In this document: one piece after another, positions 1 to 64,000 of the stretch | Layout: each line of letters begins with the position of its first letter | Position numbering within the stretch: the stretch's first letter is position 1 | NCBI GenBank assembly: GCA_041651015.1 | Contig: JBAZKA010000003.1 | Span: 42,572-106,571, forward strand | Source: Patescibacteria group bacterium | GTDB taxonomy: Bacteria > Patescibacteriota > Patescibacteriia > Magasanikbacterales > GWA2-37-8 | Reading direction: 5' to 3' | Length of the DNA stretch: 64,000 bases | The notes under the pieces: generated by a model | Seen by the model: only the letters and a program-made list of their open reading frames with translations | Databases searched by the model: none | Told to the model about the DNA's origin: nothing | Position numbers and translations under genes: made by a program

Positions 1-48
1 TATTCATTATGTCCGAAATCTGAATATGCCACCACGTCACTTAAGTTA

Positions 49-360
49 TTGGAGGATGAATTATATTATGCAAGTATTACAAATTGGTCTGAGTACATAG
101 AATATTTGAAGGAAATTTCAACCGATGAAATAAATATCGGAATCAATATTAATGATGTTAAAAAGTGGCACAATCTATTAAATTGCTATTTTCAAACAAA
201 GCCAAGCACAAAAAGCATCACCGATTTTATGCATGGCATTTATTTTACCGATGACGTCATACGAGAAATATTTAAAAATCTTGATATTATGAGAACTAAT
301 AAAAAAATCATTGAAATTTTAAAAAATCTATACAAAAATTTTGATACATTAATTACCTAA
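49..360 (+). CDS. hypothetical small protein (103 aa), AT-rich, no recognisable domain
   Basis: Intact ORF from the six-frame track. Lys/Ile/Asn-rich, no motif recognised. Confidence 0.35.
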   Translation: MEDELYYASITNWSEYIEYLKEISTDEINIGININDVKKWHNLLNCYFQTKPSTKSITDFMHGIYFTDDVIREIFKNLDIMRTNKKIIEILKNLYKNFDTLIT

Positions 361-394
361 ACTGGAAGACATATCGTTTAACACGGTGTATCCG

Positions 395-440
395 GTTCGG
401 GAATTTTTCACATTCATCCTGAACTCGGCAATAATATAAC
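395..440. repeat. Degenerate partial copy of the GTCATCCTGAACTCG palindromic repeat family
   Basis: 'cattcatcctgaactcggc' resembles 'gtgtcatcctgaactcgtttcaggatc' at 22362-22430. Lies between the 103-aa ORF and the 3' end of ftsW. Confidence 0.3.
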
Positions 441-491
441 ATCAACAAAAATCCCCCGCACATGCGAGGGATTTGTTTGTTAATTTAGATT

Positions 492-1595
492 TTATTCCCG
501 ACTTACACTCGCCACCACGCCTGCGGCCGCGAGACAAACAAGCATGGACGATCCACCGTGGCTTACGAATGGTAATGTCACTCCGGTTAACGGCAAAAGT
601 CCGACCATGGCCCCGATGTTCATACAAGCCTGCCAAAAAAACCAAATACTGACACCGCAAGCCAGCAAAAATCCGTAACGGTCCGGCGCTTCTTTGGCAA
701 TCTTGAGCCCGCGCCAAGCAATGAGTAAAATCAAACCGATTAAGGCGCACGAAATAACAAAACCCATTTCCTCGGAGATGATGGCAAAAATTGAATCCGC
801 TTCCACTTCGGGTAAGTACTGGTATTTTTGGCGCGAATGTCCGTAGCCTAGCCCGCCCCACCCGCCCGAACCAATGGCCAAATACGCTTGGCTCACATGA
901 TACCCAATGCCTTGCGGGTCAAGCTCGGGATGCAAAAATATTTTTAATCGGTCCGAACGATACGGCGCCGTGATAATGAGAATAATTACTGCGACTACGC
1001 CCGCGGCCGCGAGCGCGGCCAAAATCGGCTTTGATGTGCCGGCCACAAATAAAATTCCCACAACCATGCCTGCAATCACCACCAGTGTGCCGATGTCGGG
1101 CTGAACCGCGATGAGAAGCAAAGCTGGCGCGATCACGCCAAGCACGGGCAAGAGTCCGTTTTTCCAATCATGCAAATTTCTATCCGGGTCAGACAATAAA
1201 TCAGCCATGATAAATATAATCGCGAGTTTGGCCAATTCCGCCGGCTGAAAATGCATGAACCCTAAATTTATCCATGACGCCGCTCCTTTACCAAATGACG
1301 TGCCTATATGCGGAATAAAAACCATCACCAAAAGCGCCAGGCAGGCAATATAAAATACTCTACCGAGTTTACGCCACAAATCTGTATTAAAACGCGCGCA
1401 AATCAAAAACGCCAGCAAGCCCGGCAAGACGCCTTTGAGCAGTTGGGATTTTATAAAATAATATGTATCGCCGTGAACGCTGTAGCCGACCGGAGCGCTG
1501 GCCGAAGTCAAACAAAATAAACCAAAAGCCAACAATATTCCAATGCTGACCATATAAAATCTATCGGCTTTTTTGGCATTACCGGCAAGCGCCAT
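492..1595 (-). CDS. ftsW: SEDS-family peptidoglycan glycosyltransferase (FtsW/RodA/SpoVE)
   Basis: Polytopic membrane protein with the SEDS C-terminal signature '...GGWGGLGYGHSRQKYQYLPEVEADSIFAIISEEMGF'. Sits at the distal end of a dcw-like operon; ftsW rather than rodA is inferred from that context. Confidence 0.8.
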   Translation of the reverse strand: MALAGNAKKADRFYMVSIGILLAFGLFCLTSASAPVGYSVHGDTYYFIKSQLLKGVLPGLLAFLICARFNTDLWRKLGRVFYIACLALLVMVFIPHIGTSFGKGAASWINLGFMHFQPAELAKLAIIFIMADLLSDPDRNLHDWKNGLLPVLGVIAPALLLIAVQPDIGTLVVIAGMVVGILFVAGTSKPILAALAAAGVVAVIILIITAPYRSDRLKIFLHPELDPQGIGYHVSQAYLAIGSGGWGGLGYGHSRQKYQYLPEVEADSIFAIISEEMGFVISCALIGLILLIAWRGLKIAKEAPDRYGFLLACGVSIWFFWQACMNIGAMVGLLPLTGVTLPFVSHGGSSMLVCLAAAGVVASVSRE

Positions 1596-1597
1596 AT

Positions 1598-1951
1598 TTA
1601 CAAATTAATATCCACAATCAAATATACGGCTAAAGCCAAAAATAATTCCAGCACGGCCGTAAAAACCGTGAGGATGCGCGACAAAAGTTTGTCCGAGTTG
1701 AAAGTGTATATACCGGCGATAAAATTTATTATTACGAAAGCTAAGCCGACCACGGGCATAATCAAAATTCTCCACCATTCACCGACATAATCCACGCCAA
1801 AAATAATATTGTAATGCAAAAATAATGTACCGCCTTGCGTTCCCAAATTAAAAAAAATATACGGCCACATAAAAACTTGCGCCAAAGCCGATATGGCAAG
1901 CGGAACAAACACCCACGGGTCCTTAAAAAAAACTTTTAATAGGTAAAACAT
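1598..1951 (-). CDS. small integral membrane protein (117 aa), hypothetical
   Basis: Three or more hydrophobic helices. Tightly packed between ftsW (2-nt gap) and the Clp-like gene (3-nt gap). Confidence 0.45.
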   Translation of the reverse strand: MFYLLKVFFKDPWVFVPLAISALAQVFMWPYIFFNLGTQGGTLFLHYNIIFGVDYVGEWWRILIMPVVGLAFVIINFIAGIYTFNSDKLLSRILTVFTAVLELFLALAVYLIVDINL

Positions 1952-1954
1952 AAT

Positions 1955-4723
1955 TTAAGCGGTTATAATTTTTCCTCCCTCGCCGATAATAATTTTGTCT
2001 CTACGTTTGACCGAACCGGACAAAAGCAATTCGGCCAGTTTATTTTCCACGCGTTCTTGCAAAGCCCGTCGCATCGGACGCGCGCCAAAATCCGGATCAT
2101 AACCCACGTCAGCCAAGAATTCCAAAGCCGCATCTTCAATAATAAGTTCAATGCCTTTGGCCTCCAAATCTTTGGCCGTGCGCGCCAACATAAAGCCCGC
2201 GATTTGTTTGATGTTTTCCCGAGTTAGGGCTCGGAACAGCACAATACCGTCAAAACGATTTAAAAATTCGGGACGGAAATATTGTTTGAGCTCTCCATGC
2301 AACAACCGGTCTTTGATAGCATCAGACGACAAACCGGCGCGCAATTGCTCGGCCACATACGAAGTGCCGGCGTTTGAAGTGGCGATAATAATTATATTGG
2401 TGAAATCCACCACTCGTCCGGTGCTGTCGGTCAATCGCCCGTCATCCATCACTTGCAAAAATAAATTTAAAATATCCGGGTCGGCTTTTTCAATTTCATC
2501 CAACAGTAGAAGCGCGAATGGCTGACGGCGGATGGCTTCGGTCAAAATACCGGTTCCCTTTTCTCCGGGCGCACCAATCAGACGATACACACCGGACTTG
2601 TCCATGTATTCACTCATATCCAAACGGATCATTCGGTTCTCTCCGCCAAAATAAACTTCGGCAATGGTTTTAGCTAATTCTGTTTTGCCCACGCCGGTCG
2701 GGCCGAGAAATAAAAAGTTGGCAATCGGGCGGGTCTTGGAACGAATTTCCACGCGGGCTCGGCGCAAAGCGTTGGCCACCAAATCCACGGCTTCATCCTG
2801 GCCGACCACGCGTTTGTGCATTGCCTCTTCCAACAACATTAATTTACTTGATTCATCGGACGTCACGGTCGTGGCTGGAATGCCGGTTTTGTCTGCCACC
2901 ACCTGCGCCACCTCTTCACCCGAGACAAGGGAATCCGCGCCCTTTTTGTTGCGCGCATGCGAGCCGGCTTCACTGGCAATTTCTATGGCACTGCCCGGCA
3001 AACAATTTTCATGTAAAAATCTTTGCGCCAATTGCACGGATTTTTCCACCGCGTCATAAGCAAAAAATACTTGATTCTTGTGTTCAATCAAAGCGACTTT
3101 GGATTCCAAAACTTGGATGGCTGAGTTCTCGTCCATTTCGTGCACTTCCACTTTAGCAAAAACATTTCCCAACGCCGAATTGGAAATATAACGCGCAAAA
3201 TCTTCATCCGTACTCGTGGCAATGGTCAAAAACCGGCCGCCGCGTAAAAAATCCGCCAGTGTTCCGGCCACATCCAAACTACTACCTTCGCCGGCTGATA
3301 CGCCAATCAACTCGTGGACATTTGGAATATACAAAATCACATTTCGCGCGCGGGAAATTTCATTCATCATGGCAATCAAGCGTTCAATCGCGCCCGAAGC
3401 AGTCGTACCGGAAAGAAGTGAGGATACATTTAATTTAACCAAACGTTTGTCGCTCAAACGGCGAGGAACATCGTCTTCAATCATTTTGTCGGCCAATCCT
3501 TCCACAATACTGCGCTTGCCCACGCCATTAGAACCGGTGAGAAGCACGTTGGCCGCTCCGCCGTCCACCACGCGGAAAATTTCTTCAAATTCTTTTTCGC
3601 GCGCCACGCAATAATCAAATTGATTGAGTTGGGCCAAACGCGTCATGTCATCGCTAAAATTATTCAAATACGGCGTGGCTAAAGCGGTCATGGCTTTGTC
3701 CATGCCATATTTGGAGCGATGCGAACCCGCCCGCGCATGCTTCACATATTCGCGATATAATCTTTCACGGATACGCGCCCATTCCACCACGTTCATTAAT
3801 TTATTTTTTTCAATTTCCATGTCATACAATAATTCTTGCAGGGGCGGAGATTGTTTGATGCAGGCGACCAAAAGTTCGGTGACGCTCACGTATTCTTGAT
3901 GAGCGCTGTAGGCTTCTTCATACGCGCGAAATAAAATTTGCTGTATGTCAGGCGATAGAAGGGGCATGGAATGCGCGTTTTGCACTTGCGACGGCGCGTC
4001 AAAAAGCGAAACAATCCCCTCTTGCAATGATTTGGCCGGCAAACCAAGCCGGATAAAAATATTACCGATGCGATTAAACGAAAGTAAAGTGTAAAATAAA
4101 TGATTGGCTTCCACGTGCGCATAGTTTCTTTTGTCCGCGAAATTATAGGCTTCGGCCAGCACAGCCATGGCCTCATCGGTGAATGTCTTGTCAATTGCTA
4201 ATCGTTTACTGGAAGGAATTTTTTGGATTTGCTTCCAATCGGTTAGCGCCTCGGACTCTTCGGACGCGGACGTATGCTCATAATCAAATTTTTCCACCTC
4301 TAAATTTTTCTTGCGTTCGGTAATTTTGCGATACCAAAAATAAAGCAAAAACAAGGCGCCGAGACAAAATAAAAATTTGGAATAATACGGCAAACCTAGA
4401 ATCGCTGTCAGCCACTGTTCGGGCAGAGAAATAAAAGCCTGATAGGCGCCGGCGCGATAAGCAAAAAATATTGCCCACACCCAGAAGTTGAGCCAGAGGA
4501 CAATAAAAGTAATCCGGCGAATTTTGTTTCCGATTCTTCGGCCATTCACCATGGCGATGTTGTATCGCGTCAGAGGATATGTCCAAGCCAGCCATTTACC
4601 GCGCATCCGCACGCCCATGGAACGCCCACGGCATTCTTTGCAGACGCCAAAACCGCGCAAACCCGTTCCTTTGCACGAAGGGCATGTCGCGACATTCATT
4701 GGCGGTAGTTGCTCAAACAGCAT
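1955..4723 (-). CDS. ClpA/ClpC-like double-AAA+ ATPase with N-terminal C4 zinc ribbon and 2 TM helices; D1 degenerate, D2 intact
   Basis: N-terminus 'CPSCKGTG...CKECRG' (CxxC-x10-CxxC), then hydrophobic helices (about residues 70-130), then Clp_N-like repeats. D1 Walker A is 'GSNGVGKRS' (the Thr after Lys is Arg). D1 Walker B is 'ILYIPNVHE' where Clp has 'ILFIDELH'. D2 is canonical: 'GPTGVGKT', 'LLLDEIEKA', 'ATSN', and arginine finger 'GARPMRR'. Confidence 0.8.
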   Translation of the reverse strand: MLFEQLPPMNVATCPSCKGTGLRGFGVCKECRGRSMGVRMRGKWLAWTYPLTRYNIAMVNGRRIGNKIRRITFIVLWLNFWVWAIFFAYRAGAYQAFISLPEQWLTAILGLPYYSKFLFCLGALFLLYFWYRKITERKKNLEVEKFDYEHTSASEESEALTDWKQIQKIPSSKRLAIDKTFTDEAMAVLAEAYNFADKRNYAHVEANHLFYTLLSFNRIGNIFIRLGLPAKSLQEGIVSLFDAPSQVQNAHSMPLLSPDIQQILFRAYEEAYSAHQEYVSVTELLVACIKQSPPLQELLYDMEIEKNKLMNVVEWARIRERLYREYVKHARAGSHRSKYGMDKAMTALATPYLNNFSDDMTRLAQLNQFDYCVAREKEFEEIFRVVDGGAANVLLTGSNGVGKRSIVEGLADKMIEDDVPRRLSDKRLVKLNVSSLLSGTTASGAIERLIAMMNEISRARNVILYIPNVHELIGVSAGEGSSLDVAGTLADFLRGGRFLTIATSTDEDFARYISNSALGNVFAKVEVHEMDENSAIQVLESKVALIEHKNQVFFAYDAVEKSVQLAQRFLHENCLPGSAIEIASEAGSHARNKKGADSLVSGEEVAQVVADKTGIPATTVTSDESSKLMLLEEAMHKRVVGQDEAVDLVANALRRARVEIRSKTRPIANFLFLGPTGVGKTELAKTIAEVYFGGENRMIRLDMSEYMDKSGVYRLIGAPGEKGTGILTEAIRRQPFALLLLDEIEKADPDILNLFLQVMDDGRLTDSTGRVVDFTNIIIIATSNAGTSYVAEQLRAGLSSDAIKDRLLHGELKQYFRPEFLNRFDGIVLFRALTRENIKQIAGFMLARTAKDLEAKGIELIIEDAALEFLADVGYDPDFGARPMRRALQERVENKLAELLLSGSVKRRDKIIIGEGGKIITA

Positions 4724-4724
4724 A

Positions 4725-5084
4725 TTAAATAATTGTCTTGGAATGAATCATGCAGTACACAACCGCGACCGGTAGAGCCAGCCACACAAAAAACAATGCG
4801 ACGCAAACCAACATCCAGCCAACCAGCGCGATAGTCCGCGCTATCACTTGAATCAAACGCATCAGAAAACTGATAATTCGCCCTTGAATATCATACTGGC
4901 CAAACATGGGCACAAAAATATTCTTAAACCAAAGCCCGGGCGCGAGCGTGGCATTGCCGGACATAAATACTTGCGCGCACCAAACAATGGCGTGTTTGGC
5001 GCCAACCGTGTACCACCAAACCGGAAAATAAAATAAATCAAGAATGGCCAAGCCAAAAATTCTGGTAAATACAGTGATAAACAT
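4725..5084 (-). CDS. small integral membrane protein (119 aa), hypothetical
   Basis: Hydrophobic ORF. Its stop overlaps the start of the Clp-like gene (ATGA-type coupling). Confidence 0.45.
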   Translation of the reverse strand: MFITVFTRIFGLAILDLFYFPVWWYTVGAKHAIVWCAQVFMSGNATLAPGLWFKNIFVPMFGQYDIQGRIISFLMRLIQVIARTIALVGWMLVCVALFFVWLALPVAVVYCMIHSKTII

Positions 5085-5159
5085 ACGGGAGTATTATAAC
5101 ATAAAATGACAGAAAATAAAAAACCCATGGACATAGCCAAGGGTTTTCATATTTCATAA

Positions 5160-5588
5160 TTATTTTTTTGCCACCACTGACCCAACCGCGCTCAAATAGG
5201 TAATATTGTCCGCTCGGGTCAATCCGGCATTGGCAATTCGTTTCTCCAAAACAGGTAAGGAGTTGGCCGCCGCCATCTGCACATCCAAACCGCGAATTTC
5301 TTCATTGAGCGAAGCAACTTTATTTTGCAAATCACGCATTTCATAACCGCTGGTCGCGGCCGCGCTCACTTCGCGCACATACGCAAACACCAACAAGACT
5401 AGTATGCCCAGATAAATTCCGCGCGCCGCGCGCCCTTTTAACCATTCAGGGATGGCGCCACCGCGCGTTATTGTTTCCATATAACGGCGCAGGTAATTCA
5501 TCTGATATTTGATTTTTCGTTTTAGGGTCATAAAAAACGGTTGCAATATATTTGTCCCCTCTTCGCAAAAATTATTAAATTTTCTCAA
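5160..5588 (-). CDS. ftsL: FtsL-like septum formation initiator (single TM + coiled coil); true start probably at the internal Met near 5531
   Basis: Sits immediately downstream of rsmH as in dcw operons. Has a TM helix 'GIYLGILVLLVFAYV' followed by a coiled coil 'RDLQNKVASLNEEIRGLD'. The annotated start overlaps the rsmH 3' end by 14 nt. Confidence 0.5.
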   Translation of the reverse strand: MRKFNNFCEEGTNILQPFFMTLKRKIKYQMNYLRRYMETITRGGAIPEWLKGRAARGIYLGILVLLVFAYVREVSAAATSGYEMRDLQNKVASLNEEIRGLDVQMAAANSLPVLEKRIANAGLTRADNITYLSAVGSVVAKK

Positions 5589-6483
5589 TCACTCGCAATT
5601 TTGCGCTTCGCGAGCGTCGGTTTGCTTCTAATTCCGCCTCACCGGCCGTAATCGGTTTGGCTGTAATCAACTTGGCTTCACCGGACGACAGTGTCTGAAA
5701 ATAATGCTTTACAATTCTGTCCTCCAATGAATGAAAGGTGATCACCGCTAACCGCCCGTTGCCGGCCAAACTCTCGTAGGCTTGAGGCAATGCTTGTTTC
5801 AACACCTCAAGTTCGCGATTGACGGCAATGCGCAGGGCTTGAAAAACTTTGGTCGCCGGATGTATTCCGCCAATCCAAGGAATTTCTTTTTCAGTTTTCA
5901 ATTTACTCCGATAAACTTGTAAAATTATTTCCGCAAGCTCGCGCGTCGTCTTTATCTGATTAACTTTCCTTACAGCATCTATGGCTTCGGCAATTTCTTT
6001 TGATAAATCCTCCTCGCCAAATCGTCTGAAAATCTCCTCCAATTCTTTCACGTTCCATTCGTTTATAATTTTTTCCGCCGTCGTCTCCGAACCATTTACC
6101 GGCGTGTAGCGCATGTCCAAAGGTTCGTCACGTTCAAAACTAAACCCCCTGTTCCGTTCTTCAAATTGCGGAGATGACCAGCCCAAGTCCATTAAAATCG
6201 CGTCAGCCAATCCAAAATTATTGTCAACAATTATTTTTGATAAATTTTCAAAATTGTCGCGCGCGTAAACCACTTGCTCGCCGAATCTATATAAAAATCT
6301 TTTGGCGCGGAGCAATGATTCCGGGTCGGCGTCAATGCCGAGCAGTTTGCCTTTCGGGCCGATCGCTTCCAGAATCGCCTCGGCATGTCCCCCGTCGCCC
6401 AAGGTGCAGTCAATAACGCGACCGCCTTTTCTCAGGTTCATCGCTTCAATCGTTTCATGAATTAGGACCGGTTCGTGTCGCAT
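5575..6483 (-). CDS. rsmH: 16S rRNA (cytosine1402-N4)-methyltransferase RsmH/MraW
   Basis: 'HEPVLIHETIEAMNLRKGGRVIDCTLGDGGHAEAILE' and '...DLGWSSPQFE...' are the MraW signature. Follows mraZ. Confidence 0.9.
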   Translation of the reverse strand: MRHEPVLIHETIEAMNLRKGGRVIDCTLGDGGHAEAILEAIGPKGKLLGIDADPESLLRAKRFLYRFGEQVVYARDNFENLSKIIVDNNFGLADAILMDLGWSSPQFEERNRGFSFERDEPLDMRYTPVNGSETTAEKIINEWNVKELEEIFRRFGEEDLSKEIAEAIDAVRKVNQIKTTRELAEIILQVYRSKLKTEKEIPWIGGIHPATKVFQALRIAVNRELEVLKQALPQAYESLAGNGRLAVITFHSLEDRIVKHYFQTLSSGEAKLITAKPITAGEAELEANRRSRSAKLRVIEKI

Positions 6484-6504
6484 AACTTTATATCAATTTT
6501 CAAT

Positions 6505-6539
6505 ATTTCGTAATTTCGTAAATTTTCGTATTTCGTATC
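6505..6539. repeat. 4 tandem TTTCGTA(A) units in the mraZ-rsmH spacer
   Basis: 'atttcgtaatttcgtaaattttcgtatttcgtatc'. The same hexamer recurs in tandem at 13731-13768 and at 15706-15722. Confidence 0.5.
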
Positions 6540-6542
6540 TTT

Positions 6543-6974
6543 TTAGACTCCCAGCTCGGCCATTCTCTCGGCAATCTCTCCGCTTTCTTTTTCAGTTTTG
6601 GTTTTGAATTCGCCCCATTTGGTTTCATCCCAAATTTCCAAACGGTTATAAAGTCCGGCCACAATCACACTCTTTTTCAATCCGGCGAACTGGCGCAGAT
6701 ATTCAGGCAGGACCGCCCGGCCTTGTTTGTCCATTTCCACATCCATGGCGCCGGCAAGCATCAGGCGCGCGAACGCCCGGCTGTTAGCTTGGCTGATGGG
6801 CAAAGCCGCCAATTTCTCGGCCAGCTTTTCCCATTCTTTTTTGGTGTACAGAAACAAACAATTATCCAAACCTCTCGTCACCACCGCGCCTTTCACGAGT
6901 TCATTGCGAAACTTGACCGGTATGGCTAACCGGCCTTTTTCATCCAAATTGTGAGAGTATTCGCCGATGAACAT
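6543..6974 (-). CDS. mraZ: transcriptional regulator MraZ
   Basis: 'MFIGEYSHNLDEKGRLAIPVKFR' plus a second 'DKQGRAVLPEYLR' repeat (two MraZ/SpoVT-AbrB half-domains). Confidence 0.9.
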   Translation of the reverse strand: MFIGEYSHNLDEKGRLAIPVKFRNELVKGAVVTRGLDNCLFLYTKKEWEKLAEKLAALPISQANSRAFARLMLAGAMDVEMDKQGRAVLPEYLRQFAGLKKSVIVAGLYNRLEIWDETKWGEFKTKTEKESGEIAERMAELGV

Positions 6975-6977
6975 ACC

Positions 6978-7016
6978 GAAGTTAAAAGTTTATAAAGTTC
7001 ATAAAGTTATAAAGTC
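6978..7016. repeat. Tandem 9-mer (CTTTATAAA-like) element immediately 5' of the mraZ start codon; second copy at 55005-55043
   Basis: Minus-strand reading: 'gactttataactttatgaactttataaacttttaacttcggtATG'. It shares 'ctttataactttatgaacttt..aacttcg' with 55005-55043. Likely mraZ promoter/operator DNA. Confidence 0.55.
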
Positions 7017-7236
7017 GCACAGTTTGTGGGGCGTAGCGCAAGCGAAGCCCCACCACTTCTCACCACTACACTCCATTTTATACCACAATCAAACACCCGT
7101 CAACACCATTCTCCATTTTTATTTTGGCTAATGTAAAACAAAAAATCCCGCTGTAAGCGGGATTGTGGATAAGTTTATTGATAAAATCAGGATATGCGCC
7201 TCCTCCATCACAGCAATGGCAGACCTCAACTACTTT

Positions 7237-7572
7237 TTATTGAGTTAACTTGTCCGCTATTTTTGGAATCAAACATGTAACAAATTGGGCTGAAATGAAA
7301 ACAATTATGGCGGCGACAACCCAGATTATTTTATCTTTAATCGACGACCATGCTAAGGATTTAATTTCTGTTTGTAACGGCACCGAATCTTTTATCGCCG
7401 CACATATCTTGTTATCGAAATTTTTGCCTTCAAACTCCTGCTTAAACACAACGAGGGCGTCCACTTTTTGTGTATACTGCTCTTGGTTAAAATCATTGTC
7501 AGGTCTGGGCATAAGAAAAAAATCAGACTTTTTTCTTTTTGATATTCTCCGAAGGAATAAGTGCGTTGCCAT
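7237..7572 (-). CDS. hypothetical C-terminally membrane-anchored protein (111 aa; start possibly the internal Met near 7512)
   Basis: C-terminal TM 'IIWVVAAIIVFISAQFVTCLI'. Follows the 74-aa ORF. Confidence 0.35.
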   Translation of the reverse strand: MATHLFLRRISKRKKSDFFLMPRPDNDFNQEQYTQKVDALVVFKQEFEGKNFDNKICAAIKDSVPLQTEIKSLAWSSIKDKIIWVVAAIIVFISAQFVTCLIPKIADKLTQ

Positions 7573-7747
7573 TTATACTAATAGGACTGCCGTTGGCTTG
7601 AGATATAACAGAGAGTACAAAACCCAACGCATCTTCATTGCCAATAAGATCATAATCTCGAACTATCTTCTCAAGTGCCTGAACATGGCCATTGTCCATT
7701 TCAATGCTCAATTTTCCTTCACCAACATCATTGATCTTTATAGACAT
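7523..7747 (-). CDS. hypothetical small soluble protein (74 aa)
   Basis: ORF only. Upstream partner of the 7237-7572 gene. Confidence 0.35.
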   Translation of the reverse strand: MSIKINDVGEGKLSIEMDNGHVQALEKIVRDYDLIGNEDALGFVLSVISQANGSPISINGNALIPSENIKKKKV

Positions 7748-7840
7748 AATGGTTTATATTAATGATTCATTTTTAGTATAACATAACCCCGCACAAATGA
7801 CAACAATATTATCACGGATTCTTCAATGCCTCCAAACACG

Positions 7841-7908
7841 TCTGGATCCCCGCCTTCGCGGGGATGACACTGCCGAAGGGATTCCTCGGCTTCGCTCGGA
7901 ATGACAGT
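7841..7908. repeat. Composite GC-rich palindromic repeat (module B GGATCCCCGCCTTCGCGGGGATGACAC + module A CCGAAGGGATTCCTCGGCTTCGCTCGGAATGACAG)
   Basis: Module B matches 52024-52050 and 58568-58615. Module A matches 41255-41318. Made of nested short hairpins. Intergenic here. Confidence 0.7.
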
Positions 7909-7910
7909 TT

Positions 7911-9272
7911 TTACACCTCCACCGCCTCCTCCGGATCAGCCACGGAAACTCGCACGCCCAATTCACTCTTAATTTTATCGGCTAAAGGCTGGCTTTGCTC
8001 GGGCTCGCCGTGATTCAAGACCACGCATTTGGGCGTTGAACCGTTGTTTTTAATCCAATTAAAAATTTTAATTCTATCCGCGTGCGCCGAGAGCACATCA
8101 ATAAACTCCACATGGCATTTGACTGCCACGTGTTCATTCAAGACGTCCACATGAGTCGCGCCATCCAAAATCTTCCTGCCCGGCGTGTGCATGGCTTGGA
8201 AACCGGTGAGAAATAAAGTATTGCGATTATCAGACAAATAGCGCAACGCGTGATACTGGATGCGTCCGCCGTTCATCATACCCGAACCGGCAATAATAAT
8301 TTTTTGGCCAATGACCGTATTGATGCGCTTGGAATCATCGCGCGAACGGGTCATTTTCAATCCGCCGAATTGGAACAAATCATCACCGGACCGGATATAC
8401 CTTTCCGCTTCTTCATCAAAATATTGCGTGTAGCGGTTAAACACGCCCGTTGCGTTGATGGCGAGCGGGCTGTCCAAAAAAATCGGAATGTTCGGCGGTA
8501 AAACTTGGTCGCGGTCAATCAAATCATTTAAATCATACAAAATTTCCTGGGTGCGTTCCACGGAAAAAGCCGGCATCATCAAAGTACCGCCCCGCTCAAG
8601 CGCCTCGGCCACAACTTTTTTAATGGCAGACTTGCGGTCAATACTCGTGTCGTGTTCGCGGTCGCCATAAGTGGACTCGCAAATCAGCAAATAAACATCT
8701 TTGGGCAAGGCGTCGGTATCGCGTAAAATCGGGACATTCACATTGCCCAGGTCGCCGGAAAAAACAACTTTTTTGCCGGCTAAATTTATTTCCAAAAATG
8801 CCGAGCCGAAAATATGACCGGCTTCATAAAATTTAAACCTGATGTTTGATGCCGGTAAATCAAAATCATCATAATAATCCACTTGGCGCATCATACCGAT
8901 AACCTTGGCCACATCATCTAAATTATACAGAGCCGGCCGGCCAAATTTCCGGGCGTGATATTCCATGATTTCGCATGCATCCTCCAAAATCAATCTGGCG
9001 ATTTCAATAGTCGGCGGGGTGGCATAAATTTGCCCGCTGAATCCGCGCTTTATGAGCAACGGCAAGCGTCCGACATGGTCCAAATGCGCGTGCGTGACAA
9101 ACACAGCCGTGAGAGCGCTGGCGTCAAAAGCAAATGGGTCGGCATTACGGTCTTCCACAAAGTCCCCTCCCTGAAACATCCCGCAATCAACCAAAATTTT
9201 AATATCTCCCTCTTCCAGCAAACTGCACGAACCGGTGACTTCTCCGGCCGCGCCAAAAAATGATAATTTCAT
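7911..9272 (-). CDS. metallo-beta-lactamase / beta-CASP family ribonuclease (RNase J/CPSF-like, COG1236-type)
   Basis: 'FGAAGEVTGSCSLLEEGDIKILVDCGMFQGG' and 'HAHLDHVGRLP' (the HxHxDH MBL motif). About 450 aa with a beta-CASP C-terminus. Confidence 0.7.
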   Translation of the reverse strand: MKLSFFGAAGEVTGSCSLLEEGDIKILVDCGMFQGGDFVEDRNADPFAFDASALTAVFVTHAHLDHVGRLPLLIKRGFSGQIYATPPTIEIARLILEDACEIMEYHARKFGRPALYNLDDVAKVIGMMRQVDYYDDFDLPASNIRFKFYEAGHIFGSAFLEINLAGKKVVFSGDLGNVNVPILRDTDALPKDVYLLICESTYGDREHDTSIDRKSAIKKVVAEALERGGTLMMPAFSVERTQEILYDLNDLIDRDQVLPPNIPIFLDSPLAINATGVFNRYTQYFDEEAERYIRSGDDLFQFGGLKMTRSRDDSKRINTVIGQKIIIAGSGMMNGGRIQYHALRYLSDNRNTLFLTGFQAMHTPGRKILDGATHVDVLNEHVAVKCHVEFIDVLSAHADRIKIFNWIKNNGSTPKCVVLNHGEPEQSQPLADKIKSELGVRVSVADPEEAVEV

Positions 9273-9280
9273 GATATGAC

Positions 9281-9335
9281 GTTAAATAATCCGCTCTTGG
9301 CGAATCGCCCCCAGGGGGCATTTAACAGGTTAAAT
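9281..9335. repeat. Inverted-repeat element GTTAAAT...CGCCCCCAGGGGGC...ATTTAACAGG (family 2); second copy at 41148-41197
   Basis: 'cgcccccagggggcatttaacaggttaa' here versus 'cgcccccaaggggcgatttaacagggttaa' at 41172. Lies in the divergent promoter region between the RNase gene and the 9396 gene. Confidence 0.55.
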
Positions 9336-9395
9336 TATACCACATTTTACCCCCTACACAAATTCATCTATTTCTGATACAATGTCGCTATCATT

Positions 9396-10139
9396 ATGAA
9401 TCAAGAAGAACTGCTTAAAGACGTGGAAATAGTGGAGCCGCCAATGCAAGAGTTCAGAAAACGCGGACACTGGTTTGCCACTGCTTGCTTGTCCGGCTCA
9501 GGCTGTGTTTTGTTATTTATCGCGTCCATTGTCATTGGAATCAAATTTTATATTGGTGCCGGGCCGGCCACTGTCAAAAATCTGCCGACAAACTTCCCGA
9601 CCGATGTGCCGATTTACGACCAATACAACATTGACAAAATTACTTACATTTCCGGACGATATAAAAGCCGTTCTATGGAGATGGCTACTTTCTTTCCCAA
9701 ACTGGTCCTGTCGCCTGTGATTTCGCGCGAACAAAATGCGCCGTCAACCTCGGCCAAAGAAAACGGAAATATATTCAAAGAAGTCTTCCGCATGATCTTG
9801 AAACCAATCGGCGACTCTCGCGATATGATTCAAGTTGAATGGCGCGACATCACCAGCGATGTAAATACCATGATAACTTATTATAAAAGAAATTTAACGA
9901 CTAACGGTTTTACGATTGAATCAGAAACTCAAGGCAACAACTATCGTCAATTAACTTTCAGCCGGCAAGATAATTTGAGCGGGACAATTTTCGCGGAATT
10001 TTCCGACCAAAAAACCAAAAAAGTAACTTACGCGTTTATCATGGTAAATTTGCCCTATCCGGCCGAAGTCGTGAGCACGAACACCCAAACCCTCACCACT
10101 ACAACATCAACCGAACCTGAATCAAATGATACTCTCTAG
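9396..10139 (+). CDS. hypothetical N-terminally membrane-anchored protein with Thr-rich C-terminus (247 aa)
   Basis: TM 'CVLLFIASIVIGIKFYIG'. C-terminal 'TQTLTTTTSTEPESNDT'. Overlaps the murJ start, so probably cotranscribed. Confidence 0.45.
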   Translation: MNQEELLKDVEIVEPPMQEFRKRGHWFATACLSGSGCVLLFIASIVIGIKFYIGAGPATVKNLPTNFPTDVPIYDQYNIDKITYISGRYKSRSMEMATFFPKLVLSPVISREQNAPSTSAKENGNIFKEVFRMILKPIGDSRDMIQVEWRDITSDVNTMITYYKRNLTTNGFTIESETQGNNYRQLTFSRQDNLSGTIFAEFSDQKTKKVTYAFIMVNLPYPAEVVSTNTQTLTTTTSTEPESNDTL

Positions 10140-11745
10140 CTTAAACAACCAATCCAAAACCGTCACCGGCGCGGCTTTGATTATTGCGACCGCGACTTTG
10201 GCCAGCCGTTTTGTCGGCTTGATTCGCGACCGCATCCTCGCCCATTATTATGGCGCAGGCCCGGTCATGGACGCTTATTACGCGGCTTTCAAAGTTCCCG
10301 ACTTGGTTTATACTCTCTTAATTGTTGGCGCGCTGACAGCCGGATTCATTCCGATTTTTACTAAACTATTTTTTCAAGGCGAAGACAAAACTCCGGCTTG
10401 GCGCTTGGCTAATAATATTTTCAACATCGCCGGCGCGGCTCTGATAATTCTATGTAGCATCGGGATAATCCTATCCAAACACATTGTCCCCATTGTGGCG
10501 CCCGGATTTTCCGGCGATAATCAACATCTGGCGATTGCCTTTACCCGAATAATGTTTTTGTCTCCCCTGCTCCTCGGCCTATCTATGACCTTGGGCGGTG
10601 TCTTGCAATCGCTCCGCCGATTTGTGCTTTATTCCATTGCCCCGATTTTTTATAATTTGGGAATTATTATCGGGGTATCCGTGTTCGCCAAATTTATCGG
10701 CCCGACCGGAGTGGCCTGGGGTGTGGTGTTTGGCGCGGCCATGCACCTCGCGCTCATGGCCATTGGCGCCTACAACTCCGGCTGGAAATGGTCATGGGTT
10801 TTTGATTTAAAAGACGCAGGCACACGCACAGTGGGCAAACTTATGCTACCGCGCACAGTGGGCGTGGCTGTCTCCGAAATAAATATTTTGATTACCACCA
10901 TGCTCGCGTCGCTCCTGCCTATTGGCAGTGTGGCGGTGTACAATTACGCCGCCAACCTACAAGCGGTTCCGACAGGCATTATCGGCATCCCGTTTGCCCT
11001 CGCCGTATTTCCGGTTTTGTCCGCGGCTGCGGCCAGGAATGATATGGCGGACTTTACCAAGAACCTGTCGTCCACCATCGGCAAAATTCTATTTTTGATT
11101 ATTCCCCTTTCCATTATTTTGCTTTTACTCCGCGCGCAAATTGTCCGCGTTATTCTCGGCACCGGGCAATTTGATTGGACCGCCACCACCAATACGGCCA
11201 ACGCGCTCGCGTTTTTTGCTTTTGGACTTTTCGCCCAATCGCTCGTCCCACTGTTTGCCCGCGCATTTTTTTCGCTGTCGGACACCAAGACGCCTCTCGC
11301 CATTGGCGCGTTTTCCGAAATCATCGCCATTGGTTCGGCTTTAATTTTAATGCGTAGTTTGGGTGTGGCGGGATTGGCCTTGGCTTCATCCATTGGCGCG
11401 ATTATCAACGCGTCTTTGCTTGCGGTATTTCTTCGCGTACAAATACCGACATTTAATGGCGCAAAAATCATTGCTTCGCTTTTAAAAATTTCCGCGGCCG
11501 CGATTATCATGGCCGTGGTGGTTCAAATCTTAAAATATCCGTTAAATAAAATTTTTAACTTGGATTATTTCTGGGGCGTCTTTGGCCAAGGCGTAATTGC
11601 CGGAGTTGTCGGCCTCGTAGTTTACGCGGGAATATGCTGGTTGCTCAAAGTGCCGGAGTTAACTGAAATAAAACAATCATTCGCCCGCCGTTGGTTTAGA
11701 GCGCGGAGTGTCGGCGCCACGGATATTATTGATTCAAAGGAATGA
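10126..11745 (+). CDS. murJ: lipid II flippase MurJ (MviN)
   Basis: 'ATATLASRFVGLIRDRILAHYYGAGPVMDAYYAAFKVPDLVYTLLIVGALTAGFIPIF' is the MurJ N-terminal signature. About 14 TM helices. Confidence 0.85.
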   Translation: MILSSLNNQSKTVTGAALIIATATLASRFVGLIRDRILAHYYGAGPVMDAYYAAFKVPDLVYTLLIVGALTAGFIPIFTKLFFQGEDKTPAWRLANNIFNIAGAALIILCSIGIILSKHIVPIVAPGFSGDNQHLAIAFTRIMFLSPLLLGLSMTLGGVLQSLRRFVLYSIAPIFYNLGIIIGVSVFAKFIGPTGVAWGVVFGAAMHLALMAIGAYNSGWKWSWVFDLKDAGTRTVGKLMLPRTVGVAVSEINILITTMLASLLPIGSVAVYNYAANLQAVPTGIIGIPFALAVFPVLSAAAARNDMADFTKNLSSTIGKILFLIIPLSIILLLLRAQIVRVILGTGQFDWTATTNTANALAFFAFGLFAQSLVPLFARAFFSLSDTKTPLAIGAFSEIIAIGSALILMRSLGVAGLALASSIGAIINASLLAVFLRVQIPTFNGAKIIASLLKISAAAIIMAVVVQILKYPLNKIFNLDYFWGVFGQGVIAGVVGLVVYAGICWLLKVPELTEIKQSFARRWFRARSVGATDIIDSKE

Positions 11746-11937
11746 TATGATGTCCCACATGCTTACAAATATACTTTTTCGTTTCATCTTCTTTCTACCA
11801 TACTTCATGCTTGCCGCCTCAGTAATATTATTTCAAAAATATAAAAACCGCTTATTTAGAGTATATTTATTAATAATGACCACTATATTGGTCCCCACAT
11901 ATTGGATTCTATTATCGCTATGGACAGGGACAGTTTA

Positions 11938-13725
11938 ATGAGAAATTTTTGCATCATCGCCCACATTGACCACGGGAAATCCACCCTGGCCGATAGATTT
12001 TTGGAATTGACTGGAACAGTTTCACATAGGGACATGAAAGAACAATTATTAGATTCCATGGATCTGGAACGCGAACGTGGTATCACCATCAAACTCACGC
12101 CGGTCAGAATGAACTACACGGCCAATGACGGCAAAAAATATATTTTAAATTTAATTGATACGCCCGGACACGTGGATTTTAATTACGAGGTGTCCCGCTC
12201 GCTCGCGGCCGTGGAAGGCGCCATACTTCTCGTGGACGCGACTCAAGGCGTGCAAGCGCAAACGATCGGCAATTTGTATTTGGCGCTGGAACAAAATTTG
12301 ACCATCGTGCCGGTTATCAACAAAATTGACACTCCGGCCGCTAATGTTGAAAAAACTAAAGAAGAAATTATCCATTTAATCGGCTGTAAAGATGAAGATA
12401 TTTTGCTCGCTTCGGGCAAAACCGGCCAAGGTGTGCCGGAAATATTAGAACGCATTATCACGGTTGTTCCCCCACCAATGATTACCGCCGATCGTCCGGC
12501 GCGCGCTTTGATTTTTGATTCTTCATACAACGAATACAAAGGCGTGGTTGCTTCGGTCAGAATGATTGACGGCCAAATGAAAAAGGGCGACAAAATATTA
12601 TTAATGACCACCAAAACTCCCGCCGATGTTTTGGAGATCGGCTACTACACGCCAAAATTTAAACCAGCCGATGTTCTCGTAAGCGGTGAAACCGGTTATA
12701 TTGTCACAGGCCTGAAAGAAGTCCGCGAGTGCCGTGTCGGCGACACCATTACATCTATCAGCGAACCGGCGAGCGAAGCCTTGCCCGGTTACAAAGAAGT
12801 TAAGCCTATGGTCTTTGCCGGAATTTTCCCCAAAGAAGGCAACGAATACCAAGAATTGCGCGACGCGATAGATAAATTAAAATTAAGCGACTCCTCGCTT
12901 TATTATGAACCCGAACATTCGCAGGCGCTCGGCTTTGGTTTCCGCTGTGGTTTTCTCGGCATGCTTCATCTGGATATTTTTCAGGAACGTTTGCGCCGTG
13001 AGTTTAATATTGATATTGTCATTACCGTGCCGAGCGTGGCTTACAAAATTATCAAGACTGCCGGCGACGAAATAATTATTCATGGCCCTCAAGAAATGCC
13101 CGACCCGTCGCACATCCGCGAAGTCCACGAGCCATGGATGTCCTTGGACATCATCACGCCCAAAGAATATGTTGGTAACGTGATGGGGCTAATTTCCGAA
13201 CGCAAAGGCCGTTATGTCAACACTGAATATCTCTCGGCCGGAGCCGGACAACGCGCGGCCATTCATTATATTATCCCTCTTGCCTCGCTCATCACGGATT
13301 TTTATGATAAACTAAAAACTGTCACTTCCGGCTACGCTTCCATGAATTATGAGTATCGCGGTTATGAACCGACTAAAGTGGTAAAACTGGATATTTTAAT
13401 CGCCGAGGATCCGGTGGAAGAATTGTCCACATTAGTTTGGGATGATGAAGCTTACAAAACCGGCAAAAAAATTGTGGAATCTCTCAAAGAATCTTTGCCT
13501 CGCCAACAATTTGAAATTAAAATTCAAGCCGCTATTGGTGGAAAGATCGTGGCCTCGGAACGATTGAGCGCCTACCGCAAAGACGTCTTGGCAAAATTAT
13601 ACGGCGGAGACGTCACGCGTAAAATGAAACTTTTGGAAAAACAGAAAAAGGGAAAACGTAAAATGGCTTCGCACGGCAAAGTGGACATTCCCACTGAAGC
13701 ATATTTAAAAGTGCTAAAACGATAA
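11938..13725 (+). CDS. lepA: elongation factor 4 (LepA)
   Basis: 'RNFCIIAHIDHGKSTLADR', 'DTPGHVDF', 'NKID', and the C-terminal LepA domain '...YGGDVTRKMKLLEKQKKGKRKM'. Start set at the conserved MRNF, not the upstream in-frame Met of the track ORF. Confidence 0.92.
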   Translation: MRNFCIIAHIDHGKSTLADRFLELTGTVSHRDMKEQLLDSMDLERERGITIKLTPVRMNYTANDGKKYILNLIDTPGHVDFNYEVSRSLAAVEGAILLVDATQGVQAQTIGNLYLALEQNLTIVPVINKIDTPAANVEKTKEEIIHLIGCKDEDILLASGKTGQGVPEILERIITVVPPPMITADRPARALIFDSSYNEYKGVVASVRMIDGQMKKGDKILLMTTKTPADVLEIGYYTPKFKPADVLVSGETGYIVTGLKEVRECRVGDTITSISEPASEALPGYKEVKPMVFAGIFPKEGNEYQELRDAIDKLKLSDSSLYYEPEHSQALGFGFRCGFLGMLHLDIFQERLRREFNIDIVITVPSVAYKIIKTAGDEIIIHGPQEMPDPSHIREVHEPWMSLDIITPKEYVGNVMGLISERKGRYVNTEYLSAGAGQRAAIHYIIPLASLITDFYDKLKTVTSGYASMNYEYRGYEPTKVVKLDILIAEDPVEELSTLVWDDEAYKTGKKIVESLKESLPRQQFEIKIQAAIGGKIVASERLSAYRKDVLAKLYGGDVTRKMKLLEKQKKGKRKMASHGKVDIPTEAYLKVLKR

Positions 13726-13730
13726 TAATA

Positions 13731-13768
13731 ATTCGTATAATTCGCATGCATTCGTATATTCGCATCGC
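13731..13768. repeat. Tandem TTCGTATA/TTCGCATG units downstream of lepA
   Basis: 'attcgtataattcgcatgcattcgtatattcgcatcgc', related to the 6505-6539 repeats. Confidence 0.4.
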
Positions 13769-13774
13769 AACAAT

Positions 13775-13870
13775 ATGAAACACAAAACACTCAAATCACT
13801 TTGGGCGCTGGTGGCGGTCGTGGGCGTGCTCGCCATGATAATGTTCACTATCCTGCCGTTGTTCCAATAA
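13775..13870 (+). CDS. candidate 31-aa single-TM micropeptide (MKHKTLKSLWALVAVVGVLAMIMFTILPLFQ)
   Basis: ORF below the track cutoff, entirely hydrophobic after a KHK N-terminus. Lies between lepA and recJ. No SD. Confidence 0.3.
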   Translation: MKHKTLKSLWALVAVVGVLAMIMFTILPLFQ

Positions 13871-13874
13871 TTTT

Positions 13875-15653
13875 ATGCTCAAAAAATGGGTCGTCCGGCC
13901 GGAACCGCCGGCTGAATTTATAAATTCTCATCCTGAACTGCCCTTAATCGTGGCGCGTTTGCTTTGGAACCGCGGACTCAAAACCCAAGAGCAAATTGAC
14001 GAATTTCTTAATCCTGATTATCTGGCCGACATCCACGACCCGTTTTTGTTCCGCGATATGGACAAAGCGACAGATATTATTTTTGACGCCATTGCCCAAG
14101 ATAAAAAAATTGTGGTGCATGGAGATTATGACGCGGACGGAGTTTGCGCCACTACCATCCTTACCAAAACATTGAAAAAATTAGGCGCAAAAAATTTATC
14201 CGTATTTTTACCCAGCCGGATTGACGATGGTTATGGTTTGAATTTGAAAACCATTAAATCATTCGTGGAACAAAAAAATGATTTGATCATCACTTGTGAT
14301 TGTGGCATCACCAATGTGGCGGAGGTGAAAGCGGCCAAAGACGCCGGGCTCACCGTAATTATCAGCGACCACCACACTCCGCCGGAAATCATACCGCCGG
14401 CCGATGCCGTTATCCACGCCTTTCAACCCAACGAAACTTATCCGGACAAGGGGTTGGCCGGCGCGGCTGTAGCCTTCAAATTGGCGCAGGGACTATTAAA
14501 AAAACATCAAAAAAATAATTCTATTCTGACTGACGGGCAAACACATGAGGCCTTTGAAAAATGGCTGTTGGACCTGGTGGCCATTGCCACTATCGGCGAC
14601 ATGGTGCCACTCATCGGCGAATCACGTACGCTTGCCCGCTACGGCCTTACAGTTATCAACAAGACGCGCAATATTGGCCTTAAGCAACTACTGGTCGTCG
14701 CATCGCTCGTGGACGAAAACGGTAAACCCAAACGTAATTCTTTTGACTCCGAAACAGTCAGTTTCCAAATTGTGCCGCGCCTCAATGCCGCCGGTCGTAT
14801 GGACCACGCCAACACAGCCTATGCCTTGCTCGCCTCCGAAGATAAGACAGACGCGGAAAAATTAGCCTTAATGCTCAACCAAAATAATATTGACCGCCAA
14901 AAAATGACTGAGGAATTGACGAACCGGGCGATCAAACAGATAAATTCTGTTGATCAAACAAAAAACTTTGTGCTGTTTTTTTCTGACGAAGCTTTGTCCG
15001 TTGGCATTGCCGGACTCATCGCCGGCAAAATCAAAGATACTTACAATAAACCGGCTATTGCTATCGGACTGGGGGGCGAAGAAATTACCGGCTCAGGCCG
15101 AAGTATTCCGGAATTCAATATCATGGAGGCCTTGCATTCTATGCCGGAATTTTTTCTCAAATATGGCGGCCACCCGCAAGCTTGCGGATTCTCGCTCAAA
15201 TCCCGCGACGACTTGGAAAAATTTCAATCAACCATGAATGAATACGCCTCAAAGACTATCAAGGATGTTGACATGACCCCGCAAATTTTGGTGGACGCGG
15301 AAATAAATCTGGAAGATGTTGATTGGAAGCTTTATGATATTTTACAAAAATTTGAACCGTTCGGCGCGCGCAACGAAGAACCGATTTATACCGCGCGCAA
15401 CCTCACCGTGGTGGAAATAAACCCTGTCGGCAACGACGGAAAACATCTTAAATTAATGGTCCGCCACAATTCACACACTGTCCGCAAAACCATTGCCTTT
15501 GGCTTTGGAGATATTAATAAACATCCGCTTGATTGGAAAAAGATTTTACATGCCGGGGATAAAATTGATTTGGTGTTTACGGTTGGCGTGAACGAGTGGA
15601 ACGGCAATCGCGAACTGGAATTGTCGGTCAAGGATATGAAAGTGAGCGAATAG
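13875..15653 (+). CDS. recJ: single-stranded-DNA-specific exonuclease RecJ (DHH/DHHA1)
   Basis: 'VVHGDYDADGVCATTIL', 'IISDHHTPP', and the DHHA1 'GGHPQACG' motif. Confidence 0.85.
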   Translation: MLKKWVVRPEPPAEFINSHPELPLIVARLLWNRGLKTQEQIDEFLNPDYLADIHDPFLFRDMDKATDIIFDAIAQDKKIVVHGDYDADGVCATTILTKTLKKLGAKNLSVFLPSRIDDGYGLNLKTIKSFVEQKNDLIITCDCGITNVAEVKAAKDAGLTVIISDHHTPPEIIPPADAVIHAFQPNETYPDKGLAGAAVAFKLAQGLLKKHQKNNSILTDGQTHEAFEKWLLDLVAIATIGDMVPLIGESRTLARYGLTVINKTRNIGLKQLLVVASLVDENGKPKRNSFDSETVSFQIVPRLNAAGRMDHANTAYALLASEDKTDAEKLALMLNQNNIDRQKMTEELTNRAIKQINSVDQTKNFVLFFSDEALSVGIAGLIAGKIKDTYNKPAIAIGLGGEEITGSGRSIPEFNIMEALHSMPEFFLKYGGHPQACGFSLKSRDDLEKFQSTMNEYASKTIKDVDMTPQILVDAEINLEDVDWKLYDILQKFEPFGARNEEPIYTARNLTVVEINPVGNDGKHLKLMVRHNSHTVRKTIAFGFGDINKHPLDWKKILHAGDKIDLVFTVGVNEWNGNRELELSVKDMKVSE

Positions 15654-15683
15654 TAATTTGTAATTAATAATTTACACAATAAA

Positions 15684-15710
15684 ACACCCCGCATTTGCGG
15701 GGTGTTTTTC
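15684..15710. terminator. bidirectional rho-independent terminator (recJ / YtxH-like gene)
   Basis: 'acaccccgcatttgcggggtgt' followed by 'ttttt', with an A-run upstream. A near-identical hairpin occurs at 62886-62913. Confidence 0.75.
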
Positions 15711-15739
15711 GTTCTTTCGTAAATTTTTGCAGGCGGTAT

Positions 15740-16051
15740 CTATCCGTTTCTGATTTCTTCTTCCAGTCCATCCCATTTTTTTGACAATTCACGCACCAAA
15801 TTATTTTTTACATCTGCGGCTAATTCTTTCTTGGCGGCGTATTCTTCCACCGCGCGCTCCACCAGAGCGTCCCACATTTCTTTGGTCGGGCCCTCCAGCT
15901 TCATAATGCTGGTTTTGAGTTCACAATATAGCGGTTCAAGATGCGCCAAAATTTTAGTGCGATATTCCTTGCCTTTAACTGTGGCATTGAGCCACATCAA
16001 TCCGGCGCCCAAAATCCCACCAACCACCACGCCTTTATTGAACTTACCCAT
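15740..16051 (-). CDS. YtxH-like small membrane-associated protein (103 aa)
   Basis: N-terminal 'GVVVGGILGAGLMWL' glycine-zipper helix, then a charged helical tail. Confidence 0.45.
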   Translation of the reverse strand: MGKFNKGVVVGGILGAGLMWLNATVKGKEYRTKILAHLEPLYCELKTSIMKLEGPTKEMWDALVERAVEEYAAKKELAADVKNNLVRELSKKWDGLEEEIRNG

Positions 16052-16077
16052 AGGATGTTAAATTAGGTATTAATTTT

Positions 16078-16126
16078 TTAGCTAACTCCCTGCGGGAGTT
16101 CCCCCGTAGGGGGACAGCTCAATATT
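16078..16126. repeat. back-to-back GC hairpins (AACTCCCtgcGGGAGTT / CCCCCgtaGGGGG) 3' of the DsbA-like gene
   Basis: Read directly from the sequence. Resembles the CCCCC-N3-GGGGG core of family 2. No T-tract. Confidence 0.4.
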
Positions 16127-16966
16127 CTAACTACAGCTTGCATCGGTGGCCGCGCCGGCAGTATCGCCAAAACTGGCCGAAAAACTTTGCGTACTGAGAG
16201 TCTTGTCGCATTCGCTCGGCGCTTTACTAAATGCGGCGCAGATTGCTTGTTTGACCGCTTCTGGAGTACGGCCGGAATCAATTTGCACTCCATTAATCAC
16301 GAGGGTTGGCGAACCCTGCACGCCATATTTATCGTTTTCAGTTTGATGAACCGTATAAACCGGATAGGTATTTGAAAGCCATGTAGATTTGTCATTATAC
16401 ATTTCGGTAATTTTGAACGTTTTGTCTGTTTTGGCCACACAGGCGTTCATTTTGCTCGTATTCACACCCGCGGTTTTCAAACACGTCGTTGAATCTCCAC
16501 TACCGGTAAAACATTTCAAATAGGAATTAAATTTAGCAACCTGTTCTTTCTGAATACAATACTGCCGAGTATTCTCATCCAGTTCTTTCTTTTCATGCAT
16601 GGCATAAGACACAAACTTCACACTCATGTCGGCTTTTTTACCGAGCAACTCCATAACCGGTAAATAGGCTTTTTCCATTTGCAAACCATACGGGCAATAC
16701 GACATCACAAATAATTCCACCACCGGCTTGTCAGTTTTTGGCGCGACAGCCACCGTCTCCGTTTGATCGGTGGTATCTGAACTAGCGACCGCGGTATTTT
16801 TTACCGTTGAACCGGCCGAACAATTCAGACCATTAGTGGCGGCCATTACCGCCAAAACAATAAAGCCGATAGTACAGACAATCATCAACCCTCCAACAAT
16901 ACCAAGAATCATGGCGCTCTTTGGCTCCAGAATCTCAAACAAATTTTTCTTTGGCTCGTTCTCCAT
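16127..16966 (-). CDS. membrane-anchored DsbA-like thiol:disulfide oxidoreductase (thioredoxin fold)
   Basis: N-terminal TM, then 'VMSYCPYG' (a CxxC motif) and 'GSPTLVING' (DsbA-family cis-Pro loop region). Confidence 0.7.
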   Translation of the reverse strand: MENEPKKNLFEILEPKSAMILGIVGGLMIVCTIGFIVLAVMAATNGLNCSAGSTVKNTAVASSDTTDQTETVAVAPKTDKPVVELFVMSYCPYGLQMEKAYLPVMELLGKKADMSVKFVSYAMHEKKELDENTRQYCIQKEQVAKFNSYLKCFTGSGDSTTCLKTAGVNTSKMNACVAKTDKTFKITEMYNDKSTWLSNTYPVYTVHQTENDKYGVQGSPTLVINGVQIDSGRTPEAVKQAICAAFSKAPSECDKTLSTQSFSASFGDTAGAATDASCS

Positions 16967-16969
16967 AAT

Positions 16970-17500
16970 TTAGCTAATAAACGATGAATAAATAGATACG
17001 CAGGCTTTTGCCTCCATATCCGAATGCAATAATTTTAACTCATCCGCCGTATAAGTCAAGTGGATTTTGTCAATAACCCGGCTACATAATTTAGAAATTT
17101 TCGGCCAATAATAACAATTATATAAATAAACAAATACTGAAAATAAATCGGTAATTTTCATCTCGCGCCAAACAGTCGCGACCAAAATTTTATCCGGATT
17201 AGATTTTTTCCAAGCCAGCAAATTTTTAGCCAAGCCGAAAAATGGACAGTGTAAGTGAACAATATCGTAATTACCCAGATCATTAATTAAATCTCCGCCA
17301 TTAATCAGTCCACTAAAATTTAGACCCGGAGCTTTTTGCGAAATTAAATTTTGTTCACGCCGAGTAGCCGCGCCATACTGCAAAGTGTAGGCCTCCGCGT
17401 CAATCCCCATCTCACGTTCGACGTTTACCAAAGCCATCGCTTTATCGCGGATATCGTTAAAATAATCAAAGGCTGATGGAATCAAATGAATAACTTTCAT
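16970..17500 (-). CDS. stand-alone GT4 glycosyltransferase N-terminal half domain (paralog of the N-domain of the 18313-19428 GT4); possible remnant
   Basis: 'MKVIHLIPSAF...NYDIVHLHCPFFGLAKNLLAWKK' parallels 'MKIANLVSTFP...GFDVVHLHYPFYGALGSLIKAKK' in the neighbouring GT4. No C-terminal catalytic (EX7E) half. The track ORF extends upstream to 17575. Confidence 0.5.
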   Translation of the reverse strand: MKVIHLIPSAFDYFNDIRDKAMALVNVEREMGIDAEAYTLQYGAATRREQNLISQKAPGLNFSGLINGGDLINDLGNYDIVHLHCPFFGLAKNLLAWKKSNPDKILVATVWREMKITDLFSVFVYLYNCYYWPKISKLCSRVIDKIHLTYTADELKLLHSDMEAKACVSIYSSFIS

Positions 17501-18303
17501 AATTTTTTGGCGACAATATGAACATTGGGCGACGGCAGCCAAAATAATAATTTTGATTCCAATGTAATCAAACAATTTACAAATTTCTTAAGCTTAGAAA
17601 ATCCGGCCGATGATTCTTGGGCAAAAAATGTTTCGTTGTTGATTTGCCCGCCCGATTTATTGGCCGCACGCCCCATGGCCTTGAACACGGCCACACCGAG
17701 GATTTGGCCGAGGATATTTTCCGCGTAAGTTTCCGACTTGATGCGAAAACCGGAATTGATAAAAATTTTACGCGCCTCCGCGAGCGAGAAAAAATTTACA
17801 TGTCCGGCAAATCTGTTGGTTAAATTATTTTTCCATCCCAATTTGTCCAGCCAACGCCAGAGCGACGTCTTGTCCCCTTCGCACGGCACGAAACCGTACA
17901 TAATTCCTTTTGTTTTCAGGACGCGTTTGATTTCCGCGACAAAATTCTCCGGTTCACTCACGTGTTCCAAAACATCCATAAATATAACAGCATCAAAATT
18001 ATTATCCTCGTAGGGAAAACGTCCGCCATCAAACGCAGTATAACGCACACCATCAACCGCACCCACTGCTGTATTAATTGCTTCTTGACTCAAATCCACG
18101 CCAAAACATTCCCACTCGGGACGGATTTTTTTTATTGCCCGGATAAACGCGCCCGCACCACAGCCGATTTCCAAAATCTTCGCGCCTTCGGGTAATTTCC
18201 TCAAAGATTTCAAACATCGCCCAAGCCGGATGTTCATCGGATCAGACCATTTGAGCGTGGCCGTCCCCCGCCCCCAAATTGATTGTTCGTAATTAAATGA
18301 CAT
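17497..18303 (-). CDS. class I SAM-dependent methyltransferase
   Basis: 'AKILEIGCGAGAFIRAI' (motif I) and 'DAVIFMDVLEHV' (motif II/post-II). Confidence 0.8.
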   Translation of the reverse strand: MSFNYEQSIWGRGTATLKWSDPMNIRLGRCLKSLRKLPEGAKILEIGCGAGAFIRAIKKIRPEWECFGVDLSQEAINTAVGAVDGVRYTAFDGGRFPYEDNNFDAVIFMDVLEHVSEPENFVAEIKRVLKTKGIMYGFVPCEGDKTSLWRWLDKLGWKNNLTNRFAGHVNFFSLAEARKIFINSGFRIKSETYAENILGQILGVAVFKAMGRAANKSGGQINNETFFAQESSAGFSKLKKFVNCLITLESKLLFWLPSPNVHIVAKKL

Positions 18304-18312
18304 GGAAATATA

Positions 18313-19428
18313 TTATAGCGCTAAATAGACTTCCTTCAACTTCCTCATATGTTCCTCAACGGAATATTTCTTGGCCGACTCGCTCGCTCGCTCGGAAATA
18401 ATTTGCCTTTCCACTTCGGACAAATTTAAAATTTTATTTAGTCCATCTATCCAAATTTGCTCATTATTAACCTTGAGCAAAAATCCATCTTCATTATTTT
18501 TTATTCTACCACGAAGACCGGACACTTCGCTTCCAGCTACAATCGCGCCCCCGGCCATGGCTTCCACGGCCACGAGCGAAAACGATTCTGACAGAGACGG
18601 TATCGCGACTACGTTCGCCACGCGATAATAATCTGAAAGCAGTTCGCGCGAAACATCATTGCCTAAAAATATAATTTTATCTTGTAATTTTTTCTCGTTA
18701 ACCAAATCGCGGATACTCTGCTCTGCATATCCCCCGCCGACAATCGCCAGCCGAGCGTCATTATCTAAATTCGGCAAAATTTTAATTAATAATTGCAAAT
18801 TTTTTACGGGCAAAAGATTTCCCACAAACAAAATTACTTTTTTGCCCGTTAGCTCCTGATGTCCGAGCTCAAGCCATGTTTTGATTGAGGCCGGCTTGAA
18901 CACGGATAAATCCACGCCGTTGGGTAAAACCACGGATTTATCTTTACCGATATAACGTCCAAATTTTGATGCTTTAAAATAATCTTCATCCACCACGATG
19001 ACTCTATCAGCAACACTAAATAATTTTTTGGAATAAATTTTATCGTAAAGATTATTGGCAAAACTCAAACATCCCGCCCGTTGCGCGTCCATATGATACG
19101 TGACCACTAATTTAAAACCGAGCAATTTTTTTGCTTTGATGAGCGAGCCAAGCGCGCCGTAAAAAGGATAATGGAGATGAACGACATCAAATCCTCGTAA
19201 AAGTTCTTCCAAATTACGTAAAATTCCGCCGTCACCAATTTTAATAAACGGCTTGAGACGAAAAATTTTATATGATAAATCTTCATCCTCATATTTGTAA
19301 TTAGGGTATGCCAGCGTAAACACCGCAACTTCATGCTCGGGAGCGAGGCGCACCGCTTCATCCTCGCAAACCAAACCCATACCGCCCTTGTGCGGTGGAA
19401 AAGTGGAAACAAGATTTGCGATTTTCAT
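18313..19428 (-). CDS. GT4-family glycosyltransferase
   Basis: N-terminal 'STFPPHKGGMG'. C-terminal 'VVAIPSLSESFSLVAVEAMAGGAIVAGSEVSGL' (the EX7E region). Confidence 0.8.
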   Translation of the reverse strand: MKIANLVSTFPPHKGGMGLVCEDEAVRLAPEHEVAVFTLAYPNYKYEDEDLSYKIFRLKPFIKIGDGGILRNLEELLRGFDVVHLHYPFYGALGSLIKAKKLLGFKLVVTYHMDAQRAGCLSFANNLYDKIYSKKLFSVADRVIVVDEDYFKASKFGRYIGKDKSVVLPNGVDLSVFKPASIKTWLELGHQELTGKKVILFVGNLLPVKNLQLLIKILPNLDNDARLAIVGGGYAEQSIRDLVNEKKLQDKIIFLGNDVSRELLSDYYRVANVVAIPSLSESFSLVAVEAMAGGAIVAGSEVSGLRGRIKNNEDGFLLKVNNEQIWIDGLNKILNLSEVERQIISERASESAKKYSVEEHMRKLKEVYLAL

Positions 19429-19432
19429 AAAA

Positions 19433-20305
19433 TTATAAAATGCTTCCTTCCCTGTCCTCATCGTCAACTGCAATTGGTAATATATACACATCAGCGTTAT
19501 AACTATCAACCCCGACTAATTCCGCTTCACCGCGCGCAATAATTTCAAACGAACGGCAGTCAGGGCAACCGGCATCGCCATTGGGACACTTGAATCTTTC
19601 AATCTGACGCGCCATCTTAATTTGTCGCGCCACATCCAAAACGCGCGCCCTCCCCTCTTCCAAATCCGGCAAAATTTTGTCAGTCAACACATCGCTGAAA
19701 CCCAGGTACCAATAACCGGCATTAGACACTTTGCGCTTTTGACAATTCTGTACCAATAAATTATATATGGGCAGTTGCAGTGAACCTGCGTCCTCTTCAC
19801 GCTTGCCGGTTTTAAAATCAATAATTTGCACGCTGTCAATTTCCGGAAGGTATTTTAGCCAATCAATCTTGCCACACAAAATAATATTTTCTTCTTCGTC
19901 CAGCCAAAAATATGGCAGATCCATATTTATTTTTACCGAGAGTTCTGTGATTGGTCCGGGGTGATTCATCACACGGCGCATCATTTCCTCGCCGCGCATG
20001 CGATAGCGATATTCCACTTCTTCGTTTGGAAAACCACCCTTTTTACCGCTAACATTTTTCCACGCTTCGTTAAATTTTGTCACCAATGAATCTTGCAAGC
20101 GTTTTTCGCGCGGTAAAACCGATAAAGATTCCAAAACCTCGTGCGCGATTTGCCCGAGCGCGAGCGAGGGTGTCATCAATTTTATCTTGTGATTATTTTT
20201 CGGGTCGCGATAAACATTTTTCAAATAATACGCGCGCGGACAACGCAAAAAATCACTGATGGAAGAATGGGAAACCCATGTAGCTGAATATTTATCAGGA
20301 GGCAT
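19433..20305 (-). CDS. PD-(D/E)xK nuclease, RecB/Cas4-like with Cys4 cluster
   Basis: 'ILCGKIDWL', 'IIDFKTGK' (a D-x-K motif), 'QLPIYNLL' (the QhxxY motif of RecB-family nucleases). Cys22 plus the C-terminal 'CPNGDAGCPDC' (C-x5-C-x2-C). Confidence 0.55.
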   Translation of the reverse strand: MPPDKYSATWVSHSSISDFLRCPRAYYLKNVYRDPKNNHKIKLMTPSLALGQIAHEVLESLSVLPREKRLQDSLVTKFNEAWKNVSGKKGGFPNEEVEYRYRMRGEEMMRRVMNHPGPITELSVKINMDLPYFWLDEEENIILCGKIDWLKYLPEIDSVQIIDFKTGKREEDAGSLQLPIYNLLVQNCQKRKVSNAGYWYLGFSDVLTDKILPDLEEGRARVLDVARQIKMARQIERFKCPNGDAGCPDCRSFEIIARGEAELVGVDSYNADVYILPIAVDDEDREGSIL

Positions 20306-20306
20306 A

Positions 20307-20651
20307 TTATTTGTTTTCTTTTAAAGACAACGTGCGCGTCAATTCGGTAATTTCATGTTTTTGTTTTTCCACTTTTGCGGTCAAACGAAAGACGGAAAAA
20401 AATAATACAACTAAAGCCAGATAGACAACCAAATCAGCGCCTCGGCCAATACCAATTTTATTCGCGATAACAAATGTCGCGTCCGGCCAAACCACAATGC
20501 CGGCGGCCGCCACCCAAAACGCCAGCCAATAAACAAAACCGAGCAAACGAATGTCGCCGGCGCGAAATTGAACAAAAGCTTTAACTACGGCAAAGACGAA
20601 AAAAATCAGGAGCAAAATTTGGATTAGAGTCATATTAAAAAATTTTACCAA
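20307..20651 (-). CDS. DUF2304-like small membrane protein, the usual partner of GT2 DPM1-like transferases
   Basis: 114 aa, 3-4 TM helices, charged C-terminus. Overlaps the end of the GT2 gene (gene pair). Confidence 0.55.
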   Translation of the reverse strand: MVKFFNMTLIQILLLIFFVFAVVKAFVQFRAGDIRLLGFVYWLAFWVAAAGIVVWPDATFVIANKIGIGRGADLVVYLALVVLFFSVFRLTAKVEKQKHEITELTRTLSLKENK

Positions 20652-21291
20652 ATAATAAATCTTTTAAAATCGCCAGGCCGCCCAAAGCGCTTTGGCCGTA
20701 TTCATTGTATCGCACCTCCACCGGACACTCGGAGTATTTGAGTTTGGCCCGACGCGTTTTGGCCACAATTTCTGAATTATGCGCCATTCTATCTTGAGTA
20801 ATCGTAATCGCTTCGTATGCGCGCCGATTCATCAGGCGGAAACCGTTATGGGCGTCGGTCAGGCGCACGCCGGTGATGCAAAAATTTATCAACCGCGCGA
20901 TTGGCAAAACAAAATATTTTTTACTAAAGGGAATTTTGGAACGCGCGTCTAAAAACCGGGAACCAAAAACAATGTCTAAATTATTTTCCCGCAATAATTT
21001 TTCAGCAATGCGGATATCAGCCGGATTGAATTGCCCGTCAGCATCAAAATGCGCCACCAAGTCCGCGCCATGGGCAAAAGCATAATCATTGCCGGTTCTA
21101 AGCGCCGCGCCTTGCCCGCGGTTAATCGCATGGCGCACCACCATTGCTCCGGCGCGGAGCGCTTCATCCGCGGTCTTGTCGGTTGAACCGTCGTCAACCG
21201 CCACCACCTTGGTAAAACCGTTTTCAAAAAGGCCGCGTATGACGCGACCTATTGATTTTTCTTCATTGTAGGCGGCAATGACGACAAACAT
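20635..21291 (-). CDS. GT2-family glycosyltransferase (dolichyl/polyprenyl-phosphate sugar synthase-like)
   Basis: 'MFVVIAAYNEEKSIGRVI...VVAVDDGSTDKT' and 'DADGQ' (the DxD region). Confidence 0.8.
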   Translation of the reverse strand: MFVVIAAYNEEKSIGRVIRGLFENGFTKVVAVDDGSTDKTADEALRAGAMVVRHAINRGQGAALRTGNDYAFAHGADLVAHFDADGQFNPADIRIAEKLLRENNLDIVFGSRFLDARSKIPFSKKYFVLPIARLINFCITGVRLTDAHNGFRLMNRRAYEAITITQDRMAHNSEIVAKTRRAKLKYSECPVEVRYNEYGQSALGGLAILKDLLFGKIF

Positions 21292-21293
21292 AA

Positions 21294-22316
21294 TTAACGT
21301 CTATGATTGAACATGAGGGATTCTTTGTTGGCCACCACATATTCAATGGTTTTCTCTAAACCATCCTCCAAGCGCACCAAAGGCATCCAGCCCAGAGAAT
21401 TTTTGGCAAAGGTCAAATCGGCCGCGCCTTTTTTCGTTAAAAATAATAGCGGTTGCTCAAACACAATTTTGGAATCTGAATTAGTCATCTGAATAATCAT
21501 CTTGGCCACATCGGCAAAACTGACAATTTTATCCTCGCCCAAATTAGTAACTTTGACTTCATTGTCGGAAGACATCAACTTAACTAACCCGCTTACCATA
21601 TCATCAACATAACAAAGCGAGGTGGTAAAATTTTCATCACCGTAAATCACCAAATCCTCGTTGTTGATAGAATTGATGATAAAATCCGGAATTAGCAATC
21701 CTTGGAACAATCGCATGCGCGGACCAAAAGTGGTAAACACGCGCGCGATCTTCGCGTCCAATCCATGTACTTGCGAATAAGTCGCCACGCAGGTTTCGGC
21801 AAATTTTTTGCCTTCATCATAGCAGGCGCGTTCGGATAAATGATTGACCAAACCGATATCGGTCTCTTTAAAAACATTTTTCGCGTCGGTCGCATCACCA
21901 TAAACCACCGAGCTGGACGCAAAAACATATTTGGCTTTGTGCTTGACAGCCAAATCCAACGTATTAAACAAGGCATCGGAATTGGCGTGCAAGGTCTGCA
22001 TCTTCAAACTTTCAAAATCTTTGGGGCTGGTCGGGCAGGCCAAGTGATAAATTTCCTGGATGCCTTGAAATTTTATTTTGAACTTATTTAATTCTTCAAA
22101 TTGGTCCGGATCAAACGGCTGGGAGATATCGTGATTAATAAATTCGAAATCCGGATATTGCAAGAGGTGGCTGATGTTGGACGGGTCGGAATTAGAAAAA
22201 TCATCAATACAAATAACTTTGGCTTCTTTGAGCAAGCGCTCGCAGAGATGCGAGCCGATAAAACCGGCGCCGCCGGTGACGAGTACGTTTTTCTTTTCAA
22301 AAATTGGGGTATCCAT
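21294..22316 (-). CDS. NAD-dependent epimerase/dehydratase, UDP-glucuronate decarboxylase (UXS)-like
   Basis: 'VLVTGGAGFIGSHL', catalytic 'ACYDEGKKFAETC' (the YxxxK motif), and 'IYGDENFTTSLCYVDDMV'. Confidence 0.8.
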   Translation of the reverse strand: MDTPIFEKKNVLVTGGAGFIGSHLCERLLKEAKVICIDDFSNSDPSNISHLLQYPDFEFINHDISQPFDPDQFEELNKFKIKFQGIQEIYHLACPTSPKDFESLKMQTLHANSDALFNTLDLAVKHKAKYVFASSSVVYGDATDAKNVFKETDIGLVNHLSERACYDEGKKFAETCVATYSQVHGLDAKIARVFTTFGPRMRLFQGLLIPDFIINSINNEDLVIYGDENFTTSLCYVDDMVSGLVKLMSSDNEVKVTNLGEDKIVSFADVAKMIIQMTNSDSKIVFEQPLLFLTKKGAADLTFAKNSLGWMPLVRLEDGLEKTIEYVVANKESLMFNHRR

Positions 22317-22361
22317 ATTTGAGTAATTGGTAGTTAGTAATTGGTAATTTGGGAAATTTTA

Positions 22362-22430
22362 GCGTGTCATCCTGAACTCGTTTCAGGATCTATGGCCGAA
22401 AGATGCTGAAACAAGTTCAGCATGACGGTG
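22362..22430. repeat. double-hairpin repeat variant (GTCATCCTGAACtcgTTTCAGGATC ... ATGCTGAACaaGTTCAGCAT-GAC)
   Basis: Read directly. Shares the GTCAT/ATGAC ends with the other repeat family members. Lies between the UXS-like and S8 peptidase genes. Confidence 0.55.
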
Positions 22431-22467
22431 AATTTAGTTTATCAAATAAGCCTATTTTAAGCAAGTA

Positions 22468-24384
22468 TTATAATAATTTTGGCAAGACAACTGTTTTTAA
22501 CACCACCCCCTTGCCGGTGGCGACTTTAAATTCACCTCCGGTCAATTGATAGCGTAAAATATCGTATAAACCGTCGTGATTATAATCATCGGCTGTGAAG
22601 CGCGACGACACCGCTGATTTTGGGTATGCTTCTCGGCTGAAAGACCCGGAATCTAAATCCAAAGTGACAAGCGAACTGCCGGCCGAGTCGCCAATGGCCG
22701 CGACTGCTTGTTCACCGCCTCCCCGCCACACTTTCTTGATTATCAACCGCTCCACACTTTTGGCCGGCGATCCAACGACAGTTTGGAGCTTCAGGCCGGT
22801 AAAATCATACTTGTTTAGTGTGAGTTTGCCCGATGCCACACGAGCGCTCCAAAAATTTCCCAGCGAGTCCAAAGAATAATCCCCTATCGCGCCGGAAAAA
22901 GAAAATGAATTTTTGAGCGCGCCGTGCAAATTATAAATCGCCACGCGAGTGGATTTTTTCACGCCATCATAACCGGAGACGACCGCGCGCCACTCGCCGC
23001 CCAAATAAAATAATTTCAACTTATCATAAGTTTTATCCAATTTCCACGAACCGGACAAAATCCCGTTATCGGCATAAACAAAAATTTTGGAACCATTTTT
23101 TGTTTTGGTCAACGCCATGGTATAATCATCCGCCACCCAGTCTGAATCAACAATCTGTTCGCCCGCATTGGCGAGATAAATATTTTTTTCGCCCTCCGCG
23201 TCATAGCAATACAGCTTGGTTGATTTGTAATAACAAATTCTATTTAAATCGCCGGACGCGTGTTCTTCAGTCGCGGCTCGCGCCACCGCCGAAGCCACAT
23301 TCAACCGGCCATAACCCATTTGACCGGCAAATCCTGAATTTTTGGCGTCCACATCATCGGACGATGAAAGTAAAACAGAAATAATATCACGCGCCGTCCA
23401 TTCTGGACGCACGGATTTAACAAGCGCGGCTGTTCCGGCCACCAGCGGAGCGGAAAATGATGTCCCCTGCCAAGGCCCGCTAAAGACATTGTGTCCATTC
23501 TCATAAGACACTCTTTGGATGCTGTAAATATTTTCTCCGGGTGCCGACAAATCCACACAAGTGCCATAATTGGCAAAATCGCTTAGCCTATCCGCGCTAT
23601 CAACCGACGTCACTCCGATCAGCCAATTTTCGCTATCTTCACGATCAAAACATATGGGGTAATTCGGCGACTCATTTTCATCGCCTTTACCAATCACACG
23701 GTTGTTGCCGGCCGCCACCGTCACCATGATACCGCGATCATAAGCGCGACGCAGAGCATAACTCAAATCCTCATCATTGGCATTGCCGACAAAACTAATG
23801 TTTATGATATCCGCCCCATTATCTACCGCATAATTTATCGCTTTGGTGATGGTTTCATAAACACCGGAACCATAATTATCAATCGCCCGAATAGGCATAA
23901 TTTTAATTTTCCAATTAAGTCCGGCGCCAAACACATTATTATTTCCGATGGCGCCAATCAAACCGGCAATGGCCGTGCCGTGTGATAATGTCTCTTCATC
24001 AACTATATTATTATTTGAATCGATCACTTGCGGGTCATTATTATTCTCAATAAAATTCCACCCGCGCACATCGTCAATATAACCGTTTTGATCATCGTCA
24101 ATGCCGTTGTCCGCTATTTCATCGCTATTGGTCCAGATATTTCCCGCCAAATCCGGATGGTTATAATTTACGCCAATATCAATCACCGCCACAACGGTAT
24201 CAGGTGAGCCGGTCGTAGTCTGCCAGGCCTCTGGCGCGTTAATTTGCGCCCACATGGCCTGCTGATATGAATATCCCTGGTCGTTCAGCGCCGCGGCACT
24301 AACCGGAACCGCCAAAAACAAAAACAAGCCTGCCATCAGGCCAAATATTGATTTTTTTGCCAAAATATAATATGATGAGGTCAT
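22468..24384 (-). CDS. secreted subtilisin-like serine peptidase (S8) with C-terminal extension
   Basis: Signal peptide. 'AVIDIGV' (Asp), 'HGTAIAGLIGA' (His), 'GTSFSAPLVAGTAALV' (Ser). Confidence 0.85.
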   Translation of the reverse strand: MTSSYYILAKKSIFGLMAGLFLFLAVPVSAAALNDQGYSYQQAMWAQINAPEAWQTTTGSPDTVVAVIDIGVNYNHPDLAGNIWTNSDEIADNGIDDDQNGYIDDVRGWNFIENNNDPQVIDSNNNIVDEETLSHGTAIAGLIGAIGNNNVFGAGLNWKIKIMPIRAIDNYGSGVYETITKAINYAVDNGADIINISFVGNANDEDLSYALRRAYDRGIMVTVAAGNNRVIGKGDENESPNYPICFDREDSENWLIGVTSVDSADRLSDFANYGTCVDLSAPGENIYSIQRVSYENGHNVFSGPWQGTSFSAPLVAGTAALVKSVRPEWTARDIISVLLSSSDDVDAKNSGFAGQMGYGRLNVASAVARAATEEHASGDLNRICYYKSTKLYCYDAEGEKNIYLANAGEQIVDSDWVADDYTMALTKTKNGSKIFVYADNGILSGSWKLDKTYDKLKLFYLGGEWRAVVSGYDGVKKSTRVAIYNLHGALKNSFSFSGAIGDYSLDSLGNFWSARVASGKLTLNKYDFTGLKLQTVVGSPAKSVERLIIKKVWRGGGEQAVAAIGDSAGSSLVTLDLDSGSFSREAYPKSAVSSRFTADDYNHDGLYDILRYQLTGGEFKVATGKGVVLKTVVLPKLL

Positions 24385-24430
24385 ACCGTTCCATTATATT
24401 ATACATCATAATACAACCTCCGAACAACCT

Positions 24431-25819
24431 ATGTTTCACCGAATCAAACAAATTACCCTTGTGCTCGGCGACCTGCTGGTGCTAAATCTGTCGCTATGCG
24501 TCGCTTTGTGGCTCAGATATTTCTCATGGCCGGCCGACCAATGGGCGGAACTGTTTTATCCCATGGCCGGATTATTTACCGCCGCCATTATTATTTTTTT
24601 CGTTGTCGGCCTCTACGACATCGGGCAAGCCAAAAATAATCTGAGATTTTTCCAAAAAATCTATATCGGTTTGAGCATCTGGCTGGTGTTTGGTTTAATA
24701 TTTTTTTACTTAAACCATAAAATTACCGCTCAACCAAAAACCATCATCGCACTCTGCGCCCTAGTCGGGGCAGTGTTGATTTCTGTCTGGCGCGCTCTGC
24801 ACAATAAATTTTTATCAAAATCAATTCTCAAGACAAACATTGTATTTGTCGGTCTGTCGCCCGAAGTATTTGAACTGATCGCCAAAATTGAACGCGAACC
24901 CGCGCTCGGTTATGAAATAGTCGGGCTAATTCGCACTCCGCACGACACTTGCCAAGAACAATTGCCCGGATTATCCGGATATATCACGACCGATAATTTG
25001 AACGAGCTGGCGACAAAACAAAATAAGGCCGCGCAAATTTACATTATCGCGCCACAAGCGGCGCAAGACGAAAATTTTTCCAAGGAACTTTACGCGAGAT
25101 TATTTGAACAATCCGGCACTATCTTTCTAGCCAGATTTTATGAAGACATAATGACCCGAATTCCACCGTTTATTTTTTCCGATACATGGTTTCTGGCAAA
25201 TCTGGATGAACAAAGAAAAAAAATTTACGACCGCGCCAGAATTTTTGTGGATTTTATCTTTGCCGGATTTATGGCTGTGACTTTTGCCATTTCATTTCCT
25301 TTTGTCGCCCTGGCGATTAAATTATCTTCGCCCGGGCCCGTATTTTTTATTCAGGAACGAGTCGGCCGGAATGGCAAAACATTTAAAATTATTAAATACC
25401 GCACTATGAAAGTGTTGTCGGCCGACGGCAGCGCCGAGACCGGCGGCGCGCAATATGCGTCAGTTAATGACGCGCGAATTACCTCGGTTGGAAATTTCTT
25501 ACGCAAATCGCGGATTGATGAACTACCTCAATTTATAAATATTTTCCACAATGAAATGGCTTTGGTCGGCCCGCGCCCCGAGCGTCCGGAATTTGTGGCC
25601 GAGCTTTCCACCAAGATGCCCTACTACTCTTTACGCCATTTGATCAAACCCGGACTGACCGGCTGGGCGCAAATCCAAAAATCTTACTACGGCACAATTG
25701 AAGAAAACTTACGCAAGCTTGAATTTGATTTATATTATCTAAAAAATCGCGGCGTCATTTTGGATACCGCGATTATACTTCGGACGTTTAATATCTTGGG
25801 GAGATTGGGGGGGAGATAA
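24431..25819 (+). CDS. polyprenyl-phosphate glycosyl-1-phosphate transferase (WbaP/CpsE-type bacterial sugar transferase)
   Basis: About 5 N-terminal TM helices. C-terminal 'GPRPERPEF...IKPGLTGWAQ' sugar-transferase signature. Confidence 0.85.
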   Translation: MFHRIKQITLVLGDLLVLNLSLCVALWLRYFSWPADQWAELFYPMAGLFTAAIIIFFVVGLYDIGQAKNNLRFFQKIYIGLSIWLVFGLIFFYLNHKITAQPKTIIALCALVGAVLISVWRALHNKFLSKSILKTNIVFVGLSPEVFELIAKIEREPALGYEIVGLIRTPHDTCQEQLPGLSGYITTDNLNELATKQNKAAQIYIIAPQAAQDENFSKELYARLFEQSGTIFLARFYEDIMTRIPPFIFSDTWFLANLDEQRKKIYDRARIFVDFIFAGFMAVTFAISFPFVALAIKLSSPGPVFFIQERVGRNGKTFKIIKYRTMKVLSADGSAETGGAQYASVNDARITSVGNFLRKSRIDELPQFINIFHNEMALVGPRPERPEFVAELSTKMPYYSLRHLIKPGLTGWAQIQKSYYGTIEENLRKLEFDLYYLKNRGVILDTAIILRTFNILGRLGGR

Positions 25820-25889
25820 AAAAGCCGCGCCGGAGGACCGGCGCGGGAAAGAGACTGAAGGGAGAAGGAGCTGCATGGGATTATTATGC

Positions 25890-25964
25890 TTAAGTACTAA
25901 ACGCGAGTGCAAAGGCAATCACAACGGGCCCTAATATCAACACCCAATCAATATTTTTTAACAT
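25890..25964 (-). CDS. candidate 24-aa hydrophobic micropeptide (MLKNIDWVLILGPVVIAFALAFST) with consensus SD
   Basis: GGAGG lies 5 nt upstream of the ATG. Its own TTGACA-17-TATGAT promoter is at 25993-26021. Confidence 0.35.
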   Translation of the reverse strand: MLKNIDWVLILGPVVIAFALAFST

Positions 25965-25992
25965 TTTGTCCTCCTTTTGGTTTCTAAAAATT

Positions 25993-26021
25993 ATCATAAT
26001 ATAAAAAGACAGGCGTGTCAA
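25993..26021 (-). promoter_or_regulatory. sigma70-like promoter TTGACA-17-TATGAT for the micropeptide
   Basis: Minus strand: 'TTGACAcgcctgtctttttatatTATGAT'. The -35 sits inside the terminator hairpin at 26010-26032. Confidence 0.45.
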
Positions 26022-26039
26022 TGGCACACCTGCTTTTTT
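26010..26039. terminator. bidirectional hairpin terminator downstream of pyrG
   Basis: 'caggcgtgtcaatggcacacctg' followed by 'ctttttta', with an A/T run on the other side. Confidence 0.6.
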
Positions 26040-26054
26040 AGTCGGTTCTGAAAA

Positions 26055-26100
26055 CCGTGGGATTGCCACGTCGCCCCTTCGGGGCTCCTCGCAATGACAA
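26055..26100. repeat. GC hairpin element 'GCCCCTTCGGGGC...CGCAATGACAA' immediately 3' of pyrG
   Basis: Ends in an AATGACA motif like the dispersed repeat family. Confidence 0.35.
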
Positions 26101-27729
26101 TTACTTTTTACTCACCGCCGCTTTAATCAAACCCATAAACAACGGATGCGGGGCGAGCGGACGGGATTTTAATTCCGGATGAAATTGCGAACCGACAAAA
26201 AACGGATGGTCTTTGAGTTCAATTATTTCCACCAAATCTGATTCTTTGTTTATACCGACTATTTTCAGGCCGGCCTTATCCAGTTCATCGCGATACTTAT
26301 TATTAAACTCAAAACGATGGCGATGGCGCTCGGAAATTTTATCCGTGCCATATAATTTCTGCACTTTACTCCCCGGTTTCAATTCACAATCATAAGCGCC
26401 CAGGCGCATGGTCCCGCCGTATTTCGCCTCTTGAATATTTTTCGCTTGATTGGGATTGACTTGGATAATAATGTTTGAACTTTTCGGATTGCATTCCACC
26501 GTGTGCGCGTCTCTGTAGCCCAGGACATCGCGCGCGAATTCAATGGCCGCGAGTTGCATGCCATAACACAAGCCAAGATACGGAATTTTATTTTCCCGCG
26601 CGTATTTAATCGCGGATATCACACCTTCCACTCCGCGTGTGCCAAATCCGCCCGGTACGACAATGGCGTCGAACCCGGACAATTCCTTCAATAGTTTGAC
26701 GTCTTTTTCATATTTTTCCGCGTCCACCCAAACCAATTCCGGCGATGCGCCATTATACCAAGAGGCGGTCTTGATGGCTTCAATCACTGAAATATACGAA
26801 TCGGCCAAAGTATAATTGCCGGTGCCAAAATATTTACCAATCACCGCCACTTTAATTTTTTTCTTAGCGGTATTTTTTTTGTTGATAAAGGCCGCCCACT
26901 CTTTGCCGTCTTTTTCTTTCAATTTCAATTTTAATTTCTTGGCGATAACCTTGCTGATATTATATTTTTCAAAATTATCCGGAATATCATAAATGGATTT
27001 CACATCCGGTGCCGGAATAATATCTTCTTTGGATTTAAGCGAACAGAAGAAAGCTAATTTTTCACGGCGCGGTTCATCCAATTCATCCTCTCCGCGAGCA
27101 ATAATAATATCCGCCTGCAAACCGGAATTGTTAAGCGTGCGGGCGGCGAACTGAGTAGGCTTGGTTTTCATCTCGCCCAAATGTCCGGGCACGGGCAAAT
27201 AGCTGACCAAAACAAAAATCACATCATCAGGCGTATCCATCTTCATCATGCGGGCCGCTTCCAGAAATAACACATTTTGATACTCGCCCAATGTACCGCC
27301 GATTTCAATCATCATTACTTGGGCTTTGGTTTTCTTGGCAGCGTTTTTGATCCGACCGATAACTTCCAACGGAATGTGCGGTACCACCTCCACGCAACGG
27401 CCCTTGTAGGCCATGCTTCGTTCCTTTTGGATGACGCTCTGGTAAATGCGTCCGGTGGTCATGTAGTTGATGGAAAAAATATCCGAGTTCAAAAATCTTT
27501 CATAATTTCCAATGTCCTGATCTGTCTCGTCGCCATCATCAGTCACAAATACTTCTCCGTGCTCAATCGGGTTCATGGTGCCGGCATCAACATTTATATA
27601 CGGGTCAATTTTCACGGCCGACGCGTGGATGCCATGATTTTCCAAAATGCGTCCGATTGACGCGACTGTAATCCCCTTGCCCACTCCGCTCATCACCCCC
27701 CCGATCACGAAAATGTATTTCGTCTTCAT
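26101..27729 (-). CDS. pyrG: CTP synthase
   Basis: 'MKTKYIFVIGGVMSGVGKGI', 'GLCYGMQ' (the GATase Cys), and 'HRHRFEFN'. Confidence 0.95.
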   Translation of the reverse strand: MKTKYIFVIGGVMSGVGKGITVASIGRILENHGIHASAVKIDPYINVDAGTMNPIEHGEVFVTDDGDETDQDIGNYERFLNSDIFSINYMTTGRIYQSVIQKERSMAYKGRCVEVVPHIPLEVIGRIKNAAKKTKAQVMMIEIGGTLGEYQNVLFLEAARMMKMDTPDDVIFVLVSYLPVPGHLGEMKTKPTQFAARTLNNSGLQADIIIARGEDELDEPRREKLAFFCSLKSKEDIIPAPDVKSIYDIPDNFEKYNISKVIAKKLKLKLKEKDGKEWAAFINKKNTAKKKIKVAVIGKYFGTGNYTLADSYISVIEAIKTASWYNGASPELVWVDAEKYEKDVKLLKELSGFDAIVVPGGFGTRGVEGVISAIKYARENKIPYLGLCYGMQLAAIEFARDVLGYRDAHTVECNPKSSNIIIQVNPNQAKNIQEAKYGGTMRLGAYDCELKPGSKVQKLYGTDKISERHRHRFEFNNKYRDELDKAGLKIVGINKESDLVEIIELKDHPFFVGSQFHPELKSRPLAPHPLFMGLIKAAVSKK

Positions 27730-27773
27730 AAATTAAATCAGTTTATTGGTTTACTGGTTTATTAGTTTATTTG

Positions 27774-28469
27774 TTAATCAACATATGCCTCAATCTGCGC
27801 GACTTTATTTATTATTTTTAGTTTTTCAGCCAGTTCGGGAAATATCGTTTTTTGTCTTAATCCCATCCATAAATCATCCAATAATGACGACCCCGGGTAT
27901 GGATGCAAATTATAATTTTTGCCTTCAAGACCCAAACCATTAAGAAGAAAGGGCAATTCGTCAATAATGTAGGCGGCTAATCTATCCAATTTATCACGAC
28001 CAAAACCATCCACGCGTTTTTTAAAATTTTCTTTAATTATGTCTAAAATATATTGATGAAATTCAGTATCGTTTTCAAACTCTTCAACAATTACTGAAAT
28101 TGAATCTTTGTAAAATTGCGATTCTTTATAGTCCCGCCATTTTGCTATTTTTATCAAATGTCGTTTTTCTTTCGGCAAACTATTTTTTATTTCATTTATC
28201 ATAACCTCTATCTCCGTGCCTTTTCTTAAGGCCACACTCGCAGCCCTCTCGGCTGAATAACCATCAAACACTTCATAATTAATGGCATGAATTTCATCCG
28301 CAATCAATATCGCCACATCATCTTTGGTTTTGTCTAATGCCCATAAAATATATTTTTCAATATTTTCTTTTGAAAAGTATTTATTCCCCAAACTGATTCC
28401 GACAAAAAAATTGAATTGTCTTGCATCTATTTCGTCTTGCGTGCAGTTAAAATATTTTTCTATCCGCAT
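27774..28469 (-). CDS. tRNA-dependent cyclodipeptide synthase (CDPS) family protein
   Basis: 'FFVGISLGNKYFSKENIEKYILWAL' matches the AlbC-type catalytic-Ser pocket 'IGISAGNSYFSQKN..LLQWA' as recalled from memory. 'EEFENDTEF' resembles 'FEEDAEF'. 'AAYIIDELPF' matches the Y-x3-E catalytic pair in 'NYVLAEAPLF'. Length (231 aa) fits the family. Confidence 0.6.
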   Translation of the reverse strand: MRIEKYFNCTQDEIDARQFNFFVGISLGNKYFSKENIEKYILWALDKTKDDVAILIADEIHAINYEVFDGYSAERAASVALRKGTEIEVMINEIKNSLPKEKRHLIKIAKWRDYKESQFYKDSISVIVEEFENDTEFHQYILDIIKENFKKRVDGFGRDKLDRLAAYIIDELPFLLNGLGLEGKNYNLHPYPGSSLLDDLWMGLRQKTIFPELAEKLKIINKVAQIEAYVD

Positions 28470-28472
28470 ATT

Positions 28473-28925
28473 TCATTTTTTCTCACCAAGTCCGACCACC
28501 ACCAAACTTAATTTTGCTTCCAACCCATGGCGCAATTTGACGCGCGCTTCATATTCACCCGGTTCTTTGATTGGTTTGATAGTAATATTATTTTTGGCTA
28601 CATCAAAACCCATCTTTTTCAAGGCGTCGCTGATTTTCTGAGCGGTGACAGCCGCATACAAAAAACCGGCTTCGTTGGTCTTCTCGGTGATAGTCACCGG
28701 GAGTCCATCTAGCCGGCTGGCAAGCGACTGCTGGGTTCTTAATTCTTCTTCCGAGGCTTTGGCCCGGCGGGCGCGGTCGGTCTTGAGGTCGTTTAACGAC
28801 TTGGGCGACGCGGAAATAGCCAGATGGTTGGGGAACAAAAAATTCGTGGCATAACCATCGGCTACGTTTACTATATCATCAATAGCGCCAAGTCCAGGGA
28901 CTTTGGCGAGGAGGATTACCTGCAT
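28473..28925 (-). CDS. rplI: 50S ribosomal protein L9
   Basis: 'MQVILLAKVPGLG...GYATNFLFP' L9 N-domain. The start is taken at the conserved MQVIL. Confidence 0.85.
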   Translation of the reverse strand: MQVILLAKVPGLGAIDDIVNVADGYATNFLFPNHLAISASPKSLNDLKTDRARRAKASEEELRTQQSLASRLDGLPVTITEKTNEAGFLYAAVTAQKISDALKKMGFDVAKNNITIKPIKEPGEYEARVKLRHGLEAKLSLVVVGLGEKK

Positions 28926-28981
28926 AGACTTGTAATTAGTTCGCACATATTATACAATAAGACCCAAGGAAATTCAAAATA

Positions 28982-29884
28982 ATGTCAACACCCCCTATGA
29001 CTGAAAAAACCACAGAAAACACCGAGGCCAAAAAATGCGGTTTCATTACGCTTATCGGCCGTTCCAATGTGGGCAAATCTACTTTGCTCAATACTTTGGT
29101 TGGCACCAAACTGGCCATCGTCACTCACCGTCCGCAAACCACGCGCAATATTATTCACGGTGTGCTTAACCGTCCCGAAGGGCAAGCGGTTTTTGTGGAC
29201 ACACCCGGTATTTATAAAGAAAAGAAAAATTTCTTGGCCGGCAAATTGACTAAGCGCGCCGAAGAAGCGCTGGATGATATTGATCTGATTATTTATGTGG
29301 TGGACCCGTCCAAAAATATCGGCGCCGAGGAACGCTATATGATGTCCGTGGTGCGCAAAGCCAAAGCCCCGAAAATTTTAGTTATCAACAAATCCGATTT
29401 AATGGAAAAAGAAAAACCATATTTGGATGATTACAAACTTTATGGCCAAGAAGAAGGTTTTGAAGCGGTCTATGAATTATCCGCCTTGGCCGACCGCCAC
29501 GTGGAACCCTTGCGTGAAAAAGTTTTTGAATTTTTACCGGTGGGCGAAGAGGTGTATCCGGACGACCAACTCACCAACACCAGCCCGAATTTTTGGGTGG
29601 CGGAATTAATCCGTGAAAAAATATTTCTAGCTTTGCGCAAAGAAGTCCCCTACACCACGCACGTGGAAGTGACCGAGATGGAAGAAAAACCGGATTTATA
29701 CACCATCAGGGCGACCATCTATACTTACGACAGCCATTACAAAAAAATGATTATCGGCGCCAAGGGCCGGGCCATCAAGGAAATCGGCATTGCCGCACGC
29801 AAAGAATTGGAAACCGCGCTCAATAAAAAAGTTTTTCTGGATTTGGAAGTGGAAACGGACAAACATTGGGAGTTGAGAGCGTAA
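28982..29884 (+). CDS. era: GTPase Era
   Basis: 'ITLIGRSNVGKSTLLN', 'DTPG', 'NKSD', and the C-terminal KH domain 'IIGAKGRAIKEIG'. Confidence 0.9.
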   Translation: MSTPPMTEKTTENTEAKKCGFITLIGRSNVGKSTLLNTLVGTKLAIVTHRPQTTRNIIHGVLNRPEGQAVFVDTPGIYKEKKNFLAGKLTKRAEEALDDIDLIIYVVDPSKNIGAEERYMMSVVRKAKAPKILVINKSDLMEKEKPYLDDYKLYGQEEGFEAVYELSALADRHVEPLREKVFEFLPVGEEVYPDDQLTNTSPNFWVAELIREKIFLALRKEVPYTTHVEVTEMEEKPDLYTIRATIYTYDSHYKKMIIGAKGRAIKEIGIAARKELETALNKKVFLDLEVETDKHWELRA

Positions 29885-29900
29885 AAAATATTACAAAAAA

Positions 29901-29936
29901 ATACCGCCCGGGAAGGACGGTATTTTTAATTTTTTA
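29901..29936. terminator. bidirectional terminator between era and ctpA
   Basis: 'ataccgcccgggaaggacggtat' followed by 'ttttaattttttatt'. Confidence 0.6.
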
Positions 29937-31232
29937 TTTCTGCGTGGTAGTCGCGTCTTTCACCGGAGGCCAGAGCGAAGCCGACAATAAATCCAATGCT
30001 TTGTCTAACATTTTATCTTCGCCGATTTTTTCATTAGTCCAATCCTCCACTAATTTTATGTCAGGTGCGATGCCGTCTTTGTTTATATTTCGTCCATTCG
30101 GCGTATACCACTCGGCCACGGTTAATTTCAAAGCCGAGCCATCGGTAAATGTTTGGAAATCCTGAACCGAACCTTTGCCAAAAGTTTTTTCACCGATGAT
30201 GGTCGCTAACCCGTGGTCTTGCAAAGCGCCGGACACAATTTCCGAAGCCGAGGCCGAACCTCCGTTTACAAGCACGACGGTTTTAATGCCATTCAAAAGA
30301 TGTTTACCCGAAGTCAAATGTTGATTGTCCACCCCATTGTCGGATTTTTCACTCACAATCACGCCGTTATCCACCCACTCACTCGCCATACTCACGGCCG
30401 CATCCAAAAATCCACCCGGATTATTGCGCAAATCAAGCACGATGCCCTTCGCGCCTTCACTGGTTAATTTATTTGTATATTTATCAAACAGGCTTTCCGT
30501 ATCCTCATTAAATTGTAAAATTCTAATGTAAGCAATTTTATCTCCCTTCCAAGAAAATTCCACCGAGGGCACATTGATTTTTTGCCGGGTAATTTTTACG
30601 TCAAACGCATCGCTCAATCCATCACGACTGATCGTTAAAGTGACGACGCTACCGGCCTCACCGCGAATATAATTCACAGCCGTGTTCACATCCAAACCAT
30701 AAGTGCTAGTCGCATCAATCGCCAAAATTTTATCACCGGCATGCAAGCCCGCTTTCTCGGCCGGAGAATCAGCCAGAGGACAAACAATCATCAATTGCTC
30801 GCCTTTGATGCCTATTTCCGCGCCAATGCCTTCAAATTCACCGGATAAATCCTTGGCAAATTCATCAGCCACGGTCGGCACCATATACATTGAATACGGG
30901 TCGCCGAGCGAATACACCAAACCTTGAATTGCGCCGTAAAATAAATCCGCGTCTTTCACGTCTTTATTTACATATTTTGATTTGACGGTATCCCACACTT
31001 CCCAAAATTGATTGAAATCAACCGAATCGGATTTATTTATGGAACGATTCAGATTCAAAACCTTGCTGATAGAAATTTCGCCATTGGCATCGGTCGTTTG
31101 CTTTTTGACAATCAGCATCTGCCCGGTAAGAAGACCGAGGCCGAAAGCCGCCACAAATAAAATTACGGCGAAATAAACGCCGATGTATTTTTTAAAACGC
31201 GCGCGAGACGGCGCGATATTTGTTTCGGGCAT
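29934..31232 (-). CDS. ctpA: carboxyl-terminal processing peptidase (S41, PDZ-containing)
   Basis: N-terminal TM, a PDZ region, and 'GIVLDLRNNPGG...GGSASASEI' (the S41 Ser/Lys motifs). Confidence 0.85.
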   Translation of the reverse strand: MPETNIAPSRARFKKYIGVYFAVILFVAAFGLGLLTGQMLIVKKQTTDANGEISISKVLNLNRSINKSDSVDFNQFWEVWDTVKSKYVNKDVKDADLFYGAIQGLVYSLGDPYSMYMVPTVADEFAKDLSGEFEGIGAEIGIKGEQLMIVCPLADSPAEKAGLHAGDKILAIDATSTYGLDVNTAVNYIRGEAGSVVTLTISRDGLSDAFDVKITRQKINVPSVEFSWKGDKIAYIRILQFNEDTESLFDKYTNKLTSEGAKGIVLDLRNNPGGFLDAAVSMASEWVDNGVIVSEKSDNGVDNQHLTSGKHLLNGIKTVVLVNGGSASASEIVSGALQDHGLATIIGEKTFGKGSVQDFQTFTDGSALKLTVAEWYTPNGRNINKDGIAPDIKLVEDWTNEKIGEDKMLDKALDLLSASLWPPVKDATTTQK

Positions 31233-31236
31233 AATA

Positions 31237-32544
31237 TTATTTGTTGATGATTTTAATATCAGCGCCGGCTTTGTTTAGCACGGCATAAAAATTTTCATAA
31301 CCGCGGTCAATCATATAAGTGTTGCGCAGAATGGATTTACCGCGCGCCGCGAGCATACCAATAAGCATGACGACCGCGCTGCGCAGAATCGGCGGGCAAA
31401 CAGCTTCGTTCGCGGTAAATTCCGTCGGGCCCTCCACCCAAACTCGGTGCGGGTCAAGCAAGGTAATCTTCGCGCCGAGCTTTTGTAATTCCAAATAACT
31501 CACGGCCCGATTTTCATAGGGCCAATCGTGAATCAGCGTCCGGCCTTTGGCCGTCGCGCAAATCGGAACAAATAATGGCAAGTTATCTATATTCAAACCC
31601 GGAAACGGACGGCATTCAATTTTATCCGACAAAGCAATTAATTTTGACGGAATAATTTCAATATCCGCCACTTCAAAATAATTATTTTTTGATCGGCGCG
31701 AATTTTTAATTTTAATTTTTTGTCCCATGTGTTCCAATTTAGTCAACTCCAATTCCAAAAATTCCATGGGGCAATTTTGGACGGTAAGACGCGAGCCGGT
31801 CGCGATACCGGCCGCGATATAAGTCATGGCCGCGATCGGATCAGGCATAATGGAATAATCGGCCACTGATTTTAATTCTTCTGCACCTTCAATTTCCAAA
31901 GTGGTGGAGCCGATGCCGGAAATTTTTGCGCCGGCTTGATTTAAGAAATAACACAAATCCTGCACCATGTAATTGGCCGAAGCCATTTTAATAATAGTTT
32001 TTCCTTTGGCCAGCACCGCGCCCATAATCGCATTCTCGGTGGCAGTGTCGCCGGATTCATACATTACAATTTTCGCGCCATGAAGAACGGGCGAATTTTT
32101 TATAACGTAAAATTTATCTTGCGAAATGACGCTCACACCAAACTTTTCCAAAGCGTACAGATGTGGACGAATGGTTCGCTCGCCGAGTTTGCATCCGCCG
32201 GATTTCGGCAATTTGAACTCACGCACGCGGGATGCCAGGGCGCCAAACAAAAATAAGGACGAGCGGGTTTTCTCCGAAGCCGGCCGGTCAATTTTATTGG
32301 TAATAATTTTACCCGAAGCATCAAGACGATATTTACCATGCCCGATTTTATCAATCTTAATTCCCATGCTCTTCAGGAGTTCAATGATGCGATAAACTTC
32401 TTCAATTTCCGGTACATCAGACAACGTCACAACGCCTTTAATCATGGCCGAAGCGCACAAAATCGCCACCGCCGAATTCTTGGCCGTTTGGTTAATTATC
32501 ACGCCGTGAAGTTTCTTTCCGCCGTTAATTTCCAGATATGACAT
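31237..32544 (-). CDS. murA: UDP-N-acetylglucosamine 1-carboxyvinyltransferase
   Basis: 'LEINGGKKLHGVI...SKNSAVAIL' and 'PGLNIDNLPLF...KGRTLIHDWPYENR' are typical of MurA. The start is set at MSYLEING. Confidence 0.9.
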   Translation of the reverse strand: MSYLEINGGKKLHGVIINQTAKNSAVAILCASAMIKGVVTLSDVPEIEEVYRIIELLKSMGIKIDKIGHGKYRLDASGKIITNKIDRPASEKTRSSLFLFGALASRVREFKLPKSGGCKLGERTIRPHLYALEKFGVSVISQDKFYVIKNSPVLHGAKIVMYESGDTATENAIMGAVLAKGKTIIKMASANYMVQDLCYFLNQAGAKISGIGSTTLEIEGAEELKSVADYSIMPDPIAAMTYIAAGIATGSRLTVQNCPMEFLELELTKLEHMGQKIKIKNSRRSKNNYFEVADIEIIPSKLIALSDKIECRPFPGLNIDNLPLFVPICATAKGRTLIHDWPYENRAVSYLELQKLGAKITLLDPHRVWVEGPTEFTANEAVCPPILRSAVVMLIGMLAARGKSILRNTYMIDRGYENFYAVLNKAGADIKIINK

Positions 32545-32610
32545 AGTTGACTTTGAGCAAAAATACAAGTAATATGATTATACAATAATTGCGAAGCTAA
32601 ATCAAGCCGC

Positions 32611-33966
32611 ATGGAATACCCAAATTCAAAAATCACCAAACCCATTCGCACGATAATTCTCGTGTTTTTTATCGTTTTATTTTTAGTGCTCGCTCCGGGC
32701 ATCATTCTTTACACCAGCGGATATCGTTATGACTGGCAATACGGCCTGCTCCGCGAAACCGGTTCCATTAATGTGGATATTGCTCCGGATACCGCGTCTA
32801 TTTATATTAACGATGTTAGAATTAAATCCGGCATGCCGGTGCGTTTGAATGATCGGGTACCGGGCAAATATAAAATTCTTATTTCTAATGACGGATATTT
32901 TGACTGGCAAAAAGAAGTATTGGTGAAAAACAAACAAACAGTTTACATCAAGGATATTTCCATGCTCAAAACCGGAGCGCCTCAAGCGATCATCTCGGGT
33001 AAGGATATCGCCTCAATACAAATTTCGCGCGACAAAAAATATTTGGCTTATGCGGAACGCGTCAACACGACTTCAGTAGCGCATTTATACAATTTATCAA
33101 CAGCCCAGGACACAACACTGTTCACACTCTCATCCGCGGACGGCGGAATGAAAATTGAATTCGCGCCCAACAATAATTATTTATCAGTGAGCGATGGGTC
33201 CGCGCCTTATGAATCGGTTTTAATTTTCAATGCCGATGAACCGGCCAAAGAAATAAATCTGACCGAACGCATCAAATATCCGATTGATAAATACCAATGG
33301 AAAGAAACAGTTGGGCCGGAATTATATTTCAGCGCCAACAAACGCCTAATGTCCATCGTCGCCACGACTGAGCAACGCTATGTGCTTGGTAAAAATTCTT
33401 GGATTGACTGGCTGATGCAAAACGGCCAGCTTTGGACTTTGCAAACCGCGTCGGGCACAAAACAAATCAAGCTGGTGCGTGATACTTTGGGATTTAGTTC
33501 GGATTACGCCGATGCTAATAGGTTCACCTCGGCGGAACAAGATTTACAATTGGCGGCTGCTTACGCTGATACCATCTTGCTGAAAAAAAATAACAAATCG
33601 GAAATGATTTTATTGAGCAATGGCAACAAATACACGGTCGCCGGAGAAAAATTTTTACTATCAGAATATAATGACTGGCTCATTATTTGGACGCCGTGGG
33701 AAATTTGGACCTATTCCAAAGGCGAAGAGCCGAACTTGTTAAACCGCTCGGGCGAACAGCTTAATGCCGTTCTGCCCCTGGATAAATACAACACGCTCGC
33801 TCTAGTTTGGAACGATAAAACCACGGCCCTATTTCCATATTATCTGGTGACGCATGATTTTATCAACGCTTCCATTAATTCCACGGCCGCGGATACATTG
33901 AACAGAACTATGTATTTCGCGGGCAAGGTTAACAACTCGGAAGGACTTTGGAAATTGAATTATTAA
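32611..33966 (+). CDS. PEGA-domain-containing membrane-anchored hypothetical protein
   Basis: N-terminal TM, then 'INVDIAPDTASIYINDVRIKSGMPVRLNDRVPGKYKILISNDGY' (PEGA-like), then a long beta-rich domain. Confidence 0.5.
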   Translation: MEYPNSKITKPIRTIILVFFIVLFLVLAPGIILYTSGYRYDWQYGLLRETGSINVDIAPDTASIYINDVRIKSGMPVRLNDRVPGKYKILISNDGYFDWQKEVLVKNKQTVYIKDISMLKTGAPQAIISGKDIASIQISRDKKYLAYAERVNTTSVAHLYNLSTAQDTTLFTLSSADGGMKIEFAPNNNYLSVSDGSAPYESVLIFNADEPAKEINLTERIKYPIDKYQWKETVGPELYFSANKRLMSIVATTEQRYVLGKNSWIDWLMQNGQLWTLQTASGTKQIKLVRDTLGFSSDYADANRFTSAEQDLQLAAAYADTILLKKNNKSEMILLSNGNKYTVAGEKFLLSEYNDWLIIWTPWEIWTYSKGEEPNLLNRSGEQLNAVLPLDKYNTLALVWNDKTTALFPYYLVTHDFINASINSTAADTLNRTMYFAGKVNNSEGLWKLNY

Positions 33967-33969
33967 AAT

Positions 33970-34374
33970 ATGAGACTAACCATTTTTACCGACGGCGGAG
34001 CAAGGGGTAACCCGGGACCGTCTGCGACCGGCATCGTCATTAAAAATGATTCCGGAAAAACCATTGATTCATTTGGCGAATACTTAGGCGAGCAAACAAA
34101 TAATTTTGCCGAATACTCGGCGCTTATCGCCGGAATGAAAAAAGCCAAAGCACTGGGCGCGGATGAATTGGAATGTGTTTTGGATTCGGAGCTGGTGGTC
34201 AAACAAATGCAACGCGAATACAAAGTAAAGGAACCGACCTTGCAAAAAAAATTTATTGAGGCCTACAATGCTTCCATGCAATTCAAAAAAATCACTTTCA
34301 GACACACGGCGCGAGAAAATAACAAAGAAGCGGACGCGATTGTGAATCGGATTTTGGATGAAAGAATGAAATAA
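33970..34374 (+). CDS. rnhA: ribonuclease HI (RNase H type 1 domain)
   Basis: 'IFTDGGARGNPGP' (the catalytic Asp), 'EYSALIAG', and 'NKEADAI'. Confidence 0.8.
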   Translation: MRLTIFTDGGARGNPGPSATGIVIKNDSGKTIDSFGEYLGEQTNNFAEYSALIAGMKKAKALGADELECVLDSELVVKQMQREYKVKEPTLQKKFIEAYNASMQFKKITFRHTARENNKEADAIVNRILDERMK

Positions 34375-34379
34375 AAACA

Positions 34380-34600
34380 GCCCACAACCCCTATTGGGAT
34401 CGTGGGCCTCGACGTGAGGAGCGACTCGTTGCTCTACACGTCGGCCATGACGTTCTTCGACGGCGATTGTTGGCTCGGCTGACGGCTGTTGGACACAAAC
34501 GAGGAACCTTTGTTGCGAACCATGAACCACCTCCTTTGAACGCTCTCTGAGCGCCCTTGCAAAAATCCATGCCGGCTCGACATGCCGCGCACAGATTGAA
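34380..34600. other. GC-rich structured intergenic island (candidate ncRNA or acquired fragment) between the convergent rnhA and dnaJ
   Basis: GC is clearly above the flanking sequence. Hairpins 'cgacgtg...cacgtcg' and 'cccacaacccctattgggatcgtggg'. Contains 'ccacctccttt' (34527-34537), which equals the extreme 16S 3' end sequence, i.e. SD-like on the minus strand. Confidence 0.3.
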
Positions 34601-34664
34601 AAAACAATGAACTGATTAAGATGATATCAATTTTTTATCCACAAGTCAAATTAAAAAACGAGCC

Positions 34665-35768
34665 TTACAGCTCATTTTTTAATTCTTCCAAAAGTTGTTT
34701 GGCTTTTTTACTTAATTTTTTCGGCACTAGTATTTTTATTTTAACATAATGGTCTCCCCTGCCCGAACGGCCCAATTGGGTAATACCGTGACCCCGAAGG
34801 CGGATAAGCTGGCCTGATTCCGTGCCCTCGGGCACGACCACGGTCAATTCACCATCCAAGGTCGGCACTTGAATTTTATCACCAAGCGCGGCTTGAGAAA
34901 AATTTATTTCCGATTCAGTGTAAACATCGAAATTTTCCCGATGAAAAACTTTTTGCGGTTTAACATGCGCTCGCACATATAAATCCCCGGACATACCGCC
35001 GTGAGGCGCGGCCTCGCCGTGGCCGGTCAAACGAATCGCTTGGGCGTCATCAATGCCAGCCGGAATCTTGACGTTCAAATCCACAGACTTGGATAAAATT
35101 CCGTCTCCGCCACAATGTTTACATTTGGCCGATGGTTTTTCGCCCCGCCCATGGCAATCCGGACAAGTAGCCACAGTTTGCATCACGCCAAGAAATGTTC
35201 GTTGTTGTTGAACCACTTGACCCTTGCCGTGACAAGTACTGCAGGTATCCATCTTACTGCCCGGTTCGCTACCCGAACCATGACAGACATCACATTTACT
35301 TTGTTTACGCAATGAAATATCTTTTTGTACGCCAAACGCCGCTTCGACAAAAGTAATTTCCACATCAACCTGAATATCAGACCCTCTTCGCCCGCCTCGG
35401 CCCGAGGCCGATCCGCCTCCACCAAAACCAAACACATCGCCAAATATGTCGCCGAAATCGAATCCGCCAAAATTGACATTGCCAAATCCCCCGCCTTGGC
35501 CGCTTCTGGCCGCGCGCATAAATTCTTCCCAGCTCGCTCCGCCAAATCCGCCTTGCTGATCAAAATCAGCGCCAAACTGATCGTACTTGGCGCGTTTCTC
35601 CGCATCGCCGACGACCTGAAAAGCCTCGTTTATTTCCTTAAACTTTTTTTCATCACCACCTGGTCTGTCCGGGTGATGTTGCATGGCCAATTTCTTGAAG
35701 GCCTTTTTTATTTCGTCTTGCGTGGCGGATTTATCCACGCCGAGCATTTTGTAGTAGTCTTTGGACAT
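34665..35768 (-). CDS. dnaJ: chaperone DnaJ
   Basis: J-domain 'YYKMLGV...HPDR', a G/F region, and four 'CxxCxGxG' zinc-finger repeats. Confidence 0.92.
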   Translation of the reverse strand: MSKDYYKMLGVDKSATQDEIKKAFKKLAMQHHPDRPGGDEKKFKEINEAFQVVGDAEKRAKYDQFGADFDQQGGFGGASWEEFMRAARSGQGGGFGNVNFGGFDFGDIFGDVFGFGGGGSASGRGGRRGSDIQVDVEITFVEAAFGVQKDISLRKQSKCDVCHGSGSEPGSKMDTCSTCHGKGQVVQQQRTFLGVMQTVATCPDCHGRGEKPSAKCKHCGGDGILSKSVDLNVKIPAGIDDAQAIRLTGHGEAAPHGGMSGDLYVRAHVKPQKVFHRENFDVYTESEINFSQAALGDKIQVPTLDGELTVVVPEGTESGQLIRLRGHGITQLGRSGRGDHYVKIKILVPKKLSKKAKQLLEELKNEL

Positions 35769-35774
35769 GAAAAA

Positions 35775-37727
35775 TTATTTTACTACTTCGCCCTCTATCG
35801 GACCTTCATCAGTCTTTGGCGGCTCCTGTTGAGTATTTTGTTGGCCTGCCTGCCCGCCCGCCGAGGTGGGTCCGCCTTTGGCGGATTCGGCCTGGTACAT
35901 TTTTGTGCCGACCACTTGCGCGGCTTTAGACAATTCCTCGCCGGCTTTCTTGATCGCTTCCACATCATCTTTATCTTTTACTTCTTTCACTTTGGCGAGC
36001 GCGTCATTCACCGCCTTTTTCTCGTCATCGGTGATTAGTGGGGCTTTTCCGCCCGAGGCGGATCCGCCTTGGGCGGATTTCTCTTCCACGTCTTTCATCA
36101 TTTTTTCCGTGGTGTAAATCATGGTGTCAGCCAAATTGCGCGCCTCAATCAATTCTTGCTTTTTCTTGTCTTCGTCCGCGTGCGCTTCAGCTTCCTTTTT
36201 CATCTTTTCCACTTCATCTTTGGACAAACCGGACGAAGCGGTAATTTTAATTGATTGTTCTTTGCCTGTGGCTTTGTCTTTGGCTTTGACACTCAAAATT
36301 CCGTTCGCGTCAATGTCAAACGACACTTCAATTTGCGGAATACCGCGCGGAGCCGGCGGAATTCCGTCCAACATAAATCGTCCGAGAGTTTTGTTGTCAG
36401 ACGCCATCGGACGTTCGCCTTGGAGCACATGAATCTCCACACCCGGCTGGTTATCGGCCGCGGTGGAAAATACTTGCGTTTTTGATGTTGGAATCGTGGT
36501 GTTGCGTTCAATCAAACGCGTCATCACTTGCCCCATAGTTTCAAGACCGAGCGAAAGTGGCGTCACGTCCAAAAGTAAAATATCTTTAACTTCACCTTTG
36601 AGCACACCGCCTTGCACGCCCGCGCCAATCGCCACTACTTCATCCGGATTCACGGTGATGTTCGGCTTCTTGCCGAAAAACTTTTCCACGGTGGAAAGTA
36701 CGAGTGGCATGCGGGTCATACCACCGACCAACACCACTTCATTTATATCTTTTACATCAAGTTTAGCATCAGTCAAAGCATTGCGCACCGGGCCCAAAGT
36801 TTTTTCTACCAGATCACCAACCAATTCTTCCAGTTTCGCGCGGGTCAATTTCATGACCAAATGTTTCGGTCCGGTCGCGTCAGACGTGATAAACGGCTGA
36901 TTGATCTCGGATTCCATGGCTGTGGATAACTCAATCTTGGCTTTTTCCGCCGCTTCTTTGATGCGTTGCAGAGCCAAATTGTCTTTGCCCAAATCAACAC
37001 CGTTCTCGCGCTTGAATTCATCAATAATCCAATTAATCAAAACCTGGTCAAAATCATCACCGCCCAAATGCGTATCACCGTTGGTGGACAGCACCTGCAC
37101 GTTATCCGGCGCGACTTCCAAAATGGAAATGTCAAAAGTTCCACCGCCCAAATCATAGACCGCGATTTTTTGTTCAGTCTTTTTGTCAAAACCATAAGCC
37201 AAAGCGGCCGCAGTTGGTTCGTTCACAATGCGGAGCACATTGAGGCCGGCAATCACGCCCGCGTCCTTAGTCGCCTGGCGTTGCGAATCATCAAAATACG
37301 CCGGCACGGTAATGACCGCGTCAGTAATTTTCTCGCCGATTCGTTCTTCGGCATCGGCTTTCATTTTTTGCAAAATCATAGCCGAAATTTCTTGCGGAGA
37401 ATATTCGCTTCCTTGCATCGCCACTTTCACGCCCTCGCCCGCTTGCACAATTTTGTACGGCATCAATTTCAAATCACGTTGGACTTCGGCGTCGTTAAAA
37501 TGACGGCCGATGAGGCGTTTGATGGAATACAAAGTGTTTTCCGGATTAGTGACAGCTTGGCGTTTAGCCAGTTGGCCGACCAGGCGTTCACCTGATTTTG
37601 AAATTGCCACGATTGACGGCGTCGTACGCGCCCCCTCTTTGTTTTCCAACACCTTTGGCTGACCGCCTTCAATGATGGCCATGCAGGAGTTGGTTGTACC
37701 CAGATCTATTCCTAATACTTTAGACAT
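35775..37727 (-). CDS. dnaK: chaperone DnaK (Hsp70)
   Basis: 'GIDLGTTNS', 'DLGGGTFD', and '[11 protein letters not shown]'. Confidence 0.95.
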
Positions 37728-37759
37728 ATATAATGTGTTAAATTATTATTTATTTTAAA

Positions 37760-38827
37760 TTAGTTACCCATCGCCTTCCTCAATTCCGGATCTAAATCGT
37801 CTTCCGCATACTGCTTTGCAATTTTGTCAATAACAATGAATGGCTGCGGACCTTCACAATAAGTGGAAATTTCTGACAACGATACTTCCGCCATTTTTGT
37901 GGGGGATGTTTTTCTTAATTTATTCAATAAATCTTCGCTTACATTATCTTCAGTTAAATATGTAAGTAAACCGTTATTGGCAAGCGCGGCTGCATCACCA
38001 GAGGCAAATAGGCGTTGAAAGATTATGGGTAAGTTATCTGTATCAAAATTATAAATATGAAATACATATGGGGCACAATAGGGGTTGTAAGGATTGTTGT
38101 CGGCGTCGCATTTTTCTTCTTCAAACCAGCCACGCACGGTGGTACTGCCGCTATATATTGGCCCAAAACAATCATCCATTGGGTTACCATGAGTCATTTC
38201 CCAATATTTGTTATCGCCGTTCGTGTTCTTGTCGCTATCTATTACGGGAAACTGCCTAATAGAAACGTAAAGACTGTCCCTGCCAGACATGGCCGATTGG
38301 ATATTTAAATTTATCGGATTATCCACGGTAGCCTTTTTTAGCCCCGATAACACGCTCTCTTGAGATATGAACAATGGATCCCAGCGCAATACAACTTTGC
38401 TAACATTTCCGCCATAAACTTTTATCGGCAATTTATCCAAATCAGACTGATCAATGCCTAAGACGTACGCATTGTCGTAACCGTCCCCCAATTCATTAAC
38501 CCATATTACTTTGATTGACGCATTACCAATATATGAAGAATCTCCGATTTTTTTCCATGTTCCGACAGATTGAAAGGCAGTGCTCGCATCATTTTGTTCA
38601 GGCTCTAATATGCCAGCGTCACTATTGCGAGCATCATACATATTGCTCTGATTCTCTTCAATATTTTCGTCAGCAACGTTGGATGAAGACCGATTAATGT
38701 CCTGTGATTTATTTTTGGCCAACAAAAACCCGAAATAAATCACAACTACTATCACCCCAACAAAAACTACCGCCGCGATAATATGCACGGTCAATAATTT
38801 TTTGTTGTTTTTTAGGATTTCGAACAT
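37760..38827 (-). CDS. hypothetical N-terminally anchored exported protein (355 aa), 32 bp upstream of dnaK
   Basis: TM 'LLTVHIIAAVVFVGVIVVVIYFGFLLA'. Cys-containing, Asn/Asp-rich ectodomain. No motif recognised. Confidence 0.45.
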   Translation of the reverse strand: MFEILKNNKKLLTVHIIAAVVFVGVIVVVIYFGFLLAKNKSQDINRSSSNVADENIEENQSNMYDARNSDAGILEPEQNDASTAFQSVGTWKKIGDSSYIGNASIKVIWVNELGDGYDNAYVLGIDQSDLDKLPIKVYGGNVSKVVLRWDPLFISQESVLSGLKKATVDNPINLNIQSAMSGRDSLYVSIRQFPVIDSDKNTNGDNKYWEMTHGNPMDDCFGPIYSGSTTVRGWFEEEKCDADNNPYNPYCAPYVFHIYNFDTDNLPIIFQRLFASGDAAALANNGLLTYLTEDNVSEDLLNKLRKTSPTKMAEVSLSEISTYCEGPQPFIVIDKIAKQYAEDDLDPELRKAMGN

Positions 38828-38831
38828 ATTT

Positions 38832-39044
38832 TCATTTTTTTAACTCCCACGGAGTATTGCAAACAATTTTGTATAAAATTTTCATTTTTTCTACCGACAA
38901 TTCAACCAACTTTTCCATTTCTTTTCTCGCCTGTGCGCTTTTTACCGAATGGCCGATTTGCGAATATTTTTCTTGCAAACGGCCTTCCGCGGCCAAAGCT
39001 TCACAGACATCATGCAACTTCGGTTTATTTTCGTTTTTGGACAT
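38832..39044 (-). CDS. hypothetical small protein (70 aa)
   Basis: ORF only. 4-nt gap to the downstream gene. Confidence 0.35.
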   Translation of the reverse strand: MSKNENKPKLHDVCEALAAEGRLQEKYSQIGHSVKSAQARKEMEKLVELSVEKMKILYKIVCNTPWELKK

Positions 39045-39061
39045 ATGACTAAAATAAATTA

Positions 39062-39532
39062 TTAAATTTTTTTCTTCATTAACATTCTAAAATCTTCAAA
39101 GCCCCACTTTTTATAAATATCGCGGGCAAAATTTGTATGCATGACATTCAAAGAAACATACTTGACGCGGCGCTGTTTGAAATATTTCATTGAACACAAA
39201 AAGAGCGCTTTGGCAATCCCGTTCTTCCGATACTTTTTTTCAACATACAAACTGCGGATAAATCCTTGGCGTGGCATAACTTTCACTCCGTCCTGTTTGC
39301 CGTCATCAATACGAAACTGGACATATCCGGCCAGCACGCCATCCAAAAGGGCGAGATAAAACAAATCCTTTTTATTATTCATCAATTTCTTTAACGCTTT
39401 TTCATCTCTCAACTTTAGAAAATCATAAAAATACTTTTTAACAAAAACTTTTTGACTACTACTAAAATCATTCTCAAAACCGGCGAGTGTCTTCGCGTCT
39501 TTTTTTGTGGCTTTTATGATTTTTACGATCAT
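39062..39532 (-). CDS. GNAT-family N-acetyltransferase
   Basis: 'QFRIDD...IRSLYVEKKYRKNGIAKALF' (the acetyl-CoA-binding motif A). The start is taken at the ATG MIVKIIKA, not the upstream TTG in the track ORF. Confidence 0.75.
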   Translation of the reverse strand: MIVKIIKATKKDAKTLAGFENDFSSSQKVFVKKYFYDFLKLRDEKALKKLMNNKKDLFYLALLDGVLAGYVQFRIDDGKQDGVKVMPRQGFIRSLYVEKKYRKNGIAKALFLCSMKYFKQRRVKYVSLNVMHTNFARDIYKKWGFEDFRMLMKKKI

Positions 39533-39543
39533 ATTATTATCTC

Positions 39544-39572
39544 TTGACAAAACCGACAATCTGTATTATAAT
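39544..39572 (+). promoter_or_regulatory. perfect-consensus sigma70 promoter TTGACA-17-TATAAT (plus strand, orphan)
   Basis: 'TTGACAaaaccgacaatctgtatTATAAT'. Both neighbouring genes are on the minus strand. Confidence 0.6.
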
Positions 39573-39579
39573 TCAATTA

Positions 39580-39640
39580 ATCACGATGAGAGGACTACCA
39601 AAGGGTTTCGTCCCGAGGGAATGCCTCTTTTTTGTTTTAT
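39580..39640 (+). ncRNA. candidate about 55-60 nt sRNA (or 21-aa micro-ORF MRGLPKGFVPRECLFFVLSFF) driven by the 39544 promoter, ending at hairpin + T-run
   Basis: Predicted TSS about 7 nt after the -10. 'gagggaatgcctc' followed by 'ttttttgtttt' at 39615-39640. Confidence 0.35.
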
Positions 39641-40125
39641 CTTTTTTCTAATTTTGTTTTAAATAACTGGATATTTACAATATACTTGCTGAATTTTCGT
39701 AACAACGAGGAATAACGGAAATTTGGCACCACCACTTTTGATAATTTTTCTTTGTCGTTCAGATATTCCAGCAAGCAATGAAAGTCGCCATCGCCACTCA
39801 CAATGAGAGCCTGTTCATAATTCGGAAACTCAATCATCGTATGCAAAACTAATTCCGCATCAACGTTTCCTTTTATCTGAACTTTATTCCCATATTTTAC
39901 CTCCAGTGTTGGCTTGAACACGCAAATATATCCGGCGTCTTGCAGGGATGTATATAATTGCTGGTTACCTGGAACAAAACCAATAAACAGAAACGCTTTG
40001 CTAATGTGATACTTATCTTCAAGAAAAACTCTAAACCTCTTGAAATCCAGCAACCACCCTTGACTTTTTACACCTAAATTAAGATTTTGACTGTCAATGA
40101 ACGCAAAATTATTTGGCCTCGCCAT
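39637..40125 (-). CDS. NYN/LabA-like (DUF88) nuclease-domain protein
   Basis: 'FAFIDSQNL', 'KGNVDAELVLHTM', and 'IVSGDGDFHCLLEYL'. Confidence 0.7.
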   Translation of the reverse strand: MARPNNFAFIDSQNLNLGVKSQGWLLDFKRFRVFLEDKYHISKAFLFIGFVPGNQQLYTSLQDAGYICVFKPTLEVKYGNKVQIKGNVDAELVLHTMIEFPNYEQALIVSGDGDFHCLLEYLNDKEKLSKVVVPNFRYSSLLRKFSKYIVNIQLFKTKLEKR

Positions 40126-40202
40126 ATTTTCCCTCCTTAAAAATTAAATTTTTTCTCCCCGATTCATCCGCGAAATTATTCGCGAATGTGCGGAAAGACA
40201 AA

Positions 40203-40628
40203 TTATTTTTTCACAATTTTAACATCCACTTTATTCGTCTTTGATTGCGTCGCTTTCGGACAAGTAATTCTCAAAATACCATCTTTAAATTCAGCCGCGG
40301 TTTTGTCGTCCAAAACCGGCGCGGGCAAAGCAATCTCGCGATAAAACGTGCCACTGCGAACTTCTTTACGGTAATAATTTTTTTCTTCAACTTCGTGTTC
40401 TTTTTTGGTTTCACCGCGAAGCGTGAGCACGCCTTTTTCCACACTCACTTGCACATCCTCAGGGCGCATACCGGCGAGCGGGGCTTCCACCACCACGGCA
40501 TTGTCTGTCTCATAAATATCCACTGCCGGCACAAAGGCCTTGAGCGAAGGATTGACGGCCGGCAAACGCATTGACTCATCCAATTCCGCGAACGGATCCC
40601 ACATCGGAGACCAACGGATTAAACTCAT
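40203..40628 (-). CDS. Hsp20/alpha-crystallin small heat-shock protein
   Basis: 'AVDIYETDNAVVVEAPLAGMRPEDVQVSVEKGVLTLRGE' alpha-crystallin domain. SD 'aaaaaggag' lies 8 nt before the ATG at 40628. The track ORF begins upstream at 40721. Confidence 0.8.
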   Translation of the reverse strand: MSLIRWSPMWDPFAELDESMRLPAVNPSLKAFVPAVDIYETDNAVVVEAPLAGMRPEDVQVSVEKGVLTLRGETKKEHEVEEKNYYRKEVRSGTFYREIALPAPVLDDKTAAEFKDGILRITCPKATQSKTNKVDVKIVKK

Positions 40629-40722
40629 ATTAAACTCCTTTTTCCCATTTATTACCGCGAGGTAAAAAATGAATATTAATATATTATTGGAAATTTGGCA
40701 TTTGGCATTTGACATTAACAAA

Positions 40723-41340
40723 CTATTTCGCGAGCATAACCCTTGCGGCCTTAATCACTCTGTCCCCCATCTTAAAACCACCGGAAATTTCTTTGACGAT
40801 TTCGTCTTCGCCCGCGCCTTCAATCGTTTCATGCCCGACCGCCTCATGATATTTCGGGTCAAACTTTTCACCAACAGTTTTTATTTCTTCAACGCCGTGC
40901 GCTTTCATAATATCAGCAAATTGTTTGAGCACGTGATTCACGCCGTCAAGCCAAGGATTATTTTCACCCGCGACTCCGCTCGTGGACATTTTCAAATGCT
41001 CGTAAACCGGAATAAATTCTTCCAATATCTGCTGTTCACTCATTTGCGCCCATTCGGCCCGGCGGGCCAAAGTTTCTTTTTGTAAATTTTGATAATCCGC
41101 CAGAGCTCTCTGCCAGCCAATTTTATATTCTTCAGCTTCGGCTTTTACCCTGTTAAATTCAGCTTCGCTGACGCCCCCAAGGGGCGATTTAACAGGGTTA
41201 ACTTTTTCACAATTCTTGCAGGTCTTGTGAAAAAATGATTTTTTTTCCGCTACTGCATCACCCCGAAGGGATTCCTCCGCTTCATTCGCTTCGCTCGCTC
41301 CGGTCGGAATGACAGGTGGAATATTTTGTTCGTCAGACAT
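40723..41340 (-). CDS. grpE: nucleotide exchange factor GrpE (N-terminal about 65 codons composed of repeat elements; true start uncertain)
   Basis: C-terminal GrpE core 'WQRALADYQNLQKE...KMSTSGVAGENNPWLDGVNHVLKQF...GHETIEGAGEDEIVKEI..GFKMGDRVIKAARV'. Confidence 0.8.
   Translation of the reverse strand: MSDEQNIPPVIPTGASEANEAEESLRGDAVAEKKSFFHKTCKNCEKVNPVKSPLGGVSEAEFNRVKAEAEEYKIGWQRALADYQNLQKETLARRAEWAQMSEQQILEEFIPVYEHLKMSTSGVAGENNPWLDGVNHVLKQFADIMKAHGVEEIKTVGEKFDPKYHEAVGHETIEGAGEDEIVKEISGGFKMGDRVIKAARVMLAK
41148..41197. repeat. family-2 inverted-repeat element (CCCTGTTAAAT...CGCCCCCAAGGGGCG...ATTTAACAGGG) inside the grpE 5' coding region
   Basis: Matches 9281-9335. Would be translated as NPVKSPLGGVSEAEF. 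Confidence 0.55.
41255..41318. repeat. module-A palindromic repeat (CCCGAAGGGATTCCTCCGCTTC...CGGAATGACAGG) inside the grpE 5' coding region
   Basis: Matches 7871-7908. Would be translated as PTGASEANEAEESLRGDAV. Confidence 0.6.
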
Positions 41341-41344
41341 AATT

Positions 41345-42040
41345 TTACAATGAATTTTTTATTTTATTCAAAATCGCCAAATTCTTTTTGTAATCCATAC
41401 GTACCGGACCCAAAATCACAAACATGCCTTCTTTGGTATCGGCCAACCGCGCCGCCACCACGCTCAAATATCCGCCAAACGGATGCTCATTGCCAATATA
41501 AATTTTCGGCTCGGCGGTAATCTTTGATTCAAAACGGCCAAGGCATTCCTCGCACTGGTCAAACATGCGCGAAGTGTTGACAACCATTTCCGCGTTTATA
41601 AATTCCGGCTTTTCAAACAAATTGGAAAATCCCGTGTAATAAATTCTGTCCAGTGTAAAAGCGACAATCACCGCGTCGCGCGATATGGCCGAGGCTTCTT
41701 TAGCCGTGGATTTGCAAATTGATTCACGTTCATCGGCCAACGACATTGTTCGTTCCATTCTCTCGCTATCTTTGGCAGATAATTTGATTTTGGAATCATC
41801 TATGGAATCCACGTAAAACCGATAACCAAGCTCAGTCGGAATTCGGCCCGCGGAAGTGTGCGGATGAGTCAAGTATCCGGCTTCTTCCAACGCCCGCAAA
41901 TCATTTCTGATAGTCGCTTCGCTCCAACCAATTTTTTCCTCGTATGCCAAAAATTTGGACCCGACCGGTTCGGCCGAATGGATAAAACTCTCAATTACGA
42001 GAATCAGTAATTCTTCTTGTCTCGGGTCTAATTCCGGCAT
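41345..42040 (-). CDS. hrcA: heat-inducible transcription repressor HrcA
   Basis: 'ELLILVIESFIHSAEPVGSKFL' winged HTH. Length about 230 aa. CIRCE operator immediately upstream. Confidence 0.85.
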   Translation of the reverse strand: MPELDPRQEELLILVIESFIHSAEPVGSKFLAYEEKIGWSEATIRNDLRALEEAGYLTHPHTSAGRIPTELGYRFYVDSIDDSKIKLSAKDSERMERTMSLADERESICKSTAKEASAISRDAVIVAFTLDRIYYTGFSNLFEKPEFINAEMVVNTSRMFDQCEECLGRFESKITAEPKIYIGNEHPFGGYLSVVAARLADTKEGMFVILGPVRMDYKKNLAILNKIKNSL

Positions 42041-42049
42041 ATTGGTAAT

Positions 42050-42076
42050 TTATCACTCATACGTCTTGAGTGATAA
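42050..42076. promoter_or_regulatory. CIRCE operator (TTATCACTC-N9-GAGTGATAA) upstream of hrcA
   Basis: A perfect 9-9-9 inverted repeat matching the CIRCE consensus TTAGCACTC-N9-GAGTGCTAA at 16 of 18 positions. Lies between the -10 and the hrcA ATG. Confidence 0.75.
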
Positions 42077-42102
42077 TACACCAAACACGTCCACAGTGTC
42101 AA
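42073..42102 (-). promoter_or_regulatory. hrcA promoter TTGACA-18-TATTAT overlapping CIRCE
   Basis: Minus strand: 'TTGACActgtggacgtgtttggtgTATTAT'. Confidence 0.55.
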
Positions 42103-42285
42103 GAGACCAGTTTTGTAGCTAAAATAGCACAATAGCGAGGCGAAACAAATATATGTTTATGACAACTGCGGAGCGGGTTTAACACCCGCGAGCATTAGGG
42201 CGACGAACCGATTATCTGACATATGAGCCATCATATTTAGAGGAGACCCGTGTCAGAAACATATATTTGTAGAGCTGAGCGTCTG

Positions 42286-42323
42286 CAAACAAAAAAATCC
42301 CTCAGCGCAAGGCTGAAGGATTT
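42286..42323 (-). terminator. rho-independent terminator of the SPFH gene
   Basis: Minus strand: hairpin 'aaatccttcagccttgcgctgagggattt' followed by 'tttttttgtttg'. Confidence 0.6.
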
Positions 42324-42336
42324 TTAACGTTATTTT

Positions 42337-42906
42337 TTAGTTTATTGTCTGTATCTCACTCAAGAGCACATTTTCCACATAAATACCGCGGGTGTAAAAG
42401 ATGCTTTCCAATTCTTGTTTCAACATCTCCTCCACCTCATCACGCCGTCCCCCGACAATATCCTGATAATTAAACCTGGAATAAACCATACGTATACGCG
42501 AACGGATAGTCGGACGGACAATCTTTTCCACGAAATCCTCACCAATCGTTTGCCAAATAAGCGGTACCTGATGCACATCCAGACGAAGTAAAATCGTACC
42601 TTCGGTGCTGACGCGTTTGCCGTCCATGGTAATGGCGGCAATCGGAATATCCCCCAAAGATCGCGGCATATCTGCGTTGAATTGGCGCGAGATGCTATAT
42701 TCCAAAGTTTGTGTGTTGAACAATTTAGCTTTTTGCCAAAACGGAATTTTTAGGTGCAAACCCGGAGTCAAAACCTTTTTCAAAACTCCCCGTCCCAAAT
42801 CATAAACGCAAGCCACATATCCCGGCGGGACATGAATAAAAAAGCCCTTCAAAACATCCTCCACCACGAACGAATACATCAGCTTATCCAAGGAATCTCC
42901 GGACAT
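42337..42906 (-). CDS. SPFH/band-7 (prohibitin-like) domain protein
   Basis: 'VSTEGTILLRLDVHQVPLIWQTIGEDFVEKIVRPTIRSRIRMVYSRFNYQDIV' is a typical SPFH core. Confidence 0.65.
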   Translation of the reverse strand: MSGDSLDKLMYSFVVEDVLKGFFIHVPPGYVACVYDLGRGVLKKVLTPGLHLKIPFWQKAKLFNTQTLEYSISRQFNADMPRSLGDIPIAAITMDGKRVSTEGTILLRLDVHQVPLIWQTIGEDFVEKIVRPTIRSRIRMVYSRFNYQDIVGGRRDEVEEMLKQELESIFYTRGIYVENVLLSEIQTIN

Positions 42907-42916
42907 AGTATTAAAA

Positions 42917-43630
42917 TTATTTTTTTGCCGTTTCGGCAGCGGGTTTCGCAGCCGGCACGAGCAAATGACGCAATAAAGACAATATATCAGAAAATACCAT
43001 TGTGGTCAAGATAAAGAGGGATTTGGCCATGGGTAGCATCCAAAGTAAAACAAACGTAAAGATTGGAAATAACACCAAAAAAACCGCTTCCGACTTCTGC
43101 CAATTCTTGTCCGTAATTTTTTGAAACAAATTCATCACGAACAAATACAACCCGCAAATGCCCGCCCAAAGCACGTCATGGACTTCACCGACATTATGAC
43201 CATAAAAATTATTATTAATCAGTCCCGGAAAACTTACAGACGGATACAACAGTTGTATTAATTTTTCCCCAAAAATTCCTCCGACAAAAACATAATACAA
43301 AAGCAAAAATACTAAAAATTGAAGCAAAAGCACGATTGATTTCGCCCAAGGCGAAACCCGATTTTTCTTCATCATTTTTCTGTATTCTTCTTTTTCCGCT
43401 TCCGGATCGTTTTTGAACGAAGCGGCCACGCGCCGCGCTTCTTCTTCAACTTTCTTTTGACGGTCCGAATCACGCCCGGAAATTATGGACAGAGGTAATA
43501 GAACCACGCGTAAACATACGGTCAAAATAATTACAGCCCAGCCCATATTCTGATGGGCCAAAGTGTTATAAATCCAAACCAAGGCGTTTAATAGTGGCTG
43601 AAACAAACAAACAGACCAAATAAATCCCAT
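42917..43630 (-). CDS. yidC: membrane protein insertase YidC (short form)
   Basis: 'LNALVWIYNTLAHQNMGWAVIILTVCLRVVLLPLSI' is the conserved YidC TM2/3 region. 5 TM helices and a charged loop. Confidence 0.7.
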   Translation of the reverse strand: MGFIWSVCLFQPLLNALVWIYNTLAHQNMGWAVIILTVCLRVVLLPLSIISGRDSDRQKKVEEEARRVAASFKNDPEAEKEEYRKMMKKNRVSPWAKSIVLLLQFLVFLLLYYVFVGGIFGEKLIQLLYPSVSFPGLINNNFYGHNVGEVHDVLWAGICGLYLFVMNLFQKITDKNWQKSEAVFLVLFPIFTFVLLWMLPMAKSLFILTTMVFSDILSLLRHLLVPAAKPAAETAKK

Positions 43631-43631
43631 A

Positions 43632-44327
43632 TTATAATTTCAATAAATCAATAATGTAATCTCTAAATCTTAATTGTTCGGACAGAGGATTTTCCACTTC
43701 AATCGCGGCAATTGATGGAAACATTTCGCGCGGATAATTCTTTAGATAATTAAATCGTTCATTTGATTCGGCGTGATGATAATCTAATCTACCAACCGTC
43801 TGTTTTAATCCGTGCCAAATTTTTTCCACCGGTTTTAAATAAATTGCCGCAATGTGCGCGCAACCGACTTTACCTTTCTCGATCGTGGCCACGACTTGTT
43901 TGTAATTTTCTTCATTCGTCAATCTGGCATTCTCCAAATGCGAAAAGTCTAAACAAATACCGGCAAAACCGCTCAAATCATTTTCTTTTAAATCCCAAAT
44001 ATTTTCCACATAAATTTGATCGCGATATTTAGACAAGGATTCATTGCGCCCCTCTCCCCGGTCGGGATGAATATTAAATATTTCCGCGCCCCATCTTTCA
44101 ACGAAATACTTTATCTCATTTTCATCCATGTCCTCTTCGCGTAAATGCACGAACGGTATTTTTTGCAAATCAGTCTTTTCCAATAATTTGTAAAGTTCTT
44201 GGCGTTCATCGTGTTCAATCGCGGTTGGAAATAATGCAATTTCTTTCAGACCGAGCGCGTCAATTTCATTTATCTTATTCCTCCATTCATCTTTAACAAG
44301 CGTAGTCAGAGTCGGCAATAATTTCAT
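43632..44327 (-). CDS. hypothetical protein (231 aa)
   Basis: ORF only. 1-nt gap to yidC, and overlaps the pgsA-like end. Confidence 0.45.
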   Translation of the reverse strand: MKLLPTLTTLVKDEWRNKINEIDALGLKEIALFPTAIEHDERQELYKLLEKTDLQKIPFVHLREEDMDENEIKYFVERWGAEIFNIHPDRGEGRNESLSKYRDQIYVENIWDLKENDLSGFAGICLDFSHLENARLTNEENYKQVVATIEKGKVGCAHIAAIYLKPVEKIWHGLKQTVGRLDYHHAESNERFNYLKNYPREMFPSIAAIEVENPLSEQLRFRDYIIDLLKL

Positions 44328-44911
44328 ATGCTATAAGTAAATAAGGATATTATGGCGAAAGCAATGGCCATGTAAAATGACCCGCGCGACACTGGAATCA
44401 AGGCATCAAAATTAAACGCGAGCGATAGGAGCAAAAAAACCACACCAACCACCTGCAAAATCATCTTGATTTTTCCCCAAAAATTTGACTGGACGTCCAC
44501 ACCATCGCGCCTCTTAACCAAGGCCGCTACAATAATTATGCTCTCCAGAATAATTATCACCCAAGCGGTAAAAAAGTCAACATATTTAAGCACCAGAACA
44601 AATACGACTGTGCAGATTAAAAACTTATCAGCCAGGGGGTCAAATAACTTCCCCCAGGCGGTAATTTGGTTGCGCGTTCTGGCCAAAGCGCCATCCAAGG
44701 CGTCGGTCAGGGCGGCGGCCAGAAACAAAATCAAACCAACCCAATAATTTCCCATCCAGATAAATAACGCCACCCACGGCACCATTATCAGGCGCACGGC
44801 GGTCAAATAATTCGGCCTGACTTTGTGAGGGATAAGCCTAAGCAATGTCCGGCTGAAAATCTTATCAGTCAAATAAATTTTTATCGGCTGTCCTCCCCCT
44901 TCGTTGGTCAT
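44324..44911 (-). CDS. CDP-alcohol phosphatidyltransferase (PgsA-like)
   Basis: 'DALDGALARTRNQITAWGKLFDPLADK' (D-G-x2-A-R-x8-G-x3-D-x3-D). Confidence 0.8.
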   Translation of the reverse strand: MTNEGGGQPIKIYLTDKIFSRTLLRLIPHKVRPNYLTAVRLIMVPWVALFIWMGNYWVGLILFLAAALTDALDGALARTRNQITAWGKLFDPLADKFLICTVVFVLVLKYVDFFTAWVIIILESIIIVAALVKRRDGVDVQSNFWGKIKMILQVVGVVFLLLSLAFNFDALIPVSRGSFYMAIAFAIISLFTYSI

Positions 44912-44912
44912 A

Positions 44913-45764
44913 TTACTTTTCTATGATATCAACACTGGTTATTTTTATGGGATTTAGCGGAACGGATTTTTCCGTACCATAATCATTCATCCGAACCGGC
45001 GCCTCGGCGATTTCATCCACCGCTTCCATGCCGGAGACAACGTGCCCGAAAATTACATAATCTTTTTGCAAGCCAACATCCGCGTGCATGATAAAAAATT
45101 GACTGCCGTTGGTATTGGCGCCCGAGTTGGCCATGGCCACGGTACCGCGCGTATACTCACCTTCAAAATATTCATCCGCGAATTTATAGCCCGGCCCACC
45201 CGTACCATCTCCCTTGGGGTCGCCACCCTGAATCATAAATCCTTTAATAGCGCGGTGAAAAACCGTGTTGTTATAAAATCCTTCTTTGGACAGATAAACA
45301 AAATTATTGACCGTAATCGGGGTCATCTTGGTGTCCAAAACAATTTCAATATCACCCGCCTCGGTATGAAGCACGGCAATATAATTTTTTGATTGATCAA
45401 CTGTCATCGGCGGCGTATCCATATTATTTGATTGTTGGGTTTGCGTTGGCTGGCCCGATGATGAAGATTCTTCCGCGGAAGACGTACTCGCGGCTACACC
45501 CGGTTGGGATTTACCGGAGGCAATATCATCAAGCCGGCTATCCAGCATTTTATCAGCGTTTTCAAAGGTTGCCGTTTCATCTTCGGATGGCAACGATCTG
45601 GGCGTTTGATAACTGCCGGAAAATACCACGCATCCCGAACAAGTTAAAATAAATAAAATTAAATAAATTGAAAAAAATTTCGCACGGAACATAAGTATAT
45701 TCATTTTACCCCAAAAACACGGATAAGAAAAGACCCCGAAGAACATCTCCCTTGATTCAGCCAA
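44913..45764 (-). CDS. exported cyclophilin-type peptidyl-prolyl cis-trans isomerase
   Basis: 'FHRAIKGFMIQGGDP' and 'GTVAMANSG...NGSQFFI'. N-terminal signal or lipobox 'ILTCSGC'. Ser/Thr/Gln-rich linker. Confidence 0.85.
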   Translation of the reverse strand: MAESREMFFGVFSYPCFWGKMNILMFRAKFFSIYLILFILTCSGCVVFSGSYQTPRSLPSEDETATFENADKMLDSRLDDIASGKSQPGVAASTSSAEESSSSGQPTQTQQSNNMDTPPMTVDQSKNYIAVLHTEAGDIEIVLDTKMTPITVNNFVYLSKEGFYNNTVFHRAIKGFMIQGGDPKGDGTGGPGYKFADEYFEGEYTRGTVAMANSGANTNGSQFFIMHADVGLQKDYVIFGHVVSGMEAVDEIAEAPVRMNDYGTEKSVPLNPIKITSVDIIEK

Positions 45765-45833
45765 AAATGTGTTATTGGCCGAACCTTGTTTGACGTCTGC
45801 GAGGCCGCCGAAAACGCCGAGCGTTTTACAGCA

Positions 45834-46247
45834 CTAACTCGGAACTCCCTCAAAAACCGATACGCCATCATTCGGTGCTCCGTTGGTGTTGCCAAAGTCA
45901 ACGCGTGAGCGCGCGACTCGGGCGCGTTTGGGTATCGGCAAATGCCGACCCATTTGGTTGAGATGCGAAAGAACGAGGCGTACTTCATCGGGAACCAGTG
46001 TACGCCCCGAAACCATGAAGTACATTACGTCTTCCCACCGCTTGCCAATGCTATCGCGCGGATCCGATTGCCTGTCGCACGACCCCCGCCTTTTGGCTGT
46101 GGCCAAAAGCGCGGTCAACGTTTTATGCACCTCGCTTTCTTTCATCTCTCCGGATGAAACCTTTTGCCTCGTCCGCACCCATTCGGCGCGGACCGAGAGC
46201 GTCCCCAATTCATGCGACGTCACGCTGATAGAACTCATTGTCGCCAT
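45834..46247 (-). CDS. GC-rich ORFan (137 aa, Arg-rich) with perfect Shine-Dalgarno; possible horizontally acquired gene
   Basis: 'aaaaaaGGAGGtgcgctATG'. GC is visibly about 55-58% against about 44% in the flanks. No motif recognised. Confidence 0.45.
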   Translation of the reverse strand: MATMSSISVTSHELGTLSVRAEWVRTRQKVSSGEMKESEVHKTLTALLATAKRRGSCDRQSDPRDSIGKRWEDVMYFMVSGRTLVPDEVRLVLSHLNQMGRHLPIPKRARVARSRVDFGNTNGAPNDGVSVFEGVPS

Positions 46248-46342
46248 AGCGCACCTCCTTTTTTGGCGAACAGCTAAACTTTTACGCGCACCATTGCGCG
46301 AAGAAGTTCCGTTTTGAAAGGACGATACCTGTCATTTGTAGT

Positions 46343-46372
46343 ATAACACAAAGCCGGGCATAGTCACCCGGC
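46343..46372 (-). terminator. rho-independent terminator of the ZIP transporter gene
   Basis: Minus strand: 'gccgggtgactatgcccggc' followed by 'tttgtgtt'. Confidence 0.6.
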
Positions 46373-46402
46373 GTTGTCAAGATTTCACACGATTACAGGG
46401 TA

Positions 46403-47164
46403 TTAATTACCGTGGTTGCATTTAAACACAAACATCAACGCGACGCCGCCAAAAAAACAAATAAAAGCAACCAAAGATTTTATGAATTTTGACTCCTTGT
46501 GCAATTCCGGAATCAAATCCGAAGCGGAAATGTAAATAAAACCGCCGGCCGTCAAAGCTGTGAGCAAAGGAATTATTCCTTGGATGGTATTAACCAGAGC
46601 AAAACCGCACAACGCTCCAATAACGGCAAAAATTCCAGAGAGGAAATTAAATAAAAGGGCCTTAAATTTTGTAAAGCCTCCATAAATAAGAACGCCAAAA
46701 TCGGAAATCTCTTGCGGTATCTCGTGTAATATTACTCCGACGGTCGTGGCCACGCCCAATTCAAAACTTAAGGAAAAAGAGGCGACAATTACCACGCCGT
46801 CAATAAAATTATGGAACACGTCGCCAAACAGATTTAGATATGTAAAAGGATGAACCTCGCAATCCCCGCCATGTTTGTGACAATGATGCCAGTGCAAAAT
46901 TCGTTCTAAAATAAAAAATAACGCAAAACCGACAAGCACGGCGATAAATATATTTTGAATGTCGCCGGCGCCTTTCGCGCTTTCCAACGCTTCCGGTAAT
47001 AGATTCAGGAAAGCGCCACCCATGAGCGAACCGGCCGAAACCGCCACCAGATAAAAAACAATTTTATTTAAAATTTTGTCTTTTAAAAATAAAGTCAAAA
47101 TACCGGCAAACGAGATGGCGCTCACCGCAAACGTGGCGACAACGGAATAAAATAACACATCCAT
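46403..47164 (-). CDS. zupT: ZIP-family zinc transporter (ZupT-like)
   Basis: 8 TM helices, His-rich loop 'HWHHCHKHGGDCEVH', and 'HEIPQEISDFGVL'. Confidence 0.8.
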   Translation of the reverse strand: MDVLFYSVVATFAVSAISFAGILTLFLKDKILNKIVFYLVAVSAGSLMGGAFLNLLPEALESAKGAGDIQNIFIAVLVGFALFFILERILHWHHCHKHGGDCEVHPFTYLNLFGDVFHNFIDGVVIVASFSLSFELGVATTVGVILHEIPQEISDFGVLIYGGFTKFKALLFNFLSGIFAVIGALCGFALVNTIQGIIPLLTALTAGGFIYISASDLIPELHKESKFIKSLVAFICFFGGVALMFVFKCNHGN

Positions 47165-47180
47165 AAAATTACAAATTACT

Positions 47181-47555
47181 TCAGGCGCATTTATTGCACA
47201 CGCCGGTTAAGGTTAAATGATGAAAAACATCCTTGAAATTTTTGAATCTTCCGAAATCATGGTGGCATTTTATCGCTTCCATATAACCGCATTTCTTGCA
47301 AATAATATGGTGATGCGGTTCATCGGCCAAGCAATAAATTTTTTCTTTACCTATGATTTCAACATTCACCAGATGTAATTCTTCAAATAAATTTAATGTT
47401 CTATAAATTGATGCTTGGTCGCAATGTTTGATATGTTTGTGAATATCTCTGGCCGATCCGGCCGCGTGATGACCGGACAAATATTCTAAAACAGCCAAAC
47501 GCGATTTGGTTAATTTATATCCGTCACCCGCCAGTTTTTGTTTAAGTTTCTCCAT
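47181..47555 (-). CDS. zur: Fur-family metalloregulator, probably Zur
   Basis: 'SRLAVLEYL...SARDIHKHIKHCDQASIYRTLNLFEE', 'HHHIICKKCG', and a C-terminal 'C..C'. 16 bp upstream of zupT. Confidence 0.8.
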   Translation of the reverse strand: MEKLKQKLAGDGYKLTKSRLAVLEYLSGHHAAGSARDIHKHIKHCDQASIYRTLNLFEELHLVNVEIIGKEKIYCLADEPHHHIICKKCGYMEAIKCHHDFGRFKNFKDVFHHLTLTGVCNKCA

Positions 47556-47577
47556 AGCGGGATAAGCTTAACACAAA

Positions 47578-47592
47578 TGCGAACGGTTCGCA
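47578..47592. promoter_or_regulatory. 15-bp perfect palindrome TGCGAACgGTTCGCA in the zur promoter region (candidate Zur/Fur box)
   Basis: 7-1-7 palindrome located 23 to 37 bp upstream of the zur start codon. Confidence 0.45.
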
Positions 47593-47629
47593 AGTGGATA
47601 ACTCCCCCGCCATGCTTTTTAATTTTACT

Positions 47630-49567
47630 CTATTGAAGAGGCTGAATCTGAATATCGGATTCTTCAGCCGTGGATGACGCAATATCATCTTCAGACGAAA
47701 AGATCTCGCCGGTTTCCTCATAAACGGCCGAGGTAATTTCCACTCTCCCATTTTGAAATTCTTGACGCTTTAAATTTTTCGGTTCTTGCAAATAGATTAT
47801 TTCCGCGTTATCACCGGCTTTGGCATCCAATAAAAACAAAGAATTAATTTCCACCGAGCTTCTGTCTTCGGATTCAACCACTGCTTCCTCGGTTTTTAGA
47901 TCAAAGGCGGATACTTCGGCGTAGCCGGATGTTTTAATTTGTAATTTGCGCACCGTACCACCAAGCGTGACGCTGGAAAATACACCGGCGTCAATTTCTA
48001 TTGTCTCGGAGTTTAATTCCTGGGCTATTAATCGTCCATTTCCTTCCAGCACGGCTTTTAAAATTTTCGGACTCCCCACCACTTCCAAACTACCATTTGT
48101 TCCGGCAATGTAGCTCGTCATTGTGGTACTGCTGGAAAAAACTTTAACATCCGCCGATTCACCAACATTAACTTTTATGTCTTTGCCAAAATCCGCTACC
48201 TCGGCATTTACTCTATCAAAAGCAATGAATGAATCCAATGCCGAAGCAGTTATCACAATTTTCGCTCTTTTTTCAAAACAAAATATACAGAAAGTTTTGT
48301 CTTTGCGCGACTGGGTAATTTTAAGTTCGCCGTCCACAGTCTCATATTTATATTCTTTCAGAGCATCCTTGTCGCCTGTGACAGTGACGGTAAACTTATC
48401 ACCCGGCACCACTTTAACATCAGTCAAACCGCCCACGCGAATTTTGTTTACGTTATCAAATGAATAATTTTCACTAACGGTATTTTGCGCGATTCGTTGA
48501 TCATATTTATCCTTGGCCAACGGCACAATTTGCAGGGTTGACACTGTGACCGCCACCAACGACACTATCCACAAAATAATCAATAGAATAGTGCTTTTCA
48601 AGCGAAACAAATTTTTGCGGTTCATCAAACTAACACTGACAATTAGTAAAAATATCAGCGGGATTGACGCGGTCAAATATGCGCCCGCCAAACCCGCGTA
48701 ATAATATGCCGTGCCGGTAATCTCCCGAAGCGGAATATCCGATATCAAATACGGCGAATTGATGTTGAAGAGCAAGATTCCAATCACCATGGTCAAGCCA
48801 ATAACCGCGCCGGCCGCGCCTAAACACAAACCCACGCCAATCAGAATGCTAATTATCGGCAGAATTATTTTTAAAGTTTTTTTTAGAAACATTACAACAT
48901 GACGAATAACGTCAATCGGAAAAGAAAGAATTTTATTAATCCACTTACGATTATTCTGCCAGGCATTTTTCCCTTCATGCGCCATTTGCGTGGTTTTTTC
49001 TTTAACCACTTGTTCCAATTTTTGTAAATTCACCGGCCGTCCGCGCATTTCTAATTTTTGCGAATTTGTTTCCGCTGTCGGCATCACCAGCCACAAAACT
49101 AAATAGGCCAGCAAACCAATGCCGTTAGCAAACAGCAAAACAATAAAAATGATACGAACATAAACCGGATCAATGCCAAAATACGCCGCCAATCCCGAAC
49201 AGACGCCGGCGATAATCATATCATCGGGATTGCGATACAGCCGGCGAGACGATTTGCCCTCCCGCGAATCCGACTTTGACGACACTCCCGCCTCCGCCCC
49301 CGTATTCTCCTGAGCGAACTCTTCCACTGTTCCCATTATTTTTATTGCCTCTTCAACATCGGCCAAAGTAATTGTTTGTTTGGCCACACTGAGCCGCGCA
49401 GAAAATTTTTCCGCTAAATTTGATTCAATATCGGTTAAGATTTCCCGACTGTCATCCGAACTATAATGATTCTTGATGGAATCAAGATAATTATTCAACT
49501 CGGCAAAAGCATCTTCTTCAATATTGAATACCATGCCGCTCAAACTGATATTAAAATATTTCTTCAT
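47630..49567 (-). CDS. PspC-domain membrane protein with long C-terminal beta-rich (DUF4097/toastrack-like) domain
   Basis: 'RLYRNPDDMIIAGVCSGLAAYFGIDPVYVRIIFIVLLF' is the PspC motif. Multiple TM helices. Confidence 0.8.
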   Translation of the reverse strand: MKKYFNISLSGMVFNIEEDAFAELNNYLDSIKNHYSSDDSREILTDIESNLAEKFSARLSVAKQTITLADVEEAIKIMGTVEEFAQENTGAEAGVSSKSDSREGKSSRRLYRNPDDMIIAGVCSGLAAYFGIDPVYVRIIFIVLLFANGIGLLAYLVLWLVMPTAETNSQKLEMRGRPVNLQKLEQVVKEKTTQMAHEGKNAWQNNRKWINKILSFPIDVIRHVVMFLKKTLKIILPIISILIGVGLCLGAAGAVIGLTMVIGILLFNINSPYLISDIPLREITGTAYYYAGLAGAYLTASIPLIFLLIVSVSLMNRKNLFRLKSTILLIILWIVSLVAVTVSTLQIVPLAKDKYDQRIAQNTVSENYSFDNVNKIRVGGLTDVKVVPGDKFTVTVTGDKDALKEYKYETVDGELKITQSRKDKTFCIFCFEKRAKIVITASALDSFIAFDRVNAEVADFGKDIKVNVGESADVKVFSSSTTMTSYIAGTNGSLEVVGSPKILKAVLEGNGRLIAQELNSETIEIDAGVFSSVTLGGTVRKLQIKTSGYAEVSAFDLKTEEAVVESEDRSSVEINSLFLLDAKAGDNAEIIYLQEPKNLKRQEFQNGRVEITSAVYEETGEIFSSEDDIASSTAEESDIQIQPLQ

Positions 49568-49580
49568 ACGTTAAAATTAT

Positions 49581-49937
49581 TTATTTATATTTTTTAAGAA
49601 GAGAATTTAAAGATTTATCCAAAGATTGCCAAGTCTTGGATAATTGTTTCAAAACCGCGCCGCCTTCAGGCGTCAAAGTATAATACTTGCGCGGCGGTCC
49701 GCTCTTGCTCTCCTCCCAATCATAGGCCAAGAGACCGGAATTTTTTAACCGAGCGAGCAAAGGATAAACCGTACCTTCCACCACAAGCAAATCCGCCTTC
49801 TTCAATTCTTTCAAAATATCCGAAGCGTAAATTTTTTCTTGGGAGATGACGAGCAAAACACAAAACTCCAAAATGCCCTTGCGCATTTGGGCTTTGGTAT
49901 TTTCCACGTTAAATTCTAATTTTTGTTCCGTGTCCAT
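49581..49937 (-). CDS. PadR-family transcriptional regulator
   Basis: 'ILEFCVLLVISQEKIYASDILKEL...GTVYPLLARLKNSGLL...PRKYYTLT'. Confidence 0.85.
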   Translation of the reverse strand: MDTEQKLEFNVENTKAQMRKGILEFCVLLVISQEKIYASDILKELKKADLLVVEGTVYPLLARLKNSGLLAYDWEESKSGPPRKYYTLTPEGGAVLKQLSKTWQSLDKSLNSLLKKYK

Positions 49938-50082
49938 AAGATGACAATTAATTCTATTTACAGTATACCACTAACTACCGTGTAATGCAAGGTAGCAGGT
50001 TATCCACAGGGTATGAATATAAAAAAAGCCCGACAATAAACCGGGTAACCTCCCTACTCCAATACTATATAGTCATTGTGGT

Positions 50083-50331
50083 TTATTTGTCTTTATCACC
50101 CCAACGCCAACCGGGCTTTTCGCCCGTCTTGTAACAAATGTAAATCAATAAACCGGACAAAACGAAAACCGAGAGAATATAAATGACCAAATATTTTTCA
50201 ATATCTGATTCAAAAATGTAAATTAACGAAACAAGAATGGCGGTATATAACAATAACACCAGCCACCCTTGCCATGTGGCGGGATACCAGCCAAAACCGT
50301 ATTTCTTAGCTTTGAACCAGAGAGTTTTCAT
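50083..50331 (-). CDS. small 2-TM membrane protein (82 aa), hypothetical
   Basis: ORF with two hydrophobic helices. Confidence 0.4.
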   Translation of the reverse strand: MKTLWFKAKKYGFGWYPATWQGWLVLLLYTAILVSLIYIFESDIEKYLVIYILSVFVLSGLLIYICYKTGEKPGWRWGDKDK

Positions 50332-50471
50332 AATGTATTAACAATACCATAAATATACGATTCCGTGAATATGAAATTTTGCTCTATTGTAAACAAAAAA
50401 CGGAACCTATTGAAGTGAGGTTCCGTAAAAAAAATAATTTGCAGCAAAAGAACTAAATCTAAATCCAAAAA

Positions 50472-51125
50472 CTATTTTGAAAGTGATTGCAAGACAACCC
50501 ATTTAACATCATCCGCGGCTTCAATCTCTCTATGTGAGGGGGTTTCAAACGTAAATACCTCTTCATCTTTGGGAATATAACGTCTTACCCCACGAAATTT
50601 TGTTTTACCGATGAATTTATCAAGAGAAGTTTCCATCACTCCTGGCATCCGGTTGCAGCTGGTAGCGTGAACAATCGTTCCGTCGCCAGAAGCGATACCG
50701 ACATGCCCGACGCCGCACGCAGGGTCGTCGCGATAATAATTAATCCATCCGGAAACGAACACAACATCACCCGCGATAATGTCATTAATGCCGATTGTCT
50801 CGCCGAATTCATATTGCTGAATTGACCGTCGTGGCAGCCAGATACCGCGCTGAGCGTAAAGCCACTTGATGAAACTGGAACAATCGACGATCGCCGGAGC
50901 CTCAACTAACCGGGCACCTCGACGGTATTTAGAAATGCCGATGCACTGCCGAGCGAGCGTGACAATGTCCACTTCCACCAATGAAAAACCTTTTTGACTT
51001 AATATAATCAAAGCTTCCTCGCGCGAAATCGGCAGATGCAGAGAACTAAGGGAGACCGCGCAACGATTGGCAACAGCTCGATAATCCATCTTTTCCTCCT
51101 CAGTGGTATTTTGATTAAAGGACAA
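50472..51125 (-). CDS. NlpC/P60 (C40) family cell-wall peptidase
   Basis: 'AIVDCSSFIKWLY' (Cys), 'GHVGIASGDGTIVHATS' (His...His). Confidence 0.7.
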   Translation of the reverse strand: MSFNQNTTEEEKMDYRAVANRCAVSLSSLHLPISREEALIILSQKGFSLVEVDIVTLARQCIGISKYRRGARLVEAPAIVDCSSFIKWLYAQRGIWLPRRSIQQYEFGETIGINDIIAGDVVFVSGWINYYRDDPACGVGHVGIASGDGTIVHATSCNRMPGVMETSLDKFIGKTKFRGVRRYIPKDEEVFTFETPSHREIEAADDVKWVVLQSLSK

Positions 51126-51276
51126 TAAAAAAACCCGCCCCAGTCGGGCAGATTTTGAGACTTAGAATATTCAAAGTCTACCCACTAGGTCAGGAGGATA
51201 AAAGATACGCCAACAAAGCTAGACCAGGTTTTTATTTGATGATTGTGCATCATAAACACACCATTATTTCTGCCGC

Positions 51277-51360
51277 GGAAGGAGAGGGATTCGAACCCTC
51301 GATACCTTTCGGTATACATGCTTTCCAAGCATGCGCCATCGACCACTAGGCGACCCTTCC
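51277..51360 (-). tRNA. tRNA-Ser (anticodon GGA), type II with long variable arm
   Basis: Minus strand: 'GGAAGGGtcGCCtagtggtcgatGGCgCATGCttGGAaaGCATGtataccgaaaggtatcGAGGGttcgaatCCCTCtccttccG'. Folds as a cloverleaf with a 7-bp acceptor stem, T-loop TTCGAAT, and discriminator G. Confidence 0.85.
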
Positions 51361-51364
51361 AATT

Positions 51365-52183
51365 TTATTTTTGTTGTTTGATTCTACCCCAAACACGCCA
51401 TAAAGTCAAGATGATAAAAAACCCAACAATCCCCCACTGCGCCGGAGTTAAATGCCAATACCGCGCATCGGCGCCAATAACGTCATCGGCCCGAAGAAAA
51501 TCCAAAAAAAATCTGCCGAACGCGTAAAGCATAAACCCGAATACGGGTGAACCGACTTTTTTTATCACCCGAACACGGCGCGTGAATAATAAAATGAAAA
51601 AAATAATCAATGCCAGAATGGAATCCATCAGCCCCAAATCATAACGCGCGCCATAAGGAAAATTCACGGACAAGAAAAAATTCGTCAGACGTCCGACGTG
51701 GTCGTGAATCAAAAAACATCCGATGCGTCCAATCGCCCAGCCCAACCAAAAATATATGCCGATAATTTCCGCGTATGGTCTGAAATCCGTCCATTTTATT
51801 TTTTTATTTTTTAGAAATATCCAAAGACCGGCCAGCGCTCCCGCAAATCCACCAAGAGAAGACGCCCCGCCGTGCCAAATTTTTAGAATTTCCGCGGGAT
51901 TTTCCCAATAATAAATTGGTTCGTAAAAAATAATGTGAAAAATTCTGGCGCCGATGAAACCGCCGAAAATCAGCCAAAAGAATACGCTCCACATGGTCTC
52001 GGGATTCAAGATGACGCCCTCCTGGATTCCCGCCTTCGCGGGAATGACACGAACGGACGCTTTCATAATTTCCCGCAAACAAAAAAATAAAGCAATGAGC
52101 GCGCCCAGCGCCACGCAAATCCCCCAGACCTGCAGGGTAATCGGTCCGAGCGAAATTGTTTGCCAAGAAAAATACGGGATCAT
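51365..52183 (-). CDS. lgt: prolipoprotein diacylglyceryl transferase Lgt, carrying an in-frame repeat-element insertion in the TM1-TM2 loop
   Basis: 'ISLGPITLQVWGICVALGALIALFF', 'FFWLIFGGFIGARIFHIIFYEP', 'HGGASSLGGFAGA'. Loop residues 45-55 'RVIPAKAGIQE' are encoded by repeat 52024-52050. Confidence 0.85.
   Translation of the reverse strand: MIPYFSWQTISLGPITLQVWGICVALGALIALFFCLREIMKASVRVIPAKAGIQEGVILNPETMWSVFFWLIFGGFIGARIFHIIFYEPIYYWENPAEILKIWHGGASSLGGFAGALAGLWIFLKNKKIKWTDFRPYAEIIGIYFWLGWAIGRIGCFLIHDHVGRLTNFFLSVNFPYGARYDLGLMDSILALIIFFILLFTRRVRVIKKVGSPVFGFMLYAFGRFFLDFLRADDVIGADARYWHLTPAQWGIVGFFIILTLWRVWGRIKQQK
52024..52050. repeat. module-B palindromic repeat GGATTCCCGCCTTCGCGGGAATGACAC inside the lgt coding sequence (in frame)
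   Basis: Identical core at 7845-7870 and 58568-58615. The ATTCCC-N8-GGGAAT hairpin is encoded as VIPAKAGIQ. Confidence 0.7.
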
Positions 52184-53538
52184 TTTTGTCTAACGAGATT
52201 CAACAGCTCATTAATATCATCAGTGACACGGCAAAGTTCACGATCGCCGTGGCTGATCGTTTTGAAATCCGTATACATTACATTGATAAAATCCAAAAGC
52301 GGTTGCCAAAACTCACGGCCGTAAAGCACGAGCGGCATGGGTTCAACTTTTTTTGTTTCCACTAAGGTCAAAAGTTCAAATAATTGGTGAAGAGTACCAT
52401 ACCCGCCCGGAAAAAACGCAAAACCATGCGATGGCGCGGTGATAATTAATTTGCGCACGAATGGAAAAGTAAAACCAATAGTCCGTGACAAATAATTATT
52501 CCGGCGTTCCACTCCGCGCACACGCATATTAATACCAACACTCTCGCCGCCGGATTCATAAGCGCCACGGCTGACCGCTTCCATGATACCCGGACCGCCG
52601 CCGGTAATAGTCATATAGCCGTTCAACGCGAGTTCCCGGCCAAGATTGCGCGCATCTTCATAATATTTTGTGCCCGGCATGATGCTTTTGGTACCAAGCA
52701 CGGTGACATCATTTTTTACTTTATTCAAAAATTCAAAACCCTCCACCAATTCGGCCATAATCCGAAATATTCTCCACTCCACCTCGCGTTTATCCGCGCC
52801 GTGCAAATCAAAATCATTGGGTCGGTCGGTCGTATTTTTTATTAAATTAAAAGCATCCTCCGCGGTATCCACTACATGCCAATTTTTCAAATCCGCTTCC
52901 ACAATCGCGTTTGCGATTTGGCCGGATTTTTCCCGCAAAAATTTTAAAATTGGATTCCAAAAATCCGAACCGACCAGCACTACCGGCACGTCCGGCATAT
53001 AGCCCTGTTCAATCAAATCCACCACTTCAAAAAATTCATCCAAAGTGCCAAATCCTCCCGGGAAAAACACGAAGGCGTTGGCCGGCGAAGTGAGCATTAC
53101 TTTGCGAGTGAAGAAATAATAAAACGCGGCCGATTCTTTGACATACGGGTTGATACGCTGTTCAAACGGCAGTTGAATGTTGAGGCCGATTGATTCACCG
53201 CCGGCTTCAAAAGCGCCGCGGTTGGCCGCTTCCATGATACCCGGACCGCCGCCGGTAATGGTGGTAAAATTATTTTTGGCCAACAAACGCCCAAGTTCAA
53301 CCGCTATTTTATAATATTTGGAATTTGGCGTAATGCGCGCCGAGCCCAAAATCGTCACTTCATTTTTCAATTTGCCCAAAAATTCAAAACCTTCCACGAA
53401 CTCAGACATAATTTTAAAAATCCGCCATGATTCGCGGTAATCAACAGCCGCGCCGGCAGTGGCGATTTTTTGTTCCTCGGTAAAATCATGGACCTCGGGC
53501 AAATTTTTTAGTTCTTCTACGGCAATTTTCTGGGACAT
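52180..53538 (-). CDS. tandem double LOG-family (TIGR00730 / lysine-decarboxylase-like) protein
   Basis: Two full repeats: 'TITGGGPGIMEAANRGAFEAGGESIGLNIQLPFEQ...' and 'MTITGGGPGIMEAVSRGAYESGGESVGINMRV...', each with 'FFPGG(F/Y)GTL(D/H)E(F/L)FE' C-terminal motifs. Confidence 0.75.
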   Translation of the reverse strand: MSQKIAVEELKNLPEVHDFTEEQKIATAGAAVDYRESWRIFKIMSEFVEGFEFLGKLKNEVTILGSARITPNSKYYKIAVELGRLLAKNNFTTITGGGPGIMEAANRGAFEAGGESIGLNIQLPFEQRINPYVKESAAFYYFFTRKVMLTSPANAFVFFPGGFGTLDEFFEVVDLIEQGYMPDVPVVLVGSDFWNPILKFLREKSGQIANAIVEADLKNWHVVDTAEDAFNLIKNTTDRPNDFDLHGADKREVEWRIFRIMAELVEGFEFLNKVKNDVTVLGTKSIMPGTKYYEDARNLGRELALNGYMTITGGGPGIMEAVSRGAYESGGESVGINMRVRGVERRNNYLSRTIGFTFPFVRKLIITAPSHGFAFFPGGYGTLHQLFELLTLVETKKVEPMPLVLYGREFWQPLLDFINVMYTDFKTISHGDRELCRVTDDINELLNLVRQK

Positions 53539-53544
53539 ATTTTT

Positions 53545-55002
53545 TTAATTATTTTTTTCCAAAAAATTTCCCACGCGCAAAATCGTTGATTCATCCAAAC
53601 GAGCGCCGATAATTTGCGCGCCAATCGGCAAACCGGATTTAGTCTTGCCAACCGGCACGGACAATGCCGGCATGCCGGCTACAGCCGCGGGCGAGACCAT
53701 CACATCAGCCAAATAAAGCGATAATGGGTCATTTAGCTTCTCGCCCAAACCGAATGCCGGACTCGGCGTGGTCGGGGTAATCAAGGCATCAACTTTTTTA
53801 AATACTTTATCAAAATCATTTTTGATGAGCGTTCTCACCTTCTGCGCTTTTTTGTAATAGGCATCATAATATCCGGCTGAAAGCGCGTAAGTGCCGATTA
53901 AAATTCTGCGTTTGACTTCCTCGGGAAAACCTTGGGCGCGCGATTCAGCATACAAATCAAATAAATTTTTGGCTTCGACGCGTGAACCATAACGCACACC
54001 ATCCAACCGCGCCAGATTGGAACTATCCTCGCTCGGCACCAGAATATAATAAACCGCCATGGCATATTTAGTATAAGGCAAGCTCACATCAACAATTTTA
54101 CAACCGAGTGATTTTAATTTCGCGATTTGATTTTGAACGGCGCGCAATACTTCGTCATCAATACTAATCTCCCCGCCCGAGGCGGGTCCGCCTAGGGCGG
54201 AATAGTATTCTTTGGGCACACCAATAGTCATTCCCTTGATATCTTTACTAATTTCTTTGGAATATTTCGGCACCTCGTCTGACACAGTCGTTGCATCTTT
54301 CACGTCGGCTCCGGCCATAATTTCCATAAGCATGGCAATATCCTCAACGGTTTTCGCGATCGGCCCGACCGTGTCCAGAGACGAAGCCATGGGCATAATG
54401 CCAAAACGCGAATTACGGCCATAACTCGGGCGCAAGCCAACCACTCCGCAAAACGCCGCCGGCTGGCGGATTGAACCACCCGTGTCCTCGGCAACAGAAA
54501 AAATACATTCATGGTCAGCCACGGCCGCGGCCGAACCGCCGGATGAACCGCCGGCTACTTTGGTCGTATCATGCGGATTTTTTACCGGGCCATACATGCT
54601 GTTTTCATTGCTCGCGCCGTGGCCAAAAGCATCACAATTATTTTTTCCAATTACGACGCCGCCCGCGGCGCGCAATTTTTTTATCACTGTCGCTTCATAC
54701 GGCGGAATATATTTATCCAAAATTTTGGCCGCACCCGTGGAACGAATTCCCTCGGTCACAATTGCATCCTTCACGCTGAACGGCACACCGGTGAGAGCGC
54801 CTGCCTTCTTTTCTGAAATTAAAACATCGGCGGTCTTGGCGTCAGTTAACGCCTCTTCTTCATTCACAGTGATAAACGCGTTCAATTCTTTATTGCGCTT
54901 TTTGATTTGCGACAAACACGCCTCGGTTAATTCCATGGCGCTAAATTTCTTTTTCTTCAATCCTTCAACAGATTCTTTGATTGTCAGTTCGTTTAATTCC
55001 AC
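53545..55002 (-). CDS. gatA: Glu-tRNA(Gln)/Asp-tRNA(Asn) amidotransferase subunit A
   Basis: Amidase signature 'GGSSGGSAAAVA'. Follows gatC. Apparent GTG start. Confidence 0.92.
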   Translation of the reverse strand: MELNELTIKESVEGLKKKKFSAMELTEACLSQIKKRNKELNAFITVNEEEALTDAKTADVLISEKKAGALTGVPFSVKDAIVTEGIRSTGAAKILDKYIPPYEATVIKKLRAAGGVVIGKNNCDAFGHGASNENSMYGPVKNPHDTTKVAGGSSGGSAAAVADHECIFSVAEDTGGSIRQPAAFCGVVGLRPSYGRNSRFGIMPMASSLDTVGPIAKTVEDIAMLMEIMAGADVKDATTVSDEVPKYSKEISKDIKGMTIGVPKEYYSALGGPASGGEISIDDEVLRAVQNQIAKLKSLGCKIVDVSLPYTKYAMAVYYILVPSEDSSNLARLDGVRYGSRVEAKNLFDLYAESRAQGFPEEVKRRILIGTYALSAGYYDAYYKKAQKVRTLIKNDFDKVFKKVDALITPTTPSPAFGLGEKLNDPLSLYLADVMVSPAAVAGMPALSVPVGKTKSGLPIGAQIIGARLDESTILRVGNFLEKNN

Positions 55003-55004
55003 AA

Positions 55005-55043
55005 TACTTTATAAACTTTATAACTTTATGAACTTTCAACTTC
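55005..55043. repeat. tandem 9-mer element ACTTTATAA-ACTTTATAA-CTTTATGAA-CTTTCAA at the gatC/gatA junction (copy of 6978-7016)
   Basis: Plus strand: 'actttataaactttataactttatgaactttcaacttc'. Overlaps the gatC stop and the gatA RBS region. Confidence 0.55.
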
Positions 55044-55328
55044 GCTAAACACCGCCGGTACTTTTAATTCTCCGGCGTAAACATCGGGCATACAATCCAT
55101 CAATTCTTTTTTATTCGTAGATATCACAGCTTCGTCCTCCCGATAAACGTTGCTTAGGCCCGTCACTTGGGACGTTGGTTCAACGCCGTCAGTCGGCACT
55201 TCATTCAAAATTTTCATATAATCCAAAACCGCCGAAATGGTTTCGGCGTGGCGTTTTTCTTCGTCCGGAGTTAGCTTAATCCGAGCCAACAAGGCGATCT
55301 TCTTTATTTCTTCAAGGCTAATCGGCAT
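55026..55328 (-). CDS. gatC: Glu-tRNA(Gln) amidotransferase subunit C
   Basis: 'MPISLEEIKKIALLARIKLTPDEEKRHAETISAVLDYMKIL' is a typical GatC. The start is taken at the internal Met. Confidence 0.85.
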   Translation of the reverse strand: MPISLEEIKKIALLARIKLTPDEEKRHAETISAVLDYMKILNEVPTDGVEPTSQVTGLSNVYREDEAVISTNKKELMDCMPDVYAGELKVPAVFSEVESS

Positions 55329-55382
55329 ACGGGTTAAATATAACAAAATAACGGCTGTCGTGCAACCCCTCACGACGAAATA

Positions 55383-55973
55383 TTATTTAATATTTACAGT
55401 AATTTCCGTGTCCCCCGCCATATAACCAACCAGACGCTTGATTTCCTCTTTGGCCTTGTTATTCGCGGTCGCCATCATTTCCGTGGAGGTGGCTGCGCTC
55501 TCCGCTTGTTTGATCAGTTCAGCCATCGCCTGATTATAGCCGTCGTCATTTTCTAAAAATCTTTTTAATATGCCTTGAGTGTTTTCCACGCTAATATCCC
55601 CCACCAAACGCGAATTAAAAATTTCCGCACCCGGAATTTCCACGATAATTTTTTTGCCGGAAACCTTAATGTCTGCGGCGGACAATTTTTCTAAATCCAC
55701 ACCCAAATTAACTTCGGCCACGGCTGAGGCGTTAATCTCCTGACCCCAAAATAATTTTTTCCATAGACTGGCCTGATCGGTTTTGATGTTGGTCGCCACC
55801 GTAGAAACAATAGTCTCCGTCACCAAAAATCCGCGCTCGCGCAATGCCGTCAGGATAGTTTGATCAGTAATGGTTTTATCTACGGCTTGACCGCGCCCCC
55901 ACATCCAACCGATAAAAATTCCAAAAATCATGATACCGACTACCAACAAAATCGCTTTGACAAATTTATTCAT
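55383..55973 (-). CDS. DUF4230-like membrane-anchored protein
   Basis: N-terminal TM 'ILLVVGIMIFGIFIGWMW'. Follows corA. The start is taken at MNKFVKA. Confidence 0.5.
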   Translation of the reverse strand: MNKFVKAILLVVGIMIFGIFIGWMWGRGQAVDKTITDQTILTALRERGFLVTETIVSTVATNIKTDQASLWKKLFWGQEINASAVAEVNLGVDLEKLSAADIKVSGKKIIVEIPGAEIFNSRLVGDISVENTQGILKRFLENDDGYNQAMAELIKQAESAATSTEMMATANNKAKEEIKRLVGYMAGDTEITVNIK

Positions 55974-55974
55974 A

Positions 55975-56889
55975 TTAAACTTTTTTACTGCGAATAAGCA
56001 TGACGACCAACAACATGGTAAAAAGCGCCACGCCGATAAATAACGCAAAAACTTTTATCGGTTCGTCCACAAACGGCACATTTATGTTCATACCGTAAAT
56101 GCCGGAAAGTAAAGTGAGAGGCATGAGCGAAGCGGAAATAACGGTAAGTGTGGTAATGACACGGTTGGTGTGCTGAGAAATAAGGGACTCATTGGTGCGG
56201 TGCAAGCCGTCCACCATATCGCGATGGCTCTCCACTTCCACCCAAGTTTTTTCAATATAGTCATGGATGTTGTCAAAATAATTCGCCATCTCGGCCGGAA
56301 TAAATTCACGATCCAAATTGACCAGCACGTTGATGGTGAAGCGCTGCGGGTCAAGCAAACGGCGCAAGGTAAAAGTTGAACGCCTGATGAGCGCGAGGTC
56401 GCGGGCCACGCTCTTCAACTCGTTATCATAGACATCATCCTCCACTTCGGCAATTTGCCGGCCGACAATGTCAAACGCCTGATGCGACTCGCGGAATAAT
56501 TTTTCCAAAATCTTGTATAGTAAAAAACTAACGCCTTTTTCCACCCATAATTTTTTTAATTTACGACTGACGTTCACTCGTTCAAAAATATGATCCAAAA
56601 AAGGATTGGGGTTTTTGGCAACTGTGATAAGCGTATCACGATTTAAAAATATGTCCACCTCGCGTCCGCGGACTTTGAATTTTTCCTTGTCGTAATACGG
56701 AAAAACCGCGATTAAAAAAAGATAATATTTGTAAATATCAATTTTCGGCCGCTGGCTATCGGACATGACGTCCTCAATATCCAAAGCGTGAAATTTGAAG
56801 TTGTCTCTCAAATATGTTCCGGTGGATTCATCAATATCCGACAAATGTATCCAACGGCATTTTTTGCCTTTGATTTCTTTAACATCCAT
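55975..56889 (-). CDS. corA: CorA-family Mg2+/Co2+ transporter
   Basis: C-terminal 'LTLLSGIYGMNINVPF' (the GMN motif) plus 2 C-terminal TM helices. Confidence 0.75.
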   Translation of the reverse strand: MDVKEIKGKKCRWIHLSDIDESTGTYLRDNFKFHALDIEDVMSDSQRPKIDIYKYYLFLIAVFPYYDKEKFKVRGREVDIFLNRDTLITVAKNPNPFLDHIFERVNVSRKLKKLWVEKGVSFLLYKILEKLFRESHQAFDIVGRQIAEVEDDVYDNELKSVARDLALIRRSTFTLRRLLDPQRFTINVLVNLDREFIPAEMANYFDNIHDYIEKTWVEVESHRDMVDGLHRTNESLISQHTNRVITTLTVISASLMPLTLLSGIYGMNINVPFVDEPIKVFALFIGVALFTMLLVVMLIRSKKV

Positions 56890-56950
56890 ATTTTCCCAAA
56901 ATTTATTTTGTGAAATAATTATTTATATTATAGCACATCTAACGCGTGAC

Positions 56951-56989
56951 GGAAAATAAAACCGTCCCGGATAATTTATTCGGGGCGGT
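56951..56989 (-). terminator. terminator downstream of the ABC-2 permease
   Basis: Minus strand: hairpin 'accgccccgaataaattatccgggacggt' followed by 'tttattttcc'. Confidence 0.45.
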
Positions 56990-57013
56990 GTTTGAGAAGA
57001 TGGTGAGATAAAA

Positions 57014-57760
57014 CTAAATCTGTATCTTCCTAAAGAAATAACTACCCAGCGACCAGAACAATACAGTCACTGCGCCGAGGACGATAAAATCCATGGTCAA
57101 GCCGTAATGTCCGGCGCCGATAAGCAAAGCGCGAAGAGCGTCAATGCCGTAAGATAGCGGATCAATCTGCGCGATAATGGCGAGCGCGGCCGGCAGGCCG
57201 TCCAGCGGGAAAAGCGCGCCCGAGAGAAAAAATAACGGCATGACCAAAAAATTCATAATGAGTTGGAAGCCTTGCATATCGTCAAGCAAAGACGCGATCA
57301 TAGTGCCGAGCGAAGTAAAAAGAAGCGAAACCAAAAACATGATAAGAATAGCCGGAATAATCATGAGCCAACTTACCGGATGAAAACCAAACAGCATGGC
57401 GATAAACATCACGATCACGCCTTGCAAAGTCGCGACAGTCGCCCCACCCAAAGTCCGGCCGATCATAATGCTTAGGCGCGACATGGGCGCGACCAAAGTT
57501 TCTTTGAGAAAACCAAACTGCCGGTCCCAGATTACTTCCATACCGGAAAAAACCGAAGTGAACAAAATACTCATCCCGATAATTCCGGGCGCGAGAAAAT
57601 TTAAATAATTTCCCTCGCCGGCTTTTTGGTACACTGAACCAAAACCATAACCCATGGCCAATAAAAATAATAACGGTTGCGCAAGCGAACCGACAATGCG
57701 CGATTTGGAACGCAGATAACGCTTGATTTGTCTGAGCCAAAGAATGTATATTTTTTTCAT
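57014..57760 (-). CDS. ABC-2 type transporter permease
   Basis: 6 TM helices. 4-nt gap to the upstream ATPase gene. Confidence 0.8.
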   Translation of the reverse strand: MKKIYILWLRQIKRYLRSKSRIVGSLAQPLLFLLAMGYGFGSVYQKAGEGNYLNFLAPGIIGMSILFTSVFSGMEVIWDRQFGFLKETLVAPMSRLSIMIGRTLGGATVATLQGVIVMFIAMLFGFHPVSWLMIIPAILIMFLVSLLFTSLGTMIASLLDDMQGFQLIMNFLVMPLFFLSGALFPLDGLPAALAIIAQIDPLSYGIDALRALLIGAGHYGLTMDFIVLGAVTVLFWSLGSYFFRKIQI

Positions 57761-57765
57761 AATAG

Positions 57766-58572
57766 TTAGCGTTTGTTATTGGTATGCATGCGGTGCATGG
57801 CGCGGAAATGATCCATGGAACCGACCGTCTCCTCGCGAATACTCTTGCCGGTCAAAGCGAGAAACGCGTCTTCCAGCGAATTGGTATTGGTTTGCTTTTT
57901 CAAATCATCGGCCGTACCTGAGGCAATAATTTTCCCATGGTCAATCACGGCAATCCGATCGGCGATGCGCTCAGCTTCTTCCATGTAATGCGTGGAAAAA
58001 AATATTGTAGTCTTTTCGTTTTTATTTAGCTCGCGCAGATGCGCCCACAAAGCATTTCTGGTTTGCGGGTCCAATCCGAGAGTCGGCTCGTCAAGAAAAA
58101 ATATTTTCGGATGATGCAAAAGTCCGCGGGCGATTTCCAACCGGCGCTTCATTCCGCCGGAAAATTCTTTGACCAAATTATCTCGGCGTTCCCACAGTTC
58201 CACGAACTTGAGCAAATATTCAATTCTCTCTTTGCGTAATTTATCCGGCACATCATACAACACGCCGTGAAATTCCATATTTTCATAAGCGGTCAGATCA
58301 TCATCCAAACTCGGATCTTGGAACACAATACCAAATGACCGGCGGGCTTCATCGGATTCACGCACCGGGTCATGCCCGTTCAAATCCATTTCGCCCGAAG
58401 TCGGCTTGAGCAAAGTGGTCAGCATTTTAATGGTGGTGGATTTACCCGCGCCATTCGGACCGAGAAAAGCAAAAATTTCTCCTTCTTTAACTTCAAAGGA
58501 AATGTTGTCCACGGCCGTAAAGCCGTCAAATTTTTTCGTCAGATTTTTGACTGATATCATATTTTTTGTCAT
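57766..58572 (-). CDS. ABC transporter ATP-binding protein
   Basis: 'LGPNGAGKSTTIKML', 'LSGGMKRRLEIARGL', and 'IFFLDEPTLGLD'. Confidence 0.9.
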   Translation of the reverse strand: MTKNMISVKNLTKKFDGFTAVDNISFEVKEGEIFAFLGPNGAGKSTTIKMLTTLLKPTSGEMDLNGHDPVRESDEARRSFGIVFQDPSLDDDLTAYENMEFHGVLYDVPDKLRKERIEYLLKFVELWERRDNLVKEFSGGMKRRLEIARGLLHHPKIFFLDEPTLGLDPQTRNALWAHLRELNKNEKTTIFFSTHYMEEAERIADRIAVIDHGKIIASGTADDLKKQTNTNSLEDAFLALTGKSIREETVGSMDHFRAMHRMHTNNKR

Positions 58573-58615
58573 TCCCGCACCCGCTTCGCGAGTATAAACT
58601 CCGGCGGGAATCCAG
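58568..58615. repeat. module-B-like palindromic repeat GTCATTCCCGC...GCGGGAATCCAG overlapping the annotated ABC ATPase start codon
   Basis: The GTCAT end of the repeat is the reverse complement of the ATGAC at the annotated start. A second Met follows 4 codons later. Confidence 0.6.
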
Positions 58616-58739
58616 ATTTATATAGATAATTTACAAATTAAGCGTGAACATTATTGTATCATTTACTAGTGCAATAATCAATCCGCACTTTGTGGCAAAT
58701 AAAAAAGCCGGCGGGACAACCCCCGACGGCTCAATAGTC

Positions 58740-59138
58740 TCACACGCCGGCCAAAATCCTACACGAGGAAATATACTGATGTAATCTCCCGTATAACTGA
58801 GCGATCAAACGTGGATCACCGACTTGGGCAGCAAGTGTTGCAGGCTCGGAGATTTGTTCCGAAATAAAATTCAAATTCAAAACTTGCGGCATCAAATAAT
58901 CGTAAACATCGACTTCTTCCGGCAAACCGCACCGAGTCAATCCTTGAAACAACACTTCACCGCATTTGCTGCTGATGTCGCCCTGTTTCAACAAATGATC
59001 GACGAACGCACGACCAATGGTTTGCGAAAAGAACGGGCTAGAACAGTCAACTCCCTCGTGATAGATAAAGGCGGAATTTCTATTGAAAAAGGACTTATCC
59101 AACACAACCAGATGCACGGCATTAGCTTTTTTAGACAT
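58740..59138 (-). CDS. hypothetical protein (132 aa) with own promoter and SD
   Basis: 'gaggagggGCCATG'. Promoter TTGACA-17-TAGTAT at 59177-59205 (minus strand). Confidence 0.45.
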   Translation of the reverse strand: MSKKANAVHLVVLDKSFFNRNSAFIYHEGVDCSSPFFSQTIGRAFVDHLLKQGDISSKCGEVLFQGLTRCGLPEEVDVYDYLMPQVLNLNFISEQISEPATLAAQVGDPRLIAQLYGRLHQYISSCRILAGV

Positions 59139-59176
59139 GGCCCCTCCTCATGTGAAAATGTTGGAAAATTCAAAAT

Positions 59177-59205
59177 ATACTAACATATTTTTGTATATTT
59201 GTCAA
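59177..59205 (-). promoter_or_regulatory. sigma70-like promoter TTGACA-17-TAGTAT
   Basis: Minus strand: 'TTGACAaatatacaaaaatatgtTAGTAT'. Confidence 0.5.
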
Positions 59206-59231
59206 TAATAAAATCACCGCGCAAAGGCGGT
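59204..59231 (-). terminator. terminator downstream of arfB
   Basis: Minus strand: 'accgcctttgcgcggt' followed by 'gattttattatt'. Confidence 0.5.
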
Positions 59232-59265
59232 AAAATATCTCCGAATTATTTCAAAAAATATAACG

Positions 59266-59691
59266 TTAATCATCCGCGCCACGCCGCGCAATTTTAATTT
59301 TTGACCGATGAATTTTTGCTTCCAACCTCCGAATTTTTGACGCTTTGGTCGGACGGGTCGGCCGGCGTTTCTTGGGAATGACTAAGGCGCGCGATACCAG
59401 CGCCTGCAATCGCGCAATAGCCAAATCACGATTTTGCGCCTGCGTTCGTTCTTGTTCGGACACCACCACTAATTCATCACTCCAATTTATTTTGTTGGAT
59501 AATTTTTCCCGCACCCGCGCTTTTTGTTCCAAAGACAAAACCCGCGAACACCCAATCGGCCAATGCACGGTGGCTTTGGTGGAAGTCTTATTCACATTTT
59601 GTCCGCCCGCGCCGCTTGACCTTGCAAAGGTGATGCGGAGTTCGGATGATGGGATATACATATTTACGTCCTCGGATTTGATTTTTTCCAC
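59266..59691 (-). CDS. arfB: peptidyl-tRNA hydrolase ArfB (YaeJ-like, RF-1 domain with GGQ)
   Basis: 'ITFARSSGAGGQNVNKTSTKA' and a basic C-terminal tail 'KKRRPTRPTKASKIRRLEAKIHRSKIK'. Confidence 0.75.
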   Translation of the reverse strand: MEKIKSEDVNMYIPSSELRITFARSSGAGGQNVNKTSTKATVHWPIGCSRVLSLEQKARVREKLSNKINWSDELVVVSEQERTQAQNRDLAIARLQALVSRALVIPKKRRPTRPTKASKIRRLEAKIHRSKIKIARRGADD

Positions 59692-60305
59692 TCAATTATC
59701 CGGCCGGCGCAACGTTCCATTTTATCCGCCGGACGGAGGAATTTTTTATTTTTCGCGGGATAAATTCGTTTGTGCGGTGCCTCATCAATCGCTTCGGCAA
59801 TGGGATACAAATCCTCTTCGGTGGTAATCCATTTACTACCCAGACGGCGCAAGTCAAAAGGTTTGGCCGAATAACTCACCAAAACTTTTTTACCATTGCT
59901 GTTCAAAAAATATTCATGAAAATATGACAAGGCCAACTCGCGGAAAGTTTTGTGCACCGGGTCGCGGAAACGCAAAACCGCGTGATTAGTCTTGCTGATC
60001 GCGCCCCAGTATCCGTTTCGGCGGTATAGCGTCACCACATGGTCGTCATCCCCGTCGCATTTCAAATCAAAAAGCAGCGGTTTTTCCCCGCGAAGCCACA
60101 AGGCCGTAGCCGCGACCAGAGCGCCTTCCAAACAATGCATCTTGCGCCTTTTTAACGACAGGCGCGGAGACAAATATGTTTCTCCGTTCTTTTCATGATT
60201 CATCGGCATCTTATCCAAAAAATCCTGAATTTTTATCGGAGTGGAAAGTTTTTTTAAAATTTTTATTTCGGTTTTTGTGAGGCCGAACATAACCGGAATT
60301 ATCAT
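59664..60305 (-). CDS. hypothetical protein, possible papain-like/transglutaminase-like Cys-His fold
   Basis: 'HCLEGALVAATALW...DGDDDHVVTLYRRNGYWGAISKTNH'. The assignment is weak. Confidence 0.35.
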   Translation of the reverse strand: MIIPVMFGLTKTEIKILKKLSTPIKIQDFLDKMPMNHEKNGETYLSPRLSLKRRKMHCLEGALVAATALWLRGEKPLLFDLKCDGDDDHVVTLYRRNGYWGAISKTNHAVLRFRDPVHKTFRELALSYFHEYFLNSNGKKVLVSYSAKPFDLRRLGSKWITTEEDLYPIAEAIDEAPHKRIYPAKNKKFLRPADKMERCAGRIIEWKKSNPRT

Positions 60306-61048
60306 TTGGAATTCTCTTTATACTTATTTAAGATATTATAAATAATTTCAATTTTTTCATAATTCAATACATTTTGCGGAAAAGAATCTGCAATTAATTT
60401 TTCTAGCCAATCATAACCAATTACATATACTCCCCTCTTTTTATTCAACCCAAAATGGACAATAGCATTCGGATTTTCAAATACTATCACCGGCCAAACA
60501 TGCAATGTTAATTGCAACTCACTGAGAAGAGTTTCTTCAATTATTTTTTTCTGCGCCCATGCCTGGCGTAAAAAATTCTTTTCCTGGAACCTGCAGCCGT
60601 TACGAGTAAGCTCCTCGTCGTCATAACCAATATTTCCCTCATGGCTCTTAACTTCAATAGACCAAACTCCCGACGGACCAATAACCACAATATCAATATT
60701 TCCTCTGTCACCTATTACTAAATTATCAAGAATTTTATAGCTTCCGGACAGGCCTTTCAGAAGTTGCTTTTTAACATTATCCTCTGATTGCTTGCCAAAT
60801 ATTCTATTACCAATTTGGTATCCGAACTTACTGAACAATAATGCCAGTATGGCAAAACCACCCATCCATGCCAAGGACGACCACCAAAATTTTAGATATT
60901 TATAAAACGGATATTTATAATAGAAATATCCGACGACTATCACTAAAACAAAACATATAATACTCCGTGATAACGATTTCTGATAATACGATAATTTCAT
61001 AGTCAATATTTTACCCCCTCGCCTCAAAATCCTCCAACAAATCACCAA
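60302..61048 (-). CDS. NERD (nuclease-related domain) protein, N-terminally membrane-anchored
   Basis: 'YKILDNLVIGDRGNIDIVVIGPSGVWSIEVKSHEG'. 2 N-terminal TM helices. Confidence 0.65.
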   Translation of the reverse strand: MVICWRILRRGGKILTMKLSYYQKSLSRSIICFVLVIVVGYFYYKYPFYKYLKFWWSSLAWMGGFAILALLFSKFGYQIGNRIFGKQSEDNVKKQLLKGLSGSYKILDNLVIGDRGNIDIVVIGPSGVWSIEVKSHEGNIGYDDEELTRNGCRFQEKNFLRQAWAQKKIIEETLLSELQLTLHVWPVIVFENPNAIVHFGLNKKRGVYVIGYDWLEKLIADSFPQNVLNYEKIEIIYNILNKYKENSK

Positions 61049-61925
61049 ACGTCTCCAATTTATTCCTCACCGCAGGCGAGACATCAGTCCCGTCCAAAAT
61101 TTGTTTTTGTTCTTTGAGCGAAGCCGTGAGTTTAGCAAACACTACGCGTTCAACATCGGTCGGCGCGCTGTCCGGATCAAAATCCATTTTCCCCAACAAG
61201 TTTTCCAACTCAATGCTTTTTAATCCCAAATAAAATACCGGCAAGGTCGTCATTTCCGCGCGTTTTAATTTTCCTTTTTCCAGTTTCATGCCATAGCGCA
61301 CTCTGGCCCCGCCTTTCTTCGCCACCTTTTTTATTTTATCAATCTTCTCGCCGGTGCGTTCGCCAGCTCCGCCTTCGTGCACTTCATCAAAGGCGCAAAT
61401 CGCTTCGCCGGTGCGCTTGTTCAAAATAATATTATCCACGCCGTTGTTGTAATCATCAAACGCCGAAGCGCGGACAACCAAAAAATCATCTTTTAAAATT
61501 TTATGCAGGAGTCCGGTGACCGCCATTTCCATCTGACCATTTTTATTTATTATTTTTTCCTTGCGCCAGCGCTCCACAATCTCATCCGGAGTATTGGCGC
61601 CGTATTTCTCACGATAATATTCCTTAACTTGAGGCACGCCGGCACGGCTGAAATGCAGTTCTGATTCGCGCACGCGGTCATTGTCATCGGCGATATCTTC
61701 GGCCGAATACAAATCATCAGCATAACTATCCATATTTAACGAACCGTCTGCATGCAAAAAATCAGCCAAGCCATATTGCTCCGACACTTCACTATTTACA
61801 TGCTCGGATATTTTTTGCATCATTACCGCCAGTTTGCCCGCAAAGAATTCCGGACTTTTCTTCTTTTCCAACGAACGGCGCTCCACTAAATTTCGCGGGT
61901 CAACAAACTGATCAGGTCTAAACAT
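61011..61925 (-). CDS. hypothetical acidic protein (304 aa)
   Basis: ORF only. Overlaps the NERD gene start by 38 nt. Confidence 0.4.
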   Translation of the reverse strand: MFRPDQFVDPRNLVERRSLEKKKSPEFFAGKLAVMMQKISEHVNSEVSEQYGLADFLHADGSLNMDSYADDLYSAEDIADDNDRVRESELHFSRAGVPQVKEYYREKYGANTPDEIVERWRKEKIINKNGQMEMAVTGLLHKILKDDFLVVRASAFDDYNNGVDNIILNKRTGEAICAFDEVHEGGAGERTGEKIDKIKKVAKKGGARVRYGMKLEKGKLKRAEMTTLPVFYLGLKSIELENLLGKMDFDPDSAPTDVERVVFAKLTASLKEQKQILDGTDVSPAVRNKLETFGDLLEDFEARG

Positions 61926-61948
61926 AAGATATTTTTAATCTGTTAATC

Positions 61949-62347
61949 TCACCAATTCAAAAATGTCACCGTAAGCTGTAGAACCGTGGCAAAGGAAACC
62001 CAAAGCAAATATGGAATATTTATAAAAGTCACCCAACGAGCGCGCGGGTAAATGGCAATCATCGCCCAAATGAGCGTGCCAAGCACCAGCAAAATATCCA
62101 GGGCAGCCAATAAATTATTTTGCAGACCAAACTGTATCGGAGTAAAAATCAAATTAAAAACCAAATTCAAGGCAAACGGCAAACCAACCATGGCCGGAAT
62201 TTTCTTCTTGATAATTGCCCACAGCACCCAGCCAAAAGAAATGGCGATGAGAATGTATAAAACCGTCCAAACCGGGCCAAACAGCCAAGCCGGTGGCGCC
62301 CAGGACGGCCTGACGAGCGTCTGATACCATCCGTAAGCTAAGTTCAT
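61949..62347 (-). CDS. tspO: TspO/MBR (tryptophan-rich sensory protein) family
   Basis: 'WYQTLVRPSWAPPAWLFGPVWTVLYILIAISFGWV'. 5 TM helices, Trp-rich. Confidence 0.75.
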   Translation of the reverse strand: MNLAYGWYQTLVRPSWAPPAWLFGPVWTVLYILIAISFGWVLWAIIKKKIPAMVGLPFALNLVFNLIFTPIQFGLQNNLLAALDILLVLGTLIWAMIAIYPRARWVTFINIPYLLWVSFATVLQLTVTFLNW

Positions 62348-62445
62348 ACAATAAAATTAATAATTTAACAGCCATTTAATCAATTATACTCTATATAGCG
62401 CTTTAGCGTCAAAACAACAGAATATAGCCAATTTGCCCAGGAATC

Positions 62446-62548
62446 TGACCCCTCACTCAGAGACCATAAAAACGGAATAATCAAATTTCTATTAAATCAA
62501 TCATAGAAATTGTATGCGTCAAATCACGTTGGTCTCTGGGTGAGGGGC
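62446..62548. repeat. 18-19 bp inverted repeat pair (TGACCCCTCACTCAGAGACCA / TGGTCTCTGGGTGAGGGGC) about 65 bp apart, abutting the cspA -35
   Basis: The arms are reverse-complementary with a single C/T difference. Confidence 0.6.
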
Positions 62549-62577
62549 TTGACAAAACTCCCAAAATGTGCTATACT
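62549..62577 (+). promoter_or_regulatory. cspA promoter TTGACA-17-(TG)TATACT with about 85-nt 5' UTR
   Basis: 'TTGACAaaactcccaaaatgtgcTATACT'. Extended -10 TG. Confidence 0.65.
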
Positions 62578-62666
62578 GATAATACTAAAAAGTTTGCTTC
62601 CACGTAGAAACTAGTCGAATTTCTGCAGAGGCCTTCTTTGCAGCTTAGTTCACTATATACAACACT

Positions 62667-62870
62667 ATGACCGGAAAAATCGCAAGATTGACGGACAAGG
62701 GTTTCGGCTTTATTACTCCTGATGGAGAAGCCGGCGGAAAGGATATTTTCTTCCATTCCACAGCCCTCGTCGGTGTGACCTTCAACGAATTGCGCGAAGG
62801 TGATGCCGTGTCCTTTGAAACCGAGCAATCGGACAAAGGCCCGCGCGCTATCAACGTGCAACGCGTCTAA
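62667..62870 (+). CDS. cspA: cold-shock protein (CspA family)
   Basis: 'GKIARLTDKGFGFITPDGEAGGKDIFFHSTAL' RNP1/RNP2 motifs. 67 aa. Confidence 0.92.
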   Translation: MTGKIARLTDKGFGFITPDGEAGGKDIFFHSTALVGVTFNELREGDAVSFETEQSDKGPRAINVQRV

Positions 62871-62885
62871 TAATATAGACATTAA

Positions 62886-62913
62886 AACACTCCGCATTTG
62901 CGGGGTGTTTTTT
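62886..62913 (+). terminator. rho-independent terminator of cspA (near-identical to 15684-15710)
   Basis: 'acactccgcatttgcggggtgt' followed by 'tttttt'. Confidence 0.75.
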
Positions 62914-62922
62914 GTTTAAAAT

Positions 62923-64000
62923 TTATCCTCTCAAAAATTCCGTCACCAGCGGGTCGGAAATAATGTGGCGCGGAGCAATGGGTTGAATCAAGACAATCCC
63001 CTCCAGCGAGGTGCAACGCGATAAAGCCACATATAATTGCCCCGAAGCAAACATCCCCCGCCCGATATCCAAAACCACACGGTCAAAAGTTTTGCCTTGG
63101 GCTTTGTGGATGGTCACGGCCCAAGCGAGCTTGATTGGCAATTGCGTGAACGCGCCGGTTTCCTCGGCTTCCACTGAATTGCCGGCGGTGTTGAAAAAAT
63201 ATCTATAAGACTTCCAAGTGTGCGGGCAGACTTCCACAATCTCGCCCTCAGGCAATTCCACATGTACAATCGGCAAATTATAATTGTCTTTGGAAAATTT
63301 CTTGACCACGCCAATCGTGCCATTGACCCAACGTCCGGCCGTGTCGTTGTTGATAAGCATCACTTGAGCACCAATTTTTAATTTTAATTTTTCATCGGTC
63401 GGCTGAACGCGGTCGTCAAACCGGCCGTATTGATCCGCGGTAAAAGTCTCGGCCTTGCCACTCAGACGATTGAGGCGGGAATTATTTATTTCGGCCGCGA
63501 GATAATTGGTGGCCGTGAGATAAATATAATAATCTTCATCCAAAACAAAATTAGGATTATGCCGGCAATTGAGCTCGGCCAAATCCTCGGCCGTGGCTTC
63601 GTTATCGCGAATGCGATTGAGCAAGCGAATAAAGTTCTGGTCTTTCTGCCGATGAATTTCCAATAATTCAAATTTAATAAAATCAAAACCGCCGAGCAAC
63701 TGATGATCGGTAAAAACTTTGGATGAGAAAAAATACGGCGTGCGGTAAATGGAATAAAACGCCTCGCGTTCCATATCAGTGACGACCGGCGGTAGTTGGT
63801 GCAAATCTCCAAACACAATTAAACGTGCTCCGCCAAACGGCCGGCCTCGTTCACGTCCATTGAGCCGCATAAATTTATCCACGCAATCCAACAAATCCGC
63901 GCGCACCATGGAGACCTCATCAATCACAATCGCGTCCAGCTTGCCATACATTGTTTCGGCGCCATCCTTCTTCCCCATCTTGCGGATGTCGCTTACCGAC
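62923..64000 (-). CDS. PIF1/RecD-like superfamily-1 helicase, 5'-truncated by the window edge
   Basis: 'LDAIVIDEVSMV', 'IVFGDLHQLPPV', 'AVTIHKAQGKTFDRVVL', and 'QLYVALSRCTS'. Confidence 0.75.
   Translation of the reverse strand, partial: SVSDIRKMGKKDGAETMYGKLDAIVIDEVSMVRADLLDCVDKFMRLNGRERGRPFGGARLIVFGDLHQLPPVVTDMEREAFYSIYRTPYFFSSKVFTDHQLLGGFDFIKFELLEIHRQKDQNFIRLLNRIRDNEATAEDLAELNCRHNPNFVLDEDYYIYLTATNYLAAEINNSRLNRLSGKAETFTADQYGRFDDRVQPTDEKLKLKIGAQVMLINNDTAGRWVNGTIGVVKKFSKDNYNLPIVHVELPEGEIVEVCPHTWKSYRYFFNTAGNSVEAEETGAFTQLPIKLAWAVTIHKAQGKTFDRVVLDIGRGMFASGQLYVALSRCTSLEGIVLIQPIAPRHIISDPLVTEFLRG

What the first reader, a model, noticed from the sequence alone, without database searches (positions are those of the whole stretch)
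4333..4723. Zinc-ribbon + two-TM N-terminal module on the Clp-like ATPase
The N-terminus is CPSCKGTG-x9-CKECRG, a C4 zinc ribbon. It is followed by about two hydrophobic helices rich in W/F/Y, and then Clp_N repeats. A Clp-class unfoldase tethered to the membrane through its own N-terminal helices is atypical; such proteins are normally cytosolic. No obvious ClpP-docking IGF/LGF loop was seen in D2, so it may act without a peptidase.
Basis: partly seen in the sequence, partly recalled or inferred. Interest (0 to 1): 0.5.

Follow-up and report, generated by a model that had tools for sequence, protein, structure and literature searches.

The report
Membrane-anchored degenerate Clp-like ATPase, Patescibacteria
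The zinc ribbon and two membrane helices are real and conserved, but the protein behind them is a Clp relative specific to candidate-phyla bacteria that has lost the substrate-gripping loops, has a dead first ATPase ring, always follows a small membrane-protein gene, and here lies inside the cell-division operon.

Summary
The minus-strand gene 1955-4723 (922 aa) starts with an invariant C4 zinc ribbon (CxxCxGxG-x6-CxxCxG). Two transmembrane helices follow, with a predicted N-in/C-in topology, then a Clp_N-like domain, D1 and D2, with no M-domain. The 'unfoldase' reading is only partly supported. Across the family, D1 has no Walker B acids, no arginine fingers and no pore-loop tyrosine. D2 keeps every catalytic residue, but its GYVG pore loop is replaced by a shortened, non-aromatic GEKGTG. 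The position of the ClpP-docking tripeptide is variable, so there is no ClpP loop. No clpP lies in the window or in 44 related loci. More than 1,000 homologues exist, essentially all from Patescibacteria (Magasanikbacteria here). In 41 of 41 long-form loci a conserved ~119-aa helical-hairpin membrane protein is encoded immediately upstream. In this clade the pair sits in mraZ-rsmH-ftsL-[pair]-ftsW/mraY. Sister clades outside that cluster keep a D2 tyrosine. Falkowbacteria carry ~600-aa forms with no D2, next to mraY. Best reading: a ClpP-independent, two-component membrane AAA+ module recruited to envelope and division functions, which does not thread substrates in the canonical way. I found no literature on it.

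The parts
1955..4723 (-). Whole gene: 922-aa membrane-anchored Clp/Hsp100-like AAA+ protein ('ClpL' in this report). Start ATG at 4721-4723, one base after the stop codon of the upstream partner gene.
   Evidence: ORF list. Pfam AAA_2, ClpB_D2-small and AAA_lid_9. NCBIfam ClpA model covered 4-732/734 in one stretch, but 518 bits against a cutoff of 993. 1,179 homologues of ~920 aa. AF2 pLDDT 81. Foldseek top hits are ClpC, ClpB and ClpA.
4625..4684 (-). C4 zinc ribbon, residues 14-33: CPSCKGTG-x6-CKECRG (CxxCxGxG type).
   Evidence: The four Cys are invariant. Sub-threshold matches to Pfam DZR_2 (E 0.006) and DnaJ_CXXCXGXG (E 0.011). The N-terminal profile against PDB gives anti-TRAP E 0.04 and DnaJ CR domain E 0.87.
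4562..4624 (-). Conserved beta-hairpin and juxtamembrane motif, residues 34-54: G37, R41, W44-L45-x-W47, Y49-P-L-T-R-Y54. It continues into the basic stretch R62-R63...R69.
   Evidence: Column conservation of 90% or more. Strands 36-40 and 43-47, with the helix starting at 53 in the AF2 model. The pattern Wx[YF]PLTR[YFQ][HN]L recovered 33 species-level genomes.
4457..4513 (-). Transmembrane helix 1, residues 71-89, with conserved N79, W81, W83 and Y89.
   Evidence: Hydropathy. Family-wide hydrophobicity and flanking charge. Conservation. AF2 helix 53-90.
4331..4387 (-). Transmembrane helix 2, residues 113-131, with the conserved L-F-W-L-G (118-122), Y128, W130-Y131-R132.
3734..4186 (-). Clp_N-like N-domain, residues ~180-330, two four-helix repeats. 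It is reached from TM2 by a ~45-residue linker with conserved V143-E144, Y148 and W163.
   Evidence: HMMER alignment to ClpC residues 5-150. Pfam Clp_N 18.2 bits, below the 20.7 cutoff. PF02861 precomputed on homologues. AF2 helices 183-301.
2939..3667 (-). D1, a degenerate AAA+ module (pseudo-ATPase), residues ~353-595. Walker A is GSNGVGKRS (397-405). The 'Walker B' is ILYIPN (463-468). The pore loop is SGTTASGAIE (438-447). The former RR fingers read GN (519-520). No M-domain is inserted.
   Evidence: Residue-by-residue alignment to B. subtilis and S. aureus ClpC. Family column counts. Divergent representatives. ClpC residues 406-460 (the M-domain) have no counterpart.
1988..2851 (-). D2, a catalytically complete AAA+ module plus D2-small domain, residues ~625-912. 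Walker A is GPTGVGKT (674-681). Walker B is LLLLDE (738-743). Sensor-1 is N784, the Arg finger is R823 and sensor-2 is GAR882.
   Evidence: Pfam AAA_2 at 5.7e-53 and ClpB_D2-small at 9.4e-25. All these residues are invariant in 66 sequences and in 121 sequences.
2549..2575 (-). D2 pore-loop-1 position, residues 717-725: G-A-P-G-E-K-G-T-G. It replaces the canonical GAPPGYVGY, has no aromatic residue and is four residues shorter.
   Evidence: Alignment to ClpC. PGEKG[TS]G in 64 of 121 sequences, and no aromatic residue at these positions in any of the 121. A sister clade keeps GAPPGY[SAG]G.
2327..2341 (-). Position equivalent to the ClpP-docking [LIV]-G-[FL] loop, residues 795-799: R-A-G-L-S. 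It forms a short four-residue turn between two helices.
   Evidence: HMMER aligns it to ClpC YVGFN / FAGFG. In the family, position 1 is A/N/E/S/Q/K and position 3 is L/V/I/T/A/M. In divergent members the position is unrecognisable. AF2 gives helix 787-795, turn, helix 800-809, with pLDDT about 81.
4725..5084 (-). Partner gene 'small119': a 119-aa membrane protein with no Pfam or NCBIfam family. It is predicted to be a helical hairpin (helices 2-47 and 66-114) capped by the invariant loop APGLW..N.FVPMFGQYDxQGR.
   Evidence: No family hit. 172 homologues, all 'hypothetical' and from Patescibacteria. AF2 pLDDT 93.8. A homologue lies immediately upstream of the Clp-like gene in 41 of 41 long-form loci. 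No structural or sequence match in PDB.
5160..5588 (-). FtsL-like gene. The listed TTG start at 5588 overlaps rsmH. The ATG at 5531 would give 123 aa, matching the homologues.
   Evidence: NCBIfam FtsL_Actino domain E 1.6e-5, below cutoff. The position is conserved in related loci.
5575..6974 (-). rsmH (5575-6483) and mraZ (6543-6974), the head of the dcw cluster.
   Evidence: ORFs. Homologous genes in related loci carry Pfam Methyltransf_5 and MraZ. tblastn gives 57-85% identity in 31 loci.
492..1951 (-). small117 (1598-1951, a membrane protein with no family) and ftsW (492-1595), directly downstream of the Clp-like gene.
   Evidence: Pfam FTSW_RODA_SPOVE 3.4e-97. The small117 + ftsW pair is conserved in the five closest loci. 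Other lineages have mraY at this position.
449..474 (-). The strongest terminator-like hairpin of the region (11 pairs, 6 G-C, T-rich tail), just after ftsW. Together with the promoter-like site at 7075-7103 it brackets a seven-gene unit.
   Evidence: Consensus scan only. All intergenic gaps inside the unit are 75 nt or less.
7075..7103 (-). Promoter-like site (TTGACG-17-TAAAAT, 10 of 12) upstream of mraZ.
   Evidence: Consensus scan only. This is not evidence of function.

Best explanation
The gene encodes a Patescibacteria-specific, integral-membrane derivative of the Hsp100/Clp class-I AAA+ family.

Architecture:
- A cytoplasmic C4 zinc ribbon and a conserved beta-hairpin precede a two-helix membrane hairpin. 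Both ends are predicted to be cytoplasmic.
- This holds the N-domain/D1 face of the presumed hexamer close to the membrane.
- D1 is a structural pseudo-ATPase.
- D2 is the only ring that can hydrolyse ATP.
- There is no M-domain and no ClpP-docking loop, so the protein works without ClpP and without the DnaK/MecA-type control exerted through an M-domain.

Partner and context: it acts together with the small helical-hairpin membrane protein encoded immediately upstream, with which it is probably translationally coupled. In this lineage (Magasanikbacteria and relatives) the pair has been recruited into the mraZ-rsmH-ftsL-...-ftsW/mraY operon.

Loss of threading features: in the same lineage the protein has lost the aromatic pore-loop residues of both rings.

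Inferred function: D2 ATP turnover is used to remodel, assemble or regulate membrane complexes of cell-envelope synthesis and division. It is not used to thread polypeptides processively into a peptidase.

Shown here: the anatomy, motif states, conservation, gene pairing, operon context and taxonomic range. Inferred: hexamer formation, topology, the physical interaction with the partner, and the client or function.
For: Anatomy and topology.

D1 degeneracy and D2 integrity: alignment to ClpC structures, column counts in 121 homologues, invariant columns in 66, and 29 divergent representatives.

No M-domain: the ClpA model is covered in one stretch, and ClpC residues 406-460 have no counterpart.

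No ClpP loop: the tripeptide position is variable and forms a short ordered turn in the model. No clpP or clpX was found by tblastn in the window or in 36 related loci, and none is among the called genes of the eight further loci.

Partner gene: 58-64% identical and adjacent in 36 of 36 Magasanikbacteria-type loci. It is also adjacent in five divergent loci, including ones outside the dcw cluster and one without a zinc ribbon (hmmsearch E 2e-38 to 9e-25). Only one base separates its stop codon from the Clp-like start codon.

dcw context: mraZ-rsmH-ftsL lie upstream in every locus with enough flank, and ftsW or mraY downstream. A promoter-like and a terminator-like site bracket the unit.

D2 is dispensable in some lineages: complete ~600-aa forms without D2 sit next to mraY-rplU-recR, the same downstream neighbours as the long form.

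Sister clades: the Kerfeldbacteria clade keeps GAPPGY in D2 and lies outside the dcw cluster. This suggests that the loss of the threading motif is derived in the lineage of this window.
Against: There is no experimental datum of any kind. Function rests on gene context, which for the family as a whole is not the dcw cluster.

D2 keeps a complete catalytic set, and the N-domain is retained. Both features would also fit a substrate-processing machine with unconventional pore loops.

One non-dcw member (P0259) also lacks the D2 tyrosine, so the link between the dcw setting and degeneracy is not clean.

Whether the genome encodes ClpP elsewhere could not be tested.

Topology and hexamer formation are predictions.
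Confidence: 0.55

Rival explanations
1. One reading: a membrane-tethered, peptidase-independent unfoldase or dislocase. A hexamer sits under the membrane with its N-domain/D1 face up. It pulls membrane or membrane-proximal proteins out and unfolds them by threading through D1 and D2, in the manner of FtsH, Msp1 or Cdc48, and releases them into the cytosol.
For: The N-terminal anchor geometry places the entry face at the membrane. All D2 catalytic residues are invariant. The N-domain is retained. Sister clades of the same architecture keep a D2 pore-loop tyrosine, GAPPGY[SAG]G, so this was probably the ancestral activity. There is no ClpP loop.
Against: In this protein and its whole clade neither ring has an aromatic pore-loop residue, and the D2 loop is shortened by four residues to GEKGTG. 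From established AAA+ knowledge, the pore-loop-1 aromatic residue is required for polypeptide gripping in ClpA, ClpB, ClpX and Hsp104. D1 has lost its pore loop, Walker B and Arg fingers in every member examined. Positional orthologues without any D2 exist.
Confidence: 0.25
2. A membrane-bound ClpP-dependent protease, functionally analogous to FtsH. The R-A-G-L turn at 795-799 would be a divergent ClpP-docking loop (compare ClpA IGL and S. aureus ClpC AGF), with ClpP encoded elsewhere in the genome.
For: HMMER aligns RAGLS with the ClpC YVGFN / FAGFG docking loop. The spacing from sensor-1 to FRPEF (33 residues) resembles my recollection of the E. coli ClpA sequence (about 31 residues); this was not checked with a tool. 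Databases annotate homologues as 'ATP-dependent Clp protease ATP-binding subunit'.
Against: The tripeptide is not conserved. Position 1 is A/N/E/S/Q/K and position 3 is L/V/I/T/A/M/S/E within the close family, and the motif is unrecognisable in divergent members. It is modelled as a four-residue ordered turn, not an extended loop. There is no pore-loop tyrosine to feed a peptidase. No clpP is present in the window or in any of 44 loci (and the locus gene tables). The database names are automatic transfers, and all NCBIfam scores are far below cutoff.
Confidence: 0.07
3. An essentially non-enzymatic membrane scaffold (a pseudoenzyme). The conserved core would be zinc ribbon, TM hairpin, N-domain and dead D1, which organise partners at the membrane. 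D2 would be a regulatory nucleotide switch or a vestige.
For: Falkowbacteria-type forms of ~600 aa lack D2 altogether, yet keep the N-terminal module, N-domain and degenerate D1, and the same position next to mraY. D1 is dead but strongly conserved in sequence.
Against: In all long forms the D2 Walker A and B, sensor-1, Arg finger and sensor-2 are invariant over 30-100% identity. This argues for selection on ATP hydrolysis. The partner small119 accompanies only the D2-containing forms, which suggests an active two-component machine.
Confidence: 0.1

Closest known systems
ClpA (E. coli), class-I Clp/Hsp100
   Same: Same domain order after the anchor: N-domain, D1, D2 with D2-small, and no M-domain. 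The NCBIfam ClpA model is covered end to end in one stretch. The Foldseek and phmmer matches are highly significant.
   Different: This protein has an N-terminal zinc ribbon and two TM helices. D1 is catalytically dead. There is no KYRG and no GYVG pore-loop tyrosine. There is no conserved IGL ClpP loop. The score is 518 bits against the 993-bit cutoff.
ClpC and ClpE (Firmicutes, Actinobacteria)
   Same: These are the best sequence and structure matches (32-40% identity over D1-D2). From prior knowledge, ClpE, like ClpX, carries an N-terminal C4 zinc-binding domain, so a zinc module at the N-terminus of a Clp ATPase has a precedent.
   Different: ClpC and ClpE are soluble, have a short M-domain (ClpC 406-460, absent here), a [VLA]GF ClpP loop, and active D1 and D2 with pore-loop tyrosines. 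The zinc motif here is of the CxxCxGxG (DnaJ/anti-TRAP) type and is followed by TM helices.
ClpB / Hsp104 disaggregases
   Same: They act without ClpP. The D2 of this protein scores best against ClpB models, and the segment between sensor-1 and FRPEF is short in both.
   Different: ClpB has a long coiled-coil M-domain for Hsp70 coupling, two active rings and tyrosine pore loops, and it is soluble. None of this applies here.
FtsH, and Msp1/ATAD1 or Bcs1 (membrane-anchored AAA+; analogy only)
   Same: N-terminal TM anchoring places the AAA+ ring directly under the membrane. FtsH also uses two N-terminal TM helices.
   Different: These have a single AAA module of the classic clade, with aromatic pore loops. 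FtsH has a fused M41 peptidase and a periplasmic domain. This protein has an Hsp100 double-ring body, no peptidase domain, and only a ~22-residue external loop.
Torsin ATPases (analogy from prior knowledge)
   Same: Clp/Hsp100-D2-related AAA+ proteins that are membrane-associated, lack the aromatic pore-loop residue, and depend on small membrane-spanning partner proteins (LAP1, LULL1).
   Different: Torsins are eukaryotic and luminal, have a single ring, and lack their own Arg finger, which the partner supplies. Here the D2 Arg finger R823 is invariant, and the partner small119 has no AAA-like fold. No homology beyond the AAA+ core was tested.
DnaJ cysteine-rich domain / anti-TRAP zinc knuckle
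   Same: The CxxCxGxG ... CxxCxG signature. The best matches of the N-terminal profile in PDB are anti-TRAP and DnaJ CR domains, and Pfam gives DnaJ_CXXCXGXG.
   Different: All matches are below significance or cutoff (E 0.01-0.9). There is a single zinc centre only, with a six-residue spacer, and it is fused to a TM hairpin.

Membership tests
Clp/Hsp100 class-I AAA+ (ClpA/B/C superfamily) | Two tandem AAA+ modules with a D2-small domain and a Clp_N-type N-domain | tested here: met
   Pfam AAA_2, ClpB_D2-small and AAA_lid_9. phmmer against ClpC, ClpB and ClpA structures gives E down to 2e-127 and covers 180-918. Foldseek E 1e-59. The Clp_N hit itself is weak (18.2 bits, cutoff 20.7).
Clp/Hsp100 class-I AAA+ (ClpA/B/C superfamily) | Functional Walker A, Walker B and Arg fingers in both D1 and D2 | tested here: not met
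   D2 is complete. In D1 the Walker A is GVGK[RK][ST], the Walker B is hhhh[HNQ]N, and the RR fingers are replaced by G/S-N. This holds family-wide.
Clp/Hsp100 class-I AAA+ (ClpA/B/C superfamily) | Aromatic pore-loop-1 residues (D1 KYRG, D2 GYVG) for polypeptide threading | tested here: not met
   D1 reads AGTTPAGAVE and D2 reads GAPGEKGTG in the consensus. No aromatic residue occurs at the D2 loop positions in 121 of 121 sequences. The D1 motif is absent in all TM-anchored relatives examined, while soluble ClpB hits in the same list have it.
NCBIfam equivalogs ClpA, ClpB, ClpV, ClpG and ClpK | Score at or above the curated whole-protein cutoff | tested here: not met
   ClpB 558.7 against 1232.1; ClpA 518.2 against 993.15; TssH 438.7 against 884.95; ClpG 436 against 1900.
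ClpP-partner unfoldases (ClpA, ClpC, ClpE, ClpX) | Conserved hydrophobic [LIV]-G-[FL] docking loop in the last AAA module | tested here: not met
   The equivalent position reads RAGLS here. It varies across the family (A/N/E/S/Q/K - G - L/V/I/T/A/M) and is lost in divergent members. It is modelled as a short ordered turn.
ClpP-partner unfoldases (ClpA, ClpC, ClpE, ClpX) | A clpP gene in the same genome | not testable with these tools
   No clpP or clpX by tblastn in the 64-kb window or in 36 related loci of 3-23 kb, and none in the gene tables of eight more loci. Whole genomes could not be scanned.
ClpB/Hsp104 disaggregases | Coiled-coil M-domain inserted in the D1 small subdomain | tested here: not met
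   ClpB models match in two separate stretches and the ClpA model in one. ClpC residues 406-460 are unmatched between query residues 593 and 591.
FtsH-type membrane AAA+ proteases | Single classic-clade AAA module fused to an M41 zinc peptidase | tested here: not met
   No Peptidase_M41 or other peptidase domain in Pfam or NCBIfam scans. The body is an Hsp100 double ring.
DnaJ-type cysteine-rich zinc finger (PF00684) / anti-TRAP (PF15777) | CxxCxGxG repeats that score above the family threshold | tested here: inconclusive
   The motif is present and invariant. However, Pfam DnaJ_CXXCXGXG scores 16.4 bits against a 32.7 cutoff, and the PDB profile hits are anti-TRAP E 0.04 and DnaJ E 0.87. One homologue hits Anti-TRAP at E 4.5e-4.
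dcw (division and cell wall) cluster gene | Conserved position inside the mraZ-rsmH-ftsL-...-mraY/ftsW gene order | tested here: met
   True for the window and for 31 or more related loci. Not true for more distant clades of the family.

The most novel reading that the evidence does not exclude
The small hairpin protein and the zinc-ribbon/TM-anchored pseudo-Hsp100 form a previously undescribed two-component membrane AAA+ machine confined to Patescibacteria. In the Magasanikbacteria-type lineages it has become a dedicated divisome or peptidoglycan-synthesis factor. It occupies the operon slot between ftsL and mraY/ftsW, which is where ftsI-murE-murF lie in the usual bacterial dcw gene order (prior knowledge, not checked here). 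It would use D2 ATP hydrolysis through a charged, non-aromatic pore loop (E721-K722), acting on membrane complexes, or even on non-protein clients, by a non-threading mechanism. This would be an Hsp100 fold repurposed as a membrane-embedded regulator.
Probability: 0.25. Interest if true: 0.8.

Novelty: new variant of a known kind. Interest (0 to 1): 0.6.

Why it matters
Hsp100/Clp proteins are a textbook example of soluble, tyrosine-loop-driven protein threading machines. This family contradicts that picture in several ways. Its members are integral membrane proteins, always pair with a small membrane partner, and have a permanently dead D1. In a large clade they keep a fully competent D2 ATPase but no aromatic pore loops.

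If D2 activity is needed for function, the family gives a natural test of what an Hsp100 ring can do without canonical substrate grip.

For Patescibacteria, whose division and envelope biogenesis are almost unknown and which lack many canonical factors, the family flags a lineage-specific gene pair embedded in the core division operon. That pair is a concrete candidate for experiments. Both proteins can be expressed heterologously, and genetic tools exist so far only for Saccharibacteria among these phyla (my recollection, not checked here).

There is also an annotation point. More than 1,000 database entries named 'ATP-dependent Clp protease ATP-binding subunit ClpC/ClpA' are very probably misnamed.

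Tried and rejected
1. ClpP in the neighbourhood. A weak ClpX hit at 36873-37076 lies in dnaK. I first guessed that gene was FtsH, which was wrong.

2. Literature. Seven full-text searches were run, combining Patescibacteria, CPR or Magasanikbacteria with Clp, ClpC, ClpP, dcw, membrane-anchored or Hsp100. None found a description of this family. The clpP genes in the TM7x paper belong to the host.

3. Function of small119. There was no Pfam or NCBIfam family, no PDB sequence hit, and no significant Foldseek hit (best E 2.0, a PspA/Vipp1 hairpin). The afdb50 library was unavailable.

4. R770 as the D2 Arg finger. R770 is variable (R/H/K/Q), and I considered whether it was the finger. I rejected this after counting residues against the E. 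coli ClpB sequence, recalled from memory. The finger corresponds to R823 in PEFLNRFD, which is invariant.

5. A clean rule of 'dcw context = degenerate pore loop'. Rejected, because P0259 lies outside the dcw cluster and also lacks the D2 tyrosine.

6. Fusion of small119 to the Clp-like protein. None of the 143 representative clusters shows one. The slightly longer entries look like start-codon miscalls.

7. Geometry of the zinc site.

Full report
**1. What is at the coordinates**

The interval 4333-4723 is the 5' end, on the minus strand, of a 922-codon ORF at 1955-4723. The first 131 residues contain three elements.
- The motif C14-P-S-C17-K-G-T-G ... C28-K-E-C31-R-G.
- A predicted beta-hairpin and the conserved string W44-L-x-W47-x-Y-P-L-T-R-Y54, followed by a basic cluster (R62, R63, K67, R69).
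- Two hydrophobic segments, 71-89 and 113-131.

The hydropathy values are Kyte-Doolittle 1.90 and 1.23, with Wimley-White octanol sums of -18.5 and -13.1 kcal/mol. In 121 aligned homologues both segments remain hydrophobic. The flanks carry 4.7 (before TM1) and 3.9 (after TM2) K+R, against 2.0 in the ~22-residue connecting loop. By the positive-inside rule this predicts that the zinc ribbon and the whole ATPase body are cytoplasmic.

AlphaFold2 on a 66-sequence alignment (mean pLDDT 81) gives strands up to residue 47, a continuous helix 53-90, two short helices in the loop, and a helix 113-135.

The four cysteines are invariant in 66 of 66 full-length sequences and in all 29 divergent representatives.

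The zinc motif is of the CxxCxGxG type. Its only database resemblances are to the DnaJ cysteine-rich domain and to anti-TRAP, and all are sub-threshold.

**2. The body of the protein**

Residues 180-918 align to ClpC, ClpB and ClpA structures (E down to 2e-127). The model finds the same structures by Foldseek. The ClpA equivalog model is covered 4-732/734 in one stretch, whereas ClpB models split in two. ClpC residues 406-460, the M-domain, have no counterpart. The order is therefore anchor, Clp_N-like N-domain, D1, D2, with no M-domain. All curated NCBIfam cutoffs are missed by a factor of about two.

The residue-level alignment to ClpC and column counts over 121 homologues show two contrasting rings.

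D1 is degenerate:

| Feature | Canonical | Here / family consensus |
|---|---|---|
| Walker A | GxxGVGKT | GSNGVGKRS (family: K-[RK]-[ST]) |
| Walker B | hhhhDE | ILYIPN (family: hhhh[HNQ]N) |
| Pore loop | AGTKYRGEFE | SGTTASGAIE (family: AGTTPAGAVE) |
| Arg fingers | ERRFQ | LGNVF |

D2 keeps every catalytic residue, each invariant: Walker A GPTGVGKT, Walker B LLLLDE, sensor-1 N784, Arg finger R823 (PEFLNRFD) and sensor-2 GAR882.

The D2 pore loop, however, is changed. The canonical GAPPGYVGYEEGG is replaced by GAPGEKGTG, which is four residues shorter and has no aromatic residue. This version is itself strongly conserved: PGEKG[TS]G in 64 of 121 sequences, and no aromatic residue in any of them.

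**3. The ClpP question**

HMMER places R-A-G-L-S (795-799) opposite the ClpC docking loop (YVGFN in B. subtilis, FAGFG in S. aureus). A cryptic loop therefore had to be considered.

Across the close family the first position is A/N/E/S/Q/K and the third is L/V/I/T/A/M/S/E. In divergent members the site is unrecognisable. The model shows a four-residue ordered turn between helices 787-795 and 800-809. That is not a conserved hydrophobic docking element.

tblastn with ClpP and ClpX finds nothing in the window or in 36 related loci. The gene tables of eight further loci contain no Clp protease. Whether clpP lies elsewhere in the genome could not be tested.

**4. Distribution**

- A full-length search returned 1,179 proteins. 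The best 120 are 57-93% identical, ~920 aa, and cover the whole query. Where named, they come from Candidatus Magasanikbacteria, the Parcubacteria group or the Patescibacteria group.
- A profile of the N-terminal 175 residues, searched against 1.84 billion cluster representatives, found only 143 clusters. All are either fragments, ~900-960-aa proteins, or a distinct ~583-631-aa class. No other fusion partner was seen.
- The pattern Wx[YF]PLTR.. recovered 33 species-level genomes. Most are titled Magasanikbacteria. Eleven are labelled 'uncultured Gammaproteobacteria' and one Candidatus Udaeobacter, although they carry the same Magasanikbacteria-type locus.
- A search seeded with a divergent member (P0249) showed that the same anchored architecture extends to Kerfeldbacteria, Nomurabacteria and other Patescibacteria.
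- In that clade the D2 loop is GAPPGY[SAG]G, so the tyrosine is kept. The D1 KYRG motif is missing in essentially every anchored protein and present in the soluble ClpB hits of the same list.
- Loss of the D2 tyrosine therefore looks derived in the lineage of this window.

**5. Gene neighbourhood**

The stop codon of a 119-codon ORF (4725-5084) lies one base from the ATG of the Clp-like gene. This small protein has no Pfam or NCBIfam family. Its 172 homologues are all hypothetical and all from Patescibacteria. It is predicted with pLDDT 93.8 to be a long helical hairpin (helices 2-47 and 66-114), with an invariant connecting loop APGLW..N.FVPMFGQYDxQGR and a strongly hydrophobic C-terminal half-helix.

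A homologue lies immediately upstream of the Clp-like gene in 36 of 36 Magasanikbacteria-type loci. It is also there in all five divergent loci examined. These include loci outside the dcw cluster and one whose Clp-like protein has lost the zinc ribbon (hmmsearch E 2e-38 to 9e-25).

The pair is flanked by mraZ, rsmH and an FtsL-like gene upstream. Downstream lies either a 117-aa membrane protein plus ftsW (the window and its closest relatives) or mraY. In the window, the best promoter-like site (7075-7103) and the strongest terminator-like hairpin (449-474) bracket exactly these seven genes (consensus matches only). From established knowledge of the dcw gene order, the pair sits where ftsI-murE-murF normally lie.

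**6. The short forms**

Proteins of ~600 aa from Falkowbacteria and other Patescibacteria have the zinc ribbon, both TM helices, the N-domain and a mostly degenerate D1. They stop at the D1/D2 linker (...VPYTKILK). They are complete genes followed by mraY, rplU and recR. Those are the downstream neighbours of the long form in L001, L002 and L040. They have no small119 neighbour.

So the N-terminal two-thirds can persist without any active ATPase ring. The partner protein goes with the D2-containing forms.

**7. Interpretation**

Shown:
- an integral-membrane Hsp100 derivative with a dead D1;
- an intact D2 catalytic site with non-aromatic pore loops;
- no M-domain and no ClpP loop;
- an obligatory small membrane partner;
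- a dcw-operon location in this lineage.

Inferred:
- It forms a ring under the membrane with the N-domain/D1 face towards the bilayer.
- It interacts with small119.
- In this clade it acts as an ATP-driven remodeller or regulator of envelope and division membrane complexes, not as a processive unfoldase.

I put 0.55 on the combined statement. The architectural part is close to certain and the functional part is much less so. The rivals are:
- a genuine peptidase-free dislocase, 0.25;
- a ClpP-coupled membrane protease, 0.07;
- an essentially non-enzymatic scaffold, 0.10.

**8. Novelty**

Seven full-text searches found no paper describing this family. Databases call it ClpC, ClpA or 'AAA family ATPase'.

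It belongs to a known superfamily. It fails several features that define its functional classes: an active D1, aromatic pore loops, an M-domain or a ClpP loop, and the curated cutoffs. It adds a new anchor module and a new partner. I therefore rate it a new variant of a known kind.

Noticed in passing
window 1598-1951 (-): A 117-aa membrane protein with no family lies between the Clp-like gene and ftsW. It is conserved at 52-61% identity in the five closest loci only (L003-L007). Other lineages have mraY directly after the Clp-like gene.
   Followed up: partly
window 5160-5588 (-): The FtsL-like ORF is listed from a TTG that overlaps the end of rsmH. The ATG at 5531 would give 123 aa, matching homologues of 119-123 aa, so the true start is probably 5531.
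   Followed up: partly
L037 1470-3272; L038 780-2675; L039 1688-3469: ~600-aa D2-less forms of the anchored Clp-like protein (Falkowbacteria and other Patescibacteria). They are complete genes. In two of the three loci a signal peptidase I gene lies upstream, and in two of the three mraY follows. None has a small119 neighbour.
   Followed up: yes
P0085 (L002 10001-12670) and L044 6001-8715: Two anchored homologues have lost the zinc ribbon but keep the beta-hairpin/WLYW motif, the TM helices and the small119 partner. The zinc ribbon is therefore dispensable in some lineages.
   Followed up: partly
L008, L010, L014-L017, L019, L020, L024, L036 (record titles); L026: GTDB representative records titled 'uncultured Gammaproteobacteria bacterium' (TPA assemblies), and one titled 'Candidatus Udaeobacter sp.', carry the Magasanikbacteria-type mraZ-rsmH-ftsL-small119-Clp-like locus. 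The organism labels look wrong.
   Followed up: no
window 7911-13725 and L003-L007, L021-L025 etc.: There is extended conserved synteny upstream of mraZ: a divergently oriented metallo-beta-lactamase/beta-CASP (RNase J-like) gene, a ~250-aa protein, murJ and lepA. The block recurs in most Magasanikbacteria loci.
   Followed up: partly
window 35775-37727 (-): dnaK (Pfam HSP70, E 3e-254) is the only other chaperone gene identified in the window. It gave a spurious weak tblastn hit with ClpX.
   Followed up: yes
window 47630-49567 (-): A 645-aa protein combines a HAAS domain, a PspC domain, a PspC-type TM region and DUF2807/toastrack (DUF4097) domains. This is a membrane stress-sensor-like architecture.
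   Followed up: no
window 22468-24384 (-): A 638-aa subtilase (Peptidase_S8, E 8e-47).
   Followed up: no
L041, L042, L043, L044: Outside the dcw-embedded clade, the small119 + anchored-Clp pair has its own recurrent neighbourhood: tgt and a DsbA-like thioredoxin upstream, and a class-II tRNA synthetase, an M16 peptidase and an AI-2E-family transporter downstream.
   Followed up: no

What the first reader, a model, noticed from the sequence alone, without database searches (positions are those of the whole stretch)
7841..7908. Dispersed family of short GC-rich nested-hairpin repeats (GTCATTCC / GGAATGACA ends)
I found at least six copies or variants by eye: 7841-7908 (a composite of two modules), 41255-41318, 52024-52050, 58568-58615, the variant 22362-22430, and remnants at 395-440 and 26055-26100. 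Shared cores are GGATYCCCGCCTTCGCGGGRATGACAC and CCGAAGGGATTCCTCSGCTTC...GGAATGACAG. They are GC-rich in a genome of about 44% GC. They are modular, and they sit at gene ends, in 5' regions and inside ORFs. This resembles MITE, REP or Correia-like elements. At this density it would be a substantial and apparently undescribed repeat family.
Basis: seen in the sequence. Interest (0 to 1): 0.55.

Follow-up and report, generated by a model that had tools for sequence, protein, structure and literature searches.

The report
Ssn-related hairpin DNA repeats (NTS/SRM)
The short GC-rich hairpin repeats are real and dispersed, but they belong to the NTS / "Ssn-related motif" family described in 2025, which small GIY-YIG single-strand-DNA nucleases recognise; this is a new occurrence in a Patescibacteria genome, with two copies inserted in frame into genes.

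Summary
The window carries eight hairpin modules at six loci, plus one half-module. All share the plan T-GTC + AT-stem…stem-AT + C.

The interpretation "undescribed family" does not hold. Module B (52022-52049) equals the published Neisseria NTS consensus with one mismatch. Modules A and B match the published "Ssn-related motif" (SRM) pattern of Chenal et al. 2025.

The other classes miss that pattern. These are a 25-nt class (F1, F2), a weak-stem class (C, D) and two nested long forms (G, E). Even so, the same or near-identical sequences sit beside Ssn-like GIY-YIG genes in other genomes.

In 80 loci from a scan of 185,579 species genomes, 83 of 85 such genes have a module within 100 nt. About 18 of the 80 loci come from Patescibacteria. 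The usual geometry is [module→] gene [←module], about 18 nt away. The stem covaries strongly with almost no G·T pairs, which fits a DNA hairpin.

Modules B and D lie in frame inside lgt and grpE. Orthologous loci show empty and differently filled sites, so the modules are gained and lost.

No Ssn gene lies in the 82 kb of this contig that I could read, so the cognate nuclease in this genome is untested.

Verdict: a new member of a known kind, of moderate interest.

The parts
7845..7868 (-). Module A. 24-nt NTS-type hairpin, GTCATCCCCGCGAAGGCGGGGATC, with flanks T...CAG. It is the second of two tandem modules downstream of the beta-CASP/MBL gene 7911..9272(-).
   Evidence: It matches the published SRM pattern. 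As ssDNA it folds at -9.7 kcal/mol, z = -4.35. The same 24-mer fills the lgt site in the related genome L006.
7880..7905 (-). Module C. 26 nt, GTCATTCCGAGCGAAGCCGAGGAATC, with tail CCTTCGG. It starts 5 nt after the stop codon of 7911..9272(-).
   Evidence: It shares a core with module D. It is only a weak hairpin (z = +0.42). Near-identical sequences lie next to Ssn-like genes: L010:2363-2387 flanks a paralogue, and copies occur in L018 and L089.
22366..22390 (+). Module F1. 25-nt class with an 8-bp stem and 5-nt loop, GTCATCCTGAACTCGTTTCAGGATC. It lies in the spacer between the S8 protease gene and the epimerase gene.
   Evidence: ssDNA fold z = -3.97. It differs by one base from the module upstream of the Ssn-like gene in L044.
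22402..22426 (-). Module F2. 25-nt class, GTCATGCTGAACTTGTTTCAGCATC. It is inverted relative to F1 and 11 nt from it.
   Evidence: ssDNA fold z = -4.53. It is identical at 25 of 25 bases to the module downstream of the Ssn-like gene in the alphaproteobacterial MAG L044.
26061..26098 (-). Module G. 38-nt nested hairpin, GTCATTGCGAGGAGCCCCGAAGGGGCGACGTGGCAATC. It starts 2 nt after the stop codon of pyrG, 26101..27729(-).
   Evidence: ssDNA fold -8.9 kcal/mol, z = -2.2. The same class occurs at L079:3776-3810 and, flanking an Ssn paralogue, at L010:2685-2715.
41270..41313 (-). Module D. 44-nt long form of C. It is inserted in frame in the N-terminal tail of grpE, 40723..41340(-).
   Evidence: The grpE start codon is conserved in L006 and L009, which both lack the insert. 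The Pfam GrpE domain begins at residue 58. The hairpin is weak (z = +0.63).
52025..52048 (-). Module B. 24-nt NTS-type hairpin, GTCATTCCCGCGAAGGCGGGAATC. With its flanks (52022-52049) it equals the NTS consensus with 1 mismatch. It is inserted in frame in lgt, 51365..52183(-), and encodes VIPAKAGIQ.
   Evidence: SRM pattern match. ssDNA fold z = -4.21. The Pfam LGT domain covers residues 10-259, and E. coli Lgt aligns across the site with gaps. Of 120 Lgt homologues, 117 lack any insert here.
58568..58612 (+). Module E. 45-nt nested long form: outer NTS stem, inner hairpin, then TAAACTCCGGCGGGAATC. It lies 7 nt upstream of the called start of the ABC-transporter ATPase gene, on the opposite strand.
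   Evidence: ssDNA fold -10.2 kcal/mol, z = -2.93. A near-identical long form sits 6 nt upstream of an Ssn paralogue in the Parcubacteria MAG L058:5010-5055. At least 120 metagenome contigs carry this form.
413..427 (+). Half-module remnant, TTCATCCTGAACTCG. This is the 5' arm of an F1-type module. It lies in the convergent spacer upstream of the ftsW stop codon.
   Evidence: It matches F1 at 14 of 15 bases. Three window matches at up to 2 mismatches were found against 0.01 expected.

Best explanation
The repeats are members of the NTS / Ssn-related-motif (SRM) family. These are oriented DNA hairpins with the plan T-GTC, then a stem that begins with AT, a loop or inner hairpin, the complementary arm ending in AT, and then C.

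In the characterised cases the hairpin forms on one strand of single-stranded DNA. A roughly 95-aa single-domain GIY-YIG nuclease (Ssn) binds it and cuts a few nucleotides 5' of it.

The copies in this window are 'orphan' modules scattered away from any nuclease gene. They sit directly after stop codons, before a start codon, in a spacer, and in frame in permissive parts of two proteins.

They are gained and lost between closely related genomes. I infer that they spread as, or with, an IS-like [module→] ssn [←module] cassette, and that each class of module is paired with its own Ssn paralogue.

Shown here:
- sequence membership of A and B
- the hairpin plan, and covariation of the 24-nt-type stem (tested on 91 sequences, of which only A and B are from this window)
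- recurrence of every window class next to Ssn-like genes elsewhere, including in Patescibacteria
- presence/absence polymorphism at orthologous sites

Inferred:
- that this genome encodes a matching Ssn
- that the modules are cut as ssDNA here
- the mechanism of spread
- any effect on recombination of incoming DNA
For: 1. Literature. NTS = CGTCATTCCCGCGMAVGCGGGAATCYRG, and the SRM pattern is defined in PMC11893778. Module B matches NTS with 1 mismatch. A and B match the SRM pattern: 2 hits against 0.09 expected.

2. Common plan. All 8 modules share it. Six fold as stable ssDNA hairpins whose stem starts right after GTC and ends right before C (z from -2.2 to -4.5). This agrees with the paper's mutagenesis. 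The three bases 5' of the palindrome matter for cutting, and the C just 3' of it matters most for binding.

3. The protein family. A GIY-YIG family of 94-97 aa (PF01541) has more than 8000 members in the database. A 94-aa member has Tyr6, Tyr17 and Glu64 at the catalytic positions. These are the residues mutated in the 94-aa Neisseria SsnA.

4. Association. In 80 genome loci there are 85 such genes:
- 83 have a module within 100 nt
- 66 have one upstream on the same strand
- 70 have one downstream on the opposite strand
- 57 have both
- the median gap is 18-19 nt
About 18 of the 80 loci are from Patescibacteria.

5. Every window class recurs next to such genes.
- B: an exact 24-mer at L058:5344-5367.
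- E: L058:5010-5055.
- F1 and F2: L044, with 1 mismatch and 25/25 identity.
- C, D and G classes: they flank the second paralogue in L010; the G class also occurs in L079.

6. Covariation. I used 89 24-nt modules picked only by their GTCAT/ATC anchors and their nearness to an Ssn gene, plus A and B.
- 98.8% of cells are paired.
- 76 cells show a change on both sides, against 10.5 +/- 2.9 in shuffles (0 of 500 shuffles reach this).
- Five of 8 pairs show compensatory changes.
- Only 5 of 728 cells are G·T.

7. Turnover.
- The lgt site is empty in L009. It is filled with an NTS-type module in the window and in L006. It is filled with two other modules in L007.
- L006 Lgt is closer to L009 Lgt (84%) than to the window's Lgt (76%).
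- The grpE insert is absent from L006 and L009, while L006 has another module elsewhere in grpE.
Against: - No GIY-YIG ORF was found in the window or in the 82 kb of the source contig I could read. The cognate nuclease in this genome is therefore unshown.
- Six of the eight modules do not match the published SRM pattern.
- Modules C and D are not stable hairpins on their own (z > 0).
- I identified the Ssn family through a consensus recalled from memory and its architecture, not through the CDD model cd10448 that defines it in the paper.
- The paper found that a hairpin with an altered stem sequence is not cut by Neisseria SsnA. Modules with other stems would therefore need other paralogues.
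- Two of eight modules lie inside genes, against 2% in N. meningitidis.
Confidence: 0.85

Rival explanations
1. REP/BIME-type repeats served by a REP-associated tyrosine transposase (RAYT, an HUH Y1 enzyme).
For: Both are short GC-rich extragenic hairpins with a conserved 5' head. Both occur as mixed tandem or inverted clusters: A with C, and F1 with F2.
Against: The Pfam tables covering about 31 kb of the window and its 18.4 kb of flanks show no Y1 transposase domain. The head here is GTCAT, whereas classical REPs begin with GTAG (the GTAG head is from my own knowledge). In 83 of 85 cases the adjacent gene elsewhere is a GIY-YIG protein in a fixed geometry.
Confidence: 0.03
2. The hairpins act mainly at the RNA level, as terminators, mRNA 3'-end stabilisers or translational elements. 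The repeats exist because of that function.
For: Modules C+A and G begin 5 and 2 nt after stop codons, on the sense strand. Module E lies 7 nt before a start codon.
Against: - No T-run follows the hairpins.
- B and D lie inside coding sequence.
- No Rfam family overlaps any module, even at E <= 1.
- Stem changes are almost all double changes, with only 5 G·U-type cells of 728. That is unusual for a selected RNA helix.
- Neisseria SsnA does not bind the RNA form.
Secondary exaptation of single copies is not excluded.
Confidence: 0.07
3. The modules are recombination or integration targets for another mobile element (for example an IS110-family or Piv/MooV-type recombinase, or a filamentous phage), as reported for Neisseria dRS3, rather than substrates of Ssn.
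For: - The paper notes that dRS3 was identified as a target of a phage recombinase.
- Module E lies at a gene-content breakpoint between related genomes.
- The exact 28-mer of B occurs in 39 predicted viral contigs.
Against: The Pfam tables covering about 31 kb of the window and its flanks show no such recombinase. This use does not explain the stereotyped pairing with GIY-YIG genes. The two roles are not mutually exclusive.
Confidence: 0.05
4. The similarities are chance, or the by-product of coding constraints.
For: The loose structural scan alone is only about five times above shuffles, with a shuffle maximum of 9 against 10 observed.
Against: - Cores of 27 and 21 nt recur against 0.00 expected.
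- Identical 24-, 25- and 28-mers occur in unrelated genomes whose GC ranges from 0.43 to 0.71.
- Of 120 Lgt homologues, 117 lack the insert.
Confidence: 0

Closest known systems
Neisseria NTS / dRS3 repeats and the wider 'Ssn-related motifs' (SRM) recognised by SsnA-family GIY-YIG ssDNA nucleases (Chenal et al., Nat Commun 2025, PMC11893778)
   Same: - Module B equals the NTS consensus with one mismatch, and A and B fit the SRM pattern.
- They share the oriented plan: GTC, then a palindrome beginning with AT, then C.
- They share the ssDNA hairpin.
- The same modules flank roughly 95-aa GIY-YIG genes in the NTS-ssnA-NTS arrangement.
   Different: - The host is a Patescibacteria MAG. The paper's text names no such group, although I found Ssn-like genes in about 18 CPR genomes.
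- Six of eight modules fall outside the published SRM pattern. They belong to a 25-nt class with a 5-nt loop, a class with a 5-bp outer stem, and two kinds of nested long form (G, and E with its conserved TAAACTCC).
- Two of eight modules are in frame inside genes, against 2% in N. meningitidis.
- No ssn gene was seen in the part of this genome available to me.
REP/BIME elements with RAYT (TnpA-REP), and IS200/IS605 subterminal hairpins
   Same: Both are dispersed hairpins recognised on single-stranded DNA by a small nuclease or transposase. The gene for that enzyme is itself flanked by the hairpins. Both form clusters of mixed orientation.
   Different: The enzyme fold differs: GIY-YIG here, HUH Y1 there. 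The conserved head differs: GTCAT here, whereas the classical REP head is GTAG (from my own knowledge). Transposition by Ssn has not been demonstrated.
Rickettsia palindromic elements (RPE)
   Same: They are palindromic repeats that insert in frame into protein-coding genes and add a peptide segment to a tolerant part of the protein. This description of RPEs is from my own knowledge. The paper lists Rickettsia among genomes with more than 300 SRMs.
   Different: RPEs are about 100-150 bp, whereas these inserts are about 30-60 bp. I did not test whether RPEs contain SRM cores.
Correia elements / MITEs
   Same: They are short, abundant and intergenic, and they break assemblies.
   Different: Correia elements have terminal inverted repeats and a TA target duplication (from my own knowledge). 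Neither feature is seen here.

Membership tests
NTS / Ssn-related motif (SRM) repeats | Sequence fits the NTS consensus (one mismatch allowed) or the degenerate SRM pattern HGTCWYN(0-2)YYVSBRHN(0-5)WNVSBRGN(0-2)RNCYNB. | tested here: met
   B fits NTS with 1 mismatch. A and B fit the SRM pattern: 2 hits against 0.09 expected. The other six modules do not fit the pattern as written.
NTS / Ssn-related motif (SRM) repeats | Forms a hairpin on one strand of ssDNA, with orientation set by non-palindromic flanks: a conserved GTC 5' of the stem and a C 3' of it. | tested here: met
   Six of eight modules are stable ssDNA hairpins with the stem bounded by GTC and C. All eight have the flanks. Stem covariation is strong in 91 sequences. 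C and D are weak hairpins.
NTS / Ssn-related motif (SRM) repeats | The same kind of module flanks genes for single-domain GIY-YIG (Ssn) proteins of about 95 aa. | tested here: met
   83 of 85 Ssn-like genes have a module within 100 nt, and 57 have the [→] gene [←] geometry. Each window class recurs at such genes.
NTS / Ssn-related motif (SRM) repeats | The genome that carries the repeats encodes an Ssn homologue. In the paper this held for 81% of genomes with more than 200 SRMs. | not testable with these tools
   None was found in the 82 kb of the 186-kb contig I could read. The rest of the MAG could not be fetched. A profile search returned more than 8000 hits with no way to pick out this genome. 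One trial look-up landed in another sample.
NTS / Ssn-related motif (SRM) repeats | Bound, and cut a few nucleotides upstream, by the cognate Ssn, as ssDNA only. | not testable with these tools
   This is biochemistry. It has been shown for four homologues in PMC11893778.
NTS / Ssn-related motif (SRM) repeats | [quoted passage not shown] | not tested
   No CDD search was available. Indirect support: length of 94-97 aa, PF01541 only, and Tyr6/Tyr17/Glu64 in a 94-aa member matching the residues mutated in the 94-aa SsnA.
REP / RAYT | A Y1 (HUH) transposase gene flanked by the repeats. | tested here: not met
   The Pfam tables, which cover about 31 kb of the window and its flanks, show no Y1_Tnp domain. 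Elsewhere the flanked gene is a GIY-YIG protein.
MITE / Correia-like element | Terminal inverted repeats plus a target-site duplication at filled versus empty sites. | tested here: not met
   By eye, the filled/empty comparisons at lgt and grpE show no evident duplication and no TIR outside the hairpin. I ran no dedicated search for either.
Known structured RNA families (Rfam 15) | A match to a covariance model. | tested here: not met
   No hit overlaps any module, either at gathering thresholds or at E <= 1.

The most novel reading that the evidence does not exclude
The modules and their GIY-YIG genes could together form a still unrecognised class of mobile element that moves through single-stranded DNA. 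Several nuclease paralogues would each mobilise their own hairpin class (24-nt, 25-nt, weak-stem and nested long forms).

In the tightly packed genomes of Patescibacteria these hairpins would repeatedly land in frame inside essential genes. The same lgt loop was hit in three related lineages with different modules.

The published SRM definition would then cover only part of a larger, multi-class system shared across phyla by horizontal transfer.
Probability: 0.3. Interest if true: 0.65.

Novelty: new member of a known kind. Interest (0 to 1): 0.36.

Why it matters
**Annotation.** These modules create spurious peptides such as VIPAKAGIQ and GFLGFARND. They extend ORFs and break assemblies: a Logan contig ends 4 nt after module A. 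Recognising them avoids false gene calls.

**Biology.** The window shows three things.
- The Ssn/SRM system reaches Patescibacteria.
- One small genome can carry several hairpin classes, some of which the published search pattern misses.
- The hairpins can sit in frame inside lgt and grpE and turn over between close relatives.

Turnover is direct comparative evidence for mobility, which the 2025 paper only hypothesised. If Ssn limits recombination of incoming single-stranded DNA, as it does in Neisseria, that would matter for organisms thought to depend on DNA uptake (that dependence is from my own knowledge).

Tried and rejected
- **GIY-YIG search in the window and related loci.** I used two motif regexes on six-frame translations. 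The first was too narrow and the second broader. Neither gave a credible hit.
- **Walking the source contig.** Only proteins encoded in the window can be looked up, so I gained only 18.4 kb beyond the window ends. One look-up failed because the ORF start differed from the called gene.
- **Finding this MAG's own Ssn.** A profile of Patescibacteria Ssn proteins returned 8000 hits with no taxon or sample labels. One trial look-up, P0246, landed in a different sample, ERZ27253378. I abandoned this line.
- **Supplementary tables of the 2025 paper.** None are held as text.
- **Other literature.** Searches for the peptide signatures and for follow-up papers found nothing relevant beyond PMC11893778.
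- **A MITE-like origin for F1/F2.** I considered that the pair is a derivative made of the two ends of an ssn cassette with the gene deleted. L044 shows the same inverted pair already standing upstream of an intact ssn gene. The pair is therefore a recurring composite unit, and the deletion idea is not needed.
- **NCBIfam.** It has no model for this protein family. Only sub-threshold group I intron endonuclease hits appeared. The nearest PDB sequences are two UPF0213 proteins, at E of about 1e-4.

Full report
**1. Observation**

A structural scan for GTC + AT-palindrome + C gave eight modules:
- A: 7845-7868 (-)
- C: 7880-7905 (-)
- F1: 22366-22390 (+)
- F2: 22402-22426 (-)
- G: 26061-26098 (-)
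- D: 41270-41313 (-)
- B: 52025-52048 (-)
- E: 58568-58612 (+)

It also returned two AT-rich hits that are probably chance.

A half-module at 413-427 matches F1 at 14 of 15 bases.

The loose scan alone is only modestly above shuffles: 10 against 2.2 +/- 1.6, with a maximum of 9. The significance therefore rests on the sequence identity between copies.

Window GC is 42-47%.

**2. Anatomy**

Read on the GTCAT strand, every module follows the same plan:
- (T)GTC
- a stem whose first two bases are AT
- a loop or an inner hairpin
- the complementary arm ending in AT
- C, usually followed by AG or AT

The stems differ between classes yet stay complementary:
- ATTCCCGC / GCGGGAAT
- ATCCCCGC / GCGGGGAT
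- ATCCTGAA / TTCAGGAT
- ATGCTGAA / TTCAGCAT
- ATTGC / GCAAT
- ATTCC / GGAAT

Folded as single-stranded DNA, A, B, E, F1, F2 and G are stable hairpins (z from -2.2 to -4.5). In each, the helix starts right after GTC and ends right before C. C and D are not stable on their own (z > 0).

**3. Identification**

A full-text search for the repeat ends found Chenal et al. 2025 (PMC11893778). That paper makes four relevant points.
- It defines the 28-nt Neisseria Transformation Sequence (NTS), CGTCATTCCCGCGMAVGCGGGAATCYRG, which encompasses the older dRS3 repeat.
- It defines a degenerate 'Ssn-related motif' (SRM).
- It shows that SsnA, a 94-aa single-domain GIY-YIG protein, binds the hairpin only as ssDNA and cuts a few nucleotides upstream.
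- It shows that the three bases 5' of the palindrome matter for cutting, and that the C just 3' of it matters most for binding.

Module B with its flanks equals NTS with one mismatch. A and B match the SRM pattern exactly: 2 hits against 0.09 expected. The other six modules do not match that pattern.

**4. Are the other classes part of the same system?**

I wrote a consensus of the small GIY-YIG family from memory and searched with it. It retrieved more than 8000 proteins of 94-97 aa, with PF01541 only, at about 80% identity. A 94-aa member has Tyr6, Tyr17 and Glu64 at the catalytic positions. These are the residues mutated in the 94-aa SsnA.

A scan of 185,579 species genomes with an alignment of these proteins returned 80 loci. 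About 18 of them are from Patescibacteria: Saccharibacteria, Doudnabacteria, Paceibacterota, Parcubacteria, Moraniibacteriota, Uhrbacteria, Howlettbacteria and unclassified members.

Those loci hold 85 Ssn-like genes:
- 83 have a module within 100 nt
- 66 have one upstream on the same strand
- 70 have one downstream on the opposite strand
- 57 have both
- the median gap is 18-19 nt

Every class seen in the window recurs in this position.
- **B:** the exact 24-mer lies 5 nt downstream of an ssn paralogue in a Parcubacteria MAG, at L058:5344-5367.
- **E:** a near-identical long form lies 6 nt upstream of that same gene, at L058:5010-5055.
- **F1 and F2:** both lie next to the ssn gene of an alphaproteobacterial MAG, L044, with 1 mismatch and 25/25 identity.
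- **C, D and G classes:** they flank a second, more divergent paralogue in L010. A G-type copy also lies in L079.

The E-type long form has an outer NTS stem, a variable inner hairpin and a conserved TAAACTCCRGCGGGAATC. It occurs on at least 120 metagenome contigs with GC from 0.29 to 0.62.

Upstream and downstream modules of one gene resemble each other more (0.70) than modules of different loci do (0.53). L058 carries three paralogues in 6 kb, each with its own module type.

**5. Covariation**

I took 89 distinct 24-nt modules chosen only by their GTCAT/ATC anchors and their nearness to an ssn gene, and added A and B. In the full anchor-only set of 103 such modules, 94 have 8 of 8 Watson-Crick pairs.

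Results on the 91 sequences:
- 98.8% of cells are paired.
- 76 cells show a change on both sides, against 10.5 +/- 2.9 in shuffles (0 of 500 shuffles reach this).
- Five of 8 pairs show compensatory changes.
- Only 5 of 728 cells are G·T-type.

This fits a DNA hairpin better than a selected RNA helix.

**6. Context in the window**

- C and A stand in tandem, beginning 5 nt after the stop codon of a beta-CASP gene.
- G begins 2 nt after the pyrG stop codon.
- F1 and F2 are an inverted pair in a 151-nt spacer.
- E lies 7 nt before the called start of an ABC ATPase gene.

**B is inside lgt.**
- The Pfam LGT domain spans residues 10-259. E. coli Lgt aligns from residue 3, with gaps at the insert.
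- The insert encodes VIPAKAGIQ in the first inter-helix loop.
- Of 120 Lgt homologues, 117 have no insert there.

**The DNA alignment at the lgt site**:
- Empty in L009.
- Filled with an NTS-type module in the window.
- Filled in L006 with the compensatory ATCCCCGC / GCGGGGAT version.
- Filled in L007 with two different modules.

L006 Lgt is closer to L009 Lgt (84%) than to the window's Lgt (76%). The pattern therefore needs either independent gains or a clean loss.

**D is in frame in the N-terminal tail of grpE.**
- The start codon is conserved in L006 and L009, and both lack the insert.
- L006 has another NTS module elsewhere in grpE.

**7. Source, and the missing nuclease**

The window is part of ENA ERZ27247363 contig k141_2794475 (186 kb). 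NCBI labels the organism 'Patescibacteria group bacterium', and several of the named Lgt homologues come from Candidatus Magasanikbacteria.

No GIY-YIG ORF is present in the window or in the 18.4 kb of flanks I could fetch. No further modules lie in those flanks. I could not reach the rest of the genome.

**8. Mechanism**

Shown:
- family membership by sequence for A and B
- the shared oriented hairpin plan
- DNA-type covariation of the 24-nt-type stem, tested on sequences that are mostly from other genomes
- stereotyped pairing of all classes with Ssn-like genes elsewhere, including in Patescibacteria
- gain and loss at orthologous sites

Inferred:
- that a matching Ssn (probably several paralogues) is encoded elsewhere in this genome
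- that it binds these hairpins when the DNA is single-stranded (replication, repair or uptake) and nicks 5' of them
- that the modules spread with or through the IS-like cassette
- that, as in Neisseria, cutting of incoming ssDNA may shape recombination

**9. Rivals**

- **REP/RAYT:** disfavoured. No Y1 transposase was found, and the partner gene elsewhere is a GIY-YIG protein.
- **A primary RNA role:** disfavoured. There are no T-runs, two copies lie in coding sequence, no Rfam hit overlaps a module, and G·U-type pairs are scarce. Exaptation of single copies remains possible.
- **Use as integration targets:** possible, and not exclusive of the main explanation.
- **Chance:** excluded.

**10. 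Verdict**

It is a new member of a known kind.

The parts that go beyond the 2025 description are:
- the Patescibacteria host
- several hairpin classes that the published pattern misses
- in-frame insertion into lgt and grpE
- comparative evidence of turnover

Interest is moderate (0.36).

Noticed in passing
window 41146-41199; partial copy 9306-9335; L006 hrcA-grpE spacer (about L006:16550-16650): A second small palindromic element has termini CCCTGTTAAAT...ATTTAACAGGG. One copy is inserted in frame in grpE and is absent from the L006 and L009 grpE genes. A roughly 100-nt element with the same termini fills the hrcA-grpE spacer in L006. The 11-mer alone is not significant in the window: 4 hits against 1.4 expected.
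   Followed up: partly
window 58568-58612 and the neighbouring genes 57014..58560: Module E lies at a gene-content breakpoint. The window has an ABC ATPase plus ABC-2 permease pair where the syntenic loci L006 and L007 have a FAD_binding_4 gene on the other strand.
   Followed up: no
L002 (Logan SRR8542065 contig), end of locus at 11432: An independent assembly of the same organism ends 4 nt after module A. This is consistent with the repeat breaking the assembly.
   Followed up: no
L210-L248 (IMG/VR contigs): The exact 28-mer of module B occurs on 39 predicted viral contigs with GC from 0.43 to 0.71. One of them, L213, has an Ssn-like gene 20 nt downstream of the module. I did not check whether these contigs are truly viral.
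   Followed up: partly
L058 (Parcubacteria MAG NZCD01000039.1), 400-5400: Three Ssn-like paralogues lie within 6 kb, each flanked by its own module type: ATCCCGGC, ATCCCGTA, and ATTCCCGC with a long form. A divergent paralogue in L073:255-536 (44% identity) is flanked by modules with a 5-bp stem and a long loop.
   Followed up: partly
window 15665-15713 and 62868-62916: A 49-nt stretch is 90% identical between two distant places. It contains a CCCCGCATTTGCGGGG hairpin followed by a T-run, which looks like a shared intrinsic terminator (family D11).
   Followed up: no
window 6994-7015 and 55015-55036: A perfect 22-nt inverted repeat, AAAGTTCATAAAGTTATAAAGT, occurs 48 kb apart. One copy lies just upstream of mraZ (I25).
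   Followed up: no
window 52180-53538 (-): The LOG-like / 'lysine decarboxylase' family gene is an internal tandem duplication. DNA repeats 651 nt apart are 76-90% identical, and Pfam finds two domain stretches.
   Followed up: no
window 30157-30278 (+): A sub-threshold Rfam match to Rickettsia sRNA47 (RF02800): 37.9 bits against a gathering score of 60, E = 3e-6. It lies opposite the ORF 29934..31232(-).
   Followed up: no
window 35857-35894, 36049-36086, 54173-54210: A GC-rich 38-nt repeat family (74-84% identity) lies inside two ORFs, one of them the gatA amidase. I suspect it is Gly-rich coding similarity rather than a mobile repeat. I did not test this (D3).
   Followed up: no

What the first reader, a model, noticed from the sequence alone, without database searches (positions are those of the whole stretch)
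27774..28469. Stand-alone tRNA-dependent cyclodipeptide synthase homologue between rplI and pyrG
The 231-aa protein carries GISLGNKYFSKEN...ILWA, which matches the catalytic-Ser pocket of AlbC-type CDPSs. It also has a FEEDAEF-like motif and the Y-x3-E catalytic pair (AAYIIDELPF). CDPSs hijack aminoacyl-tRNAs to make cyclodipeptides and usually sit next to tailoring enzymes (oxidases, P450s, methyltransferases). Here it is wedged among housekeeping genes with no tailoring partner. If this is a reduced, probably host-associated bacterium (inference), a cyclodipeptide signal or antibiotic would be notable.
Basis: partly seen in the sequence, partly recalled or inferred. Interest (0 to 1): 0.7.

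Follow-up and report, generated by a model that had tools for sequence, protein, structure and literature searches.

The report
Horizontally acquired cyclodipeptide synthase gene
This is an intact tRNA-dependent cyclodipeptide synthase in an ultra-small Patescibacteria (CPR) bacterium, inserted by horizontal transfer between a ribosomal-protein gene and the CTP synthase gene; the enzyme type is well known and already annotated, but what it makes is unknown.

Summary

The closest solved relative is ParcuCDPS, the cyclo(His-Pro) synthase. The three residues that select His there (Y55, E174, Y189) are L55, F174 and H189 here. The P1 pocket (FGLAWFLH) resembles Phe/Tyr-accepting enzymes. The P2 pocket (IENKGSL) matches no characterised enzyme.

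The gene is the lowest-GC gene in the window (33% against 44%). Nine related genomes, one with pyrG 92% identical, have rplI directly next to pyrG and no CDPS. The gene is therefore a lineage-specific insertion, probably co-transcribed with rplI and pyrG. No tailoring partner was found in the annotated central ~34 kb, and none of the clade's usual partners has a homologue anywhere in the 64 kb.

The identical protein is already annotated in NCBI, and CPR CDPSs were catalogued in 2018. Verdict: a new member of a known kind, of moderate interest.

The parts
27774..28469 (-). CDPS gene (231 aa), XYP subfamily, ParcuCDPS-like clade. Catalytic S26, D58, Y167, E171, Y191; P192. P1 pocket FGLAWFLH (F22, G24, L55, A57, W111, F174, L175, H189). 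P2 pocket IENKGSL (I144, E147, N148, K151, G193, S195, L196).
28473..28946 (-). rplI (ribosomal protein L9). Its stop codon lies 3 nt before the CDPS ATG.
26101..27729 (-). pyrG (CTP synthase), starting 44 nt after the CDPS stop.
28949..28977 (-). Promoter-like site TTGAAT-17-TATAAT (10 of 12 matches) just upstream of rplI. Candidate promoter for an rplI-CDPS-pyrG transcript. This is a consensus match only.
26009..26033 (-). Terminator-like hairpin (9 pairs) followed by a T-run, downstream of pyrG. No such site lies between rplI, the CDPS gene and pyrG. This is a consensus match only.
27730..27773 (-). 44-nt CDPS-pyrG spacer. It contains four tandem octamers on the minus strand (AAATAAAC TAATAAAC CAGTAAAC CAATAAAC). 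The pyrG-proximal ~12 nt (GATTTAATTT before the ATG) resemble the sequence just before the pyrG ATG in relatives L041 and L042.
28482..28487 (-). GGTGAG within the last codons of rplI, 12 nt upstream of the CDPS ATG. A weak Shine-Dalgarno-like element; the spacing is longer than optimal.
   Evidence: sequence read directly

Best explanation
The gene encodes a functional tRNA-dependent cyclodipeptide synthase. It belongs to the XYP subfamily and to the clade typified by ParcuCDPS from Parcubacteria bacterium RAAC4_OD1_1.

Mechanism (inferred from the family, with residues shown here): a first aminoacyl-tRNA delivers its aminoacyl group to Ser26, which is polarised by Asp58. The side chain sits in pocket P1. 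A second aminoacyl-tRNA, with its side chain in pocket P2, gives a dipeptidyl-enzyme. With Y167, E171 and Y191 this cyclises to a 2,5-diketopiperazine.

Product: P1 here is hydrophobic and aromatic (FGLAWFLH) and lacks the Tyr/Glu/Tyr triad that selects histidine in ParcuCDPS. The first residue is therefore most likely Phe, Tyr or Leu and not His (inferred). The second residue cannot be predicted.

Origin and expression: the gene is a horizontally acquired, low-GC insertion into the native rplI-pyrG junction of a Patescibacteria genome. It is probably expressed as part of that housekeeping transcript. With no tailoring enzyme nearby, the plain cyclodipeptide is probably the final product. Its role as a signal, antagonist or host-interaction molecule is speculative.
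For: Family membership:
- Pfam and NCBIfam scores are above the curated cutoffs.
- PDB sequence hits to ParcuCDPS are at 1e-30 over residues 3-215.
- The model has pLDDT 96.5 and pTM 0.90.
- Foldseek TM is 0.83-0.86 to 7QAX/7QB8 and the top 50 are all CDPSs.

Residues:
- AlbC S37, N40, Y178, E182, Y202 and H203 map to S26, N29, Y167, E171, Y191 and P192.
- S26, D58, Y167, E171, Y191 and P192 are invariant in the 43-sequence alignment. The catalytic string is intact in every full-length homologue among the 89.
- The role of D58 is shown for ParcuCDPS in PMC7613923.

Pockets:
- The register reproduces the published motifs of ParcuCDPS (GAYAWELY/FEWKYTR) and of the uncultured archaeon AQS34941.1 (FGLVWILH/IENNGSL).
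- The His-selecting Y55, E174 and Y189 are L55, F174 and H189 here.
- Engineered Y55V+E174L and E174L+Y189L ParcuCDPS variants switch to Leu or Phe.
- Characterised enzymes with similar P1 are CDPS 91 (FGLAWSLL; cFF/cFY), CDPS 17 (FGLAWVIC; cHF) and CDPS 22 (LIITWIIH; cY-X/cF-X).

Insertion:
- Gene GC is 33.0% and GC3 29.7%, against 44.3% and 47.9% for 50 window genes (z -2.9 and -3.4). It is the lowest-GC gene in the window.
- Nine related loci keep rplI directly next to pyrG without a CDPS. They include L040, with pyrG 92% and era 86% identical.

Operon: there is a 3-nt gap after rplI, a promoter-like site only upstream of rplI, and a terminator-like site only after pyrG.

No partner.
Against: - No activity data exist for this protein or for any member of its FGLAW-x-x-H / IEN-x-GS-x subgroup.
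- In the published table, the only tested enzymes with a similar P2 motif (CDPS 92 and 46) were inactive in E. coli. ParcuCDPS itself gave low titres.
- Pocket-motif prediction is acknowledged by its authors to be unreliable outside well-sampled groups.
- My own alignment to AlbC puts pocket positions 65 and 67 one residue off the published register. The L55/A57 assignment therefore rests on the ParcuCDPS register.
- Only one sequence variant of this gene exists, so purifying selection in this lineage could not be tested.
- The promoter and terminator calls are consensus matches only.
- Only the central ~34 kb of the window was annotated for domains, and the rest of the 186-kb contig and genome was not examined for tailoring or export genes.
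Confidence: 0.82

Rival explanations
1. It is an orthologue in function of ParcuCDPS, making cyclo(His-Pro) and cyclo(His-Glu).
For: ParcuCDPS is the closest solved and characterised relative. Both proteins come from Patescibacteria. Two P2 positions (E147, K151) are shared.
Against: All three residues shown by mutagenesis to be needed for His use (Y55, E174, Y189) are replaced by L, F and H. E174A and E174H alone abolish His use, and hydrophobic double mutants switch to Leu or Phe. Only 3 of 8 P1 positions and 2 of 7 P2 positions are identical. Structure-based alignments give about 26-28% identity.
Confidence: 0.06
2. It is a recently acquired passenger gene that is intact but makes no product of use to this organism. 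It may be poorly matched to the host's tRNAs, or on its way to being lost.
For: GC and GC3 are anomalous. The gene is absent from all nine syntenic relatives. The two tested enzymes with the most similar P2 motif were inactive in E. coli. No partner genes are present.
Against: The reading frame is full length and every catalytic and clade-invariant residue is intact. The gene sits 3 nt after rplI inside a housekeeping gene string, where a useless drain on aminoacyl-tRNA should be selected against in a small genome (inference). The same arrangement was recovered in two assemblies.
Confidence: 0.09
3. It is a CDPS-fold protein used for something other than releasing a cyclodipeptide. Examples would be transfer of an aminoacyl group to another acceptor, or depletion of a charged tRNA in a conflict or defence setting.
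For: The clade behaves like a mobile gene. Its GC is lower than the host flank in 36 of 36 loci, and archaeal and bacterial hosts are interleaved in the tree. One relative (L005) lies beside GP88/SSB/HerA-type genes.
Against: There is no match to any PADLOC defence model or PHROG family. The cyclisation residues Y167, E171 and Y191 are invariant. The only characterised clade member makes cyclodipeptides.
Confidence: 0.03

Closest known systems
ParcuCDPS (CDPS 90; Parcubacteria bacterium RAAC4_OD1_1; PDB 7QB8 and its mutant series), a cyclo(His-Pro)/cyclo(His-Glu) synthase
   Different: The His-selecting triad Y55/E174/Y189 is L55/F174/H189 here. P1 is FGLAWFLH against GAYAWELY, and P2 is IENKGSL against FEWKYTR. 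The product is therefore expected to differ.
CDPS 91 (Methylovulum miyakonense; cFF/cFY), CDPS 17 (Parabacteroides; cHF) and CDPS 22 (Diplorickettsia; cY-X/cF-X): characterised XYP enzymes
   Same: Their P1 motifs FGLAWSLL and FGLAWVIC share five or six of eight positions with FGLAWFLH. CDPS 22 (LIITWIIH) shares the Trp and the His at AlbC position 200.
   Different: Their P2 motifs are unrelated (LNYSTYA, QERRIPL, LKYKGKN). I did not measure their overall relatedness to the query. The resemblance is a lead for P1 specificity, not a test.
AlbC (Streptomyces noursei; PDB 3OQV), the founding CDPS of the NYH subfamily
   Different: AlbC has H203, and the query has P192 there (XYP, not NYH). Only 45 identical positions in the alignment. 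AlbC sits in a cluster with the AlbA/AlbB cyclodipeptide oxidase; this gene has no such partner.
Uncharacterised CPR/archaeal CDPSs listed in Gondry et al. 2018, Supplemental Data Set 4 (for example uncultured archaeon AQS34941.1, FGLVWILH/IENNGSL)
   Same: Same pocket type (FGL[AV]W-x-L-H / IEN-x-GS-L) and same clade. P0028 is 52% identical to the query.
   Different: None has a known product. This copy is in a bacterium and is inserted between rplI and pyrG.

Membership tests
Cyclodipeptide synthase family (PF16715 / TIGR04539) | Sequence scores above the curated family cutoffs | tested here: met
   PF16715 64.9 bits (cutoff 27). TIGR04539 92 bits (cutoff 45).
Cyclodipeptide synthase family (PF16715 / TIGR04539) | Single Rossmann-like domain resembling the catalytic domain of class Ic aminoacyl-tRNA synthetases (TyrRS/TrpRS) | tested here: met
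Cyclodipeptide synthase family (PF16715 / TIGR04539) | Catalytic serine (AlbC S37) that forms the aminoacyl-enzyme | tested here: met
   S26 aligns with AlbC S37 and ParcuCDPS S26. It is invariant in all 89 homologues.
Cyclodipeptide synthase family (PF16715 / TIGR04539) | Catalytic Tyr178, Glu182 and Tyr202 (AlbC numbering) | tested here: met
   Y167, E171 and Y191. They are invariant in the clade.
Cyclodipeptide synthase family (PF16715 / TIGR04539) | Lacks the ATP-binding HIGH and KMSKS motifs of class I aminoacyl-tRNA synthetases | tested here: met
   Neither motif occurs in the 231-aa sequence, read directly.
Cyclodipeptide synthase family (PF16715 / TIGR04539) | Uses two aminoacyl-tRNAs to release a cyclodipeptide | not testable with these tools
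   Needs expression and LC-MS or an in vitro assay.
XYP subfamily of CDPSs | X40, Y202, P203 (AlbC numbering) in place of N40, Y202, H203 | tested here: met
   N29, Y191, P192. The Pro at position 203 decides the subfamily. ParcuCDPS has the same residues and is classed as XYP.
ParcuCDPS-like clade | Asp58 within reach of the catalytic Ser (Ser/Asp pair), and Gly84 in helix alpha-3 | tested here: met
   D58 is invariant and G84 is at least 90% conserved. Roles are described in PMC7613923.
Histidine-using CDPS (ParcuCDPS specificity group) | P1 triad Y55/E174/Y189 that binds the imidazole | tested here: not met
   L55/F174/H189. The protein is not filed as a cyclo(His-X) synthase.
CDPS biosynthetic gene cluster with tailoring enzymes | Adjacent cyclodipeptide oxidase, P450, 2OG oxygenase, methyltransferase, prenyltransferase or similar | tested here: not met
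   The neighbours are pyrG, rplI, era, S41 protease, murA-like, S8 protease and sugar-transfer genes. The GNAT, SET and S51 partners of relatives have no homologue in the window. This does not define a CDPS; it defines a tailored pathway.

The most novel reading that the evidence does not exclude
This CDPS belongs to a mobile, low-GC gene family that moves repeatedly between ultra-small CPR bacteria and DPANN archaea. It supplies these episymbionts with an untailored diketopiperazine used in dealing with their hosts or competitors. In this genome it has been wired into a ribosomal-protein/CTP-synthase transcript, so that output follows growth. The FGLAW-x-x-H / IEN-x-GS-x pocket type would specify a cyclodipeptide not yet assigned to any CDPS.
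Probability: 0.2. Interest if true: 0.6.

Novelty: new member of a known kind. Interest (0 to 1): 0.35.

Why it matters
Cyclodipeptide synthases divert charged tRNAs from translation to make bioactive diketopiperazines. Patescibacteria have tiny genomes and very little secondary metabolism, so any small-molecule gene they keep is a clue to how they interact with hosts.

This copy adds three things. First, it is a clear case of recent gain, with an empty site in a 92%-identical relative. Second, it is placed inside a housekeeping gene string. Third, its pocket type is shared by about 30 uncharacterised CPR/DPANN enzymes and differs from the one characterised relative.

Expressing one member would assign a product to the whole subgroup. 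It would also test the His-selection rules derived from ParcuCDPS engineering. It does not change what is known about the enzyme family.

Tried and rejected
- Defence or phage origin: no PADLOC match and no meaningful PHROG match.
- Hidden partner genes: the GNAT, SET-domain and peptidase S51 proteins found next to relatives were searched against the whole window by tblastn. Nothing scored better than E = 0.1.
- The window's own GNAT (39062-39559) is 10.6 kb away and not detectably related to the CDPS-linked GNATs.
- The methyltransferase at 17497-18303 lies in a glycosyltransferase cluster about 10 kb away. I do not count it as a partner.
- RNA elements: Rfam and ARAGORN found only tRNA-Ser(GGA) at 51275-51360.
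- Assembly chimera: rejected, because two public contigs match exactly across both junctions.
- Recent donor: the best DNA identity of the gene to any fetched homologue is about 66%, so no donor can be named.
- Insertion scar: no direct repeats or CDPS remnant at the empty site in L040. The rplI C-terminus varies in all relatives, so it gives no boundary. A first alignment attempt failed on coordinates.
- AlbC-based register for pocket positions 65 and 67 gave I54/I56. I used the published ParcuCDPS register (Y55/A57) instead, because it reproduces two published motifs.
- Literature: no paper in the searchable library links CDPSs with DPANN/CPR beyond ParcuCDPS, or with SET domains in prokaryotes.

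Full report
**1. Observation**

The ORF at 27774..28469 on the minus strand is real: ATG start, TAA stop, 231 aa. GISLGNKYFSKENIEKYILWA is residues 24-44, FENDTEF is 131-137, and AAYIIDELPF is 165-174. The upstream gene (28473..28946, minus) has both ribosomal protein L9 domains. The downstream gene (26101..27729, minus) is CTP synthase. At 33% GC, a 231-codon open frame has a chance probability of about 2e-8 (my arithmetic). Two public contigs from different assembly pipelines are exact substrings of the window across era-rplI-CDPS-pyrG.

**2. What it is**

The protein scores 64.9 bits on Pfam PF16715 (cutoff 27) and 92 bits on NCBIfam TIGR04539 (cutoff 45). Against PDB sequences, the best matches are the seven entries of the Parcubacteria bacterium RAAC4_OD1_1 cyclodipeptide synthase (CDPS) series, at E about 1e-30 over residues 3-215. 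Weaker matches go to the P. gingivalis, S. haemolyticus, B. thermoamylovorans, AlbC, Rv2275 and YvmC CDPSs.

**3. Catalytic residues and subfamily**

I verified the AlbC sequence against PDB 3OQV and aligned it with the clade. The mapping is below.

| AlbC residue | Query residue |
|---|---|
| S37 | S26 |
| N40 | N29 |
| Y178 | Y167 |
| E182 | E171 |
| Y202 | Y191 |
| H203 | P192 |

The Pro at the last position puts the protein in the XYP subfamily, as for ParcuCDPS. S26, D58, Y167, E171, Y191 and P192 are invariant in the 43-sequence alignment. The catalytic string is intact in every full-length homologue among the 89. In ParcuCDPS, D58 hydrogen-bonds the catalytic serine, and D58A and D58N lose more than 90% of activity.

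**4. Substrate pockets**

I used the pocket positions of Jacques and Gondry. My register reproduces the published ParcuCDPS motifs exactly (P1 GAYAWELY, P2 FEWKYTR). It also reproduces those of an uncultured archaeon entry (FGLVWILH/IENNGSL). The query reads P1 FGLAWFLH and P2 IENKGSL.

The three P1 residues shown by mutagenesis to select histidine in ParcuCDPS are Y55, E174 and Y189. Here they are L55, F174 and H189. In ParcuCDPS, E174A and E174H abolish His use. The hydrophobic double mutants Y55V+E174L and E174L+Y189L switch the enzyme to Leu or Phe. Characterised XYP enzymes with similar P1 motifs all place an aromatic residue in their products:

| Enzyme | P1 motif | Products |
|---|---|---|
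| CDPS 91 | FGLAWSLL | cFF, cFY |
| CDPS 17 | FGLAWVIC | cHF |
| CDPS 22 | LIITWIIH | cY-X, cF-X |

I infer an aromatic or large hydrophobic first residue, and not His.

P2 has no characterised counterpart. The nearest motifs (IKNSGIG, INNTGIA) belong to two enzymes that were inactive in E. coli. About 30 of the closest homologues share FGLAW-[IVLF]-[ILM]-H / IEN-x-GS-x. This is a coherent but uncharacterised specificity group. One caveat applies: my direct alignment to AlbC shifts positions 65 and 67 by one residue. The L55/A57 assignment therefore rests on the ParcuCDPS register.

**5. Context and origin**

The exact protein is already in NCBI as 'MAG: tRNA-dependent cyclodipeptide synthase [Patescibacteria group bacterium]'. 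The next-best homologue is only 59% identical.

The gene is the lowest-GC gene of 50 in the window. Its GC is 33.0% and GC3 29.7%, against means of 44.3% and 47.9% (z -2.9 and -3.4).

I fetched 80 pyrG relatives with their flanks. In nine of them rplI lies directly upstream of pyrG, with a spacer from -4 to 244 nt and no CDPS. In the closest four, era and the S41 protease gene (and murA in three) also keep their positions. The nearest, L040, has pyrG 92% and era 86% identical, and a roughly 33-nt rplI-pyrG spacer with no trace of a CDPS. The most economical reading is a lineage-specific insertion of the CDPS into the rplI-pyrG spacer.

No close donor is in the data. The best DNA identity to any homologue is about 66%.

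**6. Expression (inferred)**

The CDPS ATG lies 3 nt after the rplI stop, and pyrG starts 44 nt after the CDPS stop. The consensus scan finds a promoter-like site only upstream of rplI (28977..28949). It finds a terminator-like hairpin only after pyrG (26033..26009). This fits a single rplI-CDPS-pyrG transcript, but these are pattern matches and not evidence of function.

**7. Is it stand-alone?**

Within about 10 kb on either side, the genes are:
- a PD-(D/E)XK nuclease
- glycosyltransferases
- an epimerase
- an S8 protease
- a sugar transferase
- pyrG, rplI and era
- an S41 protease
- a murA-like gene
- a PEGA-domain protein
- an RNase H-like protein
- dnaJ and dnaK

. No cyclodipeptide oxidase, P450, 2OG oxygenase or adjacent methyltransferase is present.

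Across 37 loci of relatives, three neighbour families recur next to the CDPS:
- A GNAT acetyltransferase, in 5 clustered loci plus L007.
- A SET-domain protein, in 4 loci. P0045 is a SET-CDPS fusion.
- Peptidase S51, in a cluster of 3 loci, of which one member (L020) was confirmed by Pfam.

None has a homologue in the window. A published survey also found N-acetyltransferases to be the commonest domain near CDPSs. In this genome the plain cyclodipeptide is therefore probably the end product (inference).

**8. Distribution of the clade**

In GTDB species genomes, 30 loci matched a clade-specific peptide pattern:
- 14 are DPANN or unclassified archaea: Woesearchaeota, Nanoarchaeota, Pacearchaeota and two labelled only 'archaeon'.
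- 10 are Patescibacteria: Saccharibacteria, Andersenbacteria, Campbellbacteria, Parcubacteria and others.
- 6 are other or unclassified bacteria.

In a neighbour-joining tree, archaeal and bacterial hosts are interleaved. The query branches at the base of a subclade made mostly of Woesearchaeota plus one Patescibacteria single-cell genome. That tree has no support values. In 36 of 36 loci the CDPS gene has lower GC than its flanks. This pattern suggests repeated transfer, but it needs a proper phylogenetic test. The 2018 survey already listed uncharacterised CPR and archaeal CDPSs beside ParcuCDPS. I found no paper in the searchable library that discusses the CPR/DPANN pattern itself.

**9. 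Verdict**

This is a genuine, intact XYP-type CDPS that was horizontally acquired and sits in a housekeeping gene string without tailoring partners. It is a new member of a known kind. The enzyme class, its occurrence in CPR bacteria and this protein's annotation are all already on record. What is new is local and modest: the clean insertion site, the likely co-transcription with rplI and pyrG, and a pocket type that predicts a product different from the one characterised relative. Interest is 0.35.

Noticed in passing
L009:3813-4250, L010:2889-3272, L016:2664-3140, L023:6982-7377 and 9066-9584; protein P0045: SET-domain proteins (PF00856) lie next to or near the CDPS in four loci of relatives (Woesearchaeota and Saccharibacteria). 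One database protein (P0045, 374 aa) is a SET-CDPS fusion. No paper in the searchable library links prokaryotic SET domains with CDPSs. This is a possible new tailoring or functional partner.
   Followed up: partly
L006:6726-7172, L014:8681-9235, L015:8721-9149, L019:7564-8004, L024:8744-9199, L007:6717-7160: A small GNAT acetyltransferase sits directly beside the CDPS in six loci of the wider clade, archaeal and bacterial. This fits the published note that N-acetyltransferases are the commonest domain near CDPSs.
   Followed up: partly
L020:8987-9616, L026:4797-5453, L027:8677-9363: Homologous ~210-230 aa proteins lie just downstream of the CDPS in three loci. The L020 member is a peptidase S51 (dipeptidase E / cyanophycinase family) by Pfam. 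The other two were grouped with it by BLAST clustering only.
   Followed up: partly
L005:7000-7746 and L024:14458-15189: Two loci carry a second, divergent CDPS paralogue: tandem in L005, and about 6 kb away in L024. The L005 locus also has GP88, SSB and HerA-type genes, which hints at a mobile element.
   Followed up: no
L001-L036 (all CDPS loci): In 36 of 36 loci the CDPS gene has lower GC than its flanks (difference -0.003 to -0.197). The extreme is Halomonas salifodinae, at 42% against 62%.
   Followed up: partly
L004:4513-5886 and 7446-7784; L002:5071-5961: In one archaeal locus the CDPS lies directly after a class I aminoacyl-tRNA synthetase-like gene and near a tRNA_bind-domain gene. 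In another, an EamA-family transporter gene ends 40 nt upstream of the CDPS.
   Followed up: no
window 27730-27773: The CDPS-pyrG spacer holds four tandem octamers on the minus strand (AAATAAAC TAATAAAC CAGTAAAC CAATAAAC). Their origin (native or brought in with the insert) and any function are unknown.
   Followed up: no
window 39062-40125 and 60302-61048: These are other low-GC genes: a GNAT (34.9%), a NYN-domain protein (36.0%) and a 248-aa ORF (34.4%), against a gene mean of 44.3%. They are possible further horizontally acquired genes.
   Followed up: no
L041:3914-4000, L042:3914-4000, L043:3757-4000: In these three relatives the rplI-pyrG spacer carries a terminator-like hairpin with a T-run, followed by a TATAAT-like box. 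In L040 and several others the two genes are nearly contiguous. Transcriptional linkage of rplI and pyrG therefore varies within the lineage.
   Followed up: no
window 22468-24384: The S8 subtilase (638 aa) has its protease domain in residues 62-359. The C-terminal ~280 residues have no Pfam match.
   Followed up: no
window 37760-38827, 9396-10139, 16970-17575: Three ORFs of 355, 247 and 201 aa have no Pfam match at E <= 0.001.
   Followed up: no
protein P0061: A 405-aa database protein fuses a PF10688 (Imp-YgjV) membrane domain to a CDPS domain. This is a second fusion architecture in the clade.
   Followed up: no
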